From the IMG/VR virus record IMGVR_UViG_3300045988_087398: a DNA stretch of 62,946 nucleotides. One strand, written 5' to 3'. The notes beneath the pieces were generated by a model. That model worked only from the letters and a program-made list of their open reading frames with translations, did not search any database and had not been told where the DNA came from. Shown one piece after another: positions 1 through 62,946 of this stretch. Origin of the DNA: a virus. Position numbers and translations under genes: made by a program. Within the stretch, counting starts at the first letter, position 1, and each line of letters begins with the position of its first letter.

Positions 1-234
1 GGTAATGCTTGGGTATGTGATAATGCTTGGGTATGTGATAATGCTCGGGTATGTGGAGATGCTAATGTGTGTGGTAATGCTTGGGTATGTGATAATGCTT
101 GGGTGTCTGGTGATGCTCGGGTGTCTGGTGATGCTCGGGTGTCTGGTAATGCTCAGGTGTCTGGTGATGCTCGGGTATGTGGAGATGCTAATGTGTGTGG
201 AGATGCTAATGTGTGTGGTGATGCTCAGGTGGAT
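1..234 (+). repeat. 13 tandem 18-nt units (consensus GGTGATGCTCGGGTGTCT) encoding hexapeptide repeats
   Basis: Direct reading: ggtaatgcttgggtatgt / gataatgcttgggtatgt / ... / ggtgatgctcaggtggat, all in frame 1. Three more units lie at 62892..62945. Confidence 0.9.
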
Positions 235-465
235 AAGAGCATCAATTATGCCGTGATCAAAGGTTTCGGCACTTGTTATAGATCTACGACATTTTTCAGA
301 TGTCAAGACAAAACAGTAAAAGTATCCTGTGGATGTTTTTTAGGAACCATCGACGAATTCAGAAATCAAGTAAAAAACACGCGTGGAGGAAAAATTGCAA
401 AAGAATATTTAATGATTGCTGATCTAATGGAAATACATTTTTCGGAGGATGGATACGATGGTTAA
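1..465 (+). CDS. Hexapeptide-repeat (beta-helix-like) protein; 3' part of the junction-spanning gene that starts at 62748
   Basis: Frame 1 is open from nt 1. Repeats read [GD][ND]A[WRNQ]V[CS], followed by a Cys-containing C-terminal domain. It joins 62748..62946 in frame through the 55-nt overlap. Confidence 0.7.
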   Translation, partial: GNAWVCDNAWVCDNARVCGDANVCGNAWVCDNAWVSGDARVSGDARVSGNAQVSGDARVCGDANVCGDANVCGDAQVDKSINYAVIKGFGTCYRSTTFFRCQDKTVKVSCGCFLGTIDEFRNQVKNTRGGKIAKEYLMIADLMEIHFSEDGYDG

Positions 466-507
466 AAAATTTTAAGATGCATCACAGTAGAAAGGAGATG
501 AGAAGAA

Positions 508-705
508 ATGATTAAATTAGAAGATTTACTTGCTGTTGCAAAAAACAATATAGCAATAATGAATGGTAGCTTTCAATCGATTGTGGTTAATGTTTGTCAT
601 CTCGAAGACTTGCCGTTACCTGATAGTCTATTAAAACGTAACATAAAAGAAATGGAAGCAAAAGATGATATTATTTTAGTTTGGTTGGAAGGGTATGGTG
701 ATTAG
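508..705 (+). CDS. Small hypothetical protein (MIKLxDLL...VWLE family, paralog of 61664..61924)
   Basis: ORF with GGAGATG RBS. Shares the N-terminal MIKL(E/R)DLL and C-terminal (L/Q)VWLE(G/D) segments with 61664..61924. Confidence 0.55.
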   Translation: MIKLEDLLAVAKNNIAIMNGSFQSIVVNVCHLEDLPLPDSLLKRNIKEMEAKDDIILVWLEGYGD

Positions 706-707
706 AA

Positions 708-1541
708 ATGATTAAATTAGAAAACGTAGTTCTGGCGAGTCCGGAGCAGATGGAGTTTATTATTGAAGGGATGCGGAATCCTATGAATAGTTGGGAGAAA
801 AGCGATAGTACAATAGTCAAAACCGATCATGAAGTTGATGATTATATTGATATTGGAAAGACTGATTATTTACTTATGCAGCGTTTATCTAATGCTGGTA
901 CAGACCGTAGAAACTTTATGAGAATGATGCCGGTGTATGTGAGAATCACCGCACCTTTATATTGGTGGAAAGATTTTGATGATCTTCCGGCGGCATATAC
1001 GATTGGTGTAATTTCTGACAATAGCAACGTGATAGATAAGATTCACGATAAAGAGTTTACGCTGGAGGATTTTTCGTGTGATCAGTTATCGACAGGTTTC
1101 GAAGAAGGCGACGATTTCATTAATTCTTTTATTGTGATGTCAGATGGAGATTCGGCTCATGATTATGAGTTATATCCTCGAGGAGTCCTCGAAATAGTCA
1201 TTGAGGGATTGAATAAAAATAGAAAAATGTTTCTTGATACCCGAAATAAAAAATATTGGTGGCAGATGATTCAGCTTCTTCCGAGTAGTTACAACCAGAC
1301 TCGTAATGTTATGATGAATTATGAGGTGCTGGCAAATATTTACCGGTGGAGAAAAGATCATAAGCTGGACGAATGGCGAGAGTTTTGTAAGTGGATCGAG
1401 CGGCTTCCATATTCGGAGTTGATTACACATCCTTCCAGCCCTATTACACAGGCTGGAGATATTGTGGGTCGGCTCGCCAGTGCTATGGCAGAAATATCTG
1501 AGAGTAAGAAAAAGGAGAAAACCGAAAATGAAAATGAATGA
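708..1541 (+). CDS. Hypothetical protein (weak ThyX-like APLYWWKDFD segment; no RHR motif seen)
   Basis: 277-aa ORF tightly packed after 508..705. The VYVRITAPLYWWKDFD segment recalls ThyX-like phage proteins, but catalytic motifs are absent. Confidence 0.55.
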   Translation: MIKLENVVLASPEQMEFIIEGMRNPMNSWEKSDSTIVKTDHEVDDYIDIGKTDYLLMQRLSNAGTDRRNFMRMMPVYVRITAPLYWWKDFDDLPAAYTIGVISDNSNVIDKIHDKEFTLEDFSCDQLSTGFEEGDDFINSFIVMSDGDSAHDYELYPRGVLEIVIEGLNKNRKMFLDTRNKKYWWQMIQLLPSSYNQTRNVMMNYEVLANIYRWRKDHKLDEWREFCKWIERLPYSELITHPSSPITQAGDIVGRLASAMAEISESKKKEKTENENE

Positions 1542-1815
1542 TAAAGCAAGCGTGGGTTGTATTTCTATAGAGGTTAAAGCAGGTTTTAGTTTGGATGCTG
1601 AGACTGCTAGAATTTGCATGGATTTATTAGCTATACATTATAAAAATCGTGGGTGCAAAGGTGTGGTTTTAAAATTCAATGATGATTGTGTCGAAGCTCA
1701 GCCATTACTTAGCAATGATGCAGTCGATGTTGCTATGGCAGCACCTTTGAATTGTGATGGTAAAGTAGATAACACCAGAGGTACTGGCCTGTGGCAGCCT
1801 GGCGATGAAGATTAA
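1528..1815 (+). CDS. Hypothetical protein
   Basis: ATG at 1528 preceded by AAAAGGAG. Overlaps the upstream stop by 14 nt. Confidence 0.55.
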   Translation: MKMNDKASVGCISIEVKAGFSLDAETARICMDLLAIHYKNRGCKGVVLKFNDDCVEAQPLLSNDAVDVAMAAPLNCDGKVDNTRGTGLWQPGDED

Positions 1816-1826
1816 GGAGGAATATT

Positions 1827-2051
1827 ATGATAGGAGTTAAATTGACTATTGTGTTGCTTATAACAACCTTTTTATCGACATTTATTGTCAAAGCAATTGT
1901 TGCTGGGCTAGATTTTAAAACTAAACTTTTGATTGGTTTAGATCAAGGACCAAAATGGTTTGAGAACATCTTAGTATTTCAAGGCGCATTAGTGTGTCTT
2001 GATTTCATTGGAGTCATATATTCAGTTATATGGCTCTTATTTTTTAGGTAG
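1827..2051 (+). CDS. Small membrane protein (2 predicted TM helices)
   Basis: AAGGAGG RBS. Hydrophobic stretches LTIVLLITTFLSTFIV and ALVCLDFIGVIYSVIWLLFF. Confidence 0.6.
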   Translation: MIGVKLTIVLLITTFLSTFIVKAIVAGLDFKTKLLIGLDQGPKWFENILVFQGALVCLDFIGVIYSVIWLLFFR

Positions 2052-2063
2052 GAGGGATAGGTT

Positions 2064-2384
2064 ATGCAGATATTAATATGTCCGGGTAATTTTAATTGTG
2101 TTGTCGGGGATTTGATGACTGAACTTAAAGATCAATTGTCTATAGTCTATCCGCGTATTATATATACCAAACACACAATTTATATTAGACCGGATATTGA
2201 AATACGGTTTGTGCCGCCATTTGCACAATTTGTTAGAGGAAGACATCCTGATTATTTTTGGACAGATTCTCTTGATGTGGATACTTACTTCAAGCATCGT
2301 CACGGAGTCAAGGAATTAAAAACATTTTCAGAAGTTGTTCATGTAGTTTTAGAAGAATGTATGAATAAAATTAAGGAGGAGTAA
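2064..2384 (+). CDS. Hypothetical protein
   Basis: ORF with GGAGGG RBS. Confidence 0.55.
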   Translation: MQILICPGNFNCVVGDLMTELKDQLSIVYPRIIYTKHTIYIRPDIEIRFVPPFAQFVRGRHPDYFWTDSLDVDTYFKHRHGVKELKTFSEVVHVVLEECMNKIKEE

Positions 2385-2386
2385 TT

Positions 2387-2671
2387 ATGGCTGATGCAAA
2401 GAAATGTGATAGATGCGGTAAGTATTATATTACGAACGAGCAGGAATTTAAGGGATGCAATCTAAGGGATCGGAGAAGTAACTCACCATCGATATTTTTT
2501 GATTTGTGTGATGAATGTGTTGGAAGATTGTGGAACTTTCTTAATTATCCAATTGAGACAGATAAAGCTGTAGATCATTATAATCAATCAAAGGACGATG
2601 TCAAACGTTCAGATGATACTTCAACACTTGATACGATAAAAATGTCTGGAGAATCATCTTCATCTCTTTAG
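2387..2671 (+). CDS. Zinc-ribbon protein
   Basis: AAGGAGGAG RBS. CDRCG...CDEC cysteine pairs. Confidence 0.6.
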   Translation: MADAKKCDRCGKYYITNEQEFKGCNLRDRRSNSPSIFFDLCDECVGRLWNFLNYPIETDKAVDHYNQSKDDVKRSDDTSTLDTIKMSGESSSSL

Positions 2672-2677
2672 ATTGTG

Positions 2678-2705
2678 GTCGCGAATAAAACATGCCTTTT
2701 TATGG
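2678..2705 (+). promoter_or_regulatory. TTCGCG-N14-TATTATGA element, copy A (gtCGCG-N14-TTTTATGG)
   Basis: gtcgcg aataaaacatgcct ttttatgg. Same 14-nt spacing and ACA position as the other copies. The leader is identical to that of copy 7. Confidence 0.6.
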
Positions 2706-2716
2706 AGGTGATATTT

Positions 2717-2893
2717 ATGAATAAGAATCTAATATATGATACTTTAGATTGCATGAGAGGTATTAAAAAGAAATATCCGTGGATACCTAAATTTATCATA
2801 CGGAGAGTTCTTTTTGCAGAAGAATGTTACATGCATAAAATTGGTATTATTGATTGGAAACCTGATCTAAAAAGTTGGTATTTTAAGAAATAA
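2717..2893 (+). CDS. Small hypothetical protein (cassette ORF, 58 aa)
   Basis: ATG 2717 after GGAGGTGAT RBS. Flanked by element copy A and the terminator at 2899. Confidence 0.55.
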   Translation: MNKNLIYDTLDCMRGIKKKYPWIPKFIIRRVLFAEECYMHKIGIIDWKPDLKSWYFKK

Positions 2894-2898
2894 GACCA

Positions 2899-2937
2899 AA
2901 GACTCAGTGTAGAAATACATTGGGTCTTTTATTTTTG
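2899..2937 (+). terminator. Rho-independent terminator (28 nt identical to 42705..42732)
   Basis: aagactcagtg-tagaaata-cattgggtctt stem-loop followed by TTTTATTTTT. Confidence 0.7.
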
Positions 2938-2968
2938 TTGGATTGAAAAAGAAAGGAGACGCAACAAA

Positions 2969-3217
2969 ATGTGGGATAAAGGAATAATTGAAATCGGAAA
3001 AGATATGTTTATTTATCATGCAAAAGTATTTGCTTTGCCATCTGAATTTGGTATTAATTGTGGAAGAATATCGAAATTGGAAATAAGGAGACAGTCTGAT
3101 GACACGATTGTTGTTCAGTATGACCGCGAATGGGTTGTTAGACCTAAAACAAAAGTAGATGAGTTAGCACTACAGCGGGTTTTGGATATTTATCCAATAA
3201 TTGACGAATGGACGTAA
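2969..3217 (+). CDS. Hypothetical protein
   Basis: ORF with AAAGGAGA RBS. Confidence 0.55.
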   Translation: MWDKGIIEIGKDMFIYHAKVFALPSEFGINCGRISKLEIRRQSDDTIVVQYDREWVVRPKTKVDELALQRVLDIYPIIDEWT

Positions 3218-3232
3218 TACGAAAGGAGAGGT

Positions 3233-3577
3233 ATGGCAGTGGATAATATATTTAAGAAATTAGAAGCATTAGGACAGAAAACAAATTGCACCATAAGCCT
3301 TGATTTTTATTGTATTGGCAGGTCGCGCCGCAATGTACAAATTGATGATTGCGAAACTAAGGAACACTGTTCTTGTGATGTTAACTGGGAATGGTCGGAA
3401 TATGAAATATTAAGAACTATTGCCAATGCTATTGAAGAAATGAAAGCACGACCAAAATGCTTTAATTGTAAGCATTATCATCCAGATCCTGGATTTTTTG
3501 AAATCTGCGGCTGTGATTGTAATAATTTCAGTAAATATGAAGATAAGAATAAGGTAGTGACATTTAATGAATTTTAG
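3233..3577 (+). CDS. Cys-rich hypothetical protein
   Basis: AAAGGAGAGG RBS. CFNCKHYH...CGCDC cluster. Confidence 0.55.
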   Translation: MAVDNIFKKLEALGQKTNCTISLDFYCIGRSRRNVQIDDCETKEHCSCDVNWEWSEYEILRTIANAIEEMKARPKCFNCKHYHPDPGFFEICGCDCNNFSKYEDKNKVVTFNEF

Positions 3578-3630
3578 TGATTATTCGGCATTCTCCATAA
3601 AACGTGGAATATTTTGGCATATCGTATTGA

Positions 3631-3661
3631 TCAACCGTAGATATCCTACGGTTTTATTTTT
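3631..3661 (+). terminator. Rho-independent terminator
   Basis: aaccgtag-atatc-ctacggtt hairpin followed by TTATTTTTT. Confidence 0.65.
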
Positions 3662-3744
3662 TGCCCGGGCTTTATCAAAGCGCAGGGTAGAAGACAAATT
3701 ATATAACTGGTGTTTATGTATGAAGATGAATGAGGTGATTGAAT

Positions 3745-4017
3745 ATGAAGGTAAAAGTTTTTGATTCTCGTAAGAGTATTGATCTGGAGAACCAGATAAA
3801 TGAATTTATCAAAGATAAAGTTGTTTATGATATTCGGCAGTCAACGTTCACAGTTCCGGCAAAAATTGATAAGGATGGTAAAACTGTTCGTGTTGATATT
3901 TTTAGCCGGGTGATTGTTATGTATGACAATGCTAAGAAGAATGTATTTAAGTCGAGTAGTTTGAGAAGTACCTTTGGAATATTTGATGATTTTGGAGGGG
4001 GTGTGAAGCCAGTATGA
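3745..4017 (+). CDS. Cse60-like small protein
   Basis: MKVKVFDSRKSIDLENQINEFI... resembles the sporulation protein Cse60 family by eye. GAGGTGA RBS. Confidence 0.45.
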   Translation: MKVKVFDSRKSIDLENQINEFIKDKVVYDIRQSTFTVPAKIDKDGKTVRVDIFSRVIVMYDNAKKNVFKSSSLRSTFGIFDDFGGGVKPV

Positions 4018-4181
4018 TAAATCTATTTGTTGAGAGTTATTGTCAGAATTGTCCATATTTTGAACCTGTGAAAGTAAATATGAGTATTCTAGGCGATTTT
4101 CATATAGAAGTTCGCTGTAAGGATATGAATAAATGTAATATCATACATAACCAGATTTTGGAAGAACAAGCTAAAAAGTAG
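4014..4181 (+). CDS. Small Cys-rich protein (55 aa; below ORF-track cutoff)
   Basis: ATGA start/stop overlap with the upstream gene. Translates to MINLFVESYCQNCPYFEP...RCKDMNKCN. Confidence 0.4.
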   Translation: MINLFVESYCQNCPYFEPVKVNMSILGDFHIEVRCKDMNKCNIIHNQILEEQAKK

Positions 4182-4193
4182 GAGGCGATTAAT

Positions 4194-4523
4194 ATGACTA
4201 CTATTGCAGTTTTATGTAAAGACAACAAAGATGCGGGTCATTTGTTTTGCGAACTGGTCGATGAACTTCGAGCGGACGGGGTGACGTTAAATCGTTTGAT
4301 ATGGCATCAATCAGTTATCGGGAATAAGAAATGTCGAGTTCGGGTTTATTCTTGTTCAGACGGCAGAGAAGAATGGAGAGGGACTAAGGTAGATATGACA
4401 TTCGGATTTTCAGTAAAGCAACAGCATGAAATATTAAAAGAAGGGTGTCGAGCCAGCCGGAAATATATTGAGATGAGGGATGATTATGCAGGGATCTTGA
4501 GTGGTTATTTTGGAGCAAAATAG
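4194..4523 (+). CDS. Hypothetical protein
   Basis: TAGGAGG RBS, 109-aa ORF. Confidence 0.55.
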   Translation: MTTIAVLCKDNKDAGHLFCELVDELRADGVTLNRLIWHQSVIGNKKCRVRVYSCSDGREEWRGTKVDMTFGFSVKQQHEILKEGCRASRKYIEMRDDYAGILSGYFGAK

Positions 4524-4766
4524 CTTGCATGGATGGAAAACTTGCACACACAGAAGTTGCATGGACGAAAATACTTGCATGGACGAAAGTTTTTTGAGAG
4601 TGATTTTTGTGAATTTTTTGGACGACTTGCATGCGTGCAATTTTGGACTTCAAAAAACCACGTATTTAAGCCATTTTTGGGCATTACTTGCACGTATGCA
4701 AGCACCCTTAATCGATATTAAAAAATATATATTATATAAGAAAATAAGCGCTTGCATGTGTGCAAG
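4524..4766. promoter_or_regulatory. Operator/iteron cluster: 4 direct CTTGCA(T/C) half-sites plus 3 inverted repeats (C)TTGCA-N4-TGCAA(G)
   Basis: Half-sites at 4524, 4541, 4556 and 4574; ttgcatggacgaaa is duplicated at 4557 and 4575. Inverted repeats at 4627..4640, 4687..4702 and 4751..4766. An AT-rich -10-like tatattatataag lies between the last two. Confidence 0.65.
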
Positions 4767-4789
4767 TTTTTAGGAGGTGAAAACAAACC

Positions 4790-5020
4790 ATGAGTGAAAC
4801 TGAATTTATTGACATTTTTAGCGATAATTTAAGAGATCTTATGATTGAGCGTAATTACACACAAAGATCGTTGGCAAAGGAAGCGGAATTGTCTGAATCA
4901 GCCATTACAAGATTTTTACAGAAAAAGTCTATGCCGACATTACGAGCAGTTATTAATTTATCTTTGTCGCTCAGTTGTGATGTGGACGATCTGATTCCAA
5001 CATATGATTATATCAAGTAG
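4790..5020 (+). CDS. XRE-family helix-turn-helix transcriptional regulator (Cro/CI-like)
   Basis: NYTQRSLAKEAELSESAITRFLQKKSMPTLRAVINLSLSLSCDVDDL is a typical HTH_3 pattern. It sits directly downstream of the operator cluster. Confidence 0.75.
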   Translation: MSETEFIDIFSDNLRDLMIERNYTQRSLAKEAELSESAITRFLQKKSMPTLRAVINLSLSLSCDVDDLIPTYDYIK

Positions 5021-5035
5021 AAAGGAGACGAGTAA

Positions 5036-5176
5036 ATGTTATTATTTGAGTTTGCCGTAAAGTGCGTGGTGTTACTTCTTTGTGTTTATCCAATAGTGGA
5101 TAGAATCTGTAGATGTAAGGAGCGGAAATATGTAAGTGATATTGTTAAGAAATTTACTGATGATAACAAACAGTAA
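5036..5176 (+). CDS. Small membrane protein (46 aa; below ORF-track cutoff)
   Basis: AAAGGAGACGAG RBS. Translates to MLLFEFAVKCVVLLLCVYPIV... and is followed by a terminator. Confidence 0.4.
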   Translation: MLLFEFAVKCVVLLLCVYPIVDRICRCKERKYVSDIVKKFTDDNKQ

Positions 5177-5185
5177 ATTTATATT

Positions 5186-5222
5186 AAAGAGAGGCGTTGG
5201 TTTTTACTGACGCTTTTCTTTT
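5186..5222 (+). terminator. Rho-independent terminator
   Basis: gaggcgttgg...ctgacgctt stem followed by TTCTTTTT. Confidence 0.5.
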
Positions 5223-5246
5223 TGCAATGAAGGGAGAACAGAAATT

Positions 5247-5636
5247 ATGAGTTATAAAACAAAACGAGATGGAGTGCGAGTGAGGATTGTAGAAACTGGT
5301 GAAGAGTTCAATTCTATTCGAGCATGCGCATTCAGATTGGGCGTTGATGTTACTTGGCTTGGAAAAGTCACAAGAGGAAACAATGGATTATGTACTTGTA
5401 AAGGTTATCACATTATTCGTGTAGAAGATCCCCGAGCAAATTATGATATTTCGAGAAAAGAATATCGTGGAAGAAAAGGACGAGCTGTTCGGATAGTCGA
5501 AACCGGAGAAACATTTAATTCCATATCCGAATGTGCAGATGCAATTGGTGGTAGCGCTGGAAGTATTTGTGAAATATTGAGAGGTCACAATAGAAGAGCA
5601 ACGCACATGGGTTACCACTTTGAATATGTAAAATGA
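5247..5636 (+). CDS. Tandem NUMOD1-like DNA-binding protein with no nuclease domain
   Basis: Two internal repeats, RVRIVETGEEFNSIRACAFRLG... and AVRIVETGETFNSISECADAIG...GYHFEYV. They resemble homing-endonuclease DNA-binding modules. Confidence 0.5.
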   Translation: MSYKTKRDGVRVRIVETGEEFNSIRACAFRLGVDVTWLGKVTRGNNGLCTCKGYHIIRVEDPRANYDISRKEYRGRKGRAVRIVETGETFNSISECADAIGGSAGSICEILRGHNRRATHMGYHFEYVK

Positions 5637-5657
5637 TTCAGTGCGAATAAAACATAC

Positions 5658-5685
5658 CCCGCGGAAATATCATGCCCTTTTATGA
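5658..5685 (+). promoter_or_regulatory. TTCGCG-N14-TATTATGA element, copy B (ccCGCG-N14-TTTTATGA)
   Basis: cccgcg gaaatatcatgccc ttttatga. Preceded by the partial duplicate gtgcgaataaaacat (compare copy A). The following leader resembles 57854..57880. Confidence 0.5.
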
Positions 5686-5796
5686 GAGGAAAGTGTGATA
5701 TTCTGTATTTCACAACATTTCCTCTTACCTTTGACTTTGGAACGTACTCCGGTGTCCTTCGGGCCCGGGGTCATTTATATTTAAGGAGGGGTTAAA

Positions 5797-6087
5797 GTGA
5801 AAGAGAATAAGTTTCAGGCAGGATTAAAAAAGAAACTTAAAACGATGTTTCCCGGATGTATAGTAACCAAACTCGATTCGAGTGATATTCAAGGCATTCC
5901 AGATTTACTTGTCTTATATAAAGATAAGTGGGCTGCCTTAGAAGTCAAGAAAGAGGCGAAAGCTTCTCATAGACCGAATCAAGATTACTATGTTGAGAAA
6001 ATGAATGAGATGTCATTTTCCAGATTTATATTTCCAGAAAATGAGGAGGACGTATTAAATGAACTTCGTGAAACATTCAAATCTTGA
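5797..6087 (+). CDS. VRR-NUC domain nuclease
   Basis: GTG start after AAGGAGGGG. The GIPDLLVL...ALEVKKE segment is a PD-(D/E)xK core typical of VRR-NUC. Confidence 0.65.
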   Translation: MKENKFQAGLKKKLKTMFPGCIVTKLDSSDIQGIPDLLVLYKDKWAALEVKKEAKASHRPNQDYYVEKMNEMSFSRFIFPENEEDVLNELRETFKS

Positions 6088-6613
6088 GGGGCTTCATGCA
6101 CCATTCAGTGCTAGTCAGTCGGCATGGCTTAGATATGACACTGAAAAAGCACTAACCGTATATGATAATATGCGGGCAAAAGAAAGAGGGACAAAGCTTC
6201 ATGATTGGGCAAAGAGAACTATCGACTTAGGAATCAAACAGCCCAGATCAAATAAAACCTTGTATGCATATGTCAATGATGCTATTGGTTTTAAAATGAG
6301 TACCGAAGTGGTGTTATATTACTCACCATATTTCTTTGGTACAGCTGATGCTATATCATTTAGAAATAATAAATTAAGAATACATGATCTTAAGACTGGA
6401 AAATCTGGTCACATGGAGCAGCTTGAAGTATACGCTGCTCTTTTTTGTTTGGAATACAAAATCAAACCAGGAGATATACAGATGGAGTTACGCTTATATA
6501 AGGACAATGAAGTAATTGTTCATGAGCCAACTGCTGAAGATATTTTACCAATCATGGACAAGATCACGTCTCTTAACAAAGCATTAGAAAACTTTGACGA
6601 CAGGGAGGTGTAG
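6059..6613 (+). CDS. PD-(D/E)XK family nuclease (RecB/Cas4-like fold)
   Basis: GTADAISF...LRIHDLKTGK...QLEVYA reads as a D...D/ExK...Q..Y motif series. Confidence 0.55.
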   Translation: MNFVKHSNLEGLHAPFSASQSAWLRYDTEKALTVYDNMRAKERGTKLHDWAKRTIDLGIKQPRSNKTLYAYVNDAIGFKMSTEVVLYYSPYFFGTADAISFRNNKLRIHDLKTGKSGHMEQLEVYAALFCLEYKIKPGDIQMELRLYKDNEVIVHEPTAEDILPIMDKITSLNKALENFDDREV

Positions 6614-6616
6614 ATA

Positions 6617-9592
6617 TTGAATCCTATTGCAGAAGAAATTGAATCATATCAGGGATGTGGCTCGATGACAACGAACGAATTCCTTGAGCATTATGGAATG
6701 CCTAGAAGATCAGGTAGATATCCATGGGGTTCTGGTGAGGATCCATATCAGCATGAGAGAGACTTCCTTAGTCGAGTTGAAGAATTAAAAGCGACTGGTT
6801 GGACAGAAACTCCGGAGAATATTAAAGAGACATTCGGATTGACGACAACACAGTATCGTACTGAGAAAGCTCTGGCTAAAGATGAACGAAGAATGTATGA
6901 CGTAGCAAGGGCAAAGTCACTCAGAGATGATGGTCTTGGAGCAACAGAGATTGGACGTAAGATGGGTATCAATGAATCGACAGTCAGATCGTTACTTAAT
7001 CCACATTCTGAACAGCGTATGGAGCAGGCGAGAAACACTGCAAAATATTTGAAAGAACAAGTGGATAAGAAGGAAATGGTTGAGGTTGGTACAGGTGTAG
7101 AGCGAGAGCTGAATATTTCAAAGGAGAAATTAGATCAAGCTCTCTATCTGTTGCAGAGAGATGGGTATAACGTTTACAAAGGTGGAATACCACAGGCAAC
7201 CAACCCAGGGCAACAAACAAATCAGCGAGTATTATGCAAGCCTGGAATTGAGCATAAAGAAATATATGATTTCAATAGAGTACAATCCTTGAAAGATTAC
7301 ATTTCGAGAGATGGCGGTGATACTTTTGAAAAGAAGTTCCATTATCCAGAGAGCATGGATTCAAGGCGATTGATGATCCGCTATAAAGAGGATGGCGGAA
7401 TTGAAAAGGATGGAGTAGTAGAGCTTCGTCCTGGTGTTGCTGACTTATCGCTTGGCGAATCTCGTTATTCTCAGGTTCGTATTATGGTTGACGGTAAGAA
7501 ATACATAAAAGGTATGGCTGTTTATGGAGATCCAAAAGATTTTCCCGATGGTATTGATGCCATCTTCAATACAAACAAATCTAAGTCAGTAGCAAAGATG
7601 GATGTGTTGAAAGACATCAAGAATGATCCAGACAATCCTTTTGGTTCACTCATCAAAGATGCTGATCAAGGAGGTCAGTATTGGTATGATGATCCAAAGA
7701 CTGGTAAAAAGAAACTTGGATTGATCAATAAAAGATCCGATGAGGGTGATTGGACTGAATGGAAAGACACGTTACCATCTCAGTTCTTGGCAAAGCAGTC
7801 ATTGAGAATGGCGGGCAAACAGCTGGATTTAGCCAAGGCAGACAGAAGAGATGAGTTTGAAGAGATTAAATCGATCACGAACCCTGTGATTAAAAAACAT
7901 TTCTTAGAGAAATTTGCTGATAGTTGTGATTCAGCATCAGTTCATTTGAAAGCGGCAGCGTTACCGGGGCAGAAATACCATGTAATACTCCCTATCAATT
8001 CTTTAAAGGAGAACGAAGTGTATGCTCCTGGATATACGCCAGGAACTAAGTTAGCATTGATTCGTTATCCGCATGGTGGAACATTTGAAATTCCAATACT
8101 TACTGTTACTGATAAAAATCCAGAAGGTAGAAGAATAATCGGAACCGAATCTATTGACGCAGTCGGTATTAATCACACGGTTGCTGAGCGTTTATCAGGA
8201 GCTGATTTTGATGGTGATACTGTTATGTGTATTCCAACACACGACAAAGCAGGAAGGGTTAAGATCGCCTCAACGCCTCCATTAAAAGGTCTTGAGGGAT
8301 TCGATCCAAAAATGTCATACCCAGAACGTCCCGGTATGAAATATATGAAAGACCCAAAGACTGGTAAAGACAATACTCAGAATGAAATGGGGAGAATTTC
8401 AAACCTTATCAGTGATATGACCTTAGCAGGAGCACCACCAGAAGAAATGGCTAGAGCAGTAAGACATTCTATGGTAGTTATTGATGCTGGAAAACATAAG
8501 CTGGACTACAAGCAAAGTGAGATTGATAACAACATTAAAGCATTGAGAAAAGAGTATCAGGTTAAGACGGATAAGGATGGAAACATTACTGGCTATGGTG
8601 GCGCCGCTACTATCATTTCAAGAAGTAAGGGCGAATCTACAATAAACAAACGCCAAGGTACGCCCAAGATTAATCTTAAGGGTAAAGAATGGTATGACCC
8701 AAGCAGACCTGAAGGTGCACTTATCTATAAAGATGCAGATAACCTATACTACCCAGATCGTAAGCAAGAGAAAGGTATCGTGGAGTTACGTACCGTGGAT
8801 GGTAAAAAAGTAACCTACTCCTATGCCGATAAGGATGCGGTAGATAGGTATGCCCCAGTAGAGAGGAGAGACCCTGCTACCGGAAAAGTCACATTCACTA
8901 ATAAAGATGGAAGCATAGAGTATCGAACCAAGGTTCATACACAGAAGAGTACCAATATGGCTGATACTGATGATGCATACACTCTAGTATCAAAGGCTAG
9001 ACACCCTATGGAACTTCTATATGCCGATTATGCCAATGATATGAAAGCATTAGCGAATCAGGCACGTGTTGAACTAGCCAATACAAGTAAGGTGGCATAT
9101 AACCGAAATGCCAACACAATGTATAAAGCAGAGGTTAAGTCGTTGGATGAGAAACTTAATAATGCATTATTAAATGCTCCTAGAGAGCGTGCCGCACAAC
9201 GAATGGCTAATGCTGAAGTACAAAAGAAACAATTGGACAATCCTGATTGGAAGTCTGCTGATGTTAAGAAAGCGAGTCAGCAAGCATTAACAAAGTTTCG
9301 ACAAGAAGTTGGCTCTGTCTCGAGAAGAGCTCGAAACATACAGATTACAGACAATGAATGGAAAGCTATTCAAGCTGGAGCAATCAGTGAAAGTAAATTA
9401 AAGAAGATTCTTAATAATGCAGACATTGATGAATTGAGACAACGTGCCACACCAAGACAGACAAAAGCTATGACCGAATCTCAAATCAATCGTGCAAAAG
9501 CAATGTCTTCTTCGAACTTCACATTAAAACAGATCGCAGATGCTTTAGGCGTCTCAACATCAACAGTTTCAAAGTATTTGAAAGGAGCGTGA
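6617..9592 (+). CDS. Candidate YonO/RdRP-like two-barrel RNA polymerase with N- and C-terminal HTH-like segments
   Basis: TTG start after GGGAGGTG. LALIRYPHGG...AVGINHTVAERLSGADFDGDTVMCIP parallels beta-prime NRAPTLHR...[23 protein letters not shown]. HTH-like segments are GATEIGRKMGINESTVRSLL and LKQIADALGVSTSTVSKYL. Confidence 0.5.
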   Translation: MNPIAEEIESYQGCGSMTTNEFLEHYGMPRRSGRYPWGSGEDPYQHERDFLSRVEELKATGWTETPENIKETFGLTTTQYRTEKALAKDERRMYDVARAKSLRDDGLGATEIGRKMGINESTVRSLLNPHSEQRMEQARNTAKYLKEQVDKKEMVEVGTGVERELNISKEKLDQALYLLQRDGYNVYKGGIPQATNPGQQTNQRVLCKPGIEHKEIYDFNRVQSLKDYISRDGGDTFEKKFHYPESMDSRRLMIRYKEDGGIEKDGVVELRPGVADLSLGESRYSQVRIMVDGKKYIKGMAVYGDPKDFPDGIDAIFNTNKSKSVAKMDVLKDIKNDPDNPFGSLIKDADQGGQYWYDDPKTGKKKLGLINKRSDEGDWTEWKDTLPSQFLAKQSLRMAGKQLDLAKADRRDEFEEIKSITNPVIKKHFLEKFADSCDSASVHLKAAALPGQKYHVILPINSLKENEVYAPGYTPGTKLALIRYPHGGTFEIPILTVTDKNPEGRRIIGTESIDAVGINHTVAERLSGADFDGDTVMCIPTHDKAGRVKIASTPPLKGLEGFDPKMSYPERPGMKYMKDPKTGKDNTQNEMGRISNLISDMTLAGAPPEEMARAVRHSMVVIDAGKHKLDYKQSEIDNNIKALRKEYQVKTDKDGNITGYGGAATIISRSKGESTINKRQGTPKINLKGKEWYDPSRPEGALIYKDADNLYYPDRKQEKGIVELRTVDGKKVTYSYADKDAVDRYAPVERRDPATGKVTFTNKDGSIEYRTKVHTQKSTNMADTDDAYTLVSKARHPMELLYADYANDMKALANQARVELANTSKVAYNRNANTMYKAEVKSLDEKLNNALLNAPRERAAQRMANAEVQKKQLDNPDWKSADVKKASQQALTKFRQEVGSVSRRARNIQITDNEWKAIQAGAISESKLKKILNNADIDELRQRATPRQTKAMTESQINRAKAMSSSNFTLKQIADALGVSTSTVSKYLKGA

Positions 9593-9597
9593 ATTAA

Positions 9598-9849
9598 ATG
9601 AATTATCAATCTTTATTGACAACAACAGATAATCCATTCGATCCATTCGAGCAGTTCACGCAATGGCAATTGTTTGATGCTCAAAAAGGAAGAGATACGT
9701 GTGGTTATTTGATGCGAATTGCCAAAATTTCAGATGATATGTCTGAAGTTGAGTGCGATAAAGAAATAAATCGAGCAATTGATGAAATTATTGCAGAAAA
9801 TCCTTTAGGAATTTACACAAAAGTTACAAAAGAGCTTGTTTTGGGCTAG
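9598..9849 (+). CDS. Hypothetical protein
   Basis: 83-aa ORF with a start 6 nt after the upstream stop. Confidence 0.55.
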   Translation: MNYQSLLTTTDNPFDPFEQFTQWQLFDAQKGRDTCGYLMRIAKISDDMSEVECDKEINRAIDEIIAENPLGIYTKVTKELVLG

Positions 9850-10127
9850 ATATGTGGTGGAAAAAGCATAGAGGGGGGTCTGAAAAAATGCACCCCCTCC
9901 CTGCATCGCCGCCCTCTTTGAAAATTCCCCGGGGGGATTTTTTATATTTGAGTTTCATGATACTTATAAGGGCTTATGATATGGTCTAGTGCACATCTCA
10001 ATGGACCTGCCACCTATTGAGAGTTTGTTAGTTTCTCCTTTCTGTTTTGTGCATCCCTCCGCCATATTATAAGTCTTTATAAGTGTTATGAAACAGTATG
10101 GAAACTATAAGAAAGGAGATCAGAAAC
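9850..10127. other. Candidate cos/packaging-recognition region
   Basis: 278-nt non-coding gap. GC-rich hairpin GAGGGGG(9871)/CCCCCTC(9893), CCCCGGGGGG palindrome, and three TTATAAG repeats. It lies just upstream of the small terminase-like, HNH and TerL genes. Confidence 0.45.
9921..9945 (+). terminator. Rho-independent terminator
   Basis: aaaattcccc-gg-ggggatttt hairpin followed by a T-run. Confidence 0.6.
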
Positions 10128-10481
10128 ATGGCAAAAGTGAAGCAAACCTCAACCAAAGACACAAAAAAGAGCCTCAGACCAGCTTTAACGCCAGAGGCAA
10201 GAGAAAACAGAGCTATTGCTTTGGCTATGGATTTGGTCGAGGAGCGGTTGATGAATGGAACGGCATCATCACAGGAAACAACTCATTTTTTGAAGCTTGG
10301 TTCTGTAAAGAATAAACTCGAGATAGAGAAACTTAAAGCTGAGAATGATCTCATCCACGCAAAAGCAGAAATGGTACGGGCTCAGAAGAATAATGAGGAG
10401 ATGTTTAAGGATGCTATTGCAGCAATGAAGGAGTATAGTGGCAATGGAACTACGGAGGATGATATAGAAGATGAATATTAA
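10128..10481 (+). CDS. Possible small terminase subunit
   Basis: AAAGGAGA RBS. Basic N-terminus and coiled-coil C-terminus. The call rests on its position upstream of HNH and TerL; there is no firm motif. Confidence 0.35.
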   Translation: MAKVKQTSTKDTKKSLRPALTPEARENRAIALAMDLVEERLMNGTASSQETTHFLKLGSVKNKLEIEKLKAENDLIHAKAEMVRAQKNNEEMFKDAIAAMKEYSGNGTTEDDIEDEY

Positions 10482-10890
10482 AAGATATTCAGAACTTATA
10501 AAATTTCTAACATTCGAAGAAAGATACGACTATCTGAAATTGAATGGTCGAGTTGGCGAAGACACTTTTGGTTTTGATAGATATCTGAATCAAGTTTTTT
10601 ATCGATCAAAAGAATGGCGATCAGTGAGAGATTTTGTTATAGCAAGAGATAACGGATGCGATTTAGCAATTGATGGTCGAGAGATATTTGATAAAATTTT
10701 AATACATCATATGAACCCAATCACTAAGGATGATGTATTGAAGAGACGGGATTATATTTTAGATCCTGAGTATCTGATAACAGTCACAAAGCGTACACAT
10801 GATGCAATACATTATGGCGATAAAGAATTGTTATTAAGCACATCGCTAATTACAAGAACTAAGAATGACACATGTCCATGGAGACATTAA
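10471..10890 (+). CDS. HNH endonuclease (packaging-associated)
   Basis: ARDNGCDLAIDG...ILIHHMNPI...THDAIHYG are HNH motifs. The gene is adjacent to the terminase genes. Confidence 0.75.
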   Translation: MNIKRYSELIKFLTFEERYDYLKLNGRVGEDTFGFDRYLNQVFYRSKEWRSVRDFVIARDNGCDLAIDGREIFDKILIHHMNPITKDDVLKRRDYILDPEYLITVTKRTHDAIHYGDKELLLSTSLITRTKNDTCPWRH

Positions 10891-10895
10891 AGTGA

Positions 10896-10924
10896 GAAGC
10901 CTGACGATAGGCTTCTTTTTTTTA
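10896..10924 (+). terminator. Rho-independent terminator
   Basis: gaagcc-tgacgata-ggcttc hairpin followed by T9. Confidence 0.7.
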
Positions 10925-10943
10925 TTTGAGAGGAGGTATGCAA

Positions 10944-11321
10944 ATGAGCGAAGTCACAAATGCGAACGACAGCATTCTTACATCAATCAAGAAAATTCTT
11001 GGAATACCAGAAGAGCATGAACACTTTGATGCAGATATCATTATGCATATCAACACAGTTTTTATGATTCTCAATCAGCTTGGTGTCGGACCCACTTCTG
11101 GTTTTAAGATTCTGGATAAAACTACGATGTGGGACGACTATTTGAAAAATGATAGTCAGTTAGAAGCTGTGAAATCCTATATGGGTTACAAGGTTCGATT
11201 GATGTTTGATCCCCCATCAAGCTCAGCCATCACAGAGTCAATTAATCGCGTCATTAGCGAGCTTGAATGGAGAATACTTGTGATGGTCGAAAGTAAAAAT
11301 TCTCGAGAGGAGGAATCATGA
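10944..11321 (+). CDS. gp6-like head-tail connector / DNA-packaging (QLRG-like) protein
   Basis: SILTSIKKILGIPEEHEHFDADIIMHINTVFMIL resembles the N-terminus of gp6-like connector proteins. Confidence 0.4.
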   Translation: MSEVTNANDSILTSIKKILGIPEEHEHFDADIIMHINTVFMILNQLGVGPTSGFKILDKTTMWDDYLKNDSQLEAVKSYMGYKVRLMFDPPSSSAITESINRVISELEWRILVMVESKNSREEES

Positions 11322-11971
11322 TGTACGAATATGTATTATGCCATCATGGTGTTCTTGGTATGAAATGGGGTGTCCGTAGATACCAGAATGCTGATGGAAG
11401 TCTTACGTATGCTGGAAAGAAACGAGCATTGAAAATCCAGGACAAATATACAAATTTCACAGAGAATCAAAAGTATCGAAAGAAGAACGGTGATTATACA
11501 TATGCCGGACGTAAGAAGGCTCTGAAGATGCGAGAGAAGTATTCGGCGGTTACTGGTGGAAAGAAATTGACTCGGTTTACACCATCTGGAAAGGCAGTGA
11601 CAAACAAACCAAGAACGTTAGGAGATTTGTCGGACGAAGAATTGAACAAAAAAGTTCAACGTCTGAGATCGGAACGAGATTATTTGGATTTGAATAGACA
11701 AATATCATCGTTAACTCCTAAACATATATCTGCCGGAAAGAAATTTGTAGATGCGATCAAATCATCAGCAGTATCAGTGTTAAAGGATAAAGGCACAAAA
11801 CTTGCTGGAGATTATCTGGATAAGCAGGTTAGAACGAAGTTGGGTATGAATGATGCAGACAACAAAAAAAAGAAATCTGAAAAATTACAGCAGGAAATGC
11901 TCGACGCTAGAAATCGATATAACATCGAAAACTTCAACAGAATGTATAAAGATTTAAAGAATAAAAAATAG
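11318..11971 (+). CDS. Hypothetical protein with N-terminal HHGVLGMKWGVRRY motif and a duplicated TYAG(K/R)K(R/K)ALK segment
   Basis: ATGA overlap with the upstream gene. Internal repeats GSLTYAGKKRALKIQDKY and GDYTYAGRKKALKMREKY. Confidence 0.55.
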   Translation: MMYEYVLCHHGVLGMKWGVRRYQNADGSLTYAGKKRALKIQDKYTNFTENQKYRKKNGDYTYAGRKKALKMREKYSAVTGGKKLTRFTPSGKAVTNKPRTLGDLSDEELNKKVQRLRSERDYLDLNRQISSLTPKHISAGKKFVDAIKSSAVSVLKDKGTKLAGDYLDKQVRTKLGMNDADNKKKKSEKLQQEMLDARNRYNIENFNRMYKDLKNKK

Positions 11972-11983
11972 GAGTGATTTTAT

Positions 11984-13747
11984 ATGGCATTATCGAACAC
12001 CGCCACCCCACGATACTACGGCGAGTTTCGAGATGCCGTACTTCGAGGTGAAATTCCGGTAAATGAAAAAATCGAGATGGAAATGAATCGAATAGATGCC
12101 CTAATACAGAATCCAGGTGTCTACTACGATGATAAGGCAATAGATGGATTTATTGCTTATTGTGAAAAAGAATTGGTTCTAACTAATGGTGATGATCTAC
12201 ATTTATTGGATTCATTCAAACTGTGGGCTGAGCAGATTTTTGGATGGTATTACTTTGTTGAGAGGAGTGTGTACGTCCCGTCAAAAGATGGGCACGGAGG
12301 GCATTATGCGAGAAAACGAATTAAGAAACGGCTCATAAATAAGCAGTATCTGATCGTTGCGAGAGGCGCAGCAAAATCTATGTATGCTTCTTGTATTCAA
12401 AACTATTTCTTGAATGTCGATACATCCACAACACATCAGGTCACAACAGCTCCAACAATGCCACAAGCAGAAGAGGTTATGTCGCCAATCAAGACTGCCA
12501 TAACCAGGGCAAGAGGACCGTTGTATCAGTTTCTTACTTATGGATCATTGCAGAATACAACCGGATCGAGAGCTGACAGAGTGAAACTTGCCAGCACAAA
12601 GAAGGGAATTCAGAATTTCTTGACGGGGTCACTGCTGGAAGTAAGACCAATGTCGATTGACAAGCTTCAGGGATTACGAGTGAAGATAGCTACAGTAGAT
12701 GAATGGTTATCTGGAGATGTCCGGGAGGATGTAATTGGTGCTTTGGAGCAGGGCGCCGCTAAGGAACAGGGCGGAGGTATGAACGATGACTATCTTATCG
12801 TAGCGATTTCCTCTGAAGGAACTGTCCGTAATGGTTCGGGAGATACAATCAAAATGGAATTGATGAGTATATTAAAAGGTGAGTACAATGCTCCACACAC
12901 CTCGATATGGTGGTATGCCCTTGATTCTGTTGACGAAGTATCAGAACCGGATTTATGGATAAAAGCAAATCCAAACCTTGGAAAAACTGTAAGTTATGAA
13001 ACGTATCAGTTGGATGTCGAGAGAGCTGAAAAGAATCCGGCAGTTCGGAATGATATTTTGGCAAAGAGATTCGGTATTCCCATGGAGGGTTATACATATT
13101 ACTTCACATATGAAGAAACTCTTCCTCACAGAAAGAAAGAGTATTGGCAAATGCCATGTGCAATGGGAGCCGATCTTTCTCAAGGTGATGATTTCTGTTC
13201 TTTCGTATTTCTATTTCCATTATCAAATGGAGAATTCGGTGTAAAAACAAGAAACTACATAACGGAGCTTACTTTGAATAAGCTACCTTCAGCCATGAGA
13301 TTCAAATACGAAGAGTTCATGAATGAAGGAAGTCTTATTGTCATGGATGGAAACATTCTCGATATGATGCAGGTATTCGACGATTTGGACGAATACATTC
13401 TGTCTATTGGCTATGACGTTCGGTGTTTTGGATATGATCCATACAATGCTAAAGAATTTGTGGAAAGATGGTCAAGAGAAAATGGACCATTTGGTATTGA
13501 GAAAGTAATACAGGGAACAAAAACCGAGTCAGTCCCATTAGGTGAATTAAAGAAGTTATCAGAAGAGAGAATGCTGCTGTTTGATGAGAAGCTTATGACC
13601 TTTGCGATGGGAAACTGTATCGTTATGGAAGATACAAATGGAAATCGTAAACTTCTAAAGAAAAGACATGATGCAAAGATTGATGCTGTAGCGGCTATGA
13701 TGGATGCCTTCGTTGCATTCAAGTTAAATCGAGAAGCATTTGAGTAA
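11984..13747 (+). CDS. terL: Terminase large subunit
   Basis: VARGAAKS Walker A-like, IATVDEW Walker B, and C-terminal nuclease motifs GADLSQGDD, GYDPYN and KIDAVAAMMDA. Confidence 0.9.
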   Translation: MALSNTATPRYYGEFRDAVLRGEIPVNEKIEMEMNRIDALIQNPGVYYDDKAIDGFIAYCEKELVLTNGDDLHLLDSFKLWAEQIFGWYYFVERSVYVPSKDGHGGHYARKRIKKRLINKQYLIVARGAAKSMYASCIQNYFLNVDTSTTHQVTTAPTMPQAEEVMSPIKTAITRARGPLYQFLTYGSLQNTTGSRADRVKLASTKKGIQNFLTGSLLEVRPMSIDKLQGLRVKIATVDEWLSGDVREDVIGALEQGAAKEQGGGMNDDYLIVAISSEGTVRNGSGDTIKMELMSILKGEYNAPHTSIWWYALDSVDEVSEPDLWIKANPNLGKTVSYETYQLDVERAEKNPAVRNDILAKRFGIPMEGYTYYFTYEETLPHRKKEYWQMPCAMGADLSQGDDFCSFVFLFPLSNGEFGVKTRNYITELTLNKLPSAMRFKYEEFMNEGSLIVMDGNILDMMQVFDDLDEYILSIGYDVRCFGYDPYNAKEFVERWSRENGPFGIEKVIQGTKTESVPLGELKKLSEERMLLFDEKLMTFAMGNCIVMEDTNGNRKLLKKRHDAKIDAVAAMMDAFVAFKLNREAFE

Positions 13748-13781
13748 GAATCTTACATTATAAAAGGCGGGTGTAAAAAGT

Positions 13782-14279
13782 TTGAAACAATATGGTTTAT
13801 CAATTAAAAGACAAGTCATAATTCCAGATGATGAATTATACCATTGGAAGTACATTAAAAGAAAAAGGGTTAATGGAAAATGGCGGTACTACTATGATAT
13901 AAAAGATGCTCTTGGGTATGACGAAAGAGATGGCTATAAAAAAGCAAAGAAGGATTTAGATGCTGCATATGTGAAGACATTAAATGCAAATTCGTTAAAT
14001 AACAACTATCAGTCATCGTTATTTGCTAAATATAGGCACCTTCGAGATCCTGAAGGAAACATTCTACCGGCACTTCGATCAGAATACAAAAAAGATCATG
14101 CAAGATTAAAAAACATAAATGATAATATTTTAAAAGCAAATTCTGATTACAGAAAAGCTGGTGAGAAGTATGCGAAAGCAGAAAAAGCTTATTTTAAGAC
14201 CCCATTAGGAAAATTAGAAATTACAAAAAAGAAAATTGAAAAAGCCAAAAGCTGGTTAAAAAAATTTCTAAAATATTAA
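13782..14279 (+). CDS. Hypothetical Lys-rich protein (HWKYIKRKRVNGKWRYYYD N-terminal motif)
   Basis: 165-aa ORF with a TTG start, lying between terL and the portal gene. Confidence 0.5.
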   Translation: MKQYGLSIKRQVIIPDDELYHWKYIKRKRVNGKWRYYYDIKDALGYDERDGYKKAKKDLDAAYVKTLNANSLNNNYQSSLFAKYRHLRDPEGNILPALRSEYKKDHARLKNINDNILKANSDYRKAGEKYAKAEKAYFKTPLGKLEITKKKIEKAKSWLKKFLKY

Positions 14280-14320
14280 AGGAAGACAGAATATGATTCT
14301 AATAAATAAAGGAGGTCAAA

Positions 14321-15574
14321 ATGGAATTAAATATTGGATCTAGGCTTAAAAGAGCCTGGAATGCGTTTACTAACCGGGATCCTACAGGTGGATATAAATC
14401 TGTCGGACCCGGTTATTCTTTATCTCCGAGTAGACCAAGACTATCTAGAGGTAACGAAAAATCCATAGTCAATGCTGTATTAACACGTATTGCGATGGAT
14501 GCGGCGGCCATAGACATTAAGCATTGTCGATTAGATAAGAATGGACGTTATCTGGAAGACATTGATTCTCCGCTCAACGATTGTTTCAACTTGTCGGCGA
14601 ATATCGATCAGACAGGTAGAGCATTTAAACTAGATGCATATCTGTCATTGCTTGATGAGGGTTGTATTGCTCTCGTTCCGATAGACACGACAGATAATCC
14701 GGATGATACGAATTCCTATGACATTAACTCGATGCGTGTATGTAAGATTCTCGACTGGTATCCAAGGCATGTTCGAGTTCTTGCTTATAATGATCGAACT
14801 GGTGAAAAAGAAGAATTGGTGATGCCGAAGAGCCAAGTGGCTATTATCGAGAATCCGGCATATTCAGTTATGAATGAACCTAACTCAACTATGCAGCGAC
14901 TGAAGAAGAAACTTAGTTTGTTGGATGCTACTGACGAACAGTCTGCTTCCGGAAAATTAGATTTGATTATTCAGTTGCCGTATGCGGTAAAGAGCGAATT
15001 GAAGAGACAACAGGTTGAAGAGCGAAGGAAAGACATCGAAGATCAATTGACGAATGGTAAGTATGGAATAGCATGGGCTGATGGTACTGAGAAAATTACT
15101 CAGCTCAATCGACCGGTTGAGAACAATCTTATGAAACAGATTGAGTATCTTACCAACCTGTTCTATAGCCAGCTGGGTGTTACTCAGAGTGTTATGGATG
15201 GCACCGCTGATGAAAAGACGATGCTTAATTACAATAACAGAACAATCGAGCCTTTGGTGGCTGCGGTTGTTGATGAAGTGAAACGAAAGTTTCTTACGAA
15301 GACTGCCAGAACAAAAGGGCAGTCTATTTCTTATTTCACAGACCCATTCAAACTGGTTCCAGTTGATAACATCGCTGAAATAGCAGACAAGTTCACAAGA
15401 AATGAAATTATGACTTCGAATGAAATCAGACAGATTATCGGAATGAAACCATCGGATGATCCGAAGGCTGATCAGCTTATAAACAGCAATATCAGCCAAC
15501 CAAACCAGGGAGAAGAGTTGGCGGTGGATGATACAGAAAATGAAGAAAGGAGTGAGAGTCAAAATGGGTATTAA
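14321..15574 (+). CDS. Portal protein
   Basis: 417-aa ORF between terminase and the protease-capsid gene, with an acidic C-terminus. The call is based on position and size. Confidence 0.75.
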   Translation: MELNIGSRLKRAWNAFTNRDPTGGYKSVGPGYSLSPSRPRLSRGNEKSIVNAVLTRIAMDAAAIDIKHCRLDKNGRYLEDIDSPLNDCFNLSANIDQTGRAFKLDAYLSLLDEGCIALVPIDTTDNPDDTNSYDINSMRVCKILDWYPRHVRVLAYNDRTGEKEELVMPKSQVAIIENPAYSVMNEPNSTMQRLKKKLSLLDATDEQSASGKLDLIIQLPYAVKSELKRQQVEERRKDIEDQLTNGKYGIAWADGTEKITQLNRPVENNLMKQIEYLTNLFYSQLGVTQSVMDGTADEKTMLNYNNRTIEPLVAAVVDEVKRKFLTKTARTKGQSISYFTDPFKLVPVDNIAEIADKFTRNEIMTSNEIRQIIGMKPSDDPKADQLINSNISQPNQGEELAVDDTENEERSESQNGY

Positions 15575-17378
15575 TTGCGACTTTAGTGGATGGGCTACCA
15601 GAAACGATTTGTTATGCGGCGACGGTAGAACTATTCGAAAAGACGCCTTTGCACAGAACGATGGGTGTCAGGTTCCTCTTGTTTGGAACCACAAACATGA
15701 TGATGTGAATGCCGTGCTTGGACATGCTGTTCTGGAGAATCGACCAGAGGGTGTCTATGCGTATGGAGTGTTCAACGACAGTCCACAGGGACAGAAAGCG
15801 AAGGATCTTGTACAGAATGGCGATGTTCGATCTTTGTCCATTTGGGCAAACGAACTGAAACAGATTGGAGGAGATGTGATTCACGGAAATATTCGTGAAC
15901 TCAGTCTTGTATTAGCAGGTGCTAATCCAGGAGCATACGTAGATTTCGTAATGGCGCACAGCACTGAGGAAGAAGACAGTTTATATGCTTCATGGGATGA
16001 AAATATTATGCTTCATCACTCTGCTGATGGAGAGAAAGGAGATTCAAAAATGGAAGGTGGCAATAAGCCAGAAGAGAAGAAAAACGAAGGTGACAATAAG
16101 CCAGAAGAGAAGACGATTCAGGATGTAATCGACACCATGAATGAGGAACAGCAGGAAGTGTTCTATGGCGTGCTCGCACAGGCAATTGAAGAAAAGGAAG
16201 AAAAAGATAATAGTGAAGGAGGAGATAACTCTATGAAACATAACGCATTTGATAAGAACAATGAAACTGCTCAGCAGAATGTACTTAGCCATTCAGATGA
16301 GATGGCAATCGTCGCACTTGCAAAGCAGAGCGGTGTTGGTAGCCTTCAGCAGGCCATGGCGATTTACGCAGAAGAGAATAAGGATACTTTGTCACACGGT
16401 ATCTTTGATGACAGTGTTGAGGAGCTTTTCCCAGAGTATGAGCTTCTCAAGAAGGGTGAACCTGAGACACTTGAGAGAGATCAGAGCTGGATTGGATCTG
16501 TAATTTCTAAGATTCATAAGAGTCCGATCAGCCGTATTCGTACAAGACAGGCGGACGCTCGTATTGCAGAGCTTAGAGCTAGCGGTTATCAGAAGAAGGG
16601 AAATTACAAGCATGAGTCAGAGCAGATCAAGCTGCTTAGTCGTACAACAGACCCACAGACAATCTACATCAAGGATACAATGCATCGAGACGATATTGTC
16701 GACATTACAGACTTTGATGTTGTAGATTATCAGTGGAACATGATGCGTCATGTACTTGATGAGGAAATGGCTATGGCCGCTCTTGTTGGTGATGGTCGTG
16801 ATGATGGTGATCCGGATAAGATCCACGAAGATCATATTCGTTCAGTATGGCATGACGATGAGCTTTATACAATCCATCAGGTTGTGGATTTCGAAGCCGC
16901 AAAGACAAAGCTTCAGGGCACAAATACAGGAGCTAACTTCAGTGAGAACTATATCAAAGCAGAGGCTATGATTGAGTCAGCTTTGTATTCTCGTGAGAAG
17001 TTCAAGGGTTCTGGAACACCAGATTTGTACTGCACACCACATCTTCTTAATGTAATGCTTCTTGCTCGTGACCTTAATGGTCGTCGTATCTATGATTCCA
17101 AGGCAGATCTTGCCAAGGCGCTCAATGTAAATGAAATTCATACTGTTGAGCAGTTCGAGGGACTTGAGAGAACAGCAGATGATGGTAAGAGAAAGCTTCT
17201 TGGTTTGTTTGTCAACATGGCTGATTATCAGTTTGGTGCTACTAAGGGCGGTGAAGTTACAAGATTCTCAGATTTCGATATCGACTTCAACCAGTACAAG
17301 TACATGCTGGAGACAAGACTTTCTGGAGCACTTACAAAGGTTTACTCTGCGATCGCTCTCGAAGAGAAGGTTTCGTAG
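15564..17378 (+). CDS. Prohead protease (HK97/S78-like), acidic linker and major capsid protein as one fusion
   Basis: ATG 15564 after AAAGGAGTGAG. N-terminal WNHKHDD...LSIWAN...IRELSLVLAGANPGA is protease-like. A KPEEK-rich linker follows, then a ~350-aa C-terminal capsid-like domain. Confidence 0.75.
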   Translation: MGINCDFSGWATRNDLLCGDGRTIRKDAFAQNDGCQVPLVWNHKHDDVNAVLGHAVLENRPEGVYAYGVFNDSPQGQKAKDLVQNGDVRSLSIWANELKQIGGDVIHGNIRELSLVLAGANPGAYVDFVMAHSTEEEDSLYASWDENIMLHHSADGEKGDSKMEGGNKPEEKKNEGDNKPEEKTIQDVIDTMNEEQQEVFYGVLAQAIEEKEEKDNSEGGDNSMKHNAFDKNNETAQQNVLSHSDEMAIVALAKQSGVGSLQQAMAIYAEENKDTLSHGIFDDSVEELFPEYELLKKGEPETLERDQSWIGSVISKIHKSPISRIRTRQADARIAELRASGYQKKGNYKHESEQIKLLSRTTDPQTIYIKDTMHRDDIVDITDFDVVDYQWNMMRHVLDEEMAMAALVGDGRDDGDPDKIHEDHIRSVWHDDELYTIHQVVDFEAAKTKLQGTNTGANFSENYIKAEAMIESALYSREKFKGSGTPDLYCTPHLLNVMLLARDLNGRRIYDSKADLAKALNVNEIHTVEQFEGLERTADDGKRKLLGLFVNMADYQFGATKGGEVTRFSDFDIDFNQYKYMLETRLSGALTKVYSAIALEEKVS

Positions 17379-17409
17379 TTGCGTAATTATATAAGGAGGA
17401 ACATGGATT

Positions 17410-17685
17410 ATGGAAAAGATCATGGAAAATTCTAGTGACTTACATGTAGTAGCAAGAAAGGTATACGCAAAGCCTAGCGACGCTTATGCTTATTCCGATT
17501 CAGACTACAAGACAAAGATCTCAGCAGACGAGTTGTATGACGCATTTGTTAAGGGGATGATCGTCATCGATGCTGGAGTAGAGTACAAGCCGATTAGTAT
17601 TAAGGTTGCTTCTAAGGTAGCAACTGTGTCATACGTTAAGGCTGGCTCTACAAATCCGGAGATTGCAACCGTTAAGTCTGAGTAG
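17410..17685 (+). CDS. Small head-associated protein (hypothetical)
   Basis: AAGGAGG RBS. Lies directly after the capsid gene. Confidence 0.5.
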   Translation: MEKIMENSSDLHVVARKVYAKPSDAYAYSDSDYKTKISADELYDAFVKGMIVIDAGVEYKPISIKVASKVATVSYVKAGSTNPEIATVKSE

Positions 17686-17704
17686 TTAAGGAGGAAAATT
17701 CAAA

Positions 17705-18022
17705 ATGGGTAAATGGTATGGGAATGTCGGTTTTGCACATACAACTGAAAATAATCCTGGTGAATGGGATTCCGAGATTATCGAGAAATCATATTTCGGA
17801 GATATTATGGGCAATCGATGGAAACGCCAGAATTCCGGTGGAATAAATGACGATGTCAATATTTCCAACATTATCAGCATTGTTGCTGATTCGTTTGCCA
17901 ATGAGAATTGCTCCGAAATTGTGTATGCAGAATTCTTGGGTATAAAGTGGAAGGTTACAGATATCGAACCACAATATCCAAGATTACTGCTCACATTAGG
18001 GGGTGTATATAATGGCGAGTAG
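17705..18022 (+). CDS. Head-tail joining/tail completion family protein (hypothetical)
   Basis: AAGGAGG RBS. The pattern WYGNVGF...GDIMGNRW...ISIVADSFA...PRLLLTLGGVYNG is common upstream of major tail genes. Confidence 0.5.
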   Translation: MGKWYGNVGFAHTTENNPGEWDSEIIEKSYFGDIMGNRWKRQNSGGINDDVNISNIISIVADSFANENCSEIVYAEFLGIKWKVTDIEPQYPRLLLTLGGVYNGE

Positions 18023-18317
18023 GGTTGATTTACAGAGCAAACTGGAGGAGATCCTTGGGAGTAGAAATGTATATTATAAAGCCCCTGAAAATATTAAGAT
18101 GAATTATCCGGCAATAATATATTCTCTTAATAATATAAAGGATAGAAACGCCAACAATAATTCATACATAAGAAATAGAAGTTATAGTGTTACGGTGATA
18201 TCAAAGCAATCAGATCCGGAAGTGGTAAATCGATTGTTGGATCTTCCATATTGTTCTTTTGATAGACCATACGTATCAGATAATTTGAATCATTACGTAT
18301 TCACTTTGTATTGGTAA
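18012..18317 (+). CDS. Head-tail joining protein (hypothetical)
   Basis: ORF overlaps the upstream stop and is followed by a terminator. Confidence 0.5.
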   Translation: MASRVDLQSKLEEILGSRNVYYKAPENIKMNYPAIIYSLNNIKDRNANNNSYIRNRSYSVTVISKQSDPEVVNRLLDLPYCSFDRPYVSDNLNHYVFTLYW

Positions 18318-18320
18318 GTA

Positions 18321-18346
18321 AGAGCCCATAATACGGGCTCTTTTTT
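18321..18346 (+). terminator. Rho-independent terminator
   Basis: agagccc-ataatac-gggctct hairpin followed by T6. Confidence 0.7.
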
Positions 18347-18378
18347 ATTACCTAAATCATGAAAAGGAGGACAGATAT

Positions 18379-19170
18379 ATGTCTAAGATTAAATGGGATG
18401 AAACCGGAGAGCGTTTGTTCGAAACCGGTGTAGAAAATGGAGCGTTGTTTGTACAGGACAATAACGGAACTTATGGAAAAGGTGTGCCTTGGAATGGACT
18501 TACGAACGTAAATGAGAGTCCGGAAGGTGGAGAAGTCACAACGTTGTATGCAGACGATGTAGCATACTTGGATCTTATCTCAGTAGAGAAGTATAAGTAC
18601 ACAATCGAAGCATATTCATCACCTGTTGAGTTTGATGCTTGTGATGGAACAGCAAGTATTGCTAAGGGTGTTACGATTGGACAGCAGTCTCGTAAGAAGT
18701 TTGGATTTGCATATAAGTCACGTATCGGCAATGATATTGAAGGCTCTGATTTCGGATACAAGTTGCATATTGTGTACAACAGCTTGGCTTCTCCATCTGA
18801 GCGGTCACATGCAACCATTAACGACAGCCCAGAGGCAGAGACGATGTCTTGGTCGGCTAGTTCTACAGCAGTAAATGTTGCCGGTCATAAGCCAACTTCT
18901 ACTGTAGTGATCAATAGCACAACAGCAGATCCTGCTAAGCTGGCTGTTCTTGAGAATATTCTGTATGGAACAGATCACGAGCTTACAAAGACTGAGCCTA
19001 AGAATTGGTCAACGGATTATAAGAAGTATTACATGAAGTCTGGAGATACGTTCGAAGCAGTTACTGGTGAATCAGCGCCAACATGGGAAGAGAACAAGTA
19101 TTACGACGAGGCAACAGAGCCGAGATTACCATTCCCTGATGAAATCATGGAAATCATGGGACAGGAGTAG
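18379..19170 (+). CDS. Major tail protein
   Basis: The N-terminus KWDETGERLFETGVENGALFVQ...GVPWNGLTNVNESPEGGE is typical of the phi13/TP901-type major tail proteins. Confidence 0.75.
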   Translation: MSKIKWDETGERLFETGVENGALFVQDNNGTYGKGVPWNGLTNVNESPEGGEVTTLYADDVAYLDLISVEKYKYTIEAYSSPVEFDACDGTASIAKGVTIGQQSRKKFGFAYKSRIGNDIEGSDFGYKLHIVYNSLASPSERSHATINDSPEAETMSWSASSTAVNVAGHKPTSTVVINSTTADPAKLAVLENILYGTDHELTKTEPKNWSTDYKKYYMKSGDTFEAVTGESAPTWEENKYYDEATEPRLPFPDEIMEIMGQE

Positions 19171-19183
19171 AATATCAACCATG

Positions 19184-19217
19184 AGACCTCACAAAAATCG
19201 TGGGGTCTCTTTTTATA
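19184..19217 (+). terminator. Rho-independent terminator/attenuator after the major tail gene
   Basis: gagacctcac-aaaaatc-gtggggtctc hairpin followed by TTTTT. Confidence 0.65.
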
Positions 19218-19232
19218 AAAAGGAGGAAATTT

Positions 19233-19649
19233 ATGTTAAAGAAGACAATAACATATACAGATTTTAATGGCACAGAAAGAACAGAAGATTATTATTTCAA
19301 TCTGAGTAAAGCAGAATTATTGGAGATGGAAGTTGGTACCACTGGCGGTTATGCTGAAAAGGTACAGGCGATTATTGATGCAAAGGATTCGCCAGACATC
19401 ATGAAAATCTTCAAGGAGTTGTTACTTAAGGCGTACGGCGAGAAGTCAGCAGACGGAAAGCGGTTTATTAAGATTGACGACAATGGACGTCCATTAGCAA
19501 TCGCGTTCGAGCAGACACCGGCATATTCCGAGATTTTCATGGAGCTTGCAACAGATGCAGACGCTGGCGCAGCGTTTATCAATGGTATTCTTCCGGCTGA
19601 TTTGATCAAAGAAGCAAACAAGGCGGCGTTACCGAAGGCTGCTAATTAA
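19233..19649 (+). CDS. Tail assembly chaperone
   Basis: ATG 19233 after AAAGGAGG. KKTITYTDFNGTERTEDYYFNLSKAELLEME pattern, positioned after the major tail gene. Confidence 0.6.
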   Translation: MLKKTITYTDFNGTERTEDYYFNLSKAELLEMEVGTTGGYAEKVQAIIDAKDSPDIMKIFKELLLKAYGEKSADGKRFIKIDDNGRPLAIAFEQTPAYSEIFMELATDADAGAAFINGILPADLIKEANKAALPKAAN

Positions 19650-19668
19650 TACGTCAAAATGGAGATGA

Positions 19669-20208
19669 ATGAGAATGCTTTCGATTATGATACCCGGGAG
19701 AGAGTGGTTTGATGAAGAAAAGAATGAGTTTGTGACCACGACGAGTACGACTATTCAAATGGAGCATTCTCTTCTTTCTCTTCATGAATGGGAAAAGAAA
19801 TGGAAAAAATCATTTTTCTCTGATAAAGAAAAAACAACAGAAGAAGTGCTGGATTATTTTAGATGTATGACACTTACTCCGGATGTTGGTGATGATATTT
19901 TTCGTGGTCTTACGAATGAAAACATAGAGACAATCAGGAATTATATTAATGATTCGATGACTGCTACTACGTTTTCTGACAGAGAAAATCGTAAGTTCAA
20001 TAGAGAGATAATAACCAGTGAGATTATTTATTATTGGATGATATCCCTAAACATTCCCGTGGAGTTTGAGAGATGGCATCTGAATAGTCTCATCACGTTA
20101 ATTAGAGTTTGTAATGTTAAGAATCAACCACCAAAGAAGATGAGTAAGAATGAGGTTCTTAATCATTATTCGGCTCTAAATGCAAGTAGAAGAAAGAAGT
20201 TTAAGTAA
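19669..20208 (+). CDS. Second tail chaperone-like protein (own RBS, not a frameshift product)
   Basis: LEHSLLSLHEWEKKW...TSEIIYYWM...ERWHLNSLITLI recalls chaperone-associated proteins of Gram-positive siphoviruses. Confidence 0.45.
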   Translation: MRMLSIMIPGREWFDEEKNEFVTTTSTTIQMEHSLLSLHEWEKKWKKSFFSDKEKTTEEVLDYFRCMTLTPDVGDDIFRGLTNENIETIRNYINDSMTATTFSDRENRKFNREIITSEIIYYWMISLNIPVEFERWHLNSLITLIRVCNVKNQPPKKMSKNEVLNHYSALNASRRKKFK

Positions 20209-20217
20209 AACGGAGGT

Positions 20218-21276
20218 ATGGATATGTCAATGAACGGAATCGATATTAGTGCATGGCAGAGAGGGATTAATTTAAGTAATGTCCCATTCGACTTTGCAAT
20301 TGTAAAAGCAACCGAAGGAACGAAGTATATCAATGGCGTATGTGAGAGTCATTGCGATGATGTACTTCGACTCGGTAAATGTCTGGGGATATATCACTAT
20401 GCAAATGGCGGAGATTACAAGCAGGAGGCGGATTTCTTCTTAGAGAAGATAAAGAAGTATGTTGGAAAAGCGCTGCTTGTTCTTGACTGGGAGAGTCAGA
20501 ACAATTCGCAGTTTGGTAAAACGGACCGTGAATGGGTTAAGAACTGGTGCGATTATGTGTATACCCAGACTGGCATTAAGCCAGTTATCTATGTATCCAA
20601 GAGTTTCATGTCTATGTTGGACGGACTTGGATATGAATTCTGGATCGCACAGTATGCGAATAACAAGCCTACGGGTTATCAGGAGAATCCGTGGAATGAG
20701 GGAGTATATACGTGTCTCATCAGACAGTATACATCAACAGGTCGTCTCACAGGTTATCCTGGAGACTTGGATTTGAACAAGTTTTATGGTACAGCAGCGG
20801 ATTGGAATGCACGAGTATCAGTTACTAAACCAGCTCCAGCGCCAGTTCCGGCCGTGTCTCCAACAGGTACAACCATCGAGCTTGTGGTAGCAACATTGCA
20901 GAATAAGTATGGCGTAGGCGATGAGCGTAAGCAGAAGCTGGGAACTCGATATGACGAGGTTCAGAAATTTATTGATTATGTAGCAAATGCTTCGATTGAT
21001 CAGCTGGTAGCAGAAACAAAGGCTGGTGATTATGGTAATGGCGAAACTCGTAAGATTATTCTCGGAGCATTCGATAAGTACGATGCTGTTCAGAATAAGA
21101 TCAATGCCGAGAATACAGCCAAGGCTAGTTCGGCAGCTATTTACGTAGTTAAGAGTGGGGACACGCTCTCTGACATTGCTGCGAAGTACAAAACAACATA
21201 TCAGGCATTACAGAAGCTGAATGGTATTCCGGACCCAAACAAAATTTATCCGGGTCAGAAATTGAAAATTAGATAA
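20218..21276 (+). CDS. Lysin: GH25 muramidase + 2 CW_7-like repeats + LysM
   Basis: [13 protein letters not shown]...FAIVKATEG...DLDLNKFYG (GH25). [12 protein letters not shown] and [12 protein letters not shown] (CW_7-like). [16 protein letters not shown]...YPGQKLKI (LysM). Confidence 0.9.
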
Positions 21277-21286
21277 TGAAAGGGTG

Positions 21287-21670
21287 ATGCAGGTGATCAC
21301 ATTTAAGCAGAAGGGCGATTTCTCCAAACTGAATAGTTTCTTTGAAAAAATTAAAGAAACTGTCAAAATAGGAGACCTCGATAAGTATGGACGAGCTGGT
21401 GTCGAAGCACTTGCATCTGCCACACCAAAGGAATCTGGAAAAACTGCGGATTCTTGGTACTACACAATTGAACATGAAAATGGAAAATCGTCGATTAATT
21501 TTCTTAATTCGAACATTAATGACGGCGTTCCGATTGCAATCATATTACAGTACGGGCATGGTACTGGAACTGGAGGCTGGGTCGAAGGAAGAGATTATAT
21601 CAATCCTGCGGTTCAGCCTCTTTTTGATAAGATTGCCGATGATGCTTGGAAGGAGGTTACTAGATTATGA
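21287..21670 (+). CDS. HK97 gp10-like protein (head-tail/tail completion)
   Basis: GRAGVEALASATPKESGKTADSWYY...GTGGWVEGRDYINPA pattern. Confidence 0.6.
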   Translation: MQVITFKQKGDFSKLNSFFEKIKETVKIGDLDKYGRAGVEALASATPKESGKTADSWYYTIEHENGKSSINFLNSNINDGVPIAIILQYGHGTGTGGWVEGRDYINPAVQPLFDKIADDAWKEVTRL

Positions 21671-24600
21671 GTAAGCAAGTTGATGAAAGAATTGTGTCGA
21701 TGCAGTTTAACAACAAACAGTTCGAAGCCAATGTTAAAACTTCTATGTCGACTATTCAGAAACTTAAGCAGAGCTTAAATTTTAAGGATAGTGGAAAGAG
21801 TTTGGAAAATCTTAGCAAAGCGGCAAATGAAGTGAAATTCGATAAGCTTCTGTCTGGAGTTGAGACATTAGAGAAGAGATTTTCTGCAATGGGCATTGTT
21901 GGAATGAGAGTTATCGAGAATTTAACTGATTCGGCGATGCAGATGGTAACCAAAACCAAGAATCTTATAACAAGCACTATTAAACAGGGCGGTATTTCGA
22001 GAGCAACAAACATCGAAAACGCCCGTTTTCAGTTACAGGGATTATTAAAGGATGATGAAGCAGTTGCCGCTGTAATGAAAAACGTAAGCGATTCGGTGGA
22101 TGGCACTGCCTATAGTTTGGATGCAGCAGCAAAAGTGGCATCTCAGTTAGCAGCTTCAGGGATGAGAGCCGGAGACGAGATGTTTTCATCACTAAGAGCG
22201 GTTGCTGGCGTTGCTGCTATGACGAACAGTTCTTATGAAGATATTGGTAGAATCTTTACTCAGGTAGCTGGTCAAGGTCGAATGATGGGCGATCAGTTAT
22301 TGCAGTTATCTGGTAGAGGTATGAATGCAGCAGCTACTTTAGCAGAGCAAATGGGTAAAACAGAGCAAGAAGTTAGAGACATGGTGTCCAAAGGACAGAT
22401 TTCGTTTTCAACATTTGCTTCAGCAATGGATAATGCATTTGGAGAGCATGCCAAGAAGGCGAATGAGACATTGAATGGCGCGTTCTCCAATGTTAAATCA
22501 GCATTAGCCAGAATCGGTGCCGAATTTGTTGCACCACTTATTGTTCAGAATGGTCCACTTGTACAAGTCCTCAACACAATACGAGAGAAAGTAAATGATG
22601 TCAAGAGAAACATTGTTCCATTTGCTGAATTGGTTACAACTACAATCAATAAGCTTGCAACCAAGGTAAATGCTGCAATTTCAAAGTTGAATATTGACAA
22701 GATGTTTGAGAAATTCAATTTCTTAAGTAGAGATTTCGGCGCGAGTAAGATTATCAAGCTGGTGGATGGAATATCCAAGCCAATTGAGAAAGTCACAGAT
22801 ACTGTGAAAGAAACTGTCAACGCAGTAACCGATTTGGATGACATTGTGAATAAAGTTATTCGTGGAGATTTTGGTAATGGAGCAGAAAGACTCGATAAAC
22901 TAACCGAGGCAGGACAGAACTATTATAGAGTTCAAAATAGAGTAAATGAGGTACTCAATAATGGTTTCAGATTTTCAGAAGATCAAATACAGGCCCAGGA
23001 CAAACTCCTTGGGATTCAGGAAAATACTGTTTCCGAGACAAAGAGCGAAACAACAGAAACTGTTAAATTGACAGAGGAGAAGAAGAAACTTATTAAAGAA
23101 CTTGCTGGTATGAGTGATGCTCAGCTGAGAGCAAACGGATATACTGAAGAACAAATCGCTGCATTCAGAGAGCTGAGAGGAGTTGCTAATAAGCTTGGTA
23201 TACCGATAGACAAGCTTATTGACAATATTGATGAGCTGAATGGTAAGTGGATTATTATGGACGCGCTGAAGAATATAGGAAATAGCATTGTTTCAATATT
23301 CAAGGCGATTGGACAGGCATGGAAGGATATCTTTCCATCGTCTTCTGCCGATACAGTGTTTAATATTGTAGCAGCATTTCATAAGTTATCCGAGAGAATG
23401 AAGGTAACTGATGAAGATGCAGATAAGATAAAACGTACATTTAAAGGTCTTTTCGCAGTATTAGATCTGGTCAGCACCCTTGTTGGCGGCGGTTTAAGAT
23501 TAGCATTAAAAGCTACGTCTTACATACTTAGTCTTTTCAATTTATCGTTATTGGATGTCACGGCAATACTCGGTGATGCCTTAGTTAAATTCAGAGATTG
23601 GATTAAAGGTAATAATCTAATTACAAAAGCGTTCGAAACTATGGCTCCATATTTGAAGGAGTTTGTATCACTGGTTGTCGAAGGAATAGTTGCAATCAAA
23701 GATTGGATCGTCGCCAATGAAAAGATCACTCAGGGATTTAAGAATATTCTTTCATATCTTAGAGAGGCTGGAGCAGGATTTAAGGCATGGGTTGAAGGTG
23801 CTAGAGAAGCAGAGAATATACCAGTATATATAATCCAGGGATTGGTAAATGGGTTAAAGAATGGTATTTCCACAGTTGCATCTATTGCAATAGAGTTGGC
23901 AAAATCAATTATTCAGACTGTTTGTGGTGTCCTTGGGATTCATTCGCCATCTACTGAATTTTATGCAATTGGTCTGTACATAATTCAGGGATTGATAAAT
24001 GGTCTTAAAGCAGGAGCCAAGAAAGTATGGGATACTGTCAAATCAATTGGCGAAGCTATCATTGGTGTTGGAAAAGAGATCGATTACAAATATCTTGGCA
24101 TTAGCACAACAGCATTGGGACTGTTGATAGTTCTTAACAAATTTACTAATGCTGTAACAGATATCAAGGAAAAGGTAATCGATGCAGGTCTTGGTGTTGT
24201 TAATAGCATATCTTCAATATTTGATAGCATCAGTAAATATATCAAAGCACGAGCATTGAAACAACAGGCAAAAGCGCTGTTACTGTTAGCAGTTTCAATT
24301 GCTGCTCTTGGGGCGACAATATATTTCATTTCTCAAATAGACACAAAGAGTTTGATTAAAGGCGGAATTGCTATTGGTGTTTTAGCTGGAATGTTAATCG
24401 GTCTTACTGTGGCTATGAGTAAATTGGATAAGCTCGGTGTATTCTCCGATAAAGTTGGGGTGATGTTACTCGGAATGTCTGTCGCTTTGTTGGCAATGGG
24501 AAAAGTTGCGACAGAAATCGGAAAACTTGAGTGGGAAGAAATAACAAAGGGAATCGTGTTTGTCGGTGCTTTGGAATTATTCATCATAAGTCTGATTGCA

Positions 24601-27600
24601 ATATCTAAGTTTGCTGGCACTAATGCTAAAGATGCAGGAAAGATGATTTTTAAAATTGCTGGAGCGCTTTTGATTATGGCCTTAGTTGCAAAATTGGCTG
24701 GTAATTTAAGAAAAGACGAGCTGACACAAGGATTAAAATTCATTGCTGTAATGGGTATCTTTACAACTGCATTAGTGGCGGTGTCTTTAGTTGCGGGAAA
24801 GAATGCATCTAGGGCCGGAACCATGATTCTTAAGATCGCCGGGGCGTTACTTATTATGGTAATGGTTGCTAAAATAGCGGGGAACATGAAACCAGAAGAA
24901 TTATCACAAGGGTTAGAATTCATTGAGATAATGGGAATATTTACGGCTACATTAGTTGCTGTATCTATACTTGCGGGAAAGAATGCATCTAGGGCTGGCA
25001 ATATGATTCTTAAAATTGCAATAGCTTTGCAGATTATGGCTAAAGTGGTAAAAACTATTGGACAGTTAAAACCTGATGAAGTTGAGAAGGGATTAAGTTT
25101 CATAAAGACTTTGGGTAAGTTTATAGTGGCATTGGTCGCAGTGTCATTATTGGCTGGAAAGAATGCATCTAAAGCAGGTGTAATGATGATTGGTGTGGCT
25201 ATAGCGATGGGAGTTATGGCACATGTCGTCAAAATGGCTGGAAGTATTGATGAAAACACGCTTAAACAGGGACTCAAAGTAATGGCTGTATTTGAGGTAT
25301 TTATTCTTGCACTTGTCGCAGTATCAATCTTAGCTGGTAAAAATGCGGCAAAGGCTGGCGAAATGTTGTTAAAAGTTTCGGTGTCACTATTAATTCTCAC
25401 AGGCGCATTGTTCTTGATTGGACAGATGGATTCGAAGAAGTTATGGAAAGCTGTTGGTGTAGTAGCAGTATTAGAGACTTTGTTTGCGGGTTTGATTGCG
25501 GTTACGAAGGTGTCTCAGAATGCAAACAAGACAATTATAGGACTTGTCGCAACACTGACGTTACTTGTTTCTGGCTTGGCATTACTTACCACACTTAATT
25601 CGGATAAGCTTGTTGCATCAGCAGAATCTTTATCTATGGTTATGGTAGCGATGGCAGCAATGATCGCAGCAACCGGGCAAATTAAGAATACTGAAGGAGC
25701 GACGAAGGTTCTTCTTCAGATTTCGTTGGTGGTTCTCATGTTGGTCGGTGTTCTTGGAATGATTCAGGCACTTAATATAGAAGGAAATATGGGTGCAGTT
25801 GCTTCAATCTCCGTATTGTTGGTTTCTATGGCAGCGTCATTAGCTCTCTTGGGAAATACGAAGGATATATCGCTTAAGGCTGTTGGTGCCATGGCATTGA
25901 TGGGATTGGTCGTTGCAGAATTAGCGGTTGTAATGAAAGCAATGGATAAACTCAATATTGATGTGTCTACAAAGACTGTTGCTCAATTGTCAGCTTTACT
26001 TCTTGCTATGTCTGGCGCATTAGTGATTCTGACTGTTGTCGGAATCGGTGGTGCCGCTGCATTTGTGGGGATTGGTGCGTTAGTGACATTGATAGCCGCA
26101 GTTGGTGGCTTGATGATAGCGATAGGCGCATTAAATGATGAATTTCCAGCTGTCGCTGATTTTGTACATAATAGTATCCCAATTCTTCAAGATATGGGTG
26201 AAGGCCTCGGTAATTTCATCGGTGGTTTAGTCGGTGGTGTTATTGCTGGTGCTATTGATAGTCTTGCTGGCATAGGCACAAGTCTTAGTACATTCATGGA
26301 AAATCTTCAGCCGTTTATCGAGAAGGTATCGGCTATTGATCCAGATGCTATGGCTGGTGGAGAAGCGTTGGCAAAGATGCTACTTACTCTTACGGCCGCA
26401 GAGCTTGTTAGTGGATTATCCAAATTTTTGGGAGTAAAAGATTTAGGAAATCTTGGATCCCAACTTTCGGATTTCGGCGATGCAATTATTGCATTTTCAG
26501 ACAAGCTTAATAATAGCGATGGTATAAACGATAAAGCTGTCCAAAAAGCTGCAAAAGCAGGTGAGATGATGGCTAAGCTTCAAAATAGCTTATATGGAAC
26601 TGGTGGATTAAAACAAGATATATTTGGCGAAAAAGATTTGGGCGACTTTGGACAGCAGATGAGTGATTTTGCAGATGGAATTATTGCGTTTGCCGCTAAG
26701 ATCGAAGCTGCAAAAATTAACCAAGATTCTGTTGACGCGGCAGCTTATGCTGGTGAAACCATGGCTACTCTTCAGAGCAAGATCAAAAGTCAAAATGGAG
26801 CACTTCAAGACATCTTTGGTTCTCAAGATCTTGGCGATTTCGGATCGCAGATGAGTAACTTTGCAGATGGGGTTGTTAATTTTGATAAGAAACTTAAGGC
26901 TAATAATGGGATTAGCTCAGACCTTGCCGATCAAGCTGCTTATGCAGGAAACGTAATGGCAGAGTTACAAAATAATACTGGAGCTATTGGTGGTGTAGTA
27001 AAATATTTTGCTGGTGAAAAGAATCTAGGTACTTTCGGAACCCAAATTGCACTTTATGGCTCAGCTTTAGCCGCATTTTCTCAGGTATTGTCAGAAAACC
27101 CGGTAGACACAACAACAGTTTCAATAGCTAAGGACTGTGGATTATTGATGACAGAACTTCAGACGGCTTTGCCAGAGACTCATCTATTCGATGGAAAGAT
27201 GGATCTGGATGATTTCGGAGCTAAGCTAATGTCATTTGGTAAATATATGGGTGTGTTTGCTAACATGACAGCTGAAATGGATGTGTCCAATCTCACGACA
27301 GTCAGTATGGCGGCTAAGAGACTTGGCGAAATGGCAGCATCAATCAGCACAGTAGACCAATCAAAAATTGACGAATTTGATTTCGAGGGCATTGGAAACA
27401 GCATAAAGACATTCTGTGATTCATTTGATAACGTCGACGCTTCAAAGGTTGAAACAGCAATCAACTCAATCAATAAGTTGGTTAACACAATCAAGAGTAT
27501 GGATGGGTTGAACACTAATGGAGTAAACACCTTTAAGGGAATTCTTAATTCACTCAGCGGTGACACAGTAAATCTTAAGGGTATTGGTAATTCATTCTCA

Positions 27601-28509
27601 GATGATCAGATCGCATCATTCAATTCAATTGGCTCAAGTGTTGTGAGCGCAATTGCTTCAGGTATGAAGAGCAAGTCAAGTGAATTTACGAGTATCGGAC
27701 ATTCAATACTCAGCAGCATCAAGAGTTCCTTGAATTATAATATTCAGCAGTTCAAAACCAGTGGAGAGACAATCATGTCGAACTTTGTTAGCGGAATAAA
27801 AGGTTCAAGAAATACGGCATCATCAGCATTTACATCAATGATGGCATTCATCACTCTGAGTCTGAAGGGTTATTATAATAACTTCTACACTATTGGAGGT
27901 TATCTTGTTACGGGATTCGCAAATGGTATATCGGCTAGTGCATATAAAGCTAAAGCAAAAGCTAAGGACATGGCCAAAGATGCGGAGAAGGCTGCACGAG
28001 AAGAATTGCAAGTTCATTCACCATCTAAGAAGTTAGACAAAGTTGGACAGTATTTCGGCATGGGATTTGCTAATGGTATTGATAAGAAATCACATCTCAG
28101 TGTTCAAGCAGCAAAGACTATGGCCGCATCAGCTATCGACAGTACAAAGCAGACAATCTCGAGATTAGGTCAGATGCTTGCAATGGATGTTGATGCTCAG
28201 CCTACAATCAGACCAGTAATGGATTTGAGCGACATTAATTCTGGTGTAGCAACTATGAATGGGATGCTTGCTATGAATCCATCCGTTGGCGTAATGACAA
28301 ATATTGGAGCAATTAACGCATCAATGAGAAATCGTCAAAATGGAAATGCAAATGATGTGATATCAGCTATCAATACACTTGGTAAAACACTCGGTAATAC
28401 ACGAGGCGATACATACATTATTGATGGCATTACGTATGATGACGGAAGCGGCATAAACGATGCAGTTCAAACACTCATTAGAGCAGCTAGAATAGAGAGG
28501 AGGATGTAA
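21667..28509 (+). CDS. Tape measure protein (2280 aa)
   Basis: Largest ORF, sited between the chaperones and Dit. N-terminal TMP-type helical region, a long hydrophobic repeat core, and an ATGA start overlap with the upstream gene. Confidence 0.9.
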   Translation: MSKQVDERIVSMQFNNKQFEANVKTSMSTIQKLKQSLNFKDSGKSLENLSKAANEVKFDKLLSGVETLEKRFSAMGIVGMRVIENLTDSAMQMVTKTKNLITSTIKQGGISRATNIENARFQLQGLLKDDEAVAAVMKNVSDSVDGTAYSLDAAAKVASQLAASGMRAGDEMFSSLRAVAGVAAMTNSSYEDIGRIFTQVAGQGRMMGDQLLQLSGRGMNAAATLAEQMGKTEQEVRDMVSKGQISFSTFASAMDNAFGEHAKKANETLNGAFSNVKSALARIGAEFVAPLIVQNGPLVQVLNTIREKVNDVKRNIVPFAELVTTTINKLATKVNAAISKLNIDKMFEKFNFLSRDFGASKIIKLVDGISKPIEKVTDTVKETVNAVTDLDDIVNKVIRGDFGNGAERLDKLTEAGQNYYRVQNRVNEVLNNGFRFSEDQIQAQDKLLGIQENTVSETKSETTETVKLTEEKKKLIKELAGMSDAQLRANGYTEEQIAAFRELRGVANKLGIPIDKLIDNIDELNGKWIIMDALKNIGNSIVSIFKAIGQAWKDIFPSSSADTVFNIVAAFHKLSERMKVTDEDADKIKRTFKGLFAVLDLVSTLVGGGLRLALKATSYILSLFNLSLLDVTAILGDALVKFRDWIKGNNLITKAFETMAPYLKEFVSLVVEGIVAIKDWIVANEKITQGFKNILSYLREAGAGFKAWVEGAREAENIPVYIIQGLVNGLKNGISTVASIAIELAKSIIQTVCGVLGIHSPSTEFYAIGLYIIQGLINGLKAGAKKVWDTVKSIGEAIIGVGKEIDYKYLGISTTALGLLIVLNKFTNAVTDIKEKVIDAGLGVVNSISSIFDSISKYIKARALKQQAKALLLLAVSIAALGATIYFISQIDTKSLIKGGIAIGVLAGMLIGLTVAMSKLDKLGVFSDKVGVMLLGMSVALLAMGKVATEIGKLEWEEITKGIVFVGALELFIISLIAISKFAGTNAKDAGKMIFKIAGALLIMALVAKLAGNLRKDELTQGLKFIAVMGIFTTALVAVSLVAGKNASRAGTMILKIAGALLIMVMVAKIAGNMKPEELSQGLEFIEIMGIFTATLVAVSILAGKNASRAGNMILKIAIALQIMAKVVKTIGQLKPDEVEKGLSFIKTLGKFIVALVAVSLLAGKNASKAGVMMIGVAIAMGVMAHVVKMAGSIDENTLKQGLKVMAVFEVFILALVAVSILAGKNAAKAGEMLLKVSVSLLILTGALFLIGQMDSKKLWKAVGVVAVLETLFAGLIAVTKVSQNANKTIIGLVATLTLLVSGLALLTTLNSDKLVASAESLSMVMVAMAAMIAATGQIKNTEGATKVLLQISLVVLMLVGVLGMIQALNIEGNMGAVASISVLLVSMAASLALLGNTKDISLKAVGAMALMGLVVAELAVVMKAMDKLNIDVSTKTVAQLSALLLAMSGALVILTVVGIGGAAAFVGIGALVTLIAAVGGLMIAIGALNDEFPAVADFVHNSIPILQDMGEGLGNFIGGLVGGVIAGAIDSLAGIGTSLSTFMENLQPFIEKVSAIDPDAMAGGEALAKMLLTLTAAELVSGLSKFLGVKDLGNLGSQLSDFGDAIIAFSDKLNNSDGINDKAVQKAAKAGEMMAKLQNSLYGTGGLKQDIFGEKDLGDFGQQMSDFADGIIAFAAKIEAAKINQDSVDAAAYAGETMATLQSKIKSQNGALQDIFGSQDLGDFGSQMSNFADGVVNFDKKLKANNGISSDLADQAAYAGNVMAELQNNTGAIGGVVKYFAGEKNLGTFGTQIALYGSALAAFSQVLSENPVDTTTVSIAKDCGLLMTELQTALPETHLFDGKMDLDDFGAKLMSFGKYMGVFANMTAEMDVSNLTTVSMAAKRLGEMAASISTVDQSKIDEFDFEGIGNSIKTFCDSFDNVDASKVETAINSINKLVNTIKSMDGLNTNGVNTFKGILNSLSGDTVNLKGIGNSFSDDQIASFNSIGSSVVSAIASGMKSKSSEFTSIGHSILSSIKSSLNYNIQQFKTSGETIMSNFVSGIKGSRNTASSAFTSMMAFITLSLKGYYNNFYTIGGYLVTGFANGISASAYKAKAKAKDMAKDAEKAAREELQVHSPSKKLDKVGQYFGMGFANGIDKKSHLSVQAAKTMAASAIDSTKQTISRLGQMLAMDVDAQPTIRPVMDLSDINSGVATMNGMLAMNPSVGVMTNIGAINASMRNRQNGNANDVISAINTLGKTLGNTRGDTYIIDGITYDDGSGINDAVQTLIRAARIERRM
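24613..25512 (+). repeat. Five tandem 180-nt (60-aa) repeats inside the tape measure gene, each a hydrophobic helix pair
   Basis: Units start at 24613, 24793, 24973, 25153 and 25333. Each reads AGKNAS(R/K)AG.M(I/L)LKIAGALLIM...(P/K)(E/D)EL.QGL.FI..MGIF..LVAVS.L. Confidence 0.85.
26440..27390 (+). repeat. Five tandem ~190-nt (~64-aa) repeats inside the tape measure gene (DLGDFG.QMS.FADG...)
   Basis: Units start at 26440, 26635, 26827, 27022 and 27202. Confidence 0.8.
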
Positions 28510-28511
28510 AG

Positions 28512-31037
28512 ATGGCTAATTCGCCACGTATCACAGGTTTCGGACCAGTTGATGCTCAAGGAAATACCTTATACGCGACATGGTCATGGAAGTACGATCA
28601 CATCGATCATTTTGAGGTTAGATGGGAATATAACTTGGGTATAGCAATCAATGATGAAGGAAATGCAGTTTGGATTGTTGGAAATTCTGGAACAACGACC
28701 GAGAAAACATCTACCTATAGTATACCTGGTGATGCAAGAGCGGTAAGGTTTAAGGTAAAACCAGTAGCACAAACGCATGAGGTAAACAAAGTTCAGGTTG
28801 CATATTGGAATGCTGATTGGTCTGTAGAAAAGACTTATTGGAATACACCAGAAGAAGAAAGAATTCAGGTGCCAGATGTTCCTACAGTATCAATTGACAA
28901 GTATACGATCACAGCAAAAATTGGCGGTAAAGAATTGAATACCAATCGTGTTCAGTTTGAGCTTTGGGCGCCGGGGTATTATCTTGACACGTCTTACTCT
29001 CGTAAAACAGTTATGTTGCTTCAAGATAACGCAGCATCTTGTACATTCAACATAGTACCGGGATATATCTATAAAGTTAGATGTAGAAGTTTGAATGGTG
29101 ATTTTGCAGCAAATTCTCCAATTATAGAAGACTGGTGTAGTGATTGGTCAGACTTTTCAGAAGAAATAAAATCAGCACCAGCCGCCTCTGGCGGAATAAC
29201 GACTTGCCGAGCGGAATCTGAAACTTCTGTATATCTTGTATGGTCGGCAGCCACAGGGGCAAAAACATACGAAATTGAGTACTCGTCAAATAAAGATTAC
29301 TTTGACAGGACAGATCAGACTACTAAACAATCTGGAATAGAAAATCCATATTATTTGGTAGTCGGTCTGGAAACAGGACAGGAGTATTTCTTTAGAGTAA
29401 GAGCCGTTAACGATCAGGGTGAATCTGCGTGGTCTGGTATAGTGTCTGTTGTAATAGGCAAGTCACCAGCCGCGCCGACCACATGGTCGTCGACTACCAC
29501 TTTGATTAGCGGTGAGAAATTGATGTTATATTGGGTTCATAATTCGGCAGATTCATCAAGTCAGACATATGCCGAACTTGAGATAATAATCAATGGAAAA
29601 AAGCAAACTCAAACAATCAAGAATGATAGATCAGACGACGATAAGGATAAGACGAGCTCTTACGAGTTAGACACGTTAAGTTTGACCGAAGGCGCTACAA
29701 TACAATGGCGAGTTAGAACCGCAGGAGTCACAAATAAGTATGGCGATTGGTCAGTACAGCGAGAAATAAAAGTGTACGCTCCGCCAACATTAAAGCTGAA
29801 TATATCAGATGTATATAATAATGATTTAACAGTTCTTACTTCATTTCCATTCCGCATTTCTGGTATTGCGGGACCAAATACCCAAGTTCCAACAGGATAT
29901 CATGTAACTATTAAAGCTATGAGTTCTTATGAGACTATCGATAACATCGGTAATCAGAGAATTGTGAGCGCCAATCAAGAGGTATTTTCCAAATTTTATG
30001 ATACCAAAACATCTCTTGACATTACGCTTTCAGCGAATGATATCGATTTGATGAATAATATTTCGTATCAAGTAGAAGTGGTGGTATCTATGAACACAGG
30101 ACTTACTTGTACAGAAATCCGTACTTTTCAGGTTCATTGGTATGAGGATGAATTATCCCCTAACGCCCAAATAGCTTTTGATAGTAAAACAATGTCTGTG
30201 TATATTAATCCTTATTGCGAATTGTATGAGGTGACTGTAAATAGAGTTAAATATTCAGAAGGAATAGGATATGAAAAGACAGAAGAAGAGGTTGAAATAT
30301 ACGCAGTGTTGTACACTGAGAATAAAATGCAAACTGTAACTGGTGAGGAAGTAATGAAAGTTCGTTTAACAACGGGAGAAATAGCATATGCTTGTTATTC
30401 AACACAAAAACAGCTTCCATCTAGTTATACATTATCCGTGTATAGACGCGAATTTGATGGTACGTTTACAGAGATAGAAACGGGACTTGATAATTCCAAA
30501 ACGACATATGCAACTGATCCACATCCGTCACTGGATGTAGCAAGATATCGAATTGTGGCTATATCGAAACATACAGGCGCTGTTGGATATTCAGATTTAC
30601 CTGGGTATCCAATTGGCGAAAAGGCAGTAATTATACAGTGGGATGAGCATTGGTCTTGGTTCGATGCCGGTGATACAGGAGAATTAGCTACACCACCTTG
30701 GTCTGGCTCTATGTTAAGGCTTCCTTATAATATAGATGTCTCCGATAAAAACAGTCCAGATAGCACACTGGTTAAGTATCAAGGACGAACTTCGCCGGTA
30801 AGTTATTATGGTACACAAATAACAGCATCGTCTTCATGGAAGGTAGATATTCCTAAAACAGATAAGGAGACATTATATGCCATAAGAAGATTATCCATAT
30901 GGAAAGGAGACGTCTATGTCCGAGAACCATCTGGAACAGGGTATTGGGCAAATATATCAGTATCATATAACGTAAACCACGATTCATTGGTCATTCCGGT
31001 GTCTTTTGAAATTACAAAGGTCGAAGGAGGAGTATAA
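28512..31037 (+). CDS. Distal tail protein (Dit) with N-terminal FN3-type insertions
   Basis: Lies directly after the tape measure gene. FN3-like SVYLVWSAATGAKTYEIEYS...YFFRVRAVNDQGESAWS. The C-terminal siphovirus tail-component-like segment ends ...VIPVSFEITKVEGG. Confidence 0.65.
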   Translation: MANSPRITGFGPVDAQGNTLYATWSWKYDHIDHFEVRWEYNLGIAINDEGNAVWIVGNSGTTTEKTSTYSIPGDARAVRFKVKPVAQTHEVNKVQVAYWNADWSVEKTYWNTPEEERIQVPDVPTVSIDKYTITAKIGGKELNTNRVQFELWAPGYYLDTSYSRKTVMLLQDNAASCTFNIVPGYIYKVRCRSLNGDFAANSPIIEDWCSDWSDFSEEIKSAPAASGGITTCRAESETSVYLVWSAATGAKTYEIEYSSNKDYFDRTDQTTKQSGIENPYYLVVGLETGQEYFFRVRAVNDQGESAWSGIVSVVIGKSPAAPTTWSSTTTLISGEKLMLYWVHNSADSSSQTYAELEIIINGKKQTQTIKNDRSDDDKDKTSSYELDTLSLTEGATIQWRVRTAGVTNKYGDWSVQREIKVYAPPTLKLNISDVYNNDLTVLTSFPFRISGIAGPNTQVPTGYHVTIKAMSSYETIDNIGNQRIVSANQEVFSKFYDTKTSLDITLSANDIDLMNNISYQVEVVVSMNTGLTCTEIRTFQVHWYEDELSPNAQIAFDSKTMSVYINPYCELYEVTVNRVKYSEGIGYEKTEEEVEIYAVLYTENKMQTVTGEEVMKVRLTTGEIAYACYSTQKQLPSSYTLSVYRREFDGTFTEIETGLDNSKTTYATDPHPSLDVARYRIVAISKHTGAVGYSDLPGYPIGEKAVIIQWDEHWSWFDAGDTGELATPPWSGSMLRLPYNIDVSDKNSPDSTLVKYQGRTSPVSYYGTQITASSSWKVDIPKTDKETLYAIRRLSIWKGDVYVREPSGTGYWANISVSYNVNHDSLVIPVSFEITKVEGGV

Positions 31038-32096
31038 ATGACTAATTGGTTAGAGTCGATGACTCAGACATTTGAGTATTATACTGTTGACCCAAATACT
31101 TGGATGGATGACGAGCGGATGCGAAACGTGACCGCGTGTAAAATTACGCGAGACAGTACATCAGATACATTGGCGTCGGCTACATTTGATGTGAAGGATT
31201 TCACTGGAGAGTGCTACATTCGAGTGTACCTTATTACAATTCAAAATGGAGAAAGATCGAAGTATCCATTAGGCACATTCTTAGTGCAAACCCCTTCGTC
31301 AGATTATGACGGAAAGGTGAGCACAGTATCTATGGATGCGTATTCCCCATTATTGGAATTATCTGAGAAAAAACCAGACATAGGATATTCGTTATTTAAA
31401 AACGATAACATCATGGAAAATGCATATAGGATTGCCAGAAGCAATATGAGAGCCCCGGTTGTAAGAGTCGAAACAAACGACAAATTGACCGGGGATTTTG
31501 TTTCGTCAACCGACGATACATGGCTTGCATTTCTTTCCGATTTATTGAGCAATGCGAAATATGAACTGGAGCTTGATGAGTTGGGAAAGGTACTGTTTGC
31601 GCCAAAGCAAGAACTTGTTGCATTACAACCAGTGTGGACATACAACGACGACAACAGTTCGATTTTATACCCGGAAGTAAGTTTGAGTCATGATTTGTAT
31701 GGGGTTCCAAATGTTGTAGAGGTTCTTTATTCGAGCGGTAATGGCAATTACTATTCGAGAATTGTAAATGATGATGAAAACAGCCCCACATCAACAGTAA
31801 AACGAGGACGAGAAATTGTGTATCGTGAAACTTCACCGTCTTTTGCAGGTTCTCCTTCACAGGCTCAGGTCGATGAGTATGCTGAGAAACTATTGAAAAG
31901 CTTATCTTCGGTTGAATACACAGTGAGTTATACACATGCTTACTGTCCAGTCAGAGTTGGTGACTGTGTGCGACTGAATTATTCAAGAGCTGGATTGGAA
32001 AATGTAAAAGCTAAAGTGATAAGTCAATCAATAACATGCGAGAGCGGGTGCCCGGTATCCGAAAAAGCAGTATTTACAACAAATTTATGGAGGTGA
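31038..32096 (+). CDS. Tail-associated/baseplate hub protein (Tal N-terminal-like)
   Basis: TAAATG junction with Dit. The call rests on position and the 352-aa size. Confidence 0.5.
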   Translation: MTNWLESMTQTFEYYTVDPNTWMDDERMRNVTACKITRDSTSDTLASATFDVKDFTGECYIRVYLITIQNGERSKYPLGTFLVQTPSSDYDGKVSTVSMDAYSPLLELSEKKPDIGYSLFKNDNIMENAYRIARSNMRAPVVRVETNDKLTGDFVSSTDDTWLAFLSDLLSNAKYELELDELGKVLFAPKQELVALQPVWTYNDDNSSILYPEVSLSHDLYGVPNVVEVLYSSGNGNYYSRIVNDDENSPTSTVKRGREIVYRETSPSFAGSPSQAQVDEYAEKLLKSLSSVEYTVSYTHAYCPVRVGDCVRLNYSRAGLENVKAKVISQSITCESGCPVSEKAVFTTNLWR

Positions 32097-32102
32097 TAAG
32101 TA

Positions 32103-35045
32103 GTGACATTGTCTAATGATTTGGCGAGTCAATTCGCAAAATTACTAAACGATGGCAACGATAAAAAGTCAAAAGAGACATCTATGTATGGAACATTTGT
32201 CGAGAGTGATAAAAAAAAATACGTGAAGTTGGATGGATCTGAGTTGCTTACTCCTGTAATACAGACTGCTGCGGCTAAGGATGGAGAGCGTGTCACGGTT
32301 ACAGTAAAGAATCGTACTGCCGTTGTTACAGGAAACCTGTCGTCTCCCGCTGCTAGATCAGGAGACGTGGAAGATCTCTCAGCAAAAGTATTGTCTGTCG
32401 AAGAGCTCATGGCGAAGAAAGTATCAACTGATGAACTTGAGGCTACGATTGGTAGAATAGAAACTCTCGAAACTGACAATGCGACGATTAGAGATACTCT
32501 GACAGCTCAATCGGCAAAGATCGATGATCTCGAAACTGACAATGCGACCATTAATGGCACTCTGACTGCTCAATCAGCAAAGATTGACAATCTCGAAACA
32601 ACTAAGCTTAGTGCAGAGATTGCTGAAATAACCTATGCAACAATCACGAATTTGGATGCAACAAATGTAGCGATACGTAATTTGGATGCTGATTATGGCA
32701 AGTTTAAAGATGCAACAGTTGAGTCGTTTAGGGCAACGGAAGCTGATATCGAATCGTTAAATACAACGAAATTATCGGCAGAACAAGCAGATATTCGATA
32801 TGCAAATATTGATTTTTCAAATATTGGTAAGGCTGCGATCGAACAGTTCTATGCTACATCCGGCATTATTAAAGATTTGGTCATCGGAGATCAGACAGTC
32901 ACGGGAGAATTGGTTGGCGTTACGATTAAGGGAGATCTGATTGAGGGTAATACGATTAAAGCCGATAAGCTGGTGGTAAAAGGGTCTGACGGACTATACT
33001 ACAAGCTCAATGTATCTGCTGAGACTGTAGAAACAGAGCAGACAGATCAAAATAGCTTGAATGGAAGCATTATCACAGCAAAGTCTATAACCGCTACCAA
33101 AATTAGTGTAGAAGATTTGGTAGCTTTCGACGCAACAATTGGTGGATTTAACATCACCGATAATGCTATATATTCAGGAGTAAAAAGTTCTATCGACAAC
33201 ACAACAAGAGGAATCTATCAGGATAAGGATGGACAGATTGCTTTTGGTGATGGAGATTATTTCCTAAAGTATTTTAAGGATAAAGACGGAAAATATAAGC
33301 TGGCAATATCAGCAGACAACATTAAATTCAGCGCAAGTAATAAAGATCTGGACACGGTGCTTGGTTCTACAATAACCAGTGCTATCGAGGAATTCTATTT
33401 ATCTAAATCACCTACGTCATTATCTGGCGGATCATGGTCAAAAACGCAGCCGACATGGACTGAAGGAAAGTATATATGGAGAAGAACTGCGGTAACGTAT
33501 GGAGATGGAAGTTCTGAACATACGCCATCGCCAAATGGTGTGTGCATTACTGGTAATACCGGAGCCAAAGGAGATACTGGTGAGAAAGGTGATACAGGTA
33601 GTCAAGGGCCTCAAGGTGAGAAGGGTGATACAGGAGCAAAGGGCGACACTGGTGCAACAGGTAAAGGTGTTAAAACAACTGCGGTAACTTATCAGGCATC
33701 GTCTAGTGGTACAACAACCCCAACCGGGACGTGGAGTACAGCTATTCCAACGGTATCAGCAGGACAGTATCTTTGGACAAGAACGATCATCACCTATACC
33801 GACAACACAACATCTACATCGTACAGTGTAGGACGTAATGGAACGAACGGTGTGAATGGAACCAATGGAACGAACGGCAAGGATGGAGCAGCTGGAAAAG
33901 GTATCAAATCCACGGCAATAACATACCAAGCTGGAGCATCAGGAACTACGGTTCCAACCTGGACGTGGTCTGCGTCGATACCGGCTGCGGACACATCAAA
34001 GCCATATCTTTGGACGAGGACGATTATTACCTACACTGATAATACAACATCTACATCATACAGTGTAGGTGCTACGCCAGAAGGAATGGTTCAAAAGAAA
34101 AAGATTATTTCTGAAATCAACCAGTCAGCAGAGGAGATTTCGATTAAGGCTGAAAAGATCAGTCTCGAAGGTCTTGTCACCGCCAATGAGAATTTCAAAG
34201 TGCTGGAAGATGGCTCAATAGAGGCGAAAAATGGTAAGTTTACTGGCGAGATATATGCTACGAGCGGTAAATTCGAGGGCGAAATAGTCTCATCTAAGGC
34301 GACTATTACTGGCGGAAGTATGATAATTAAAGCGGCAGACAATGATTATAAAGCAATAGATATTTATTGGGGAAATCCAAATACGCAGGGAGAAGACGGA
34401 TATTATACAACACAAATATCACCTGGATCGGTCTATGGTTATGGTTACAATGGCGGACATAGCGGGTCATTCAGACTAGATTTCGATGGGTTAACGTTGA
34501 CTGGAGCTGGAGCTAACATACGTTGTCTTGATATAACCGCAGCAGGAGCAATCAACGGACGTTATTGGAATTGGTCTGGGCAAGGCGGACAGCCAAGTTG
34601 GTTGTGGGGCGGAAATGATGGTGTAAACATGTATGTATATAATCCATCAAACTTTAGCGTAAACTATGCTAAATCTGCAAATTATGCTAATAGTGCTGGT
34701 GGTATTTCGGCACCTATATATGGATATGACAAAAATATTAATATTACATGTGGCGGATGGAATACCCCTGCTAGCGTGACACTTCCTGCCGGAACATATA
34801 TTGGAATGGTGTTTGCAAAGATGTATGGAACTCCTACATCCAGAATGGTTATGGTATTTTCAACTAATAGCGGAGCCACCGATGCTGGGGCTTATATGTC
34901 AGACGATAATATGGATAGGGCATGCTGTAGTTCCCCAGTTGTTATAAATGTCAGTGGTAATACCAATTTTTATTTGAGGGTATACAACAGTATGTCAGGA
35001 GTTAGAACATGTCATTGTGGGTGGTACTTAGTAAAAGTTAAATAA
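32103..35045 (+). CDS. Tail fiber / receptor-binding protein with coiled-coil, collagen-like and duplicated modules
   Basis: GTG start after GGAGGTGA. LETDNATI..TLTAQSAKID.LE occurs twice. G-X-Y runs lie at 33552..33668 and 33831..33902. The module ...TYQA..SGTT.PT.TWS..IP....YLWTRTIITYTDNTTSTSYSVG is duplicated. Confidence 0.75.
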   Translation: MTLSNDLASQFAKLLNDGNDKKSKETSMYGTFVESDKKKYVKLDGSELLTPVIQTAAAKDGERVTVTVKNRTAVVTGNLSSPAARSGDVEDLSAKVLSVEELMAKKVSTDELEATIGRIETLETDNATIRDTLTAQSAKIDDLETDNATINGTLTAQSAKIDNLETTKLSAEIAEITYATITNLDATNVAIRNLDADYGKFKDATVESFRATEADIESLNTTKLSAEQADIRYANIDFSNIGKAAIEQFYATSGIIKDLVIGDQTVTGELVGVTIKGDLIEGNTIKADKLVVKGSDGLYYKLNVSAETVETEQTDQNSLNGSIITAKSITATKISVEDLVAFDATIGGFNITDNAIYSGVKSSIDNTTRGIYQDKDGQIAFGDGDYFLKYFKDKDGKYKLAISADNIKFSASNKDLDTVLGSTITSAIEEFYLSKSPTSLSGGSWSKTQPTWTEGKYIWRRTAVTYGDGSSEHTPSPNGVCITGNTGAKGDTGEKGDTGSQGPQGEKGDTGAKGDTGATGKGVKTTAVTYQASSSGTTTPTGTWSTAIPTVSAGQYLWTRTIITYTDNTTSTSYSVGRNGTNGVNGTNGTNGKDGAAGKGIKSTAITYQAGASGTTVPTWTWSASIPAADTSKPYLWTRTIITYTDNTTSTSYSVGATPEGMVQKKKIISEINQSAEEISIKAEKISLEGLVTANENFKVLEDGSIEAKNGKFTGEIYATSGKFEGEIVSSKATITGGSMIIKAADNDYKAIDIYWGNPNTQGEDGYYTTQISPGSVYGYGYNGGHSGSFRLDFDGLTLTGAGANIRCLDITAAGAINGRYWNWSGQGGQPSWLWGGNDGVNMYVYNPSNFSVNYAKSANYANSAGGISAPIYGYDKNINITCGGWNTPASVTLPAGTYIGMVFAKMYGTPTSRMVMVFSTNSGATDAGAYMSDDNMDRACCSSPVVINVSGNTNFYLRVYNSMSGVRTCHCGWYLVKVK

Positions 35046-35106
35046 TAAAGACCTTGGAGAGGGTCTATAAACACTACTACTTTATGAAGCGAGGAGTCAA
35101 AACATT

Positions 35107-35487
35107 ATGAAAAAATACATTACAACATTAAGCAAACTGTTTGATATTCGTCGGTTGATTGCCAATAATGGCATCTTAGATCTTGCGTTCTCGCGTAAGG
35201 CAGGACTGTCAGTTGCACGAAATATTAAGAAAATCGACAATGAACTTGCAGAATATGACAAGTCTCGTGATGAGCTGATTCGTAAGTACTCTGACGACGG
35301 AGTCACTATGAACCGTTCAAATCCGAACTGGGACGAGTTCATCAAAGAGTTTAATGAGATCGGTTCAGTCGAAGCGTCGCTGGAAATCAACACGATCACA
35401 GACGATGATCTGCCGGAGAACATTACACCATCGGCATGCCTTGCGATTGAATTCATGATCGAAGATCCAGTAGAAATTGTAGAATAG
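35107..35487 (+). CDS. Hypothetical protein
   Basis: GAGGAG RBS, 126-aa ORF. Confidence 0.5.
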   Translation: MKKYITTLSKLFDIRRLIANNGILDLAFSRKAGLSVARNIKKIDNELAEYDKSRDELIRKYSDDGVTMNRSNPNWDEFIKEFNEIGSVEASLEINTITDDDLPENITPSACLAIEFMIEDPVEIVE

Positions 35488-35500
35488 GGAGGAAGTCAAA

Positions 35501-35779
35501 ATGGATATTAAAGATTTTGTTATTATTATACCAATCGTGGTTATTTGTTATCTTATCGGTATGGGGCTTAAAGCATGGAGTTATGTGAATGATGTATGCA
35601 TCCCGGTGTTAGTCGGAGCTATTGGCGGTGTTCTTGGTGTTGTTGCAATGTTTACAATGCCGAGCTTCCCAGCAAATGATGTTCTAACATCCATTGCTAT
35701 TGGTATTATGAGTGGTTTAGCATCCACAGGAAGCAATCAGATTTACAAACAGTTACAGAAGTTTTTCAAAGGGGAGTAG
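35501..35779 (+). CDS. Holin (3 predicted TM helices)
   Basis: 92 aa. TM stretches followed by the ...SGLASTGSNQIYKQLQKFF tail, typical of Gram-positive phage holins. Confidence 0.75.
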   Translation: MDIKDFVIIIPIVVICYLIGMGLKAWSYVNDVCIPVLVGAIGGVLGVVAMFTMPSFPANDVLTSIAIGIMSGLASTGSNQIYKQLQKFFKGE

Positions 35780-35782
35780 TCG

Positions 35783-36085
35783 ATGATCAAATTCACAGTA
35801 TCTTCAGACACGATACTCCTTATTTGCTCGTTGATAGCAGCCTTATGGGGGGTGTATAAAATCGTGAAAGAAGTAAAGAAACCAAGTAAAGATTTACAGG
35901 AGACTGTAGATAAGCATTCAAAACTTCTTGATTCGGACAATGTTCGACTCAAGGAGGTTGAAGAATCCAACAAGATGATTCTACAATGCTTATTAGTAAT
36001 AATCAATCACGATATTACAGGTAACGGAATCGACAATCTCAAAGACACAAGAGATAAGCTACAGCAATATTTGATTGATAAGTAG
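35783..36085 (+). CDS. Membrane-anchored coiled-coil protein (possible lysis accessory)
   Basis: N-terminal TM ILLICSLIAALWGVY followed by a charged helical region. Sits next to the holin. Confidence 0.45.
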   Translation: MIKFTVSSDTILLICSLIAALWGVYKIVKEVKKPSKDLQETVDKHSKLLDSDNVRLKEVEESNKMILQCLLVIINHDITGNGIDNLKDTRDKLQQYLIDK

Positions 36086-36097
36086 GGAGGTCGCATC

Positions 36098-36394
36098 ATG
36101 AATGAAATTAGTAAGAAGATTATTATGGATGAAATCAAGGGATTAATGAGTGGTATTTCAGCCATCGTTAGTTCTTCAGCAATGGTAGCAATGCCAATGG
36201 GGTATTCGAATGATTCAGCAGTAACAGTTTCAAGTGTTTCCGAAATTACTACAAAAGCAAAAAGTATTAAAGCTTACGTAGCTAAGATTGAAGAAAAGAC
36301 AAAGCTCCTTGAAGAAGATTTAGCATCTGATAATACGGAAGTAGAATCCGATCAGACAAGCACCGAGGATTTAACATCTGAATCAAACAAATAA
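36098..36394 (+). CDS. Hypothetical protein with acidic C-terminus
   Basis: GGGAGG RBS, 98-aa ORF. Confidence 0.5.
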   Translation: MNEISKKIIMDEIKGLMSGISAIVSSSAMVAMPMGYSNDSAVTVSSVSEITTKAKSIKAYVAKIEEKTKLLEEDLASDNTEVESDQTSTEDLTSESNK

Positions 36395-36402
36395 CAAAGA
36401 CA

Positions 36403-36437
36403 AAGGCTCCGTTAAATTGACAGAGCCTTTTCTTTTT
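36403..36437 (+). terminator. Rho-independent terminator ending the late operon
   Basis: aaggctc-cgttaaattgaca-gagcctt hairpin followed by TTCTTTTT. Confidence 0.7.
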
Positions 36438-36439
36438 GC

Positions 36440-36734
36440 TTTTATATCGTTGTGACAAGATGTAATTCAGAGCCGTTTATTTGTCTATTATTTGACACTA
36501 AATGACCCATAAATGGCTTAAAACCTAGCTTCTAAGTTTCTGTTGAGGAAGCAGCAAAGGCTGGAAAGTTCTAAGAAAATGGCGTAAATGCTAGATTTCT
36601 AGAAGTAGTCAAAAGTGATAAAATGTGACAAAATGTACATCGTTTGACCACTATTTGACCATTACTTGACTACTACATTTGACCACTATAATGTCAAATA
36701 TATGGGAACCTTTCTTAACTGATTGGTTCCCTTT
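36440..36734. repeat. Candidate attP region with arm-type repeats TTTGAC(C/A)AC
   Basis: Copies near 36491, 36643, 36654, 36666 (cttgacta) and 36678, plus an inverted copy near 36691 (atgtcaaat). The non-coding stretch is adjacent to the integrase 3' end. A GGGAACC/GGTTCCC hairpin lies at 36703..36730. Confidence 0.5.
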
Positions 36735-37985
36735 TTATTGTATTTTTTCTAAGTCTTCTCTAAGCCACTCTACATCTCTTTCGGTGTAAGTGGATTCGGT
36801 TATATCTTGGATATTATGTCCAACCATCTCCTTTAAAGCATATTCGTCTACGTTTGCTTTCTTACATCGAGTGATAAATGTTTTTCTTGGATCGTGAGGT
36901 CTATGCTCAGGATTCAATTTCAATTGCTGTATCACCTTCGTAAAGCGGTTCTTATATTTGTCGTATGTAACAGCATAAGAACCGGCATGTGTTTGTCCTT
37001 TATCATTGAATAGATAAGGGCTTCCTAATTCTATTGCTTTGTCATAATTCATTTTCACAAGCCCTTTTATTTTTGCGTGGATGGGGACGATACGTTGTTT
37101 GCCAGCATTCGTCTTCATTCCGGCTTTCATATACCATTCATCCATATTCACCTCATCAAGACGTAAGGTAGCGAGTTCCTGTGGTCGCCACCCCATATAC
37201 ATCTGAATAATCACCCAATCAGCATATTTTACAACTCCTATATTTTTCCACAATTTATCAATTTCATCTTCGCTGAAAATAATATGTGGTTTCTTAGAGT
37301 TTTCGATATTCTCAACTATGTCGTCAGATAAGTTGAACGTCCGGGCATAATTCTTATCTACAATCTCATATTCTTCAGCGTAATCAAGCAATAGATTGAA
37401 CGTAGATTTAATTCTCGATTTAATCCCTGGGGATGGGTAAATCTTTTTGTCTTTTTCCTTACCTTTTGTTCCTATTCGATATCCTTCCTCGATGCATCCT
37501 TTTATGTGCCGGGCTCTAACGTCTTTTGCTCTCATGTCATATATGGACGAGCAATATGACCACGCTGCTGTAACAGATCGAGTAGCGGACGGCGATATGC
37601 CAGAAAAATATTCTTTGCTCCATTTCATATACAACTCTTTCACTGTTAAATCATTATTCAAGTCATAAGGATTTCGTCTGTACTCCATCAATGCTTCGTA
37701 TGCCTCGTTGTATGTTGGGAAATAGCAAGTTGGCTTTAACTGTTTCAAAATAGGTTTGCCATCTGGTGTCTTTCCAACTGTAACTCTGGCTCTAAAACGA
37801 TTTCTCAATGGTTTGTTTTTAATCTCAGTAATACTTCCAAAGCCATTAGGCAATCGTCGTCGCTTAGTTGTCCTTGGACGAACCTGCGATTGTTTTGAGA
37901 GCGGATAACCACAATGCGGACAAGTTAGTGCTTTATCGCTGACCTGTAATTCACATTCTGGACATTTTGTGAGCATAAGCATCAC
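36735..37985 (-). CDS. int: Tyrosine integrase with N-terminal zinc ribbon and AP2-like arm-binding domain
   Basis: CPECELQVS...CPHCGYPL; LPNGFGSITE...RFRARVTVG...FPTYNEAYEAL; catalytic WRPQEL...HDPRKTF...VGHNI...STYTERD. Confidence 0.9.
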   Translation of the reverse strand: MMLMLTKCPECELQVSDKALTCPHCGYPLSKQSQVRPRTTKRRRLPNGFGSITEIKNKPLRNRFRARVTVGKTPDGKPILKQLKPTCYFPTYNEAYEALMEYRRNPYDLNNDLTVKELYMKWSKEYFSGISPSATRSVTAAWSYCSSIYDMRAKDVRARHIKGCIEEGYRIGTKGKEKDKKIYPSPGIKSRIKSTFNLLLDYAEEYEIVDKNYARTFNLSDDIVENIENSKKPHIIFSEDEIDKLWKNIGVVKYADWVIIQMYMGWRPQELATLRLDEVNMDEWYMKAGMKTNAGKQRIVPIHAKIKGLVKMNYDKAIELGSPYLFNDKGQTHAGSYAVTYDKYKNRFTKVIQQLKLNPEHRPHDPRKTFITRCKKANVDEYALKEMVGHNIQDITESTYTERDVEWLREDLEKIQ

Positions 37986-38120
37986 TCCTTTCTATTTTTG
38001 TGCGAACTATATTACTACGTTTTTTTTTATTTTGTCAACCGTTTGGGCAAACTACATCATGGGAATTCGATCAATTATCGTCTTACTTATTATGTAACAA
38101 ATTTTTTGGGAAGGAGCGTG

Positions 38121-38447
38121 ATGAAAATGCCAAAAGGAAAATGTGAAGGCGGTTGTAAGAATTTGAAGCACTATGATTGGAGGTTGAGAAAAGTATACGA
38201 CAAGGGTCGAGTCGCAGTACCAATTAAGGTTGAAAGACTCAAATGTAAAGATTGTGGACACATGACATTGAGATATCCGGATGATGTTTTATCGTACAAA
38301 CAATATGATAAGGACATTTACGAAGGGGTCGTCGAAGGATTTATTACGCCGGATACGTACGGATTTGAAGAATACCCATCCGAGAGAACAATGCAACGTT
38401 GGCTTAAAGAGCATAAAGATGACGATATGGATAATTCTTCCAAATAA
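38121..38447 (+). CDS. Zinc-ribbon protein (DUF6431-like pattern)
   Basis: AAGGAG RBS. CEGGCKNL...RLKCKDCGH... Confidence 0.4.
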   Translation: MKMPKGKCEGGCKNLKHYDWRLRKVYDKGRVAVPIKVERLKCKDCGHMTLRYPDDVLSYKQYDKDIYEGVVEGFITPDTYGFEEYPSERTMQRWLKEHKDDDMDNSSK

Positions 38448-38522
38448 AATCAAAAACAATATACAATATTTATATTCGTATGCTATAATATATCTATAAT
38501 TTTATGGGGAGGTGAAAAAACA

Positions 38523-38660
38523 ATGCAGATGTGTCCATTTTGCGACCGGGTGTACGACGAATCAGAATACAGTCGTTGTCCTTATTGCTCTGGCGAGTTA
38601 AGAAGACGACCAAGATTACAGTTTCGTTATGTATTAGAATGGAGTGTAGAAATGCACTAA
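38523..38660 (+). CDS. Small zinc-ribbon protein (45 aa; below ORF-track cutoff)
   Basis: GGGGAGGTG RBS. MQMCPFCDRVY...RCPYCSGEL, followed by the terminator at 38681. Confidence 0.5.
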   Translation: MQMCPFCDRVYDESEYSRCPYCSGELRRRPRLQFRYVLEWSVEMH

Positions 38661-38680
38661 TCGTAGCGCCGATCATTTAC

Positions 38681-38718
38681 AAGCCTGTTGATAGAAATGT
38701 CAGCAGGCTTTTTTATTT
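38681..38718 (+). terminator. Rho-independent terminator
   Basis: aagcctg...caggctt stem followed by TTTTTATTTT. Confidence 0.6.
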
Positions 38719-38830
38719 TATTCGTATATTTCTTTGAATTACCCCTCCCTATATAACAACCAAATCCACCTAAGTTGTCGTGACGAATCATAGCGATTGA
38801 TGTATATTCGTGTCACAAGGAGGTGAAAAG

Positions 38831-39082
38831 ATGCAAGATATAGTATTTGGTCCCGGTTCAGTTCCGGTAGCAGTAGCTGCTAGAGTATACGGTAAGGATG
38901 CAAACTGGATTAGAGCGGGTATTGTGACTGGATATCTGGACATAGGGACCGCTACTAGGAGGGGTAAAGTAATAACGTCCATAGAACAAATGAATAGTAA
39001 GTACGGACGGATCAATTATTATATATCTCCTAAGAAATTGTATGCTGAAACTGGTTATATTTGGAAAGGAGTAACGCGATGA
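38831..39082 (+). CDS. Putative excisionase-like/DNA-binding protein
   Basis: AAGGAGGTG RBS. The call rests on small size and its position in the integration module; sequence support is weak. Confidence 0.3.
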   Translation: MQDIVFGPGSVPVAVAARVYGKDANWIRAGIVTGYLDIGTATRRGKVITSIEQMNSKYGRINYYISPKKLYAETGYIWKGVTR

Positions 39083-39492
39083 AATCTGAATTATCAAAGA
39101 GAAATCCATATTGGATTGAAAAACACCGGTATTACGAATTACGTCATTTTTGTTTGCAATATCCTATTTGGAAAAGTTCATACAATTCTTTGTATGGTTT
39201 ATCAAAACATATACATATAAGCGATGTTACTAATTCGTCAAAAACAAAAAATATTCCAGATCCAACGGCAACGATTGCAGGAAAAAGGATGTTTTATTCA
39301 GACCGGATGAAGATGATTACGGAAACGGCAAAGAACACAGATGAGTCATTGGCAAAATATCTTGTGTGTGGTGTGACGGAAGGATTATCATACGATACGC
39401 TTCGAGCTCGCCACAATATTCCATGTTGTAGAGATACATATTATGACATGTATCGAAAGTTTTTTTGGCTGCTTAGCAATGTACGAGATTAA
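39079..39492 (+). CDS. Putative sigma-70 region-4-like / RinA-ArpU-type phage transcription activator
   Basis: ATGA coupling to the upstream gene. The C-terminal YLVCGVTEGLSYDTLRARHNIPCCRDTYYDMYRKFFWLL looks like a region-4 HTH. It lies directly upstream of the first element of the cassette array. Confidence 0.4.
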   Translation: MKSELSKRNPYWIEKHRYYELRHFCLQYPIWKSSYNSLYGLSKHIHISDVTNSSKTKNIPDPTATIAGKRMFYSDRMKMITETAKNTDESLAKYLVCGVTEGLSYDTLRARHNIPCCRDTYYDMYRKFFWLLSNVRD

Positions 39493-39514
39493 AATTCTAA
39501 TCTAGATTAGAATT
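39493..39514. promoter_or_regulatory. 22-bp perfect palindrome AATTCTAATCTAGATTAGAATT (operator candidate) abutting element copy 1
   Basis: Read directly from the sequence. A shorter copy, TAATCTAGATTA, lies at 40868..40879. Confidence 0.6.
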
Positions 39515-39540
39515 CGCGTAGAAAACAGATTGTTTTATGG
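39513..39540 (+). promoter_or_regulatory. TTCGCG-N14-TATTATGA element, copy 1
   Basis: ttcgcg tagaaaacagattg ttttatgg. Its first 18 nt are shared with copy 7. Confidence 0.6.
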
Positions 39541-39575
39541 AACTATAATTTATATTTTTAAGGAGGAACAATATT

Positions 39576-39911
39576 ATGGAGATGAAGAGTTTAGGAACTT
39601 GTTATTTGTACGAGGTTACAAAAACAGGAATGACGAAATGCTTCGGAGAGGTTTTTCATCAGGATGCGATTACCAAAGAAGATGGACGCACCATACCTGG
39701 GACGACCGCATTTCGACCTCAGCAGGGAGGATCGGTTATTGTGGCGTCCGAGGAAGGATGCATTCTTGATGGTACGATCTGGTATTATGACGATGAACCG
39801 GAAGAAGCGCTTAAGAAGCTGTATAAAGCAGAACGTGCAAAATTAGCAAGACTCAACAATGATGTCTATCGACAGGAAATGATTGTGCTTAATCTTAAAG
39901 CAAAATTATAG
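39576..39911 (+). CDS. Hypothetical protein (cassette ORF, 111 aa)
   Basis: AAGGAGGAAC RBS. Flanked by element copy 1 and the terminator at 39919. Confidence 0.6.
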   Translation: MEMKSLGTCYLYEVTKTGMTKCFGEVFHQDAITKEDGRTIPGTTAFRPQQGGSVIVASEEGCILDGTIWYYDDEPEEALKKLYKAERAKLARLNNDVYRQEMIVLNLKAKL

Positions 39912-39918
39912 AAGGATC

Positions 39919-39948
39919 GAGCCCCTAACAAGGGCTCTTTCTTTTTTT
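39919..39948 (+). terminator. Terminator of the shared GAGyCC-TAACA-GGrCTC family
   Basis: gagccc-ctaacaa-gggctc hairpin followed by TTTCTTTTTTT. The T-tract runs into element copy 2. Confidence 0.7.
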
Positions 39949-39975
39949 ACGCGAAAATTACATTTCCTATTATGA
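39948..39975 (+). promoter_or_regulatory. TTCGCG-N14-TATTATGA element, copy 2
   Basis: tacgcg aaaattacatttcc tattatga. 32 nt are identical to copy 5. Confidence 0.6.
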
Positions 39976-40016
39976 AAACAAAGACAACATATCATAAAAA
40001 GGAAAGGATGATTATT

Positions 40017-40085
40017 ATGTTAAAACTATTTGTAATAGTAGCATTTATTATTGCAGGAATTTGGTTTGTTGAATGTGTTGATTAA
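40017..40085 (+). CDS. Micro-ORF, 22-aa single-TM peptide (MLKLFVIVAFIIAGIWFVECVD)
   Basis: AAAAGGAAAGG RBS. Bracketed by element copy 2 and the terminator at 40090. Confidence 0.45.
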   Translation: MLKLFVIVAFIIAGIWFVECVD

Positions 40086-40089
40086 GGAG

Positions 40090-40117
40090 GAAGTCCTACA
40101 TGGGCTTCTTTCTTTTG
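40090..40117 (+). terminator. Terminator of the shared hairpin family
   Basis: gaagtcc-tacat-gggcttc hairpin followed by TTTCTTTTGTTTT. Confidence 0.6.
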
Positions 40118-40119
40118 TT

Positions 40120-40147
40120 TTCGCATAAATATCATCCTATTCTATGG
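40120..40147 (+). promoter_or_regulatory. TTCGCG-N14-TATTATGA element, copy 3 (degenerate: TTCGCA...TTCTATGG)
   Basis: ttcgca taaatatcatccta ttctatgg. The spacing is the same. Confidence 0.45.
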
Positions 40148-40159
40148 GAGGTGAGAACA

Positions 40160-40327
40160 GTGAAAAACATACTGACGATTATCATGAGTATAGTATTGGT
40201 TCTTATGCTGGTGATTGATATATTTTTCTATCAAAGACCAGAAGGAAGAATGTTTATGCTTATACTCGCAACAATTGGAGGTGTATGCAGCATCATTATG
40301 TTCGAACAAGACGAAGCAGAGTCCTAA
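40160..40327 (+). CDS. Small membrane protein (55 aa, 2 TM) ending ...EAES
   Basis: GTG start after GGGAGG. The stop TAA lies in the loop of the terminator hairpin. Confidence 0.55.
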   Translation: MKNILTIIMSIVLVLMLVIDIFFYQRPEGRMFMLILATIGGVCSIIMFEQDEAES

Positions 40328-40344
40328 CATGGACTCTTCTTTTT
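40318..40344 (+). terminator. Shared-family terminator with the stop codon in the loop
   Basis: agagtcc-TAAcat-ggactct hairpin followed by TCTTTTT. Confidence 0.75.
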
Positions 40345-40370
40345 CGCGAAAATTACAAGGTGTATTATGA
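40343..40370 (+). promoter_or_regulatory. TTCGCG-N14-TATTATGA element, copy 4
   Basis: ttcgcg aaaattacaaggtg tattatga. Confidence 0.6.
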
Positions 40371-40446
40371 GAGAATAGACACTCGAAAGGGCAGTGAAGT
40401 TTGAGGATCCAAGCATCATTGGAAACTAATCGGGAAGGAGATAATA

Positions 40447-40599
40447 GTGAAAACTATGCACGAGGCTAGATCGAAAGATGAACTATATCGAAAGATATAC
40501 CATGAGCCTGAGGGAAATATCGGCGTCCTTCGAGTGGAATTGATGTATTCTTTTCTTTTTCGCGAAAATTACATTTCCTATTATGAAAACAATTCATAA
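40447..40599 (+). CDS. Possible 50-aa ORF (cassette without its own terminator; reads through element copy 5)
   Basis: GTG after GGGAAGGAG. The frame was checked codon by codon. This may be a decayed cassette. Confidence 0.25.
   Translation: MKTMHEARSKDELYRKIYHEPEGNIGVLRVELMYSFLFRENYISYYENNS
40559..40586 (+). promoter_or_regulatory. TTCGCG-N14-TATTATGA element, copy 5
   Basis: ttcgcg aaaattacatttcc tattatga. Confidence 0.6.
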
Positions 40600-40614
40600 A
40601 AAGGAGTGATTTAT

Positions 40615-40842
40615 ATGATGAATTTATATAATTATTTAGCAGTTATGATTACAGAGCGTATGACTGGATTGGATCATACTTGTCTCAAGATTTGGGATTT
40701 TTATACATATGTGTATACATTATCTACAGTTGAGAAAGCTATGAACATTACAATCATAGGTTTGGTATTAATTACTGTATGCGTTATAGCAATTATCGTA
40801 TTAAACAAATTTGAGAAGAAATTGAAGAGTGAGGAAGCCTAA
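40615..40842 (+). CDS. Small membrane protein (75 aa, C-terminal TM) ending ...SEEA
   Basis: AAAAGGAG RBS. The stop TAA lies in the terminator loop. Confidence 0.6.
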   Translation: MMNLYNYLAVMITERMTGLDHTCLKIWDFYTYVYTLSTVEKAMNITIIGLVLITVCVIAIIVLNKFEKKLKSEEA

Positions 40843-40862
40843 CATGGGCTTCTTCTCTTTTT
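40831..40862 (+). terminator. Shared-family terminator with the stop codon in the loop
   Basis: gaggaagcc-TAAcatg-ggcttcttc hairpin followed by TCTTTTT. Confidence 0.75.
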
Positions 40863-40867
40863 ATTTT

Positions 40868-40879
40868 TAATCTAGATTA
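40868..40879. promoter_or_regulatory. Palindrome TAATCTAGATTA (second copy of the 39493 operator core)
   Basis: Read directly. Followed by the AT-rich gaattttatattttacaac. Confidence 0.5.
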
Positions 40880-40987
40880 GAATTTTATATTTTACAACAC
40901 AGACAAACCCATAATAAATGATATTTTGATATTGGAAAAATTCCCGGGTGGGGTTTTCATAAAAACAAAATGGAAGGAGGAAAACAA

Positions 40988-41194
40988 ATGGTTGCATTAG
41001 CGATTACTTTGGTGATTACCAACATTCTTTGGCTTTTATATTTTCAGTGGTGGCGGAAGAAGAAAACATTGGGATCTATCATTATTACGGACGAAGACTC
41101 TTTGTACGTAGAATTGGAAGATCACGAGTCTATGGATAAGATTCATAAGAGTAAAGATGTTATTTTTTCAGTGCATATGGAATCGCGTAAATAA
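40988..41194 (+). CDS. Small membrane protein (68 aa, N-terminal TM)
   Basis: GGAAGGAGG RBS. MVALAITLVITNILWLLYFQWW... Confidence 0.6.
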   Translation: MVALAITLVITNILWLLYFQWWRKKKTLGSIIITDEDSLYVELEDHESMDKIHKSKDVIFSVHMESRK

Positions 41195-41234
41195 CGTGGG
41201 CTATTATGAATAAAATTTAAGGAGGTATAAAGCA

Positions 41235-41591
41235 ATGGACAAAATTAAGGAAGCATTGTGGAATGACTACGAGGAGAAGAAGGGATTATTGAATGACATG
41301 GAACCAGGCTCAGACGAGTATAAGGTTGTTGCATCAGAAGTCGATAATATCCGGAAAGAGCTTATTGATGTCAATAAGACTGTAGCTGAGAACGAATTTA
41401 AGGTTACTCAGGCGGCAGACGATTCGAAGAAAGAGAAGACTCGGAACCGGATTTCTATCGGAACTTTTATTACATCAACCGCATTATCGTTGTATGCCAT
41501 TGGAAAGACATTCAAATTTGATTCGTCATCGACAGTCACATCCACATTGGGTCGGAATATTTTGAATGCGTTTATTCCAAAGAAGAGATAA
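41235..41591 (+). CDS. Hypothetical protein (coiled coil plus C-terminal hydrophobic segment)
   Basis: AAGGAGG RBS, 118 aa. Confidence 0.6.
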   Translation: MDKIKEALWNDYEEKKGLLNDMEPGSDEYKVVASEVDNIRKELIDVNKTVAENEFKVTQAADDSKKEKTRNRISIGTFITSTALSLYAIGKTFKFDSSSTVTSTLGRNILNAFIPKKR

Positions 41592-41604
41592 TTATTCAAA
41601 ACGG

Positions 41605-41635
41605 GACGCTGAGGAAACTTGGCGTCTTAGTTTTT
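41605..41635 (+). terminator. Rho-independent terminator
   Basis: gacgc-tgaggaaacttg-gcgtc hairpin followed by TTAGTTTTT, running into element copy 6. Confidence 0.6.
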
Positions 41636-41661
41636 CGCGAAATAAACATCGACTATTATGA
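41634..41661 (+). promoter_or_regulatory. TTCGCG-N14-TATTATGA element, copy 6
   Basis: ttcgcg aaataaacatcgac tattatga. Confidence 0.6.
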
Positions 41662-41734
41662 AAGGATGATATATAATTATTTATATTATTGTCCTTATCT
41701 TAACGGAAAGGGCTTGCTTTAAGGAGGCAGGTAA

Positions 41735-41890
41735 ATGGAAGATAACATGAAAGAATTTGTTGCATTCAGTAGAAAATTACTGAGAAGTTTGAAAGAACTT
41801 CGTGAACTTCTGGCTAAGGACGATAAGGAATTAGCTTTGAAGAAACTCGATGAGTTGATTGACGATACTCAGAAGGATATTGAAGCATAA
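41735..41890 (+). CDS. Small helical protein (51 aa; below ORF-track cutoff)
   Basis: AAGGAGG RBS. MEDNMKEFVAFSRKLLRSLKELRELLAKDDKELALKKLDELIDDTQKDIEA. A terminator follows. Confidence 0.5.
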   Translation: MEDNMKEFVAFSRKLLRSLKELRELLAKDDKELALKKLDELIDDTQKDIEA

Positions 41891-41908
41891 TATCGAGTTA
41901 TCAGAAAT

Positions 41909-41946
41909 GGCCTGTGGTTGAAAAATCGCAGGCTCTTTCTTTTTTA
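41909..41946 (+). terminator. Rho-independent terminator
   Basis: ggcctg...caggct stem followed by CTTTCTTTTTT. Confidence 0.55.
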
Positions 41947-41957
41947 TATATTTTATT

Positions 41958-42317
41958 ATGAGATATCATTACGAAAAACCAAAATTATACAATTCAATAT
42001 ATGGACAGATATACGAATGTAATCACCCAGTCTATAGCAGGTGCACATTATATTTGATAGGTAATAAGGGCTTAGCTGTGATTCAGCAGCGATATAACCC
42101 GGAGAATAAAACAACTTGGTGGACCGAAATAGACCCGTGGTTGAATAATACTTTATATTTGCATCCGGGATTTAAGAAGTTTTTCGATGAGAGAGCTGGA
42201 GAGCCAGTCGAAGAATTGTATCCGACCGTCTCTGTACGGCAAATTATGTGGGCTTTGAAGATGAAACCAATAAAGCGAGAACGATGGGAAACATGTTTTG
42301 ATCGGCGATATATTTGA
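41958..42317 (+). CDS. Hypothetical protein (119 aa)
   Basis: ORF; the ATG lies within ttttattATGa. No upstream TTCGCG box or obvious RBS was seen. Confidence 0.5.
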   Translation: MRYHYEKPKLYNSIYGQIYECNHPVYSRCTLYLIGNKGLAVIQQRYNPENKTTWWTEIDPWLNNTLYLHPGFKKFFDERAGEPVEELYPTVSVRQIMWALKMKPIKRERWETCFDRRYI

Positions 42318-42318
42318 A

Positions 42319-42346
42319 TTCGCGTAGAAAACACACAGTTTTATGG
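42319..42346 (+). promoter_or_regulatory. TTCGCG-N14-TATTATGA element, copy 7
   Basis: ttcgcg tagaaaacacacag ttttatgg. The leader ttttatggaggtgatatttatg is identical to that of copy A. Confidence 0.6.
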
Positions 42347-42357
42347 AGGTGATATTT

Positions 42358-42693
42358 ATGGCAATAACAGAAATTTTAAGTAAGTATTCTAAGAGATTTG
42401 ATGATTCTTGTATTTCTTGGGCAAGAGATCCAGAATTGAACATTTATTTCCTAAAGTACATACAAGATTATGCCAATGATTTACTACAGCGTAGCGGATA
42501 TCTATTTCTAAATAGAGTATTTGAATTATTAGGAATAGCACCAACTAAAGCTGGACAAATCGTTGGATGGATTTATGCTCCAGGAAAAATGATCGATTTT
42601 GGAATTTCAAAAGAAGACGGAACATCAAACTATATGCTTAATTTTAATGTTGATGGCGAAATATTAGACAAAACTGATATGGAAGATTATTAG
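42358..42693 (+). CDS. Stand-alone paralog of the C-terminal domain of 47484..48416
   Basis: DPELNIYFLKYIQDYANDLLQRSGYLFLNRVFELLGIAPTKAGQIVGWIY...NFNVDGEILD compared with DPELNLMFLRKQQDFLNDRLKAEGYLFLNDVYDALGIQKTKIGQIAGWVY...DFNCDGDILD. Confidence 0.65.
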   Translation: MAITEILSKYSKRFDDSCISWARDPELNIYFLKYIQDYANDLLQRSGYLFLNRVFELLGIAPTKAGQIVGWIYAPGKMIDFGISKEDGTSNYMLNFNVDGEILDKTDMEDY

Positions 42694-42700
42694 GAATGCT

Positions 42701-42736
42701 AAGGCTCAGTGTAGAAATACATTGGGTCTTTTCTTT
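42701..42736 (+). terminator. Rho-independent terminator (28 nt identical to 2903..2930)
   Basis: aaggctcagtg-tagaaata-cattgggtctt hairpin followed by TTCTTTTT. Confidence 0.7.
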
Positions 42737-42764
42737 TTCGCGTAAAAAACATATCCCTTTATGA
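42737..42764 (+). promoter_or_regulatory. TTCGCG-N14-TATTATGA element, copy 8
   Basis: ttcgcg taaaaaacatatcc ctttatga. Confidence 0.55.
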
Positions 42765-42799
42765 AAATAAACTACATTACATAAACGGAGGTATGTGTT

Positions 42800-42982
42800 A
42801 TGAATATTAAGAAAAAAGAAGCAAAGAAGATGATTAAATTGTTGGACGATAAGGCAAGATATGCATTGCAAAATATGATGTTTGCAATTGAGCATAAACT
42901 GCCTATTGAATCGCAGTTTAGAGGAGAGGCTAAAGCTTATTTAGACTTAAGAGACGAATTAATGCGAGGTTTGAAGAAGTAG
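42800..42982 (+). CDS. Small helical protein (60 aa)
   Basis: ACGGAGG RBS. Flanked by element copy 8 and the terminator at 42990. Confidence 0.55.
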   Translation: MNIKKKEAKKMIKLLDDKARYALQNMMFAIEHKLPIESQFRGEAKAYLDLRDELMRGLKK

Positions 42983-42989
42983 TTATTTG

Positions 42990-43025
42990 GGAGTAGATTT
43001 GACAGAGTCTATTCCTTTTCTTTTT
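42990..43025 (+). terminator. Rho-independent terminator
   Basis: ggagtaga-tttgacagag-tctattcc hairpin followed by TTTTCTTTTT. Confidence 0.6.
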
Positions 43026-43051
43026 CGCGAAAATTACATACTGTATTATGA
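43024..43051 (+). promoter_or_regulatory. TTCGCG-N14-TATTATGA element, copy 9
   Basis: ttcgcg aaaattacatactg tattatga. Confidence 0.6.
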
Positions 43052-43080
43052 GGAAATCAAAGAAAGGAAGGTATATTTAT

Positions 43081-43257
43081 ATGATACTTACAACATTATT
43101 AATTATTGCAGCTTTAATAACAATAGTGGTTTTAGCATTTGCGGTATTAGCCGGGGGTGCAGGATTCTTATTGGTGTTTGGAGATGTAATTGTATTTGTA
43201 TTGGTGGTTGTAGGAATTATTAAATCCTTAACCAAGAAAAAGAAATCCAAGAAATAG
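43081..43257 (+). CDS. Small membrane protein (58 aa, 2 TM, Lys-rich tail)
   Basis: AAAGGAAGG RBS. MILTTLLIIAALITIVVLAFAVLAGGAGFLLVFGDVIVFVLVVVGII... Confidence 0.6.
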   Translation: MILTTLLIIAALITIVVLAFAVLAGGAGFLLVFGDVIVFVLVVVGIIKSLTKKKKSKK

Positions 43258-43282
43258 GAGAGCTACGGCTCTCTTATTTTTT
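43258..43282 (+). terminator. Terminator GAGAGC-tacg-GCTCTC
   Basis: Perfect 6-bp stem with a tetraloop, directly after the stop TAG, followed by TTATTTTTT. Confidence 0.7.
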
Positions 43283-43308
43283 CGCGAAAAATACTTTCAC
43301 TATTATGA
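43281..43308 (+). promoter_or_regulatory. TTCGCG-N14-TATTATGA element, copy 10
   Basis: ttcgcg aaaaatactttcac tattatga. Confidence 0.6.
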
Positions 43309-43347
43309 CAATAATAACAGTTTTCATAAATGAAAGGAGAAAACATT

Positions 43348-43557
43348 ATGATTAAAGCATTGAAAGAGTACAAGGACGAGGTATTGAAACCAGAAATAGC
43401 ATGGTTAAAAAGACACTGGATTGGGTTTTTAGTGTATTTGGTAATATGCTTTATTACGGGGTTTGTATCAACGATGGTACGTAATATCAAAGAAAAGAAG
43501 AAACATAATGAAGACGATTATTATGAAGATCGTTATGGCAAAGAGGAGGAGTCCTAA
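43348..43557 (+). CDS. Small membrane protein (69 aa, 1 TM) ending ...KEEES
   Basis: AAAGGAGA RBS. The stop TAA lies in the terminator loop. Confidence 0.6.
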   Translation: MIKALKEYKDEVLKPEIAWLKRHWIGFLVYLVICFITGFVSTMVRNIKEKKKHNEDDYYEDRYGKEEES

Positions 43558-43574
43558 TGGACTCTTCTTTTTAT
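43546..43574 (+). terminator. Shared-family terminator with the stop codon in the loop
   Basis: gaggagtcc-TAAt-ggactcttc hairpin followed by TTTTTATTT. Confidence 0.75.
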
Positions 43575-43602
43575 TTCGCGTCGTTTACATTTCCTATTAT
43601 GA
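43575..43602 (+). promoter_or_regulatory. TTCGCG-N14-TATTATGA element, copy 11
   Basis: ttcgcg tcgtttacatttcc tattatga. Confidence 0.6.
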
Positions 43603-43628
43603 AAACATATAGGAAAGGAGACAAAATA

Positions 43629-43700
43629 ATGAATGCAGTTATAGCAATATTGGCTGGCGCATTAATTTATGCGATCCTGAACAAGGTGGATAAGAAATAG
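43629..43700 (+). CDS. Micro-ORF, 23-aa single-TM peptide (MNAVIAILAGALIYAILNKVDKK)
   Basis: AGGAAAGGAGA RBS. Bracketed by element copy 11 and the terminator at 43701. Confidence 0.45.
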   Translation: MNAVIAILAGALIYAILNKVDKK

Positions 43701-43725
43701 GAGGGCTACGGCTCTCTTATTTTTA
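43701..43725 (+). terminator. Terminator GAGGGC-tacg-GCTCTC (near-copy of 43258)
   Basis: Stem-loop directly after the stop TAG, followed by TTATTTTT. Confidence 0.65.
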
Positions 43726-43744
43726 TAAGAAAGGAGATGATCTA

Positions 43745-44524
43745 TTGATCAATGCAAAATTATTTCTCAAAAGACACTCTTCAACAATTTTAGCATGTCT
43801 TGGATGTGCAGGGGTTATAGTGACTTCTGTAACGGCTGTACGAGCAACCCCAAAGGCTATTAAACTATTAGAAGAAGCCGAAGAAAACAAAGGATCTGAA
43901 TTAACAACATGGGAAAAAGCCAAGACAACGACGAAAGCATATTTACCGTCGATATTGTTTGGTGTTTCAACCATTGCGTGTATTGCCGGTTCTTCGATTC
44001 TTTCATATAACACCCAGAAATCTATGGCAAGTGCATACGCTTTGATAAATCAATCGTATCGAGATTATCGTAGAAAAGCAAAAGATATTTACGGTGAAGA
44101 TGCAGATAGAAAGATTCTCGATGCAATCATTGCTGAAAAAGCGGAGACTATGTACATAGAAGCTCCTGGTATTTGTGATTGCGCGACCTTATATATCGAC
44201 GAGAATCACGGAGAGAAACGATTGTTCTATGACGAATATGGCAAGCGATTCTTTGAATCAACGTTGGAACAAGTTATATCAGCGGAGTACCATACGAACC
44301 GTAATTTTGTATTACGTGGATCACAGATGCTAAATGAATTCTATGGGTTCTTGGGCTTGGAACCTACTGATTTTGGCTGGGAAGCTGGATGGTGTGTCAT
44401 AGATGAGCTTTATTGGATTGATTTTGATCATAGAGAAATTGAAATCGATGGTAAGAAATGTATTGTCATCCAGATGCCGTGGGAACCACGAATAGGGTAT
44501 GACGATGATAATTGCTATTATTGA
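43745..44524 (+). CDS. Two-TM-hairpin protein family, paralog A (259 aa)
   Basis: TTG start after AAAGGAGA. KRHSSTILACLGCAGVIVTSVTAVRATPKAIKLLEEAEE...second TM...ASAYAL..SYRDYRRK aligns with 45091 and 47484. Confidence 0.65.
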   Translation: MINAKLFLKRHSSTILACLGCAGVIVTSVTAVRATPKAIKLLEEAEENKGSELTTWEKAKTTTKAYLPSILFGVSTIACIAGSSILSYNTQKSMASAYALINQSYRDYRRKAKDIYGEDADRKILDAIIAEKAETMYIEAPGICDCATLYIDENHGEKRLFYDEYGKRFFESTLEQVISAEYHTNRNFVLRGSQMLNEFYGFLGLEPTDFGWEAGWCVIDELYWIDFDHREIEIDGKKCIVIQMPWEPRIGYDDDNCYY

Positions 44525-44552
44525 TTCGCGAAAAAACCATTTGCTATTATGA
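44525..44552 (+). promoter_or_regulatory. TTCGCG-N14-TATTATGA element, copy 12
   Basis: ttcgcg aaaaaaccatttgc tattatga. It starts one nt after the stop of 43745..44524. Confidence 0.6.
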
Positions 44553-44577
44553 AAAAATACAAAAGGAGGGTCTTAAT

Positions 44578-44742
44578 ATGAATAAGGCAGATTTGAAGTT
44601 TTTGAGAAAGGCAGGATTTAACATTGCTTTCGGAGTCATCGTAGGTAAAGAATTAGGCGAGTTCGTTACGCAGGTGGCTTATCGATTTGCAATTAAGATG
44701 ATGGACAAGAAAATGCCAGAATCAAACAAGACTGAAGAGTAA
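44578..44742 (+). CDS. Small protein (54 aa, one hydrophobic segment)
   Basis: AAAAGGAGGG RBS. Confidence 0.55.
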   Translation: MNKADLKFLRKAGFNIAFGVIVGKELGEFVTQVAYRFAIKMMDKKMPESNKTEE

Positions 44743-44751
44743 TTTTCAAAT

Positions 44752-44788
44752 AGAGGATTCAATGGAAACATTGGGTCTTCTATTTTTT
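44752..44788 (+). terminator. Rho-independent terminator
   Basis: agaggattcaatg-gaaa-cattgggtcttct hairpin followed by ATTTTTT. Confidence 0.65.
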
Positions 44789-44831
44789 CAGCACGGAAAT
44801 ACCAGTAATCAATGATATTTTGATAGTAACA

Positions 44832-44859
44832 TTCGCACGAAAAACATCGGCTATTATGG
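44832..44859 (+). promoter_or_regulatory. TTCGCG-N14-TATTATGA element, copy 13 (TTCGCA...TATTATGG)
   Basis: ttcgca cgaaaaacatcggc tattatgg. Preceded by AATGATATTTTGATA (44811..44825), which also occurs at 40919..40933. Confidence 0.55.
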
Positions 44860-44877
44860 AAAGGAGGTAAGCCATCT

Positions 44878-45051
44878 ATGAAAGAAAAGTTTAATTCAAC
44901 GACAGTTTTGAGCGCCGTTGTGACTGCGATGGGAGTGATTGGAACATTACTTTCATTTAAGGTTCAGAACGATGATCGGGAACTGTTGAAGGAAGAATTA
45001 AAGGAAGAGCTTAGAGAAGAGCTTAGCAACGAAGATAAAGAGGAGTCCTAA
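44878..45051 (+). CDS. Small membrane protein (57 aa, 1 TM, EEL-repeat tail) ending ...KEES
   Basis: AAAGGAGG RBS. The stop TAA lies in the terminator loop. Below the ORF-track cutoff. Confidence 0.55.
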   Translation: MKEKFNSTTVLSAVVTAMGVIGTLLSFKVQNDDRELLKEELKEELREELSNEDKEES

Positions 45052-45070
45052 CACGGGCTCTTCTTTTATA
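45040..45070 (+). terminator. Shared-family terminator with the stop codon in the loop
   Basis: gagtcc-TAAcac-gggctc hairpin followed by TTCTTTTAT. Confidence 0.65.
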
Positions 45071-45090
45071 TTTGATAGGAGGAATCAAAC

Positions 45091-45885
45091 ATGAGTAAAG
45101 AATCATTTGCGAGATTTGTGAAAAGCACAAAAAGAGGTCTCGTAAAACACAGTCCGGAAATCTTAACCGGATTAGGAATCGCAGGAATGATATCATCTGT
45201 CGTTCTTGCGGCAAAAGCAACGCCCAAGGCGCTTCAGTTGATTGAAGAAGCGAAGGATAAGGCAGACACAGACAAGCTTACAGTACCAGAAACAATCAAG
45301 GCAGCATGGAAGCCATATATTCCAGTCGTACTTACATGCAGTGCATCTGTAGCTTGTATTATTGGTGCAAATACAGTAAATGCACGACGCAATGCTGCTC
45401 TTGCTACGGCATATGAACTCTCAAGAAATGCTCTGACTGAGTATAAGGAGCGTGTGGTAGAGGAGATTGGCAAGGAAAAAGAGCAGAAGATACAGGAAAA
45501 GGTTGCTCAGAAAAAGATCAACGAAACACCAAACGCATCTAATGTAATAATTGCAGGTGCAAACAAGGTGTGGTTTCTTGAGCCTGTATCTGGACGATAT
45601 TTCCAGGCAAATGTAGAAGACGTAAGACGAGTAATCAATGATTTGAATTATCGCCTTACTGGTGGAATGGAAGAGTATGTATCGCTCAGTGAATTCTATG
45701 ATGAAATCGTGGCTATTGGTGGAGATCTTCCTCACACATGCACCAGCGACGATCTTGGATGGAACCTCAATCGAGATGGGCAAATTGAAATCGATATGCC
45801 AGCAGGCAAAATGTCAAATGGCGAACCATGTCTCGTATTGGACTATCATGTAGCACCGCGGTACGATTATTCAAAATTATCGTAA
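45091..45885 (+). CDS. Two-TM-hairpin protein family, paralog B (264 aa)
   Basis: VKHSPEILTGLGIAGMISSVVLAAKATPKALQLIEEAKD...ATAYELSRNALTEYKERV. Confidence 0.65.
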   Translation: MSKESFARFVKSTKRGLVKHSPEILTGLGIAGMISSVVLAAKATPKALQLIEEAKDKADTDKLTVPETIKAAWKPYIPVVLTCSASVACIIGANTVNARRNAALATAYELSRNALTEYKERVVEEIGKEKEQKIQEKVAQKKINETPNASNVIIAGANKVWFLEPVSGRYFQANVEDVRRVINDLNYRLTGGMEEYVSLSEFYDEIVAIGGDLPHTCTSDDLGWNLNRDGQIEIDMPAGKMSNGEPCLVLDYHVAPRYDYSKLS

Positions 45886-45913
45886 TTCGCGAAAAATACA
45901 AGCACTATTATGA
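45886..45913 (+). promoter_or_regulatory. TTCGCG-N14-TATTATGA element, copy 14
   Basis: ttcgcg aaaaatacaagcac tattatga. It starts directly after the stop of 45091..45885. Confidence 0.6.
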
Positions 45914-45948
45914 CAGAGTAAAAAATTATATTTAAGGAGGACAAAACT

Positions 45949-46254
45949 ATGTCAAGAAACAATGTTAAGAATGAGGAAGTAAAGGATGTCGAGGTTGTCG
46001 ACGAGAAGGATGTTGAAGTTGTAGACAACAACGCAACTGATGAAAACTCAAAGGCTGATGCCAAGGAGGAATCAAAGGTTAAGAAGATCTTAAATAAGAT
46101 CAAGAAACCGGTTTCCTACATTGGTGCGGCAGTTGGCGGATTCGCAGTAGCGATGTTGATCTCAGCAGCAAGACAGGACGAAGATGATCAGGATGGACTG
46201 TACTACCTTGAAGGAGACAAAGAGGATGACAGTAGCAAAACAACTGAAGAGTAA
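45949..46254 (+). CDS. Acidic protein with one TM segment (101 aa)
   Basis: AAGGAGG RBS. EEVKDVEVVDEKDVEVVDNN... then VSYIGAAVGGFAVAMLISAA. Confidence 0.6.
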   Translation: MSRNNVKNEEVKDVEVVDEKDVEVVDNNATDENSKADAKEESKVKKILNKIKKPVSYIGAAVGGFAVAMLISAARQDEDDQDGLYYLEGDKEDDSSKTTEE

Positions 46255-46266
46255 TTTCTATCGGTC

Positions 46267-46309
46267 GAAAGGGTGATGCCTATACAAGGCATTTCCCTTT
46301 TTTCTTTTT
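46267..46309 (+). terminator. Rho-independent terminator
   Basis: gaaagggtgatgcct-ataca-aggcatttcccttt interrupted stem followed by a T-run. Confidence 0.65.
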
Positions 46310-46327
46310 TGGAAGGAGGTTATGCCT

Positions 46328-46519
46328 ATGTATAGATACGTATTTGAAGGGCAGGTTTCAGAATCGAATCATCTCATTACGAATAGATGGAGAGGCGAAA
46401 CTTGGGCAAATTCAGAAGCCAAAGCCAGGAACAATTTGGCTTATCAATTTAAAAAAGCCAGCAACAGACCATCGATGGCAAAGGTTGTATTACATGGTCC
46501 GATTGTAAAGGCAAGTTAA
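46328..46519 (+). CDS. Hypothetical small protein
   Basis: GGAAGGAGG RBS. The alternative ATG at 46322 is too close to the RBS. Confidence 0.55.
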   Translation: MYRYVFEGQVSESNHLITNRWRGETWANSEAKARNNLAYQFKKASNRPSMAKVVLHGPIVKAS

Positions 46520-46532
46520 AGGAGGGTAACAG

Positions 46533-47153
46533 ATGAGTTTAGACATTGAATGCAAACCTAACTCGCACAAGGCAAAGCAGGAGGCAGCAACAAAAAAAGG
46601 TACTCCGAAAGTAAAAAAGGTAGTGTCAGGAACTGTCAAAACAAAAAAGAAGAAAGGAGTAAGTAAGCTTAAGGAAGCATTGATCGCCGATAGTGCAAAA
46701 GACGTTGGTTCTCATGCATTTTTGGATGTACTGATTCCAGCAATGAAGAAGGCATTTTCTGATATTGTCAAGGATGGTGTCGACATGATTTTGTACGGCG
46801 AAACTCGTGGACGGAAAAGTAGCTCAAACGCTTCTTATGTGTCATATCGAAGATATTCGGACAGAGATCGAGATAGAAGAGATGATCGCAGATCTTCAAA
46901 TTCTATATTTAATTTGGATGATATTATCTTGGAATCTCGAGCTGATGCGGATGATGTGTTGAATGCAATGAGCGATCTGATCGAAACTTATGAATCTGTG
47001 AGTGTTGCTGATTTGTATGATTTGATCGGTATTGATGTATCCGGTAGATATACGTACAACGATTATGGATGGACAAGTCTTAGAAACGCGGAGATTGTTG
47101 AGGTACGTGAAGGTTATTGGATCAAGCTTCCTAGACCAAGACCAATTAAGTAG
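46533..47153 (+). CDS. Hypothetical protein (Lys-rich N-terminus, RD/RS-rich linker, conserved C-terminal domain)
   Basis: AAGGAGGG RBS. ...RRYSDRDRDRRDDRRSS... then SVADLYDLIGIDV...YNDYGWTSL... Confidence 0.6.
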   Translation: MSLDIECKPNSHKAKQEAATKKGTPKVKKVVSGTVKTKKKKGVSKLKEALIADSAKDVGSHAFLDVLIPAMKKAFSDIVKDGVDMILYGETRGRKSSSNASYVSYRRYSDRDRDRRDDRRSSNSIFNLDDIILESRADADDVLNAMSDLIETYESVSVADLYDLIGIDVSGRYTYNDYGWTSLRNAEIVEVREGYWIKLPRPRPIK

Positions 47154-47164
47154 GAGAGATATGC

Positions 47165-47479
47165 ATGAATGATATTTTGAAATCTGAATATTCAGAACAG
47201 TTTGACAAGGAACGAAAGAGCAGGATTGAAATTTCGTTTCATAAATATGGTCCAGCAAGAGATAACTTCGCAAGTGGCAGAGTGGACGCACTTGCTACTG
47301 CCGAGCTATGTCTGGACGCATTTAAGAAAGATCATAACAGTGAGCATTTGATCGATGCTGCAAATTATTTGATGTTCCGGTTTAAGTATCCTATGCCGGG
47401 AGATCATTTTACACCGACAGACTCGAGCGGAAGTGTCGGAACAGTTGGTACACCAATAAATATGGAAAAGGAGATTTAA
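47165..47479 (+). CDS. Hypothetical protein
   Basis: TAGGAGAG RBS, 104-aa ORF. Confidence 0.55.
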   Translation: MNDILKSEYSEQFDKERKSRIEISFHKYGPARDNFASGRVDALATAELCLDAFKKDHNSEHLIDAANYLMFRFKYPMPGDHFTPTDSSGSVGTVGTPINMEKEI

Positions 47480-47483
47480 TATT

Positions 47484-48416
47484 ATGAAGAATGATTTGAA
47501 AAATAAGATGACTCGGTCATTATGTAAGGCAAAGTTTAAGGTTAAAAAGCATAGCCCAGAGATCTTGGTTGTTGCAGGCGTGATTGGTACGGTGACAAGT
47601 GCTGTGATGGCATGTCGCGCTACAACAAAGCTGAGTAAGATTCTCGATGAGGCGAAAGAGACAGAGAAGACAATCTCTGAAGGAATGGAAAGTGGATATA
47701 TCGCAGATCAGGAATACACAGAGGAAGACGGCAAGAAGGATCTCAGAATCACAAAGGTTCAGACTGGATTAAAGGTTGTAAAGCTGTATGCACCAGCTGT
47801 TATCCTTGGCGGATTATCAATCACAGCCATGCTGACATCTAACAATATTCTCAGAAAGAGAAACGTATCACTTGCAGCGGCATATGCAGCAGTAGATAAG
47901 AGTTTCAAGGAATATCGTGGCAGAGTAAAGGAACGTTTCGGTGAAGAGCTGGACAAGGAGCTTCGTTACAACATCAAGGCGAAGGAAATCGAAGAAGTAG
48001 TTAAGGACGAGAAGACCGGTAAAGAAAAGGTTCAGAAAAAAATCGTGAACGTTTCTGATTTTGATGATTGCAGCGAGTACGCAAAGTTCTATGATTGCGG
48101 TTGCACTGGATGGACAAAAGACCCAGAGCTGAATTTGATGTTTCTTAGAAAACAGCAGGACTTCTTGAATGATCGGTTAAAGGCTGAGGGTTATCTGTTC
48201 TTGAATGATGTGTATGATGCACTTGGTATTCAGAAGACAAAGATTGGTCAGATTGCAGGTTGGGTTTATGATGAAAAGAATCCAGTCGGAGATAACTATA
48301 TCGATTTCGGAATTTATGACACTCATCGTGAGGCAAATAGAAGATTTGTAAATGGTCTTGAGAGAACAATTCTTCTTGATTTCAATTGTGATGGTGACAT
48401 TCTGGATATGATGTGA
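47484..48416 (+). CDS. Two-TM-hairpin protein family, paralog C (310 aa; its C-terminal domain is shared with 42358..42693)
   Basis: KKHSPEILVVAGVIGTVTSAVMACRATTKLSKILDEAKE...AAAYAAVDKSFKEYRGRV. Confidence 0.65.
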   Translation: MKNDLKNKMTRSLCKAKFKVKKHSPEILVVAGVIGTVTSAVMACRATTKLSKILDEAKETEKTISEGMESGYIADQEYTEEDGKKDLRITKVQTGLKVVKLYAPAVILGGLSITAMLTSNNILRKRNVSLAAAYAAVDKSFKEYRGRVKERFGEELDKELRYNIKAKEIEEVVKDEKTGKEKVQKKIVNVSDFDDCSEYAKFYDCGCTGWTKDPELNLMFLRKQQDFLNDRLKAEGYLFLNDVYDALGIQKTKIGQIAGWVYDEKNPVGDNYIDFGIYDTHREANRRFVNGLERTILLDFNCDGDILDMM

Positions 48417-48502
48417 ATGACAGGACTCGATAGTATCGGGTCAGGAAATCCATATCGAGATACGTATGATTATCCACAGTTTGCTATATAAGGAGGGCAC
48501 CT

Positions 48503-48724
48503 ATGAAAGGAAGAGATTTAATTATTTATATTCTTGAGAATCATCTCGAAGATGTGGATGTGTTAAGTGATTTGAAGAATCTTGGATTATATTCTGTTGA
48601 AGAAGTGGCAGCTTTGAACAATGTTGGTAAAGCAACTGTTGAAGCGTGGTGTGGTTTTGGAAGATATAATTATACCACAATTGATGACAGAATATATATC
48701 TGGTTACCAGAAGGAGGTAAGTAA
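48503..48724 (+). CDS. Hypothetical protein (possible HTH: SVEEVAALNNVGKATVEAW)
   Basis: AAGGAGGG RBS. Confidence 0.5.
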   Translation: MKGRDLIIYILENHLEDVDVLSDLKNLGLYSVEEVAALNNVGKATVEAWCGFGRYNYTTIDDRIYIWLPEGGK

Positions 48725-48725
48725 A

Positions 48726-49310
48726 ATGAACAATGCGATTGAAAAAATTGCTATGTTTGTCATTGGAGCCGCAACAGGCTCCTTTGTAACATGGCGAATC
48801 ATTAAATCAAAGTATGAGCTGGTAGAAAACGGCGAGATTACAGTATATCCTGCCGAGGAAAAGTATGCGGAAGAGCCAGAGGAAACAGTCGAAGAGAATC
48901 TGGAAACCGAAGACAATGATGGAGAACCCGCATTCTCGGCTGAAGAGAAAAAAGAAGGCGAAAAGGTAATCAAAGACCTTAAATATCGAACATATTCCAA
49001 CGGCGGAAGTAAAAAAAAACGGAAAAAAACAGTGAATGATGACGACGAAATGTTTCCTTATGTTATTCCGCCAGAAGCTGTTGGTGACACTGGTTACGAC
49101 CTTGTAAATCTCACATTATATTCGAACGGCGTTCTGGTGGATGATCTCGACGACGAAGTGATTGAAGACGCAGAACTGCTTATTGGTAATTATGCTATCG
49201 ATCGTATCGGTGAGTATGAGCCAGATATTATTCACGTAAGAAACGACGAGCTTCAGAGAGAATATGAGATCTGTCGTGTTGACGAGGAATATGAAGCAAC
49301 GGAGGAATAA
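48726..49310 (+). CDS. Membrane-anchored, strongly acidic protein (194 aa)
   Basis: ATG 48726 after GAAGGAGG. N-terminal TM IAMFVIGAATGSFVTW, then D/E-rich sequence. Confidence 0.6.
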   Translation: MNNAIEKIAMFVIGAATGSFVTWRIIKSKYELVENGEITVYPAEEKYAEEPEETVEENLETEDNDGEPAFSAEEKKEGEKVIKDLKYRTYSNGGSKKKRKKTVNDDDEMFPYVIPPEAVGDTGYDLVNLTLYSNGVLVDDLDDEVIEDAELLIGNYAIDRIGEYEPDIIHVRNDELQREYEICRVDEEYEATEE

Positions 49311-49312
49311 TA

Positions 49313-49879
49313 TTGAGAGGAGAATTTAAGGAAGATGTGCGAAGAGAATACTTCGAGTGGCTTTATGATTATGTGTGTGCCGGTAAATTTTCGACAGATA
49401 ATTCTTTTCGGAAATTATTGGAACATCTTCATGAACTTGAATTCACTTATAGTATTCCAAGAGATCGCAACAGAGCTGAAGATGGTAAAAATATGCATTT
49501 CAGATTTATTATTGCACATGAGTATGAATATGAGGATATATCTGAAGACATATTGGATGTATTGGATGCACCTTGTAGTGTCCTTGAGATGTTGATCGCG
49601 TTGTCTATTCGGTGTGAGGAAACAATCATGGATGACCCAGATGTGGGAGATCGAACTGCACAGTGGTTTTGGAATATGATTAACAATCTCGGTCTTGGAG
49701 GAATGATTGATTCTCGTTTTGATTGTGACAAAGTCGATCGAATTATATCCAGATTATTAAGTAGAAGCTATGCTCCGGACGGAACAGGTGGATTGTTTAC
49801 TATCAAGAACTGCAAGTACGATTTAAGAGATGTTGAGATATGGGTTCAGCTCTGTTGGTATTTAGACACAATAACATAA
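49313..49879 (+). CDS. Hypothetical protein of a conserved phage family (...NRAEDG...VLEMLIALSIRCE...WFWNMINNLGL...)
   Basis: TTG start after GGAGGAATAATA. Confidence 0.55.
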   Translation: MRGEFKEDVRREYFEWLYDYVCAGKFSTDNSFRKLLEHLHELEFTYSIPRDRNRAEDGKNMHFRFIIAHEYEYEDISEDILDVLDAPCSVLEMLIALSIRCEETIMDDPDVGDRTAQWFWNMINNLGLGGMIDSRFDCDKVDRIISRLLSRSYAPDGTGGLFTIKNCKYDLRDVEIWVQLCWYLDTIT

Positions 49880-49898
49880 TAGGAAAGGAGCTTATATA

Positions 49899-52800
49899 AT
49901 GGCTGATTTTTATAGAATAGCTTATCAGAATAAGCAAGGCATGATAGAAATATTTCCTAAATTCATTATTGGGAATAGCTCCGATCTTATGATACGAGGT
50001 GGCGATTTTTATGCTGTATGGTTGGAAGACAAAGGTCTGTGGTCCACCGATGAGCAAGACGTCATTCGAATGATCGACAGAGATCTGGATAAGTATGTCA
50101 CAGATAATAGTCCAAGGTTCGATACGAACACAAAGATTAAATATATGTGGGATGCAGAATCTGGATCGATTGACCGATGGCATAAGTATTGTCAGAAACA
50201 ACAAAGGGACTCATTTCACATGTTGGATGAAAAACTTATATTTTCCAATAGTGAGACAAACAAGAAAGATTATGCCAGCAAACGATTGAATTATCCATTG
50301 GAACCTGGTAAATGTCCAGCTTATGAGAAGATTATATCAACGATATATTCGGAGGAAGAAAGACATAAGATTGAATGGGCGATCGGGTCTATTGTTACCG
50401 GCGATTCCAAGACAATACAGAAGTTTCTTGTATTGTATGGTGCTGCTGGTACAGGTAAATCAACCATCTTGAACATTATCCAACAGTTATTTGAGGGTTA
50501 CTATTCGGTATTTGATGCGAAGGCATTGGGGTCGAGTAGTAACTCTTTTGCGTTAGAGGCATTTAAGTCGAACCCGCTGATTGCAATTCAGCATGATGGA
50601 GATCTGTCTAAGATCGAAGATAATACGAGATTAAATAGTCTTGTATCTCATGAGATGATGACTGTGAATGAGAAATTCAAGTCAACCTATGCCAGCCAGT
50701 TTAAGTGTTTTCTATTCATGGGTACAAACAAGCCAGTACGAATTACAGATGCAAAGTCTGGTCTTATACGAAGATTGATTGATGTATCACCTTCCGGAAA
50801 GAAAGTTAGTCCTAAAGAATACAACACCTTAATGGAGCAGGTTAAGTTTGAGCTTGGTGCTATTGCTTGTCATTGCAGAGACGTATATTTGGAAGATCCT
50901 GGATATTACGATACATATCTTCCAATGTCAATGATGAGTGCATCAAATGATTTCTACAACTTTATTATCGATTCATTTCATGTATTCAAAAAAGAAGACG
51001 GAACAACGTTAAAGGCAGCATGGGAAATGTATAAAACATATTGTGATGAGGCGAAGGTTCCGTATCCATTTTCTCAGAGAAGTTTCAAAGAAGAACTTAA
51101 AAACTATTTTTGGGATTTTGACGAGGAGATTGATGAGGATGGATCTAAGATAAGAAATATTTATCATGGATTTAGAACCGAGAAATTTGAAACTTTTAGT
51201 CACAGAAAAAGAGAGGAAAAAAATGTGACTAACTCAGAATCTTGGCTGCAATTCATGAATGCAGCAGAAACAACAAAGAGCTTTGATATGGAATGTGAAT
51301 CATGCCCAGCTCAATATGCAACGGACAAAGAAACCCCAAGTAAATCTTGGAACCAAGTCACAACCACACTCAAAGACATCGATCCATCGAAACTTCATTA
51401 TGTCAAGGTTCCAGAGAATCACATAGTTATTGACTTTGATTTGAAGGGCGATGATGGCAAAAAATCGTTTGAAAAGAATTTGGAGGCTGCTGCGAAGTGG
51501 CCACCTACGTATGCGGAGCTTAGTAAAAGTGAGGCAGGGATCCATCTTCATTATATTTATAATGGGGATGTATCAAAATTAAGTCGTATATATGACGAAA
51601 ACATTGAAATAAAGGTTTTTACAGGTAAGAGTTCTCTTAGACGAAAACTTACCAAGTGCAATAATTTATCTGTTGCGACGATAAGCTCCGGATTACCAAT
51701 GAAAGGAGAAAAGATGATAGATAAAAATATTGTACAATCTGAGAAAGGTCTCAGAACAACAATTAAAAAATGTCTTAATAAAGAAGTCCACGCTGGTACA
51801 AAATCCAATGTGGACTTTATTTATAAGATTTTGGACGATGCTTACAATAACGGTCTTCATTATGACGTATCAGATATGAAGAATGACGTATTAGCATTTG
51901 CTGCTAATAGTACCAATCAGGCACCATATTGTATCAAGCTGGCGAGTAAGATGAAGTTCAAGTCGGAAGAGATATCAGACGGCAAAGCGGATGAAAATGC
52001 ACCATTGATATTTTATGATATCGAGGTATTTCCGAACTTGTTCTTGGTCAATTGGAAAATCCAGGGAGAAGGAAACCCCGTAGTTCGAATGATCAATCCA
52101 AGTCCAAAAGACATTGAGGATTTGATCAAATACAATCTTGTAGGATTCAACTGCCGAAGATATGATAACCATCTTATTTACGCAAGACTTATGGGATATA
52201 CGAATGAGCAGTTATATAACTTATCTCAGAAAATTATATCTGGAGATCGAAATGCATTCTTTGGAGAAGCTTACAATTTGTCTTATACAGATGTGTATGA
52301 CTTTGCATCTGCTGGAAACAAAAAAAGTTTGAAGAAGCTTGAGATTGAGATGAATAACGTCGCAAACGATCCGAAGTCAAAAATGGATGACAGTCTTAGA
52401 CAAATGTTGAAGAACATAAAGCATCAGGAGCTTGGTTTACCTTGGGATCAACCAGTACCTGAAGATTTATGGGTAAAAGTTGCAGAGTATTGTGATAATG
52501 ATGTCATTTCGACCGAGGCAGCATTCTTATATTTGTCTGCGGATTGGACAGCTAGACAGATTCTGGCGGATTTAGCCGGGATGACAGTAAATGACACGAC
52601 AAACACGCTTACAACCAGAATTATATTTGGTAAAGACAAAAAGCCACAGAGTCAGTTCAATTACAGAAATTTGGCAGAACCAGTCACAGAAATGACATTG
52701 GAGACACAGGAATTCTTGAAGGAAGCTTGTCCGGAAATGATGGAGGAACCGCATGGAGAAGCAAAAAGCATGTTGCCTTATTTTCCAGGGTATAAATACG

Positions 52801-54089
52801 AAGCCGGTAAATCGACATATCGGGGAGAGGTTGTTGGTGAAGGCGGATATGTATATTCTGAACCGGGTATGTACGGAAACGTAGCATTACTTGATATTGC
52901 ATCTATGCATCCTCATAGTGCTATCGCAGAGGTATTGTTTGGTGTTAAATTTACACAGGCATTTAGAGATATTGTTGAGGGTCGTGTAAGTATCAAACAT
53001 CAGGCTTGGGATGAGGTAAATCACATGCTTGATGGTAAACTTACGCCTTATATTCAGAAAGTCATTGATGGTGAAATGACAGCTAAGCAGCTTGCAAATG
53101 CATTGAAGACTGCAATCAACTCTGTATACGGATTAACTTCAGCAAGCTTCAGCAATGCGTTTAGAGATCCGCGTAATAAGGACAATATTGTAGCTAAACG
53201 TGGTGCTTTATTCATGATTGACTTGAAGAATGAGGTGCAGGCAAGAGGATTTACAGTTGCTCATATCAAGACGGACTCAATCAAGATTCCAGACGCAACG
53301 CCAGAAATCATACAGTTCGTTATGGATTTTGGTAAAAGATATGGTTATACATTTGAGCATGAGGCTACGTATGACAGAATGTGCCTCGTAAATGATGCAG
53401 TTTATATCGCAAAGTACAAAGACGCAGAATCATGTCAGGCTATGTATGGTTATGCGCCAGGAGATAATGCAGATCATGGTGGAGATTGGACTGCAACAGG
53501 TAAGCAGTTCGCAGTACCATATTTATTCAAGACATTATTTAGTCACGAAGACATTGAATTTAACGATATGTGTGAGACATTTGCTGTATCCAAAGGAGAT
53601 TTATATTTGGATATGAATGAGAATTTACCTGACGTGGCTAAGTATGAGATTGAATTGGAGAAGCTTGAAGAGCAGTACAAGAAAGGTAAGATCTCGGATG
53701 TTATATTTGAATCCGAATCAGCTGGTCTTCCGGATAAGATTGCAGAGGGTCATGAAATGCAGTTTGTAGGGAGAGTTGGTCAGTTCTGTCCGATTATGTC
53801 TGGAAACAATGGCGGAATTTTATACCGTGTCTGCGATGGTAAGAATTATGCTGCACCAGGATCGAGTGGATATCGATGGTTGGAATCTGAGACAGTGAAG
53901 AGATTAGGTTTGACTGATAACATTGATCGCTCATTCTATGATGCATTAGTAAACGATGCAGTAGATAGTATATCACAGTATGGAGATTTTGAGTGGTTTG
54001 TATCCGACGATCCATACATTCCAGAAAACAACGATGGACATATGGTCATACCTTATGGACCACCAAACGATCCAATACCATTTAAGTAA
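49899..54089 (+). CDS. Replicase fusion: SF3 (D5/P4-type) helicase + archaeo-eukaryotic prim-pol + family B DNA polymerase with 3'-5' exonuclease
   Basis: LYGAAGTGKST Walker A at aa ~181 and SGLIRRLI. HIVIDFDLKGDDG and AGIHLHY (AEP) at aa ~510-550. FYDIEVF (ExoI), YCDNDV (ExoIII), LLDIASMHPHS (motif A), KTAINSVYG (motif B), HIKTDSIKI (motif C). Confidence 0.8.
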   Translation: MADFYRIAYQNKQGMIEIFPKFIIGNSSDLMIRGGDFYAVWLEDKGLWSTDEQDVIRMIDRDLDKYVTDNSPRFDTNTKIKYMWDAESGSIDRWHKYCQKQQRDSFHMLDEKLIFSNSETNKKDYASKRLNYPLEPGKCPAYEKIISTIYSEEERHKIEWAIGSIVTGDSKTIQKFLVLYGAAGTGKSTILNIIQQLFEGYYSVFDAKALGSSSNSFALEAFKSNPLIAIQHDGDLSKIEDNTRLNSLVSHEMMTVNEKFKSTYASQFKCFLFMGTNKPVRITDAKSGLIRRLIDVSPSGKKVSPKEYNTLMEQVKFELGAIACHCRDVYLEDPGYYDTYLPMSMMSASNDFYNFIIDSFHVFKKEDGTTLKAAWEMYKTYCDEAKVPYPFSQRSFKEELKNYFWDFDEEIDEDGSKIRNIYHGFRTEKFETFSHRKREEKNVTNSESWLQFMNAAETTKSFDMECESCPAQYATDKETPSKSWNQVTTTLKDIDPSKLHYVKVPENHIVIDFDLKGDDGKKSFEKNLEAAAKWPPTYAELSKSEAGIHLHYIYNGDVSKLSRIYDENIEIKVFTGKSSLRRKLTKCNNLSVATISSGLPMKGEKMIDKNIVQSEKGLRTTIKKCLNKEVHAGTKSNVDFIYKILDDAYNNGLHYDVSDMKNDVLAFAANSTNQAPYCIKLASKMKFKSEEISDGKADENAPLIFYDIEVFPNLFLVNWKIQGEGNPVVRMINPSPKDIEDLIKYNLVGFNCRRYDNHLIYARLMGYTNEQLYNLSQKIISGDRNAFFGEAYNLSYTDVYDFASAGNKKSLKKLEIEMNNVANDPKSKMDDSLRQMLKNIKHQELGLPWDQPVPEDLWVKVAEYCDNDVISTEAAFLYLSADWTARQILADLAGMTVNDTTNTLTTRIIFGKDKKPQSQFNYRNLAEPVTEMTLETQEFLKEACPEMMEEPHGEAKSMLPYFPGYKYEAGKSTYRGEVVGEGGYVYSEPGMYGNVALLDIASMHPHSAIAEVLFGVKFTQAFRDIVEGRVSIKHQAWDEVNHMLDGKLTPYIQKVIDGEMTAKQLANALKTAINSVYGLTSASFSNAFRDPRNKDNIVAKRGALFMIDLKNEVQARGFTVAHIKTDSIKIPDATPEIIQFVMDFGKRYGYTFEHEATYDRMCLVNDAVYIAKYKDAESCQAMYGYAPGDNADHGGDWTATGKQFAVPYLFKTLFSHEDIEFNDMCETFAVSKGDLYLDMNENLPDVAKYEIELEKLEEQYKKGKISDVIFESESAGLPDKIAEGHEMQFVGRVGQFCPIMSGNNGGILYRVCDGKNYAAPGSSGYRWLESETVKRLGLTDNIDRSFYDALVNDAVDSISQYGDFEWFVSDDPYIPENNDGHMVIPYGPPNDPIPFK

Positions 54090-54119
54090 AATTATATTTA
54101 AGAAAAGGAGATAAAAATT

Positions 54120-54611
54120 ATGGAATTAACATTTGCACCAAGAGGTATCTTGCAGATTGATGACGCAGATATCACTTACAGAAATTTTAGAGGAGAGGGA
54201 TCGCTTTATAATAGAGAAGGCGATCGGAATTTTTCATTGATTATTCCATCAACAGAAATTGCTGATGCATTAGCAAGTAACGTCAATGAATATGGCGTTG
54301 GCTGGAACGTGAGAATTAAGCCACCAAGAGAAGAGGGTGATAACCCATTTATTACACTCAAGGTGAACGTGAAGTTCAATGAGTATGGACCTCATATTTT
54401 CTTACACACTGGTAATCACGTAACAGAGCTTGACGAGGAAAGTGTATCGTGTTTGGATATGATCGATATCGAGCGCGTAGATCTTGACATTTCTCCATCG
54501 GATAGAGTTGTTAACGGCAAGCCTTATCGAACTGCATATGTAAGAACAATGCATGTTGTTCAGAAGATTGACCGTTTTGAAGGTAGATATGGCAACAATA
54601 ACGAAGAGTAA
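54120..54611 (+). CDS. Possible ssDNA-binding (OB-fold) protein
   Basis: Lies after the polymerase. The pattern ITYRNFRGE...REGDRNFSLIIP...GWNVRIK recalls phage SSB-like proteins, but support is weak. Confidence 0.3.
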   Translation: MELTFAPRGILQIDDADITYRNFRGEGSLYNREGDRNFSLIIPSTEIADALASNVNEYGVGWNVRIKPPREEGDNPFITLKVNVKFNEYGPHIFLHTGNHVTELDEESVSCLDMIDIERVDLDISPSDRVVNGKPYRTAYVRTMHVVQKIDRFEGRYGNNNEE

Positions 54612-54618
54612 TTGCATT

Positions 54619-54656
54619 AGAGGCTTGATCGTGATCGGTTGAGCCTCTTTCTTTTT
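54619..54656 (+). terminator. Rho-independent terminator
   Basis: agaggct-...-agcctct hairpin followed by TTCTTTTT. Confidence 0.7.
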
Positions 54657-54712
54657 AGAGCTTCTTATGATATACTAACTTATATTTTAAGGAGAAAAAG
54701 GAGGATTCTCAT

Positions 54713-55087
54713 ATGAAGAAAAAAGTATTACTGTTGGTTGGATTGATGTTGTGTTTATTGCTAGTTGGATGTGGGAAAGAGAAAGAATCCATAGTTAAAC
54801 CAGTTAGCATGGTTCCGGATCCAAGCGAATATTTTGCAGGGGCAGAAATTACGTTACTTGTAAATGACGACGATGGGTTTTATTATATGATTAAAAAGTA
54901 TAATGATTCAGACTTTGATAAATATGTTGACGCTTGTATGACTGGAATATTTACTGATGTTGATTATAGTACGACTAATGACAAGGGGAAGATTTATTAT
55001 ATATATGACTCCGATAAGAAATACAGATTAGATTGTACTATGGACAATAATTTAGGAATCATAAACATAATTTGTAACAAACAATAA
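54713..55087 (+). CDS. Lipoprotein (moron-like; its own terminators on both sides)
   Basis: MKKKVLLLVGLMLCLLLVGCGKE is a signal peptide plus lipobox Cys. Confidence 0.75.
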   Translation: MKKKVLLLVGLMLCLLLVGCGKEKESIVKPVSMVPDPSEYFAGAEITLLVNDDDGFYYMIKKYNDSDFDKYVDACMTGIFTDVDYSTTNDKGKIYYIYDSDKKYRLDCTMDNNLGIINIICNKQ

Positions 55088-55101
55088 CCAACAAACCACA
55101 A

Positions 55102-55128
55102 GGACTCTCAGAAATGAGGGTCTTTTTT
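55102..55128 (+). terminator. Rho-independent terminator
   Basis: ggactctca-gaaa-tgagggtct hairpin followed by T6. Confidence 0.6.
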
Positions 55129-55151
55129 ATTTGCTCAGAAAGGAGATAAAA

Positions 55152-55418
55152 ATGGTAAAGAAATATTTTAGACGTGGCGGAACTTGGCAGTACAGCCATA
55201 ATAATGCTACGTTATCTAATTACACTACAGTCAATGTAGGGTTTTTAAGAGACGGAAACGAGGAAGATGAAACTCAGTTCGATATTGAAAAATACAATGT
55301 CGGCGAGCTGAATGAGTTATTCGATGAATTTGTTAAGGAGAATAATTTCTCCAATGTTAAGGTTTTGTATGTTGAAATTGTAAAGACGGCAAGAACAATA
55401 GAAGAATTGGAGGATTGA
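55152..55418 (+). CDS. Hypothetical protein
   Basis: AAAGGAGA RBS. Confidence 0.55.
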   Translation: MVKKYFRRGGTWQYSHNNATLSNYTTVNVGFLRDGNEEDETQFDIEKYNVGELNELFDEFVKENNFSNVKVLYVEIVKTARTIEELED

Positions 55419-55421
55419 GAT

Positions 55422-55895
55422 ATGGAAGTAAGAATTGAAGAATGGCATGGAATGAATATTCGGTTCGTAAATGTTGATGGTGAATGGTGGTGCGTCTATG
55501 ACGACATCATTAGTATAATAAAGAAATTTAACACCGGATATTGTTCGCATTTTGAAAGGGATCTTATAGATCATAAAAATTTAATACGGCGAATTGATCT
55601 GGATGGAGAGTCGGTGCTCATTGTAAATGAGTTGGGTATATATGAGATATTCTATTTATGCGATGAAATGTTGGAGACAGTAAACTTCAGGCATTGGTCT
55701 GGGGAAATAATAGCTAAGCTCCGTTCAAAGTATGGATTACAGCAATATGAAGTATTACAAATGCTGGACGATGATGTTCAGCAGGACATTAGTAGAATGA
55801 TTGATACTCTGTATTGGGACGATGAGAAAAAAATACTCATGCAGTCAGTGACAGTGCAGGGTGGAGATGTTGAACAAATACCATTTATGGAATAG
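55422..55895 (+). CDS. Bro-N/KilA-N-like DNA-binding protein (possible antirepressor)
   Basis: WHGMNIRFVNVDGEWWCVYDDIISII resembles the Bro-N core. Confidence 0.4.
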   Translation: MEVRIEEWHGMNIRFVNVDGEWWCVYDDIISIIKKFNTGYCSHFERDLIDHKNLIRRIDLDGESVLIVNELGIYEIFYLCDEMLETVNFRHWSGEIIAKLRSKYGLQQYEVLQMLDDDVQQDISRMIDTLYWDDEKKILMQSVTVQGGDVEQIPFME

Positions 55896-55915
55896 AAGAA
55901 TTGGAGGGTTAAGAT

Positions 55916-56608
55916 ATGAAAAAAGAATTGATCTCTGGTGGGTGTATACTATGTGACGGTCTTACATCGGAAGAACTGATACAATCATTGGATAGACACA
56001 TATTTCCACGAAAAAAAATTTATGATTTAAGCAAGCTTGAAGTCCATTTTGGCCGGGAATTATTTAATAGATTATGTAATGATGACATAATTAATTATGA
56101 CTCTATTAATCATTCATTTACAGTTACGGTATGTGAAATTCCTTGTCGTTTATCATACGAATGTCCATCTTATGGATATTGTGTATATTTGAAGCATGAT
56201 CACGAAGACCAGATGGACTCGACGATAGGATTGTTTCAGGATGATATTAAAAGACAGCTTAATGCAGCATTTGGAAGATCGTCTGTACCTATTGATATAT
56301 CCGGAAGAATTAAAAAAGTTATCTTCAACCCACCTGCAACTATTATATTCTGGAAAGATAGTAGTAAAACAGTAGTGAAATGCGACGGCGAAGCTTTTGA
56401 TCCTGAGAAGGGAATGGCTATGGCAATCAGCCGCAAGGTGTTAGGTGATTCCTATGGATATTATAATATATTTGAAAAGTGGTGCAAGAAGTACAAGGAG
56501 CCGGGTAAAAGATCAGGCAAATATCCATGGGGAACAACTCCACAGGAAGTAGCGGCTAAGTATATGCCACTGCCTAATGCAGAATCAGGTGATTCAGATG
56601 CCGACTAA
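55916..56608 (+). CDS. Hypothetical protein (C-terminal VIFNPPATIIFWKDSSKTVVKC...EKGMAMAI domain; KRSGKYPWG motif)
   Basis: GGAGGG RBS, 230 aa. Confidence 0.55.
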   Translation: MKKELISGGCILCDGLTSEELIQSLDRHIFPRKKIYDLSKLEVHFGRELFNRLCNDDIINYDSINHSFTVTVCEIPCRLSYECPSYGYCVYLKHDHEDQMDSTIGLFQDDIKRQLNAAFGRSSVPIDISGRIKKVIFNPPATIIFWKDSSKTVVKCDGEAFDPEKGMAMAISRKVLGDSYGYYNIFEKWCKKYKEPGKRSGKYPWGTTPQEVAAKYMPLPNAESGDSDAD

Positions 56609-57845
56609 GCCGTTTTTATATGACTACCAGATGGATGCTGTGAATCACATGTTCAATGGTTGTATTCTCAATGGTGGTGTTGGATCGGGAAAAAGTAGAA
56701 CCGGATTATATTACTATTTCAAGGAACAAGGTGGTAGTATAAATCCAGACTACAAACCGATGAAAAAGCCAAAGGATTTATATATTATCACAACTGCCAT
56801 GAAACGGGATACTTTGGAATGGGAAGGTGAGCTGGCAAATTACCTACTATCCACAGACCCAAAGAAAAACCTCTTAAATGGTAGCGTAAAAATTACCATA
56901 GATTCATGGAATAATATAAAGAAGTATGTAGATGTAAAAAATGCATTCTTCATATTTGATGAACAGAGAGTGGTTGGATCCGGAGCTTGGGTTAAGGCAT
57001 TTCTGAAAATAACAAAGTCAAATAATTGGGTTTTGTTGTCGGCAACTGCCGGAGACACCTGGTCTGATTATATTCCGGTATTCATAGCAAATGGTTTTTA
57101 TAAGAACAGATCTGAGTTCATCCAACAACATGTGATATATTCTCGATTTACAAAATACCCGCAGATTGACAGATATATCAATACTGGTCGATTAATTCGT
57201 TTAAGAAAGAAAATACTGATTGATATGGACTTCAAGCGTCAGACAATCGCTCACCATAATGATATTTATGTAACATATGATGTCACTAAGTATAAATCAG
57301 TTGTGAAAAATAGATGGGATCCATACAAAAATGAACCTATCCAACAGGCATCGGGTCTCTGTTATATTTTAAGAAGAGTCGTTAACGAAGACGAATCCAG
57401 AATAGTAGCTCTATTGGAGATTCTTGAGAAAACTCCTAGAGCTATTATTTTTTACAATTTTGATTATGAGCGAGAGATGCTATTACATGTGTTTAGCAAC
57501 CACGATGGTAATAGTAAGGACTTTGAAGTGGCCGAATGGTCTGGTCATGCTCACCAACCTATACCAAAAACAAAGCGATGGGTATATCTGGTTCAGTATA
57601 CGGCTGGATGTGAAGGTTGGAATAGTATCAAGACAGACACGATTATATTCTATTCACAGAATTACAGTTATAAGGTTGTGACACAGGCTGCTGGACGAAT
57701 CGATCGTCTGAATACGCCATTCAAAGATTTATATTATTATCATCTGAAAAGTAGAAGCGGGATTGATCTCGCCATAAGTAAAGCATTGAAGGAGAAGAAA
57801 AAATTCAATGAAACAAAATGGTGCGGTAATTCATTCGCGAAATAA
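56598..57845 (+). CDS. SF2 (DEAD/DEAH-like) helicase
   Basis: GGVGSGKSRT (motif I), FIFDEQR (II), LLSATAGD (III), QAAGRIDR (VI). Confidence 0.75.
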   Translation: MPTKPFLYDYQMDAVNHMFNGCILNGGVGSGKSRTGLYYYFKEQGGSINPDYKPMKKPKDLYIITTAMKRDTLEWEGELANYLLSTDPKKNLLNGSVKITIDSWNNIKKYVDVKNAFFIFDEQRVVGSGAWVKAFLKITKSNNWVLLSATAGDTWSDYIPVFIANGFYKNRSEFIQQHVIYSRFTKYPQIDRYINTGRLIRLRKKILIDMDFKRQTIAHHNDIYVTYDVTKYKSVVKNRWDPYKNEPIQQASGLCYILRRVVNEDESRIVALLEILEKTPRAIIFYNFDYEREMLLHVFSNHDGNSKDFEVAEWSGHAHQPIPKTKRWVYLVQYTAGCEGWNSIKTDTIIFYSQNYSYKVVTQAAGRIDRLNTPFKDLYYYHLKSRSGIDLAISKALKEKKKFNETKWCGNSFAK

Positions 57846-57861
57846 TCATGTCCTTATATGA
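57834..57861 (+). promoter_or_regulatory. TTCGCG-N14-TATTATGA element, copy 15 (overlaps the helicase stop)
   Basis: ttcgcg aaataatcatgtcc ttatatga. Confidence 0.55.
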
Positions 57862-57879
57862 GAGGAAAGGAGTGATTAT

Positions 57880-58134
57880 ATGCGAGATTATGAATATTTA
57901 ATTTCCATAGCATTGCGAGATAAACTGAAAGAATCAATTAAAGGAAGAGTATTCTGTAAGGTTGAATATGACTATTTATACATATCTATTCAGACAAGAG
58001 AATTAGATAGGTTTGAATATAAGATATACGATTTTGCGGACAAACTCATAACCGGAAGATTGATTGTAGATGAGATTGCAGCAACTGTGGTAGCTAATTA
58101 TAAGAAATATATATTGGCATATTTCACATATTAG
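57880..58134 (+). CDS. Hypothetical protein (84 aa)
   Basis: GAAAGGAGTGA RBS. Lies downstream of element copy 15. Confidence 0.55.
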   Translation: MRDYEYLISIALRDKLKESIKGRVFCKVEYDYLYISIQTRELDRFEYKIYDFADKLITGRLIVDEIAATVVANYKKYILAYFTY

Positions 58135-58140
58135 TGAATG

Positions 58141-58177
58141 AAGACTCGGTGAAAACATCGGGTCTTTTGTTTTTTTA
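58141..58177 (+). terminator. Rho-independent terminator
   Basis: aagactcggtg-aaaa-catcgggtctt hairpin followed by TTGTTTTTTT. Confidence 0.7.
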
Positions 58178-58195
58178 GGAGGTATAAATATTTAT

Positions 58196-58441
58196 ATGAC
58201 AATTGAAAGATGGCAACAGGAATTCGCAGATCGTTTACGTAACAAGATGAATGAACGTGGATGGGGCATTCGCAAAACAGCAAAGGAATCCGGTTTAAGC
58301 ATCATGACAATATCTAAGTATGTAAATGCTTTGGTAGTTCCGAGATGTACGGAATTGATGAAACTCGCTAATGCTTTCAGTGTAAATCCTTCATATTTCA
58401 TAGATTTTGGCGAGTCAGTTGAGTTTTTGATAGGGAGGTGA
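58196..58441 (+). CDS. XRE-family helix-turn-helix regulator
   Basis: GWGIRKTAKESGLSIMTISKYVNALVVPRCTELMKLANAFSVNPSYF. Confidence 0.7.
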   Translation: MTIERWQQEFADRLRNKMNERGWGIRKTAKESGLSIMTISKYVNALVVPRCTELMKLANAFSVNPSYFIDFGESVEFLIGR

Positions 58442-58447
58442 TTAACA

Positions 58448-58600
58448 ATGGAGTATGGATATAAAGAAGTTGAGTTCTGGAAATATTGTGAGAAATGTAA
58501 GCACTATGAAGTGGAAGATGTAAAGGATCCATGTAATGATTGCTTAGATGAGCCAGTGAATTTGCATTCAACAAAGCCAGTGTATTTTGAGGAGAAGTAA
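58448..58600 (+). CDS. Small zinc-ribbon protein (50 aa; below ORF-track cutoff)
   Basis: MEYGYKEVEFWKYCEKCKHYEVEDVKDPCNDC... Its first ~85 nt are duplicated at 59388. Confidence 0.5.
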   Translation: MEYGYKEVEFWKYCEKCKHYEVEDVKDPCNDCLDEPVNLHSTKPVYFEEK

Positions 58601-58602
58601 AT

Positions 58603-58809
58603 ATGGTATGTAAATGTGGTGGTAAACTGATGTCTTGTGATCAGGTACATACGCCAGGGAATAAAATAATTCGGAAACGAAAATGCAAGGAATGTGGGAA
58701 ATTTTCATATTCAGTCGAATTAATCGTTGATTACAATGAAAAGGTAAAACGAGTGTGGAATATGAATCACAGAAAAGCAAAACCAAAAGAGGAGGTAGAA
58801 AAAATATGA
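58603..58809 (+). CDS. Zinc-ribbon protein
   Basis: CKCGG...CKECG. Confidence 0.55.
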   Translation: MVCKCGGKLMSCDQVHTPGNKIIRKRKCKECGKFSYSVELIVDYNEKVKRVWNMNHRKAKPKEEVEKI

Positions 58810-59156
58810 TACATATATTGGTATTGACAAAAGATCCATGCGAAAAAGCCGTATTTGCTAAACGGGTGCAGTCGGCACTTAATACCTTATGCAGCGTGAA
58901 GCCTGGATTAACCACGAATATTTATGTGAAAGATATAAATATTCAGGTTACGAGTGTCGTTCATAAGACTGGGGATGCTATTGGAGATATTCATTTACAA
59001 CCGGATTATTATATCGATGATTCTGGTGTAAGTCTAAGTGATATTTTAAGTGATTTATGCAGAGGCGCAGAACGATTAAAAGGTGTTGTAGACGTAGTAT
59101 CAATTGTAAAAAATCGAGATCATTATGCTAAGCATGAAGCATATAACAGAATTTAA
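58806..59156 (+). CDS. Hypothetical protein
   Basis: ATGA overlap with the upstream gene. AGAGGAGG RBS. Confidence 0.55.
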   Translation: MIHILVLTKDPCEKAVFAKRVQSALNTLCSVKPGLTTNIYVKDINIQVTSVVHKTGDAIGDIHLQPDYYIDDSGVSLSDILSDLCRGAERLKGVVDVVSIVKNRDHYAKHEAYNRI

Positions 59157-59170
59157 AAGGGGTGATATTT

Positions 59171-59383
59171 ATGGCGATGACATTTGCAATCATAGTCATG
59201 TCTGTTTGGATCAGTATTGGTTATTGGCTTGCGTGCCATGAGGCTCCAGACGGAACTTATATATTGAATAGTAATTATATTTATATAGTTACATTATGGC
59301 CGGTGTATTTGATATTCGCCGGCTTTTATTGGTTGATCTGCGCTATATGTTGGAAGATTGAAGATTGGGGAGGTGATGAATGA
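59171..59383 (+). CDS. Small membrane protein (2 TM)
   Basis: MAMTFAIIVMSVWISIGYWLA...VTLWPVYLIFAGFYWLICAICW. Confidence 0.6.
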   Translation: MAMTFAIIVMSVWISIGYWLACHEAPDGTYILNSNYIYIVTLWPVYLIFAGFYWLICAICWKIEDWGGDE

Positions 59384-59640
59384 TGCAGTATGAACACAAA
59401 GAAGTTGATTTCTGGAGATATTGTGAGAAACGTAAGCACTATGGAGTGGAAGATGTAAAGGATTCATGTGCTGAAAAGAAATACACAATCGATACTAGAA
59501 AAAAGATTTATCGTGGATTTGCTAAGCGGTGCAAGAAAGTTATTGAGAAACGAATGAAAAAATCGCATTATGGTGCTTATTTGCTTGATATCGCTTCGTT
59601 ATATCCAGTTCCGCTAGTGAAAGGAGAACTAAAATTATGA
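59380..59640 (+). CDS. Hypothetical protein; its N-terminus is a Cys-depleted duplicate of 58448..58600
   Basis: MMQYEHKEVDFWRYCEKRKHYGVEDVKDSCAEK compared with MEYGYKEVEFWKYCEKCKHYEVEDVKDPCNDC. Confidence 0.55.
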   Translation: MMQYEHKEVDFWRYCEKRKHYGVEDVKDSCAEKKYTIDTRKKIYRGFAKRCKKVIEKRMKKSHYGAYLLDIASLYPVPLVKGELKL

Positions 59641-59852
59641 ATGATAATGAAATGGAAATGAATCAAAGATTGAGTGTATTTCTGAACCAACTTAACTATT
59701 TGGTGAGTAACTTCGATCGACTTCCGCTACATTTACAGTTAGAAACCTTGGGATGTTTAGTTCGACTTATGAATGTTATTACATCTCTTACAGATGAAGT
59801 AGCAGCGTTGTATACAAAAGCAGTAATTGCGTTGGGTGATTTCGAAAAGTAA
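59637..59852 (+). CDS. Hypothetical protein
   Basis: ATGA overlap with the upstream gene, 71 aa. Confidence 0.5.
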   Translation: MNDNEMEMNQRLSVFLNQLNYLVSNFDRLPLHLQLETLGCLVRLMNVITSLTDEVAALYTKAVIALGDFEK

Positions 59853-59877
59853 TTTATATTTTATGGAGGGAATAATT

Positions 59878-60771
59878 ATGGCAGAAAAATTTACAGAATT
59901 ATTTAAAATGTTTTGTGCAGATGTGAAAGATGAAGTGGCTAAGTTATGTGGCTTCGATGTGGAAGTACGTGACGTTACAAAAAATAACGGTGTGAAGAGA
60001 AAGGGATTATACTTTGGAGAGGGGAGATATTCCCCAATTATATATTTAGAGCCTTATTTTGACATTAAATTTATCAAAAATAAGGAGGCAATCAATGACA
60101 TTGCAAACCAGATATACGAGATATATAAGGAAAATAAGGCTGAGACTAAAAAATACGATGTTGAAAACGCAGTTGAACATTGGAAAGATGCAATTTACCT
60201 CGAAGTTATAAATTATGAGGCGAATAAAGAAATGCTGAAAACACGCCCTCATATTCGTTTCTTAGACTTAGCAATTGTGTTTAGATTGTTATTATATATA
60301 GACGAATCTGGTAGAGCATCGGTGCTATTTGATGATATTCCTGATAATAGCAATCTGGACGAAATGTATAACATTGCTAAAGAAAATACGCTTAAATTCT
60401 TTGGACTTTTTAGAAAAAATGTGGCAGATTTATTAGTGGACAGGAGTGAAGACATTGATATTCCGATGTGGATCGACTCTTCGATGTATGTTCTTACAAA
60501 CAAGACTTTTACTGGAGGAGCAAATTTGATTGTTATCCCTGAGGTATTAAAGGGACTTTGTGAGGAATTAGAAATCAATAGTTGCTATATAGTTCCATCT
60601 TCAACTAATGAAGTAATTATTATATATGGAAGCGATGCTGATTCTATGACCGAATCAATACGGAGCACTATTGAACATATAAATGATGATGAGGTTCCGG
60701 ATACAAAGGTATTGTCATATAACTTATATCAGTTCAGTATGAAAACTGGACTGGTATCAATTGTTAAGTAA
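59878..60771 (+). CDS. Hypothetical protein (DUF5688-like N-terminal pattern)
   Basis: ATG after TGGAGGG. ...VEVRDVTKNNGVKRKGLYFGEGRYSPIIYLEPYF... Confidence 0.5.
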   Translation: MAEKFTELFKMFCADVKDEVAKLCGFDVEVRDVTKNNGVKRKGLYFGEGRYSPIIYLEPYFDIKFIKNKEAINDIANQIYEIYKENKAETKKYDVENAVEHWKDAIYLEVINYEANKEMLKTRPHIRFLDLAIVFRLLLYIDESGRASVLFDDIPDNSNLDEMYNIAKENTLKFFGLFRKNVADLLVDRSEDIDIPMWIDSSMYVLTNKTFTGGANLIVIPEVLKGLCEELEINSCYIVPSSTNEVIIIYGSDADSMTESIRSTIEHINDDEVPDTKVLSYNLYQFSMKTGLVSIVK

Positions 60772-60781
60772 ATATATTTCA

Positions 60782-60818
60782 AAGACTCGGTACGGCAGGT
60801 ATCGGGTCTTTTCTTTCG
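60782..60818 (+). terminator. Rho-independent terminator
   Basis: aagactcggtac-ggca-ggtatcgggtctt hairpin followed by TTCTTT. Confidence 0.6.
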
Positions 60819-60833
60819 AAAGGAGATAATAAA

Positions 60834-61133
60834 ATGGCAGATAGAAATAATATCAATGAGTTTGTTAAATTATTTGAGAAGAAGTTGTATGAGAAGCTTC
60901 CATTTTCAATATTTCAACATGAGGAAGATGATGAACAGGAATATGTGATGCTTAAAGTGACTTCAACATATAAGGGCACAATGTACAGATACCGTCATAT
61001 CATGGATTATGTCGAAATTAATAATTTTTATGATATTATGCATGGTTTGGAGAATCTTGTTGATTATGTTGTGGAGCTTTTATATCGTGAATTTTTAGAC
61101 AAATTCGAAGAGATTCAGATTAAGGAGGAATAG
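60834..61133 (+). CDS. Hypothetical protein
   Basis: AAAGGAGA RBS. Confidence 0.55.
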   Translation: MADRNNINEFVKLFEKKLYEKLPFSIFQHEEDDEQEYVMLKVTSTYKGTMYRYRHIMDYVEINNFYDIMHGLENLVDYVVELLYREFLDKFEEIQIKEE

Positions 61134-61136
61134 GCT

Positions 61137-61343
61137 ATGAATTTTTATGAATTCAATAAAAAGTTAACTAAGACATTTGGCGATTTCTATATTTTAGCAA
61201 AGGATAAAAAGCCTTGCGCTGTTTGCGGAAATCTTACGAATAGAGTTGATATTCATTATGAGCAGCGGGTTTGTAGCAATCGGTGCAGAAGCATTTTGGA
61301 TACCGGATTGGCAAAGCAGGAAAGCGAAGGAGAGGTTATATGA
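61137..61343 (+). CDS. Small Cys-containing protein (CAVCGN...CSNRC)
   Basis: AAGGAGGAA RBS. Confidence 0.55.
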   Translation: MNFYEFNKKLTKTFGDFYILAKDKKPCAVCGNLTNRVDIHYEQRVCSNRCRSILDTGLAKQESEGEVI

Positions 61344-61501
61344 GTAATGATATTTCCAGTATGTACACGAAAGATAGAAACATAAGAACCGGACGTAAAG
61401 GTTACGGTCAATGGAAGCATGAAAAAGAAGACGCTATCCGTCCAGCTGATTATGGTAATTATATTCTTGAGAAAAAGAGAGGTAAGAAGAAATGTGGTTA
61501 A
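61340..61501 (+). CDS. Small basic protein (53 aa)
   Basis: ATGA overlap with the upstream gene. GAAGGAGAGG RBS. Confidence 0.45.
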   Translation: MSNDISSMYTKDRNIRTGRKGYGQWKHEKEDAIRPADYGNYILEKKRGKKKCG

Positions 61502-61671
61502 TCGGGTTTGTTGTGGTGCTTATTATATGGCTTGGTTTCTACATTGAAGAATCTATCATGCATTATTTAACTGGTGTAAGCATCTTAGATCAGATTAAAA
61601 AATGGCTAAGAATACAAAGCCCTAGTGGGCGTATGAGTAGTGATTGTAAGGAGATAAAAAGAGATGATTAA
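61492..61671 (+). CDS. Small membrane protein (59 aa; below ORF-track cutoff)
   Basis: MWLIGFVVVLIIWLGFYI... Overlaps both neighbouring genes. The frame was checked codon by codon. Confidence 0.4.
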   Translation: MWLIGFVVVLIIWLGFYIEESIMHYLTGVSILDQIKKWLRIQSPSGRMSSDCKEIKRDD

Positions 61672-61924
61672 ATTAAGAGATTTATTACAACATTGTAGTT
61701 GTGATGTTTATATTTTTGGAAATGGTAACTGTCCATGCCCAGAAATAAAACTTCCAAAACCGCTTGTGAAGGCGGAAAAATATTTGAATGCCGATATTTT
61801 GAATCGGGGTGTGCGGAATATATCCGTATACAATGATCATTTGCAGGTTTGGCTGGAGGATAAATCTATTCAAGACGTTGTTGATTCTAAGTTGAAAGAA
61901 ATGGAGGATGAAAGTAATGAGTAA
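61664..61924 (+). CDS. Small hypothetical protein (MIKLxDLL family, paralog of 508..705)
   Basis: AAGGAGA RBS. MIKLRDLL...LQVWLED. Confidence 0.55.
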   Translation: MIKLRDLLQHCSCDVYIFGNGNCPCPEIKLPKPLVKAEKYLNADILNRGVRNISVYNDHLQVWLEDKSIQDVVDSKLKEMEDESNE

Positions 61925-62654
61925 TATGTTAGATTGGGCTAAAAAGGAAGTTGAAATTGCATGTAAGAAAGAAAATCCAAACAGAAAAGATGGAGAGTTT
62001 GATTATGGATGTGCCTGTTACGAGAGCGCATTAAAAGCTTTTCAAAGCTTATGCGAAGATGATCATTCTGGTTTCAGTATTAGAATGACTCAGGCGATAT
62101 TGAATCGGCTCATAAATGGTAAACCATTAACACCGATTGAGGATACCGACGAGGTATGGAGTGATATTTCTGATATGAGTGGTCTGAAGGGAGAAGAGCG
62201 TAACTATCAGTGCAAACGCATGTTTTCCTTATTTAAGTATGTATATGCTGACGGAACTGTCAAGTACAAGGATAATAACCATTCATACTGTGTCAGCATT
62301 CATAACTGCAATGATACATATTCTTTTGTAATGGTTGAAAGAATTATTGACGAGATGTTTCCTATAACAATGCCGTATATGCCAGGAAAACCAATCGAAG
62401 TTTATTGCGAAGATTTCTTAACAGATAAAAAGAACGGCGATTTTGATACTGTCGGAGTGTTCTATGCGCTGAAAACAGAGGATGGTAAACAGGAGAAGAT
62501 TGAGATTAATAGATTCTTCAGAGAACCAGAAGGCGATGAAGAGGGTAACTGGACTGAGATATCTAAGGAAGAATATTACGAGAGGAAGGAGAGACAGATA
62601 ACTGCTGCTGATATTTCAAGAGAGATTAAAGAAGCAATGGAGGATGAGAAGTAA
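61917..62654 (+). CDS. Hypothetical protein (245 aa)
   Basis: GGAGGA RBS 10 nt upstream of ATG 61917. Confidence 0.55.
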   Translation: MSNMLDWAKKEVEIACKKENPNRKDGEFDYGCACYESALKAFQSLCEDDHSGFSIRMTQAILNRLINGKPLTPIEDTDEVWSDISDMSGLKGEERNYQCKRMFSLFKYVYADGTVKYKDNNHSYCVSIHNCNDTYSFVMVERIIDEMFPITMPYMPGKPIEVYCEDFLTDKKNGDFDTVGVFYALKTEDGKQEKIEINRFFREPEGDEEGNWTEISKEEYYERKERQITAADISREIKEAMEDEK

Positions 62655-62747
62655 ATGTAATTGAAGCTATATAGAGTCATAACTCGAGTTCATTTTAATG
62701 AGTGGATTCGAGTTATTTTTATGCATAGTCAAGAAAGGAGATAAACC

Positions 62748-62946
62748 ATGAAAAAATATGAATTAACAAATGAAACAATCGAATATAAAGGAAAAAAATT
62801 ATATAGAATTAAGGCTCTAATTGATTTTGGAAATGTAGAAAAAGGAGCTCGTGGTGGGTTCGTTGAAAAAGAGGAAAATCTTAGTATGTCTGGTAATGCT
62901 TGGGTATGTGATAATGCTTGGGTATGTGATAATGCTCGGGTATGTG
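62748..62946 (+). CDS. 5' part of the hexapeptide-repeat protein gene (continues at nt 56 of the window across the circular junction)
   Basis: AAAGGAGA RBS. MKKYELTNETIEYKGKKLYRIKAL...GNAWVCDNAWVCDNARVC, in frame with 1..465. Confidence 0.7.
   Translation, partial: MKKYELTNETIEYKGKKLYRIKALIDFGNVEKGARGGFVEKEENLSMSGNAWVCDNAWVCDNARVC

Follow-up and report, generated by a model that had tools for sequence, protein, structure and literature searches.

If the very short open reading frames that succeed one another between 39.5 and 46.3 kb of this phage are genes, what do they encode, and which polymerase reads them? The window, i.e., the whole 62,946-nucleotide stretch that was analysed (IMGVR_UViG_3300045988_087398), belongs to a temperate siphovirus of Lachnospiraceae, a gut prophage of the Oengus/1706-like supercluster, and the region is the plastic, non-structural part of this phage. 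We find that the array is assembled from self-contained expression cassettes interspersed in a conserved backbone (Table 1), and that each cassette runs from a hairpin terminator with a T run, through a promoter-like motif of about 30 nt and a Shine-Dalgarno (SD) sequence, to one small ORF and the next terminator. The explanation that, in our estimate, best accounts for these observations jointly (probability roughly 0.6) is that they would be shuffled promoter-to-terminator cassettes of mostly membrane micro-proteins, read by a phage polymerase. Family-wide counts refer to 96 related arrays, tblastn counts to 159 fetched loci, and comparisons among close relatives to L001-L003.

Table 1. Coordinates of array features, and of genes outside the array that bear on its interpretation (TM, transmembrane segment).
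Feature	Coordinates	Strand	Elements and matches
Putative two-barrel (RdRP/YonO-like) phage RNA polymerase, 991 aa	6617..9592	+	phrog_4291, E=0, full length; HTH domains at both ends
Bona fide holin	35501..35779		phrog_1129, E=2.5e-18; after tail genes
A143, 137-aa all-helical protein	39079..39492	+	phrog_11237; just upstream of array
Cassette 40017	39948..40114	+	motif 39948-39974 (1 mismatch), SD, 22-aa TM ORF 40017-40085, terminator 40084-40114
Cassette 40160	40120..40337	+	motif 40120-40146 (2 mismatches), SD, 55-aa two-TM ORF 40160-40327, GTG start, terminator 40318-40337
Variable cassette	40343..40599	+	motif 40343-40369, soluble 50-aa ORF 40447-40599; runs into next motif, no terminator
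Cassette 40615	40559..40855	+	motif 40559-40585, SD, 75-aa TM ORF 40615-40842, terminator 40831-40855
Backbone c0	40856..41194	+	conserved non-coding element 40856-40987, 68-aa N-terminal-TM ORF 40988-41194; no TTCGCG motif, no terminator
Backbone p118	41182..41628	+	motif 41182-41208 (2 mismatches), 118-aa ORF 41235-41591, terminator 41603-41628; phrog_15866
Cassette 41735	41634..41934	+	motif 41634-41660, soluble 51-aa ORF 41735-41890, terminator 41909-41934
Backbone p119, 119 aa	41958..42317	+	phrog_17256; no SD; ATG inside degenerate copy of motif 3' half
Swappable cassette	42319..42730	+	motif 42319-42345, SD, 111-aa C-terminal DUF6353 fragment 42358-42693, terminator 42701-42730; PF19880 E=9e-21
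Cassette 42800	42737..43016	+	motif 42737-42763, soluble 60-aa ORF 42800-42982, terminator 42989-43016
Cassette 43081	43024..43273	+	motif 43024-43050, SD, 58-aa two-TM ORF 43081-43257, Lys-rich tail, terminator 43258-43273
Cassette 43348	43281..43564	+	motif 43281-43307, SD, 69-aa TM ORF 43348-43557, terminator 43549-43564
Cassette 43629	43575..43725	+	motif 43575-43601, SD, 23-aa TM ORF 43629-43700, terminator about 43701-43725
Backbone DUFa, DUF6353 paralog, 259 aa, TTG start	43745..44524	+	PF19880 E=1e-60
Cassette 44578	44525..44790	+	motif 44525-44551, SD, 54-aa non-hydrophobic ORF 44578-44742, hairpin + T run about 44750-44789
Backbone c2	44832..45066	+	motif 44832-44858 (1 mismatch), SD, 57-aa TM ORF 44878-45051, terminator 45037-45066
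Backbone DUFb, DUF6353 paralog, 264 aa	45091..45885	+	PF19880 E=3e-72
Backbone cassette 45949	45886..46293	+	motif 45886-45912, SD, 101-aa ORF 45949-46254, terminator 46275-46293

The preliminary description listed ten micro-ORFs, which we name by their first positions (40017, 40160, 40615, 40988, 43081, 43348, 43629, 44578, 44878 and 45949); all ten are present at these positions, and the good ribosome-binding site ascribed to each is there as well, with 10/10 matching AAAGGAGGTGAT over at least 5 nt, 3-12 nt upstream of the start. Where decay of the frames or a dN/dS of about 1 had been named as evidence against them, we find every frame intact in relatives of 93-98% nucleotide identity and a pN/pS well below 1 (0.12; 21 synonymous and 10 non-synonymous changes pooled over these relatives, binomial p=1.6e-8). 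Family-level pN/pS across arrays is higher (0.25-0.67), values that are inflated by saturation of synonymous sites and compatible with relaxed constraint. ORF 43348 shows 6 synonymous and 0-1 non-synonymous changes against L002/L003, the soluble ORF 42800 shows six and 0 against L002, and in L002/L003 an insertion of 6 nt lengthens 43629 without breaking its frame. Taken singly, 40017, 40160 and 44578 are thinly supported; they have few substitutions and, among arrays, are confined to close relatives. Of these, 40017, limited to the closest relatives, keeps its frame in L001-L003, L003 showing one non-synonymous change, and 40160 occurs in only 3 IMG/VR contigs. That the micro-ORFs are untranslated stretches of repetitive regulatory DNA, open only by accident, is scarcely credible: although the 22- and 23-aa ORFs are shorter than gene callers usually accept and individually offer few informative substitutions, such a reading conflicts with the pooled deficit of non-synonymous changes, with the strong SD on all ten, with the absence of TM segments from uncalled ORFs of the same region (0/35), and with the 21-25-aa family of 43629, which across 15 arrays has diverged in sequence but not in length or pattern, and which carries an in-frame indel. 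Lactococcus phage 1706 has an unannotated 21-aa look-alike of 43629. Judged from their sequences, the ten micro-ORFs are translated-type, individually insulated genes under purifying selection.

The expectation that several would be missed by standard annotation is borne out in part. On five prophage contigs, the public gene calls contain neither 40017 nor 43081; 40160 and 43629 appear in them with extra N-terminal residues read through terminator and motif (from an upstream ATG in the case of 40160), and the remaining six are present. A collection of 15 billion proteins has an entry for neither the 22-aa nor the 23-aa sequence, and p119, of which a homolog is encoded on >590 IMG/VR contigs, is uncalled in public assemblies.

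Most of the micro-ORFs are predicted to encode membrane peptides. By hydropathy scales, which are not a trained predictor (criterion, a 19-residue window with a Kyte-Doolittle mean of at least 1.6), one or two membrane-type helices are found in 9/10, with two segments each in 40160 and 43081; on an approximate Hessa-type scale, seven ORFs fall below 0 kcal/mol, and 44878 and 45949 score +0.5 and +0.9. The exception is 44578, to which a helix had also been attributed: because it scores +7.9 on the Hessa-type scale (soluble controls, +14 to +16), we assign it no membrane helix. TM segments are present in 9/16 small SD-bearing ORFs of the array vs. 7/38 in the rest of the window (Fisher p=0.009), and the enrichment also appears family-wide (445/1065 vs. 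203/755, p=5e-11). Among control ORFs, i.e., uncalled frames of 20-110 aa, a TM segment occurs in 8% on the + strand and 15% on the - strand.

The motif TTCGCG-N7-CA-N6-WTTATG has 19 matches in the window at up to two mismatches vs. 1.0 expected, 18 of them on the + strand and 15 within 39513-45912, and its extended consensus of ~30 nt reads tttTTCGCGaAAAwwACAnnnnCTATTATGRRA. In the related arrays, the + strand carries 732 copies and the - strand 4, compared with 49 and 10 in their flanks; the median distance from a motif to the next SD-equipped start is 34 nt family-wide, and 86% of the ORFs that follow a motif are of 110 aa or less. The motif is strictly strand-specific and lies upstream of small ORFs. 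Nine of the ten micro-ORFs begin 13-60 nt downstream of a copy, and nine have a stable hairpin and T run in the 55 nt after them (z-scores -1.7 to -5.8), so that the promoter-like element and the terminator proposed for each are absent only from 40988. There, a different conserved upstream element stands in place of the TTCGCG motif, and a consensus RNA fold sought in it was not found. The next motif, that of p118, overlaps the c0 stop codon. A terminator scan returned 19 terminator-like sites vs. 4.7 expected. A sigma-70-type identity for the motif was rejected: its conserved blocks occupy the place of the sigma-A spacer, with TTCGCG 14 bp from TATTAT and not at -35, and canonical sigma-70 matches are not enriched (42 found vs. 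39 expected).

The array is a mixture, not a uniform series: three of the ten micro-ORFs (40988, 44878 and 45949) are backbone genes, beside p118 and three DUF6353 paralogs, and the others are accessory cassettes. The backbone order is c0 (40988), p118, p119, DUF6353, c2 (44878), DUF6353, acidic-TM (45949), c1, p206, p104, DUF6353. Six of the ten micro-ORFs belong to families spanning 15 to 93 of the 96 arrays. The c0 family occurs in 93/96, with a TM segment in 98% of members and the exact protein on 458 contigs; c2 occurs in 77/96, nearly always between two DUF6353 genes (exact protein on 803 contigs); and 45949, a TM segment between an acidic N-terminus and an acidic C-terminus, has relatives in about 30 of 96 (jackhmmer), the analogous acidic-TM families c5 and c7 taking the same position. 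For p118, whose C-terminal tail is hydrophobic, tblastn found matches in 132/159 loci. Recurrent cassettes are 43081 (25 arrays, a TM segment in all members), 43348 (20 arrays, at differing positions relative to the backbone) and 43629. Lineage-specific are 40017, 40160, 40615, with one distant homolog (L010, 35% identity) and a variant on 448 contigs, and 44578, the exact protein of which is on 525 contigs; of 231 peptide clusters, 136 are singletons.

From one near-identical prophage to another, complete cassettes have been acquired, lost or substituted, and the breakpoints fall in motif or terminator sequence that the two have in common. Three such polymorphisms define four haplotypes. L003 lacks the variable cassette and L002 has a substitute for it, the junctions lying in motif repeats; in place of the DUF6353 fragment, both L002 and L003 have an unrelated 70-aa ORF, whose limits coincide exactly with the shared motif-SD-ATG on one side and with the shared terminator on the other. 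Cassette families also occupy different backbone positions. Whole-cassette exchange of this pattern has been described for PeSL cassettes in phages of the T4 type.

Copies of the motif occur in Faecalibacterium phage Oengus (6), Lactococcus phage 1706 (11, all + strand) and Arthrobacter phage Argan (7), all of which carry a putative phage RNA polymerase. Because it is found again in relatives that infect bacteria of two phyla, the motif is probably a promoter read by the phage's own unusual enzyme, the 991-aa RdRP/YonO-like protein, and not by host sigma-A. The assignment of this protein as a polymerase draws on its PHROG label, a short motif (RxPH...DFDGD, with RYPH at residue 483 and DFDGD at 530) and a preprint that reports an HHpred match to RdRP plus the catalytic motif (10.1101/842583); BLASTP and hhalign detected no homology to YonO, and comparison with PDB chains yielded nothing beyond the HTH domains. 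The probable start of transcription would be the conserved run of G/purines that occupies motif positions 26-29, and every cassette would thereby get an SD-containing leader. Alternatively, the motif could be a host sigma-A promoter aided by a phage activator at TTCGCG (e.g., A143, on the model of T4 MotA, which acts at -30) or a prophage-repressor operator, and the cassettes host-transcribed early genes or morons. We consider this unlikely. The motif does include a -10-like TATTAT or TATAAT hexamer, and its 5' block tttTTCGCGAAAa is close to a palindrome, which would suit a dimeric HTH protein; but a correctly spaced -35 element is missing, and in ~17% of copies the SD begins no more than 10 nt past the hexamer, such that a start 6-8 nt downstream would lose it. 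A143, encoded immediately upstream of the array and found together with the motif in Oengus, is a possible transcription factor, with weak BFVD fold likeness to sigma-70 region 4, ECF sigma, DUF1492 and activator proteins (E 0.03-2). However, these matches are not significant, A143 homologs are limited to gut members of the supercluster, and both 1706 and Argan lack one, whereas the motif is kept in phages of Actinobacteria and three Firmicutes families that differ in sigma-A promoters and regulators.

Other readings concern what the peptides do. Rather than accessory factors, they might be subunits of a conserved membrane machine of the phage, together with the three DUF6353 paralogs, p118 and p206. 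Such a machine could, for example, tether genome replication or transcription to the membrane, and the variable cassettes would supply interchangeable subunit versions. Consistent with this possible but doubtful alternative, c0, c2 and the acidic-TM protein hold fixed positions beside p118/DUF6353 in most of the 96 arrays; the same backbone is found in Oengus, and the same region of Argan has annotated small membrane proteins; the primase-polymerase gene comes immediately downstream of the block; and the 251 phage records carrying DUF6353 and the 250 with homologs of the 991-aa protein have nearly the same host make-up. Yet the majority of cassette peptides are singletons or restricted to one lineage, entire cassettes are gained and lost among near-identical prophages with no compensating change, and the DUFb model (pLDDT 72) has no PDB fold match, so no machine can be named. 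It is far less probable that the peptides time lysis as holins or antiholins, or poison membranes as type I toxins do, although they resemble such proteins in size and in one- or two-TM topology: the PHROG holin matches of 40160 and 44878 are weak (E 0.03-0.07) and not significant, the bona fide holin gene lies outside the array, ~4 kb upstream, with no lysin gene within it, neither an antisense promoter or RNA element nor an Rfam match was found, and the motif is essentially missing from the minus strand.

Searches found no homology of any peptide to a known exclusion, holin or defence family, or to any other family of known function. On the reading that we favour, the peptides would insert into the host membrane, where those of the backbone would probably work with the membrane-anchored DUF6353 proteins and the variable ones would be dispensable host-interaction factors, acting, e.g., in exclusion or envelope modulation.

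The micro-ORFs of the array are real genes. All ten, named here by their starts (40017, 40160, 40615, 40988, 43081, 43348, 43629, 44578, 44878 and 45949), lie where the preliminary description had placed them, and each has a strong Shine-Dalgarno (SD) site. The reading frames are intact, ten of ten, in two near-identical relatives (L002 and L003, at 93–98% nucleotide identity), and the pooled differences comprise 21 synonymous and 10 non-synonymous changes, a pN/pS of 0.12 (binomial p = 1.6e-8 against the neutral site ratio); for the larger neighbouring genes the same relatives give 0.05. The 23-aa ORF 43629 carries a 6-nt insertion in L002 and L003, which is in frame.

Conservation was followed further by clustering the SD-preceded ORFs of 96 non-redundant arrays, each delimited by two anchor genes. 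The family of 40988 occurs in 93 of these arrays, that of 44878 in 77, that of 43081 in 25 and that of 43348 in 20, and jackhmmer places the 45949 family in about 30 and the relatives of 43629, a family of 21–25 aa (e.g., MAGLIAILAGLLIYTVLKYIEK, MSDVLIAIVGGIFIYLLLNRGK), in 15 of the 96. At the family level, pN/pS is 0.25–0.67 compared with about 0.25 in soluble controls, with synonymous sites near saturation. For 40017, 40160 and 44578 homologs are confined to the closest relatives, and for 40615 there is a single distant one; support for these four is weaker when taken ORF by ORF. The expectation that standard annotation would miss such genes holds outright for 40017 and 43081, which are uncalled in public annotation, whereas 40160 and 43629 are called but extended upstream through a terminator and a motif. 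The 22-aa and 23-aa sequences returned no match among 15 billion proteins.

That the encoded peptides are mostly membrane proteins is borne out for nine of the ten, which have a hydrophobic helix on the Kyte-Doolittle scale (two helices in 40160 and 43081); the exception is 44578, which at +7.9 on an approximate Hessa-type scale is clearly not membrane-like. On that scale seven ORFs fall below 0, and 44878 (+0.5) and 45949 (+0.9) are borderline. Transmembrane (TM) segments occur in nine of 16 small SD-ORFs of the array versus seven of 38 in the rest of the window (p = 0.009), and, among the 1065 small SD-ORFs of the 96 arrays, in 42% versus 27% in the flanks (p = 5e-11); none of 35 uncalled ORFs of the array region has one. 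The further claim, that each ORF has its own promoter-like element and terminator, breaks down at 40988, which lacks both a terminator and the motif described below and has a different conserved element on its 5' side. A stable hairpin/T run follows the other nine ORFs, and terminator-like hairpins number 19 in the window versus 4.7 expected. By sequence the terminators group into one family, GAGKCCTAACAYGGRCTC plus a T run, and unrelated ORFs end in ...EES* or ...EEA* because the 5' arms of the terminators overlap their last codons.

Coordinates of the features discussed, in the window and in Lactococcus phage 1706 (L371, NC_010576)
Feature	Genome	Coordinates	Remarks
991-aa protein	window	6617-9592	+ strand
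TerL	window	11984	
Prohead protease fusion	window	15528	
GH25-CW_7-LysM lysin	window	20218-21276	
Recognisable holin	window	35501-35779	phrog_1129; region noted 35501-36085
Tyrosine integrase	window	36735-37985	minus strand
Element 5' of 40988	window	40856-40987	
Exact 15-mer	window	40917-40931, 44811-44825	
p119	window	41958-42317	+ strand; phrog_17256
Primase-polymerase	window	49899	1396 aa
Motif copies beyond the array	window	2678, 5658, 57834	+ strand
Terminator family	window	40318-40337, 40831-40855, 43549-43564, 45037-45066	
Tandem repeat	window	1-249, 62864-62946	
Repeat-containing ORF	window	67-465	
Unannotated TM micro-ORF, 21 aa	phage 1706	24784-24849	SD-like site; downstream of motif copy 24720
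Unannotated TM micro-ORF, 33 aa	phage 1706	25198-25299	SD-like site; just downstream of motif copy 25153
Unannotated TM micro-ORF, 32 aa	phage 1706	35035-35133	SD-like site

The element 5' of 40988, the core 68-aa TM gene, is non-coding and about 75–110 nt long (...TATWTTGATATTTGAAAAATTCCCGGGTGGGAWTTT..GAAAAAC...); most of the 96 arrays have it, and it can also be recognised in Arthrobacter phage Argan at about 1889-2030. It was rejected as a structured RNA, RNAalifold giving no consensus pairs; candidate roles are those of a second promoter class, an operator or an origin. An exact 15-mer, AATGATATTTTGATA, stands about 60–70 nt 5' of both 40988 and 44878; at up to two mismatches it has four matches in the window versus one expected, and across the family it precedes 38 of 92 homologs of 40988 versus one of 76 homologs of 44878. 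The nearby backbone gene p119, uncalled in public assemblies, is without an SD site, as is its homolog gp09 in Faecalibacterium phage FP_oengus. Since its ATG lies 6–7 nt downstream of TATATT, straight after a terminator T run, the p119 mRNA may be leaderless.

Gene-order maps give a backbone that begins with A143 (a 137-aa protein), variable cassettes, c0 (40988), p118, further variable genes, p119, variable genes again, a DUF6353 gene and c2 (44878), and continues with a second DUF6353 gene, acidic-TM (45949-like), c1, p206, p104 and another DUF6353 gene. On the basis of this conserved order, the ten ORFs divide into three backbone genes, three recurrent cassettes and four lineage-specific ones, and the array is, as its gene order indicates, a mix of backbone genes and shuffled cassettes. 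Between fixed anchor genes the length of the arrays varies from 2.4 to 9.8 kb, 136 of the 231 peptide clusters are singletons, the position of 43348 and other cassette families relative to the backbone varies, and the 40447 cassette is present in some relatives and absent from others. GC content is 0.33–0.36 over 40–44 kb versus about 0.38–0.41 in most of the genome, a difference seen at the regional scale.

Three polymorphisms separate the window from its near-identical relatives. The segment 40371-40547 is missing or replaced, with junctions that fall within both flanking motif copies. Elsewhere, an identical motif, SD and ATG lead into a C-terminal fragment of DUF6353 in the window and into an unrelated 70-aa ORF in L002 and L003, and the two versions share one terminator at their 3' end. 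Between the 43629 ORF and the DUF6353 paralog DUFa, L002 and L003 have an additional unit of motif, SD, 67-aa TM ORF and terminator, which is bounded by two near-identical terminators. Five metagenomic prophage contigs contribute two more combinations, bringing the total to four haplotypes of the three polymorphisms.

The motif itself, TTCGCG-N7-CA-N6-WTTATG, has 19 copies in the window at up to two mismatches versus 1.0 expected, 18 of them on the + strand and 15 in the array. Across the 96 arrays there are 732 copies on the + strand versus four on the minus strand (49 and 10 in the flanks), and the median distance to the next SD-preceded start is 34 nt family-wide. The three copies beyond the array also stand 5' of small ORFs, and downstream of the one at 5658 comes a long inverted repeat (AGAGGAAAGTGTGATATTCTGTATTTCACAACATTTCCTCT). 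Counterparts occur in cultured phages: six copies of (G/A)ACGCGAAAAAwwCAnnnTGCTTTATG in FP_oengus, eleven copies of TTcACAtGTTTTACAnnnnCTATAGTAGAAAG in phage 1706, all on the + strand, and seven copies of TTCGCAnAAAwwACAyGGnCTATAATGAGA in Argan, in each case 3' of T runs and 5' of small ORFs. The consensus TTCGCR-N4-wwACA-N4-CTATWRTG-purines spans Lachnospiraceae and Faecalibacterium prophages, Lactococcus phage 1706 and Arthrobacter phages. In the searchable literature on this phage supercluster, neither the motif nor the organisation into cassettes was found described; a paper on Microbacterium phages does not describe the motif for Cluster EL, and a search for work on phage 1706 promoters gave nothing useful.

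The supercluster consists of FP_oengus, phage 1706 and the actinophage clusters AM, AU, AW, DJ, CC, EL and BI (preprint 10.1101/842583; Cornuault et al. 2018, PMC5883640). Its core genes are present in the window, a phage genome of 62.9 kb with almost all genes on the + strand: an HTH-flanked putative RNA polymerase, the primase-polymerase, TerL and a capsid-fused protease, with matches to phrog_4291 and phrog_4210, both at E = 0. Also shared with the supercluster are the DUF6353 paralogs, p118, p119 and p206 and, at the corresponding place in the genome, the cassette motif together with small membrane ORFs; the window differs in that its lineage has Lachnospiraceae hosts and that its 15 array copies of the motif represent more cassettes than the supercluster members inspected. 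FP_oengus is the nearest cultured relative, with identical gene order, and is a tyrosine-integrase prophage present in up to 40% of virome samples analysed (PMC5883640). Related prophages occur in Eubacterium ramulus, Lachnospira hominis, Hungatella hathewayi, Blautia glucerasea, [Ruminococcus] torques, Roseburia hominis and other Clostridia. Homologs of p119, a 119-aa ORF, occur on more than 590 IMG/VR contigs, and the prophage is common, since the 44878 protein is found on 803 contigs of up to 568 kb. Both ends of the window lie in a tandem repeat of 18-bp units, TTGGGTATGTGATAATGC-like and in at least 14 copies; the window is therefore a circular or permuted genome cut within a repeat-containing ORF, which would encode a hexapeptide repeat. 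The lysin gene lies within the structural block, immediately upstream of the tape-measure gene, and the holin gene is 14 kb away from it, beyond the tail genes.

Canonical sigma-70 promoters were rejected for this region, where 42 matches versus 39 expected amount to no enrichment, and, judged by its spacing, the motif does not fit sigma-A. The TATTAT hexamer follows TTCGCG by 14 bp, which places TTCGCG at about -32 to -27 relative to TATTAT; ACA falls in the spacer too, at -20 to -18, and no -35 element was found 16–18 bp from TATTAT. For some 17% of copies, no more than 10 nt separate the hexamer from the beginning of the SD, so that a transcript starting 6–8 nt downstream would lose it; initiation in the conserved G/purine run (motif positions 26–29) would retain the SD in every copy. 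The conserved ATG of the motif was also considered as a general start codon and rejected, being in frame without a stop into the next ORF in three of 12 copies, about the level of chance. Our first candidate for a reader was A143, encoded immediately 5' of the array, whose structural model is good (pLDDT 85) and has only weak sigma-like or activator-like matches in BFVD and no significant fold match in the PDB. A143 homologs are confined to four phage records, and the candidate was dropped because phage 1706 and Argan carry the motif without one. With the motif kept across phages of two phyla, two of them lacking A143, a shared phage-encoded reader is the simplest explanation.

The 991-aa putative polymerase is the better candidate for that reader, and the promoter is probably of a phage-polymerase rather than a sigma-70 type. 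Over its whole length the protein matches phrog_4291, annotated 'RNA-dependent RNA polymerase'; it is flanked at each terminus by HTH domains and contains RYPH at residue 483 and DFDGD at 530; RxPH and SGADFDGD are invariant in 25 homologs from phages of Firmicutes and Actinobacteria. The preprint that defines the supercluster (10.1101/842583) reports a 95.7% HHpred hit to Pfam RdRP (PF05183) together with the catalytic motif. Polymerase homologs occur in 250 phage records (Arthrobacter 95, Gordonia 55, Streptomyces 54, Lactococcus 13, Faecalibacterium 2, and others), and DUF6353, usually in two or three copies per genome, in 251 records whose host make-up is almost the same, which suggests a functional link. 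A parallel is YonO of the Bacillus prophage SPbeta, a single-chain two-barrel RNA polymerase responsible for transcribing a particular group of phage genes (Forrest et al. 2017, PMC5467207). Like YonO, the 991-aa protein is phage-encoded and about 100 kDa, would be of sigma-independent type with a defined group of phage genes to transcribe, and has the RxPH...DxDGD signature at similar spacing; unlike it, it has terminal HTH domains, and the promoter of YonO was not determined in PMC5467207. The two proteins show no detectable homology (BLASTP E = 0.84; hhalign probability 0.4%), and a PDB profile search with the 991-aa protein recovered HTH domains only. We regard it as a putative single-chain two-barrel phage RNA polymerase. 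The most far-reaching reading, to which we give a probability of roughly 0.4, is tentative: the motif TTCGCR-N4-wwACA-N4-CTATWRTG-purines would be the promoter of the supercluster polymerase and, fused to a terminator, would double as a recombination substrate for swapping genes of tiny membrane proteins, some of only 21–25 codons.

In T4-type phages, hyperplastic regions contain promoter-early stem-loop (PeSL) cassettes (Arbiol et al. 2010, PMC2839356; Comeau et al. 2014, PMC4122927). At the sequence level, the shuffling in the window is the pattern described for them (PMC2839356, PMC4122927), and in most cassettes hairpin and T run fuse into the TTCGCG motif, as in the PeSL terminator-promoter composite. 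In both systems a composite repeat of terminator and promoter stands beside small, mostly ORFan genes clustered between conserved blocks, and the junctions of indels and replacements between close relatives fall in the repeats, here in motif or terminator in three events. The systems differ in their phages, a temperate siphovirus of Gram-positive anaerobes as opposed to virulent T4-like myoviruses, and in their promoters, since that of PeSLs is a strong sigma-70-like early promoter and the window motif is not sigma-70-like. Promoter and terminator activity and mini-circles have been shown for PeSLs; for the cassettes of the window both activities are predicted from sequence.

Morons are additional genes that sit between two genes found side by side in relatives, and each brings a promoter-like element and an intrinsic terminator of its own. 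Membrane or exclusion proteins are frequent among their products; morons have host-type promoters, are expressed from the prophage, and differ individually from unit to unit. They were reportedly described in lambdoid and other temperate phages by Juhala et al. and Hendrix et al. in 2000. The 67-aa TM cassette and the 40447 cassette resemble morons in being inserted between genes that are adjacent in relatives; the array differs in having up to 16 units with one phage-family motif, some of them conserved backbone genes. Small phage membrane proteins and the shuffling of promoter-terminator cassettes are already known; what is new is their combination in a temperate gut siphovirus with a motif that is shared across phyla and linked to an RdRP-like polymerase, and with conserved peptides of 21–25 aa.

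Small membrane proteins that act in exclusion include T4 Imm, T4 Sp, HK97 gp15 and lactococcal Sie2009. The window peptides resemble these in size, in their one or two TM helices and in lying outside the structural and replication modules, but share no sequence similarity with them. Searches of the micro-ORFs against Pfam, NCBIfam, PHROG and PADLOC returned nothing significant and no family of known function, the two weak partial PADLOC matches (p118 and 45949) falling within compositionally biased regions; Rfam had no match in the whole window. A reading as holins is unlikely: the PHROG matches reach only E = 0.03–0.07, and the holin and GH25 lysin genes both lie elsewhere. The variable cassettes behave like dispensable accessory genes, and a putative role at the host envelope, for example in exclusion or in the modulation of uptake or entry, is plausible for their peptides. 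Since the backbone peptides are fixed beside DUF6353 genes, we infer that they act together with these membrane-anchored proteins. The DUF6353 model (pLDDT 72) combines a long helical hairpin with an alpha/beta domain; it has no significant fold match in the PDB, sequence searches of the PDB likewise gave nothing, and a literature search on DUF6353 found no papers. In Argan, the annotation of the corresponding region includes small membrane proteins (gp37, 38, 45, 49 and 52). The unannotated 21-aa and 33-aa ORFs of phage 1706 have a T run on their 3' side, ahead of the next motif copy, and the longer of the two peptides, MGTLIKVLFHLIMTGITGGLWLLGLIIWFIIKK (33 aa), has a homolog in Argan, the 32-aa gp49.

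These results add conserved micro-proteins of 21–33 residues that current annotation skips or begins at the wrong codon, the RefSeq record of phage 1706 included. The motif is a concrete, testable promoter candidate for the poorly understood phage-encoded single-chain RNA polymerases, and cultured systems exist in Lactococcus phage 1706, Faecalibacterium phage Oengus and many SEA-PHAGES actinophages. If this far-reaching reading is true, the motif would be the first promoter consensus for the HTH-flanked RdRP/YonO-like class of phage polymerases, and the array a PeSL-like gene-shuffling system outside the T4 group; if the pairing of polymerase and promoter is confirmed, the cassette could become a compact orthogonal expression unit. 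Promoter-terminator cassette shuffling, so far described in T4-type phages, also shapes abundant temperate phages of human gut Clostridia.

Follow-up and report, generated by a model that had tools for sequence, protein, structure and literature searches.

The window, a stretch of viral DNA of 62,946 nucleotides, carries on its plus strand, to which all coordinates below refer, an open reading frame at 49899..54089 in which an earlier note had recognised an SF3 helicase, an archaeo-eukaryotic primase (AEP) and an exonuclease-proficient family-B DNA polymerase (PolB), arranged helicase first. The locus therefore raises the question of whether these functions are really joined in one protein, and whether such a protein is new. 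According to the list of open reading frames and the translation, the gene is a single frame of 1396 codons, closed by a stop codon at 54087-54089 and free of internal stops or frameshifts, as had been claimed; residue n begins at nucleotide 49899 + 3(n-1).

The protein is matched end to end by PHROG 4210 (residues 3-1381, E = 0). Orf55 of Lactococcus phage 1706 aligns to it in one tblastn segment spanning residues 3-1363 of the query (97% of its length, 38% identity, E = 0). This architecture was described for gp55 of phage 1706 by Kazlauskas et al. 2016 (PMC4889955), and the group, of which gp55 is the exemplar, was named HelPrimPolB by Kazlauskas et al. 2020 (PMC7544198). GP55 was shown by Zhang et al., NAR 2025 (PMC12205980) to be a 'four-in-one replicase' that acts as helicase, RNA primase, polymerase and 3'-5' exonuclease. 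Aligned with MAFFT, the window protein and GP55 are about 41% identical over 1270 columns, with values for the single domains of ~32% (helicase module), 62% (AEP), 45% (helical accessory domain) and 40-49% (PolB). Both proteins follow the order SF3 helicase, AEP/PrimPol, helical accessory domain and PolB, and their homology is collinear; in length, the window protein exceeds GP55 by 79 residues. All of the residues found by experiment to be required in GP55, namely K189, D509, D712/E714, D949, Y655 and F667, align to identical residues K187, D514, D707/E709, D999, Y655 and F667.

Conservation was assessed in 94 aligned family members, which extend down to about 40% identity and come from phages of two bacterial phyla. 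None of the catalytic residues behind the four activities varies in these 94 sequences. The motifs quoted in the earlier note for helicase, AEP and PolB are all present where it had placed them, and they are conserved far more than expected by chance, since the key residues do not vary in the family and the match to PHROG 4210 runs from end to end. The gene thus very probably encodes a phage replicative enzyme of the GP55-type, 'four-in-one' HelPrimPolB family, with activities assigned by analogy to GP55. Since this architecture is already known, the window protein is an ordinary member of the family.

The N-terminal part of the protein (residues 1-437; 49899..51209) comprises a beta-rich collar-like region (~1-120), a P-loop ATPase core (~150-300) and a helical/winged C-terminal part (~300-437). 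Pfam DUF5906 is recognised at residues 179-292 (E = 1.4e-13, above the cut-off), and a profile search of the PDB finds the SaPI5 primase-helicase (7ola, E = 8.8e-9). The AlphaFold2 (AF2) model of this module has a pLDDT of 74, and its top Foldseek matches are SaPI5, ASFV PrimPol, vaccinia D5 and MPXV E5 (E 2.5e-8 to 4e-6, 357-531 aligned columns). The Walker A motif LYGAAGTGKST (residues 179-189; 50433..50465) contains G181, G184, G186, K187 and T189, which are invariant in 94/94, as are Walker B D233, sensor-1 N277 and R291/R292 at the arginine-finger position. K187 corresponds to K189 of GP55, the mutation of which to alanine results in loss of helicase activity (Zhang et al. 2025, PMC12205980). 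The assignment of residues 1-437 to the D5-type SF3 helicases, already proposed in the earlier note, is thus supported. A linker follows (residues 438-460; 51210..51278), which is rich in indels, with 28% gaps and a conservation of 0.33, the lowest value anywhere in the N-terminal half; its pLDDT falls below 50 both at the end of the helicase model and at the start of the model of the AEP region.

Residues 461-600 (51279..51698) form a PrimPol-type AEP catalytic domain, modelled by AF2 with a pLDDT of about 90. The ten best Foldseek matches of residues 455-700 are all pRN1 ORF904 or NrS-1 PrimPol structures (E 1e-5 to 3.5e-4, probability 0.99-1.00); from the eleventh match on, E exceeds 0.1. 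These catalytic domains share the DxD, histidine and acidic motifs with the window protein, although the sequence identity is only 10-13%. Motif I is represented by D512-x-D514 in VIDFDLKGDDG (510-520; 51426..51458), motif II by G547-x-H549-L-H551 in AGIHLHY (546-552; 51534..51554), and the motif III region by E570-x-K572 and L580-R-R582 (51600..51650), all of them invariant. By their sequence, the DxD, histidine and acidic residues would be the catalytic ones. PHROG 3022, a primase family, matches residues 477-573. The Pfam Prim-Pol profile (PF09250) reaches 12.5 bits in the window protein, below the cut-off of 22.8, and is likewise sub-threshold in 25 of 30 relatives (best E = 0.012); when the AEP region was used for a sequence-profile search of the PDB, the only matches were to lactococcin immunity proteins, at chance level, and none was to a primase. 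The AEP call, which agrees with that of the earlier note, therefore relies on the fold, the motifs and the relationship to GP55, and is supported by them. A CxxC at residues 465-468 was considered as a conserved zinc finger and rejected, because the cysteines vary among relatives.

The AEP domain is followed by a four-helix accessory domain (residues 601-689; 51699..51965), the aHD of GP55, with helices predicted by the AF2 model at residues about 615-626, 637-650, 658-669 and 675-683. In GP55 this domain, which is not homologous to the helix-bundle domain of pRN1/NrS-1, is required for priming, and mutation of Y655/F667 abolished priming (Zhang et al. 2025, PMC12205980). Y655 is kept in 92 and F667 in 93 of the 94 family members.

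The weak Pfam score, the lack of a conserved zinc finger and the occurrence of Glu instead of Asp as the third acidic residue might be taken to mean that the AEP-like domain has decayed into a spacer without catalytic function in what is only a helicase-polymerase, with priming left to a host primase or another phage protein. This is very improbable, because none of D512, D514, H549, H551, E570, K572 and R581/R582 varies among the 94 sequences, which come from phages of two bacterial phyla, the fold matches that of active PrimPols, and the accessory-domain residues required for priming are retained. In GP55, moreover, RNA primers are synthesised by the homologous domain, an activity abolished by D509A, at the position of D514 in the window protein (Zhang et al. 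2025, PMC12205980).

The remainder of the chain (residues 690-1396) is a family-B polymerase with intact exonuclease motifs, an assignment that is supported and in line with the exonuclease-proficient PolB proposed before. PHROG 1252 (DNA polymerase) matches residues 681-1176 (E = 4.5e-44), and phmmer and profile searches give matches to Pol II of E. coli, archaeal PolB and Pol alpha. The N-terminal/3'-5' exonuclease part (residues 690-900; 51966..52598) contains Exo I, D707/E709 in FYDIEVF (705-711; 52011..52031), Exo II, N751 and Y755-D756 (52140..52178), and Exo III, Y864 and D868 in YCDNDV (864-869; 52488..52505). These residues are invariant in 94/94, apart from N751 (93/94), and the GP55 mutant at D712/E714, equivalent to D707/E709, is exonuclease-dead (Zhang et al. 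2025, PMC12205980). Compared with GP55, this part contains an insertion of ~20 residues (821-840), which is lacking in 60% of relatives.

The polymerase part (residues 901-1396; 52599..54086), which includes a thumb/C-terminal region after motif C, carries an invariant motif A with D999 in DIASMHPHS (999-1007; 52893..52919) and an invariant motif B with K1070, N1074 and Y1077-G1078 in KTAINSVYG (1070-1078; 53106..53132). Motif C reads H-I-K-T-D1126-S (53262..53279) and includes KTDS (residues 1124-1127; 53268..53279); its H, K, T, D and S are invariant in 94/94, so that Lys (K1124) replaces the first Asp throughout the family. Absence of this Asp is associated with reduced activity in some PolB groups. 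Kazlauskas et al. 2020 (PMC7544198) record the divergent motif C as a trait of HelPrimPolB proteins. GP55, however, which aligns to the same invariant column, is an efficient polymerase that becomes polymerase-dead upon mutation of D949, the counterpart of D999 (Zhang et al. 2025, PMC12205980).

Some specialised PolBs likewise lack the first Asp of motif C (Kazlauskas 2020, PMC7544198), which could point to a repair, translesion or conflict-related enzyme in a phage that relies on host replication. We regard this as very unlikely, since all of the exonuclease motifs are intact and GP55 copies whole ssM13 de novo as an efficient, proofreading enzyme (Zhang et al. 2025, PMC12205980). The genomic context also argues against it. 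The gene is followed by a gene for a 163-residue ssDNA-binding/single-strand annealing protein, a likely partner (54120..54611; PF24083 Phage_ssDNA_bind, E = 7e-38; PHROG 4787, E = 2e-45), and by one for a second helicase of 422 residues (56577..57845; PHROG 62 DNA helicase, E = 3e-57), whose relative position is the same as that of orf67 of phage 1706 and of the 'helicase' of Faecalibacterium phage FP_oengus, both downstream of the replicase. The replicase gene is thus part of a replication module like those of 1706 and FP_oengus, and in lytic actinophages, too, this gene belongs to the replication module. A scan of 20 neighbouring ORFs revealed no further primase or polymerase.

Evidence that the fusion is genuine comes from its occurrence in independent sequences. 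Three independent IMG/VR metagenomic contigs can be aligned to the 4191-nt ORF with no gaps, at 96.2-98.4% nucleotide identity. Each of the 80 IMG/VR relatives' loci fetched contains a single open frame of 1240 residues or more, and a relative is encoded by more than 556 IMG/VR stretches. By tblastn, the full-length protein is present in 252 records of isolated or published phages infecting Firmicutes and Actinobacteria. A search of 50,697 phage records with the PolB part alone revealed no unfused close relative, only the same 252 fused genes followed by ~8 marginal matches. No phage record near-identical to the 13 kb around the gene was found by megablast. Split versions, for which the earlier note had proposed a search in related phages, were not found in these sets; Streptomyces phage Scarif, which gave two tblastn pieces, was rejected as a candidate because it contains the complete fused gene (query 3-1364) and, in addition, a small separate upstream ORF weakly similar to residues 141-330. 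In view of the gap-free alignments, the single frames at all loci fetched, the isolated phages and the lack of unfused PolB relatives, there is next to no probability that an error of assembly or sequencing, such as a chimera or an overlooked indel, has created the long ORF and conceals separate helicase-primase and polymerase genes; an artefact is effectively refuted, and the fusion of helicase, primase and proofreading DNA polymerase in one chain is confirmed.

Full-length orthologues are annotated in several phages under other names. The 'helicase/polymerase' of FP_oengus (AUV56521) is 57-62% identical to the window protein, and the 'DNA primase/polymerase' genes of Gordonia, Arthrobacter and Streptomyces phages show 45-54% identity; in all of these the ssDNA-binding protein and the second helicase are likewise located downstream. 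Five of ten actinophage members aligned differ in having an extra insertion of 17-18 residues just before the AEP core. The D5-type primase-helicases (vaccinia D5, MPXV E5, ASFV C962R, SaPI5 Rep and NrS-1 polymerase) likewise carry an AEP and an SF3 helicase on a single polypeptide and share the fold of the helicase module, including the part before the ATPase core. However, their AEP domain lies on the N-terminal side of the helicase, and they lack an attached PolB. In agreement with the view expressed in the earlier note that primases normally precede helicases, this order occurs in 94% of fusions (Kazlauskas 2016, PMC4889955), and the helicase-first order, with helicase at 1-437, AEP at 461-600 and PolB at 690-1396, is borne out. 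The inverted order and the fusion to PolB are therefore unusual among primase-helicases generally, as had been suggested, but they are not new, because the family has been described, named and biochemically tested.

Sequence, fold and the conservation of every residue mutated in GP55 are directly supported for the window protein. By analogy with GP55, the helicase module would unwind the duplex, a reaction for which GP55 uses UTP/dTTP, and the AEP and helical domains would make short RNA primers on the exposed strand. PolB of the same or a partner subunit would then extend these primers with proofreading and helicase-assisted strand displacement. In GP55 the products of the AEP domain are limited to RNA primers, DNA synthesis being left to PolB, and the enzyme is a dimer in solution (Zhang et al. 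2025, PMC12205980). The activities of the window protein are likewise predicted from GP55, and its nucleotide preference and oligomeric state may differ, because the helicase module is only ~32% identical. While GP55 is a dimer in solution, the D5-type primase-helicases are hexamers. Residues 1-437 match the helicase regions of hexameric D5, E5, SaPI5 and ASFV proteins over about 360-530 columns, and R291/R292 are invariant at the arginine-finger position; the arginine finger of SF3 helicases completes the ATP site of the neighbouring subunit. On these grounds it is conceivable, if rather doubtful, that on DNA with bound nucleotide the replicase assembles into a hexameric ring of the D5 kind, with six primase and six polymerase modules, instead of a GP55-type dimer.

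The analysis adds little that is new to what is known of the family, and its gain is a confident annotation of this gut-phage gene as that of a replicative helicase-primase-polymerase. The fusion is uniform and widespread, and the absence of unfused close relatives of its PolB part from the 50,697 phage records searched fits the functional coupling of the domains reported by Zhang et al. 2025 (PMC12205980).

The putative replicase gene (49899..54089, plus strand) consists of a single 1396-codon ORF that no stop interrupts, as the earlier note had stated, and all of the motifs quoted there were found at their places. Judged by its sequence, the product is a plain member of the HelPrimPolB family, a PolB group named for its helicase-primase-PolB domain order, assigned to the EpsilonN-like clade and recorded as having a divergent motif C and a KxY motif (Kazlauskas et al. 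2020, PMC7544198). The helicase-first order and the fusion to PolB proposed for the window protein are the same as in this published architecture. The accompanying statement that a primase normally precedes the helicase agrees with the literature, since it is N-terminal in 94% of primase-helicase fusions (Kazlauskas et al. 2016, PMC4889955). The same paper had already described the helicase-primase-PolB architecture, for gp55 of Lactococcus phage 1706.

The exemplar of the family is GP55, the 'four-in-one' replicase encoded by orf55 of Lactococcus phage 1706, with more than 1000 homologues in nr. Purified GP55, a dimer according to SEC-MALS, acts as a DNA polymerase, a 3'-5' exonuclease and a helicase that requires UTP/dTTP; it makes RNA primers (strong site 5'-CCAAC-3', GTP favoured as start) and fully replicates ssM13 de novo. 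Priming needs its helical accessory domain (aHD), and the primase and polymerase domains are able to cooperate in trans (Zhang et al. 2025, PMC12205980). In the family at large, the working enzyme may be a dimer or a D5-like hexamer. Residues 3-1363 of the window protein align to GP55 as one tblastn segment, with identities of 32% (helicase), 62% (AEP primase), 45% (aHD) and 40-49% (PolB). The residues mutated in GP55 (K189, D509, D712, E714, D949, Y655 and F667) align to K187, D514, D707, E709, D999, Y655 and F667, all seven being identical, and the GP55 deletion boundaries 439 and 689 correspond to residues 437 and 689. The architecture and, for GP55, its activities had already been published.

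An assembly chimera or a hidden frameshift could also produce such a long frame. The 4191-nt ORF aligns without gaps to three separate IMG/VR contigs (98.4%, 96.2% and 96.2% identity; one contig, present twice as L003 and L094, was counted once), and in 80/80 related IMG/VR loci fetched, a single open frame encodes 1240 aa or more. The full-length protein was found by tblastn in 252 of 50,697 phage records, among them phages of Arthrobacter, Gordonia, Streptomyces, Lactococcus, Rhodococcus, Microbacterium and Curtobacterium, Faecalibacterium phage FP_oengus, and gut and oral metagenomic siphoviruses. Because independent contigs, loci and phage records all contain one frame, these sequence comparisons allow either artefact to be regarded as excluded for practical purposes. 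With the PolB part alone as the query, no split versions were found: the same 252 fused genes were recovered and, beyond these, only marginal matches (e.g. Burkholderia phage KL1, 22%).

The match was a single segment in every record but that of Streptomyces phage Scarif (1483-4159), in which a 148-aa ORF annotated 'DNA polymerase', with weak similarity to the helicase core (25% identity to query residues 141-330), lies upstream of the replicase gene and is followed by three unannotated genes. Scarif was rejected as a split replicase because its fused gene is complete and the small ORF is additional.

The helicase module occupies residues 1-437, with the Walker A motif LYGAAGTGKST at 179-189. 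Pfam DUF5906, a D5-type SF3 ATPase, matches residues 179-292 (E = 1.4e-13), and the C-terminal helicase halves of PHROG primase-helicase families match residues 119-434. A profile built from 30 relatives matches 7OLA, the primase-helicase of SaPI5 (E = 8.8e-9), as well as the helicase region of NrS-1. An AlphaFold2 model of residues 1-445 (pLDDT 74) gave SaPI5 Rep, ASFV PrimPol, vaccinia D5, MPXV E5, PriRep1 and NrS-1 CTR as the top Foldseek matches. Because these extend over 357-531 aligned columns, the segment preceding the ATPase core is part of this module too. The family alignment shows no variation at K187, D233, N277 or R291/R292, and the proposed SF3 assignment is upheld. A poorly conserved linker with many indels (residues 438-460) follows.

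The AEP domain (residues 461-600) contains VIDFDLKGDDG (510-520) and AGIHLHY (546-552). A model of residues 455-700 has a pLDDT of 81 overall and about 90 across the AEP part; its best ten Foldseek matches are all PrimPol-type AEPs (pRN1 ORF904 or NrS-1; E 1e-5 to 3.5e-4), the eleventh already having E > 0.1. PHROG 3022 (primase) matches residues 477-573, and Pfam Prim-Pol matches 25/30 family members below threshold. D512, D514, G547, H549, H551, E570, K572 and R581/R582 are invariant in 94 aligned sequences, and this evidence together supports the AEP call. Residues 601-689 form a helical domain of four predicted helices. An insertion of 17-18 residues (consensus about DxERxxxxGExxKPKPSQ; columns 40-57 of A2, an alignment of relatives) precedes the AEP core in several members from actinophages (those of Gordonia, Arthrobacter, Rhodococcus, Microbacterium and some of Streptomyces; L084, L086-L089 and L091 among the fetched loci) and is lacking in gut and lactococcal members.

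The PolB part (residues 690-1396) matches E. coli Pol II, archaeal PolB, Pol alpha and PHROG 1252. It includes FYDIEVF (705-711), YCDNDV (864-869), DIASMHPHS (999-1007), KTAINSVYG (1070-1078) and KTDS (1124-1127). The exonuclease motifs Exo I, II and III are conserved, as are motifs A and B, with key residues invariant save N751 (93/94), which is consistent with the exonuclease-proficient polymerase predicted earlier. Motif C (nt 53262-53279) reads H-I-K-T-D-S in 94/94 sequences apart from I1123 (91/94), an invariant Lys (94/94) standing where the usual DTDS has its first Asp; no published test of this Lys was found. About 20 residues between Exo II and Exo III, VANDPKSKMDDSLRQMLKNI (821-840, nt 52359-52418), are missing from about 60% of the 94 aligned relatives and resemble a clade-specific insertion into the exonuclease part.

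The replicase gene sits within a replication module. It is directly followed by a gene for a Phage_ssDNA_bind/annealing protein (54120-54611), and a second helicase is encoded at 56577-57845; phage 1706 and FP_oengus have the same arrangement of these three genes. No primase or polymerase was found among the 20 other ORFs scanned. Two paralogous DUF6353/PHROG 2152 genes (45091-45885 and 47484-48416) lie upstream of the replicase. Elsewhere, a 184-aa exonuclease (6059-6613; PHROG 3953, E = 1.7e-71) is encoded directly upstream of a 991-aa ORF (6617-9592).

By analogy with GP55, the helicase module would unwind the duplex and the AEP and helical domains would lay short RNA primers. The PolB domain of the same or a partner subunit may then extend these with proofreading and with helicase-assisted strand displacement.
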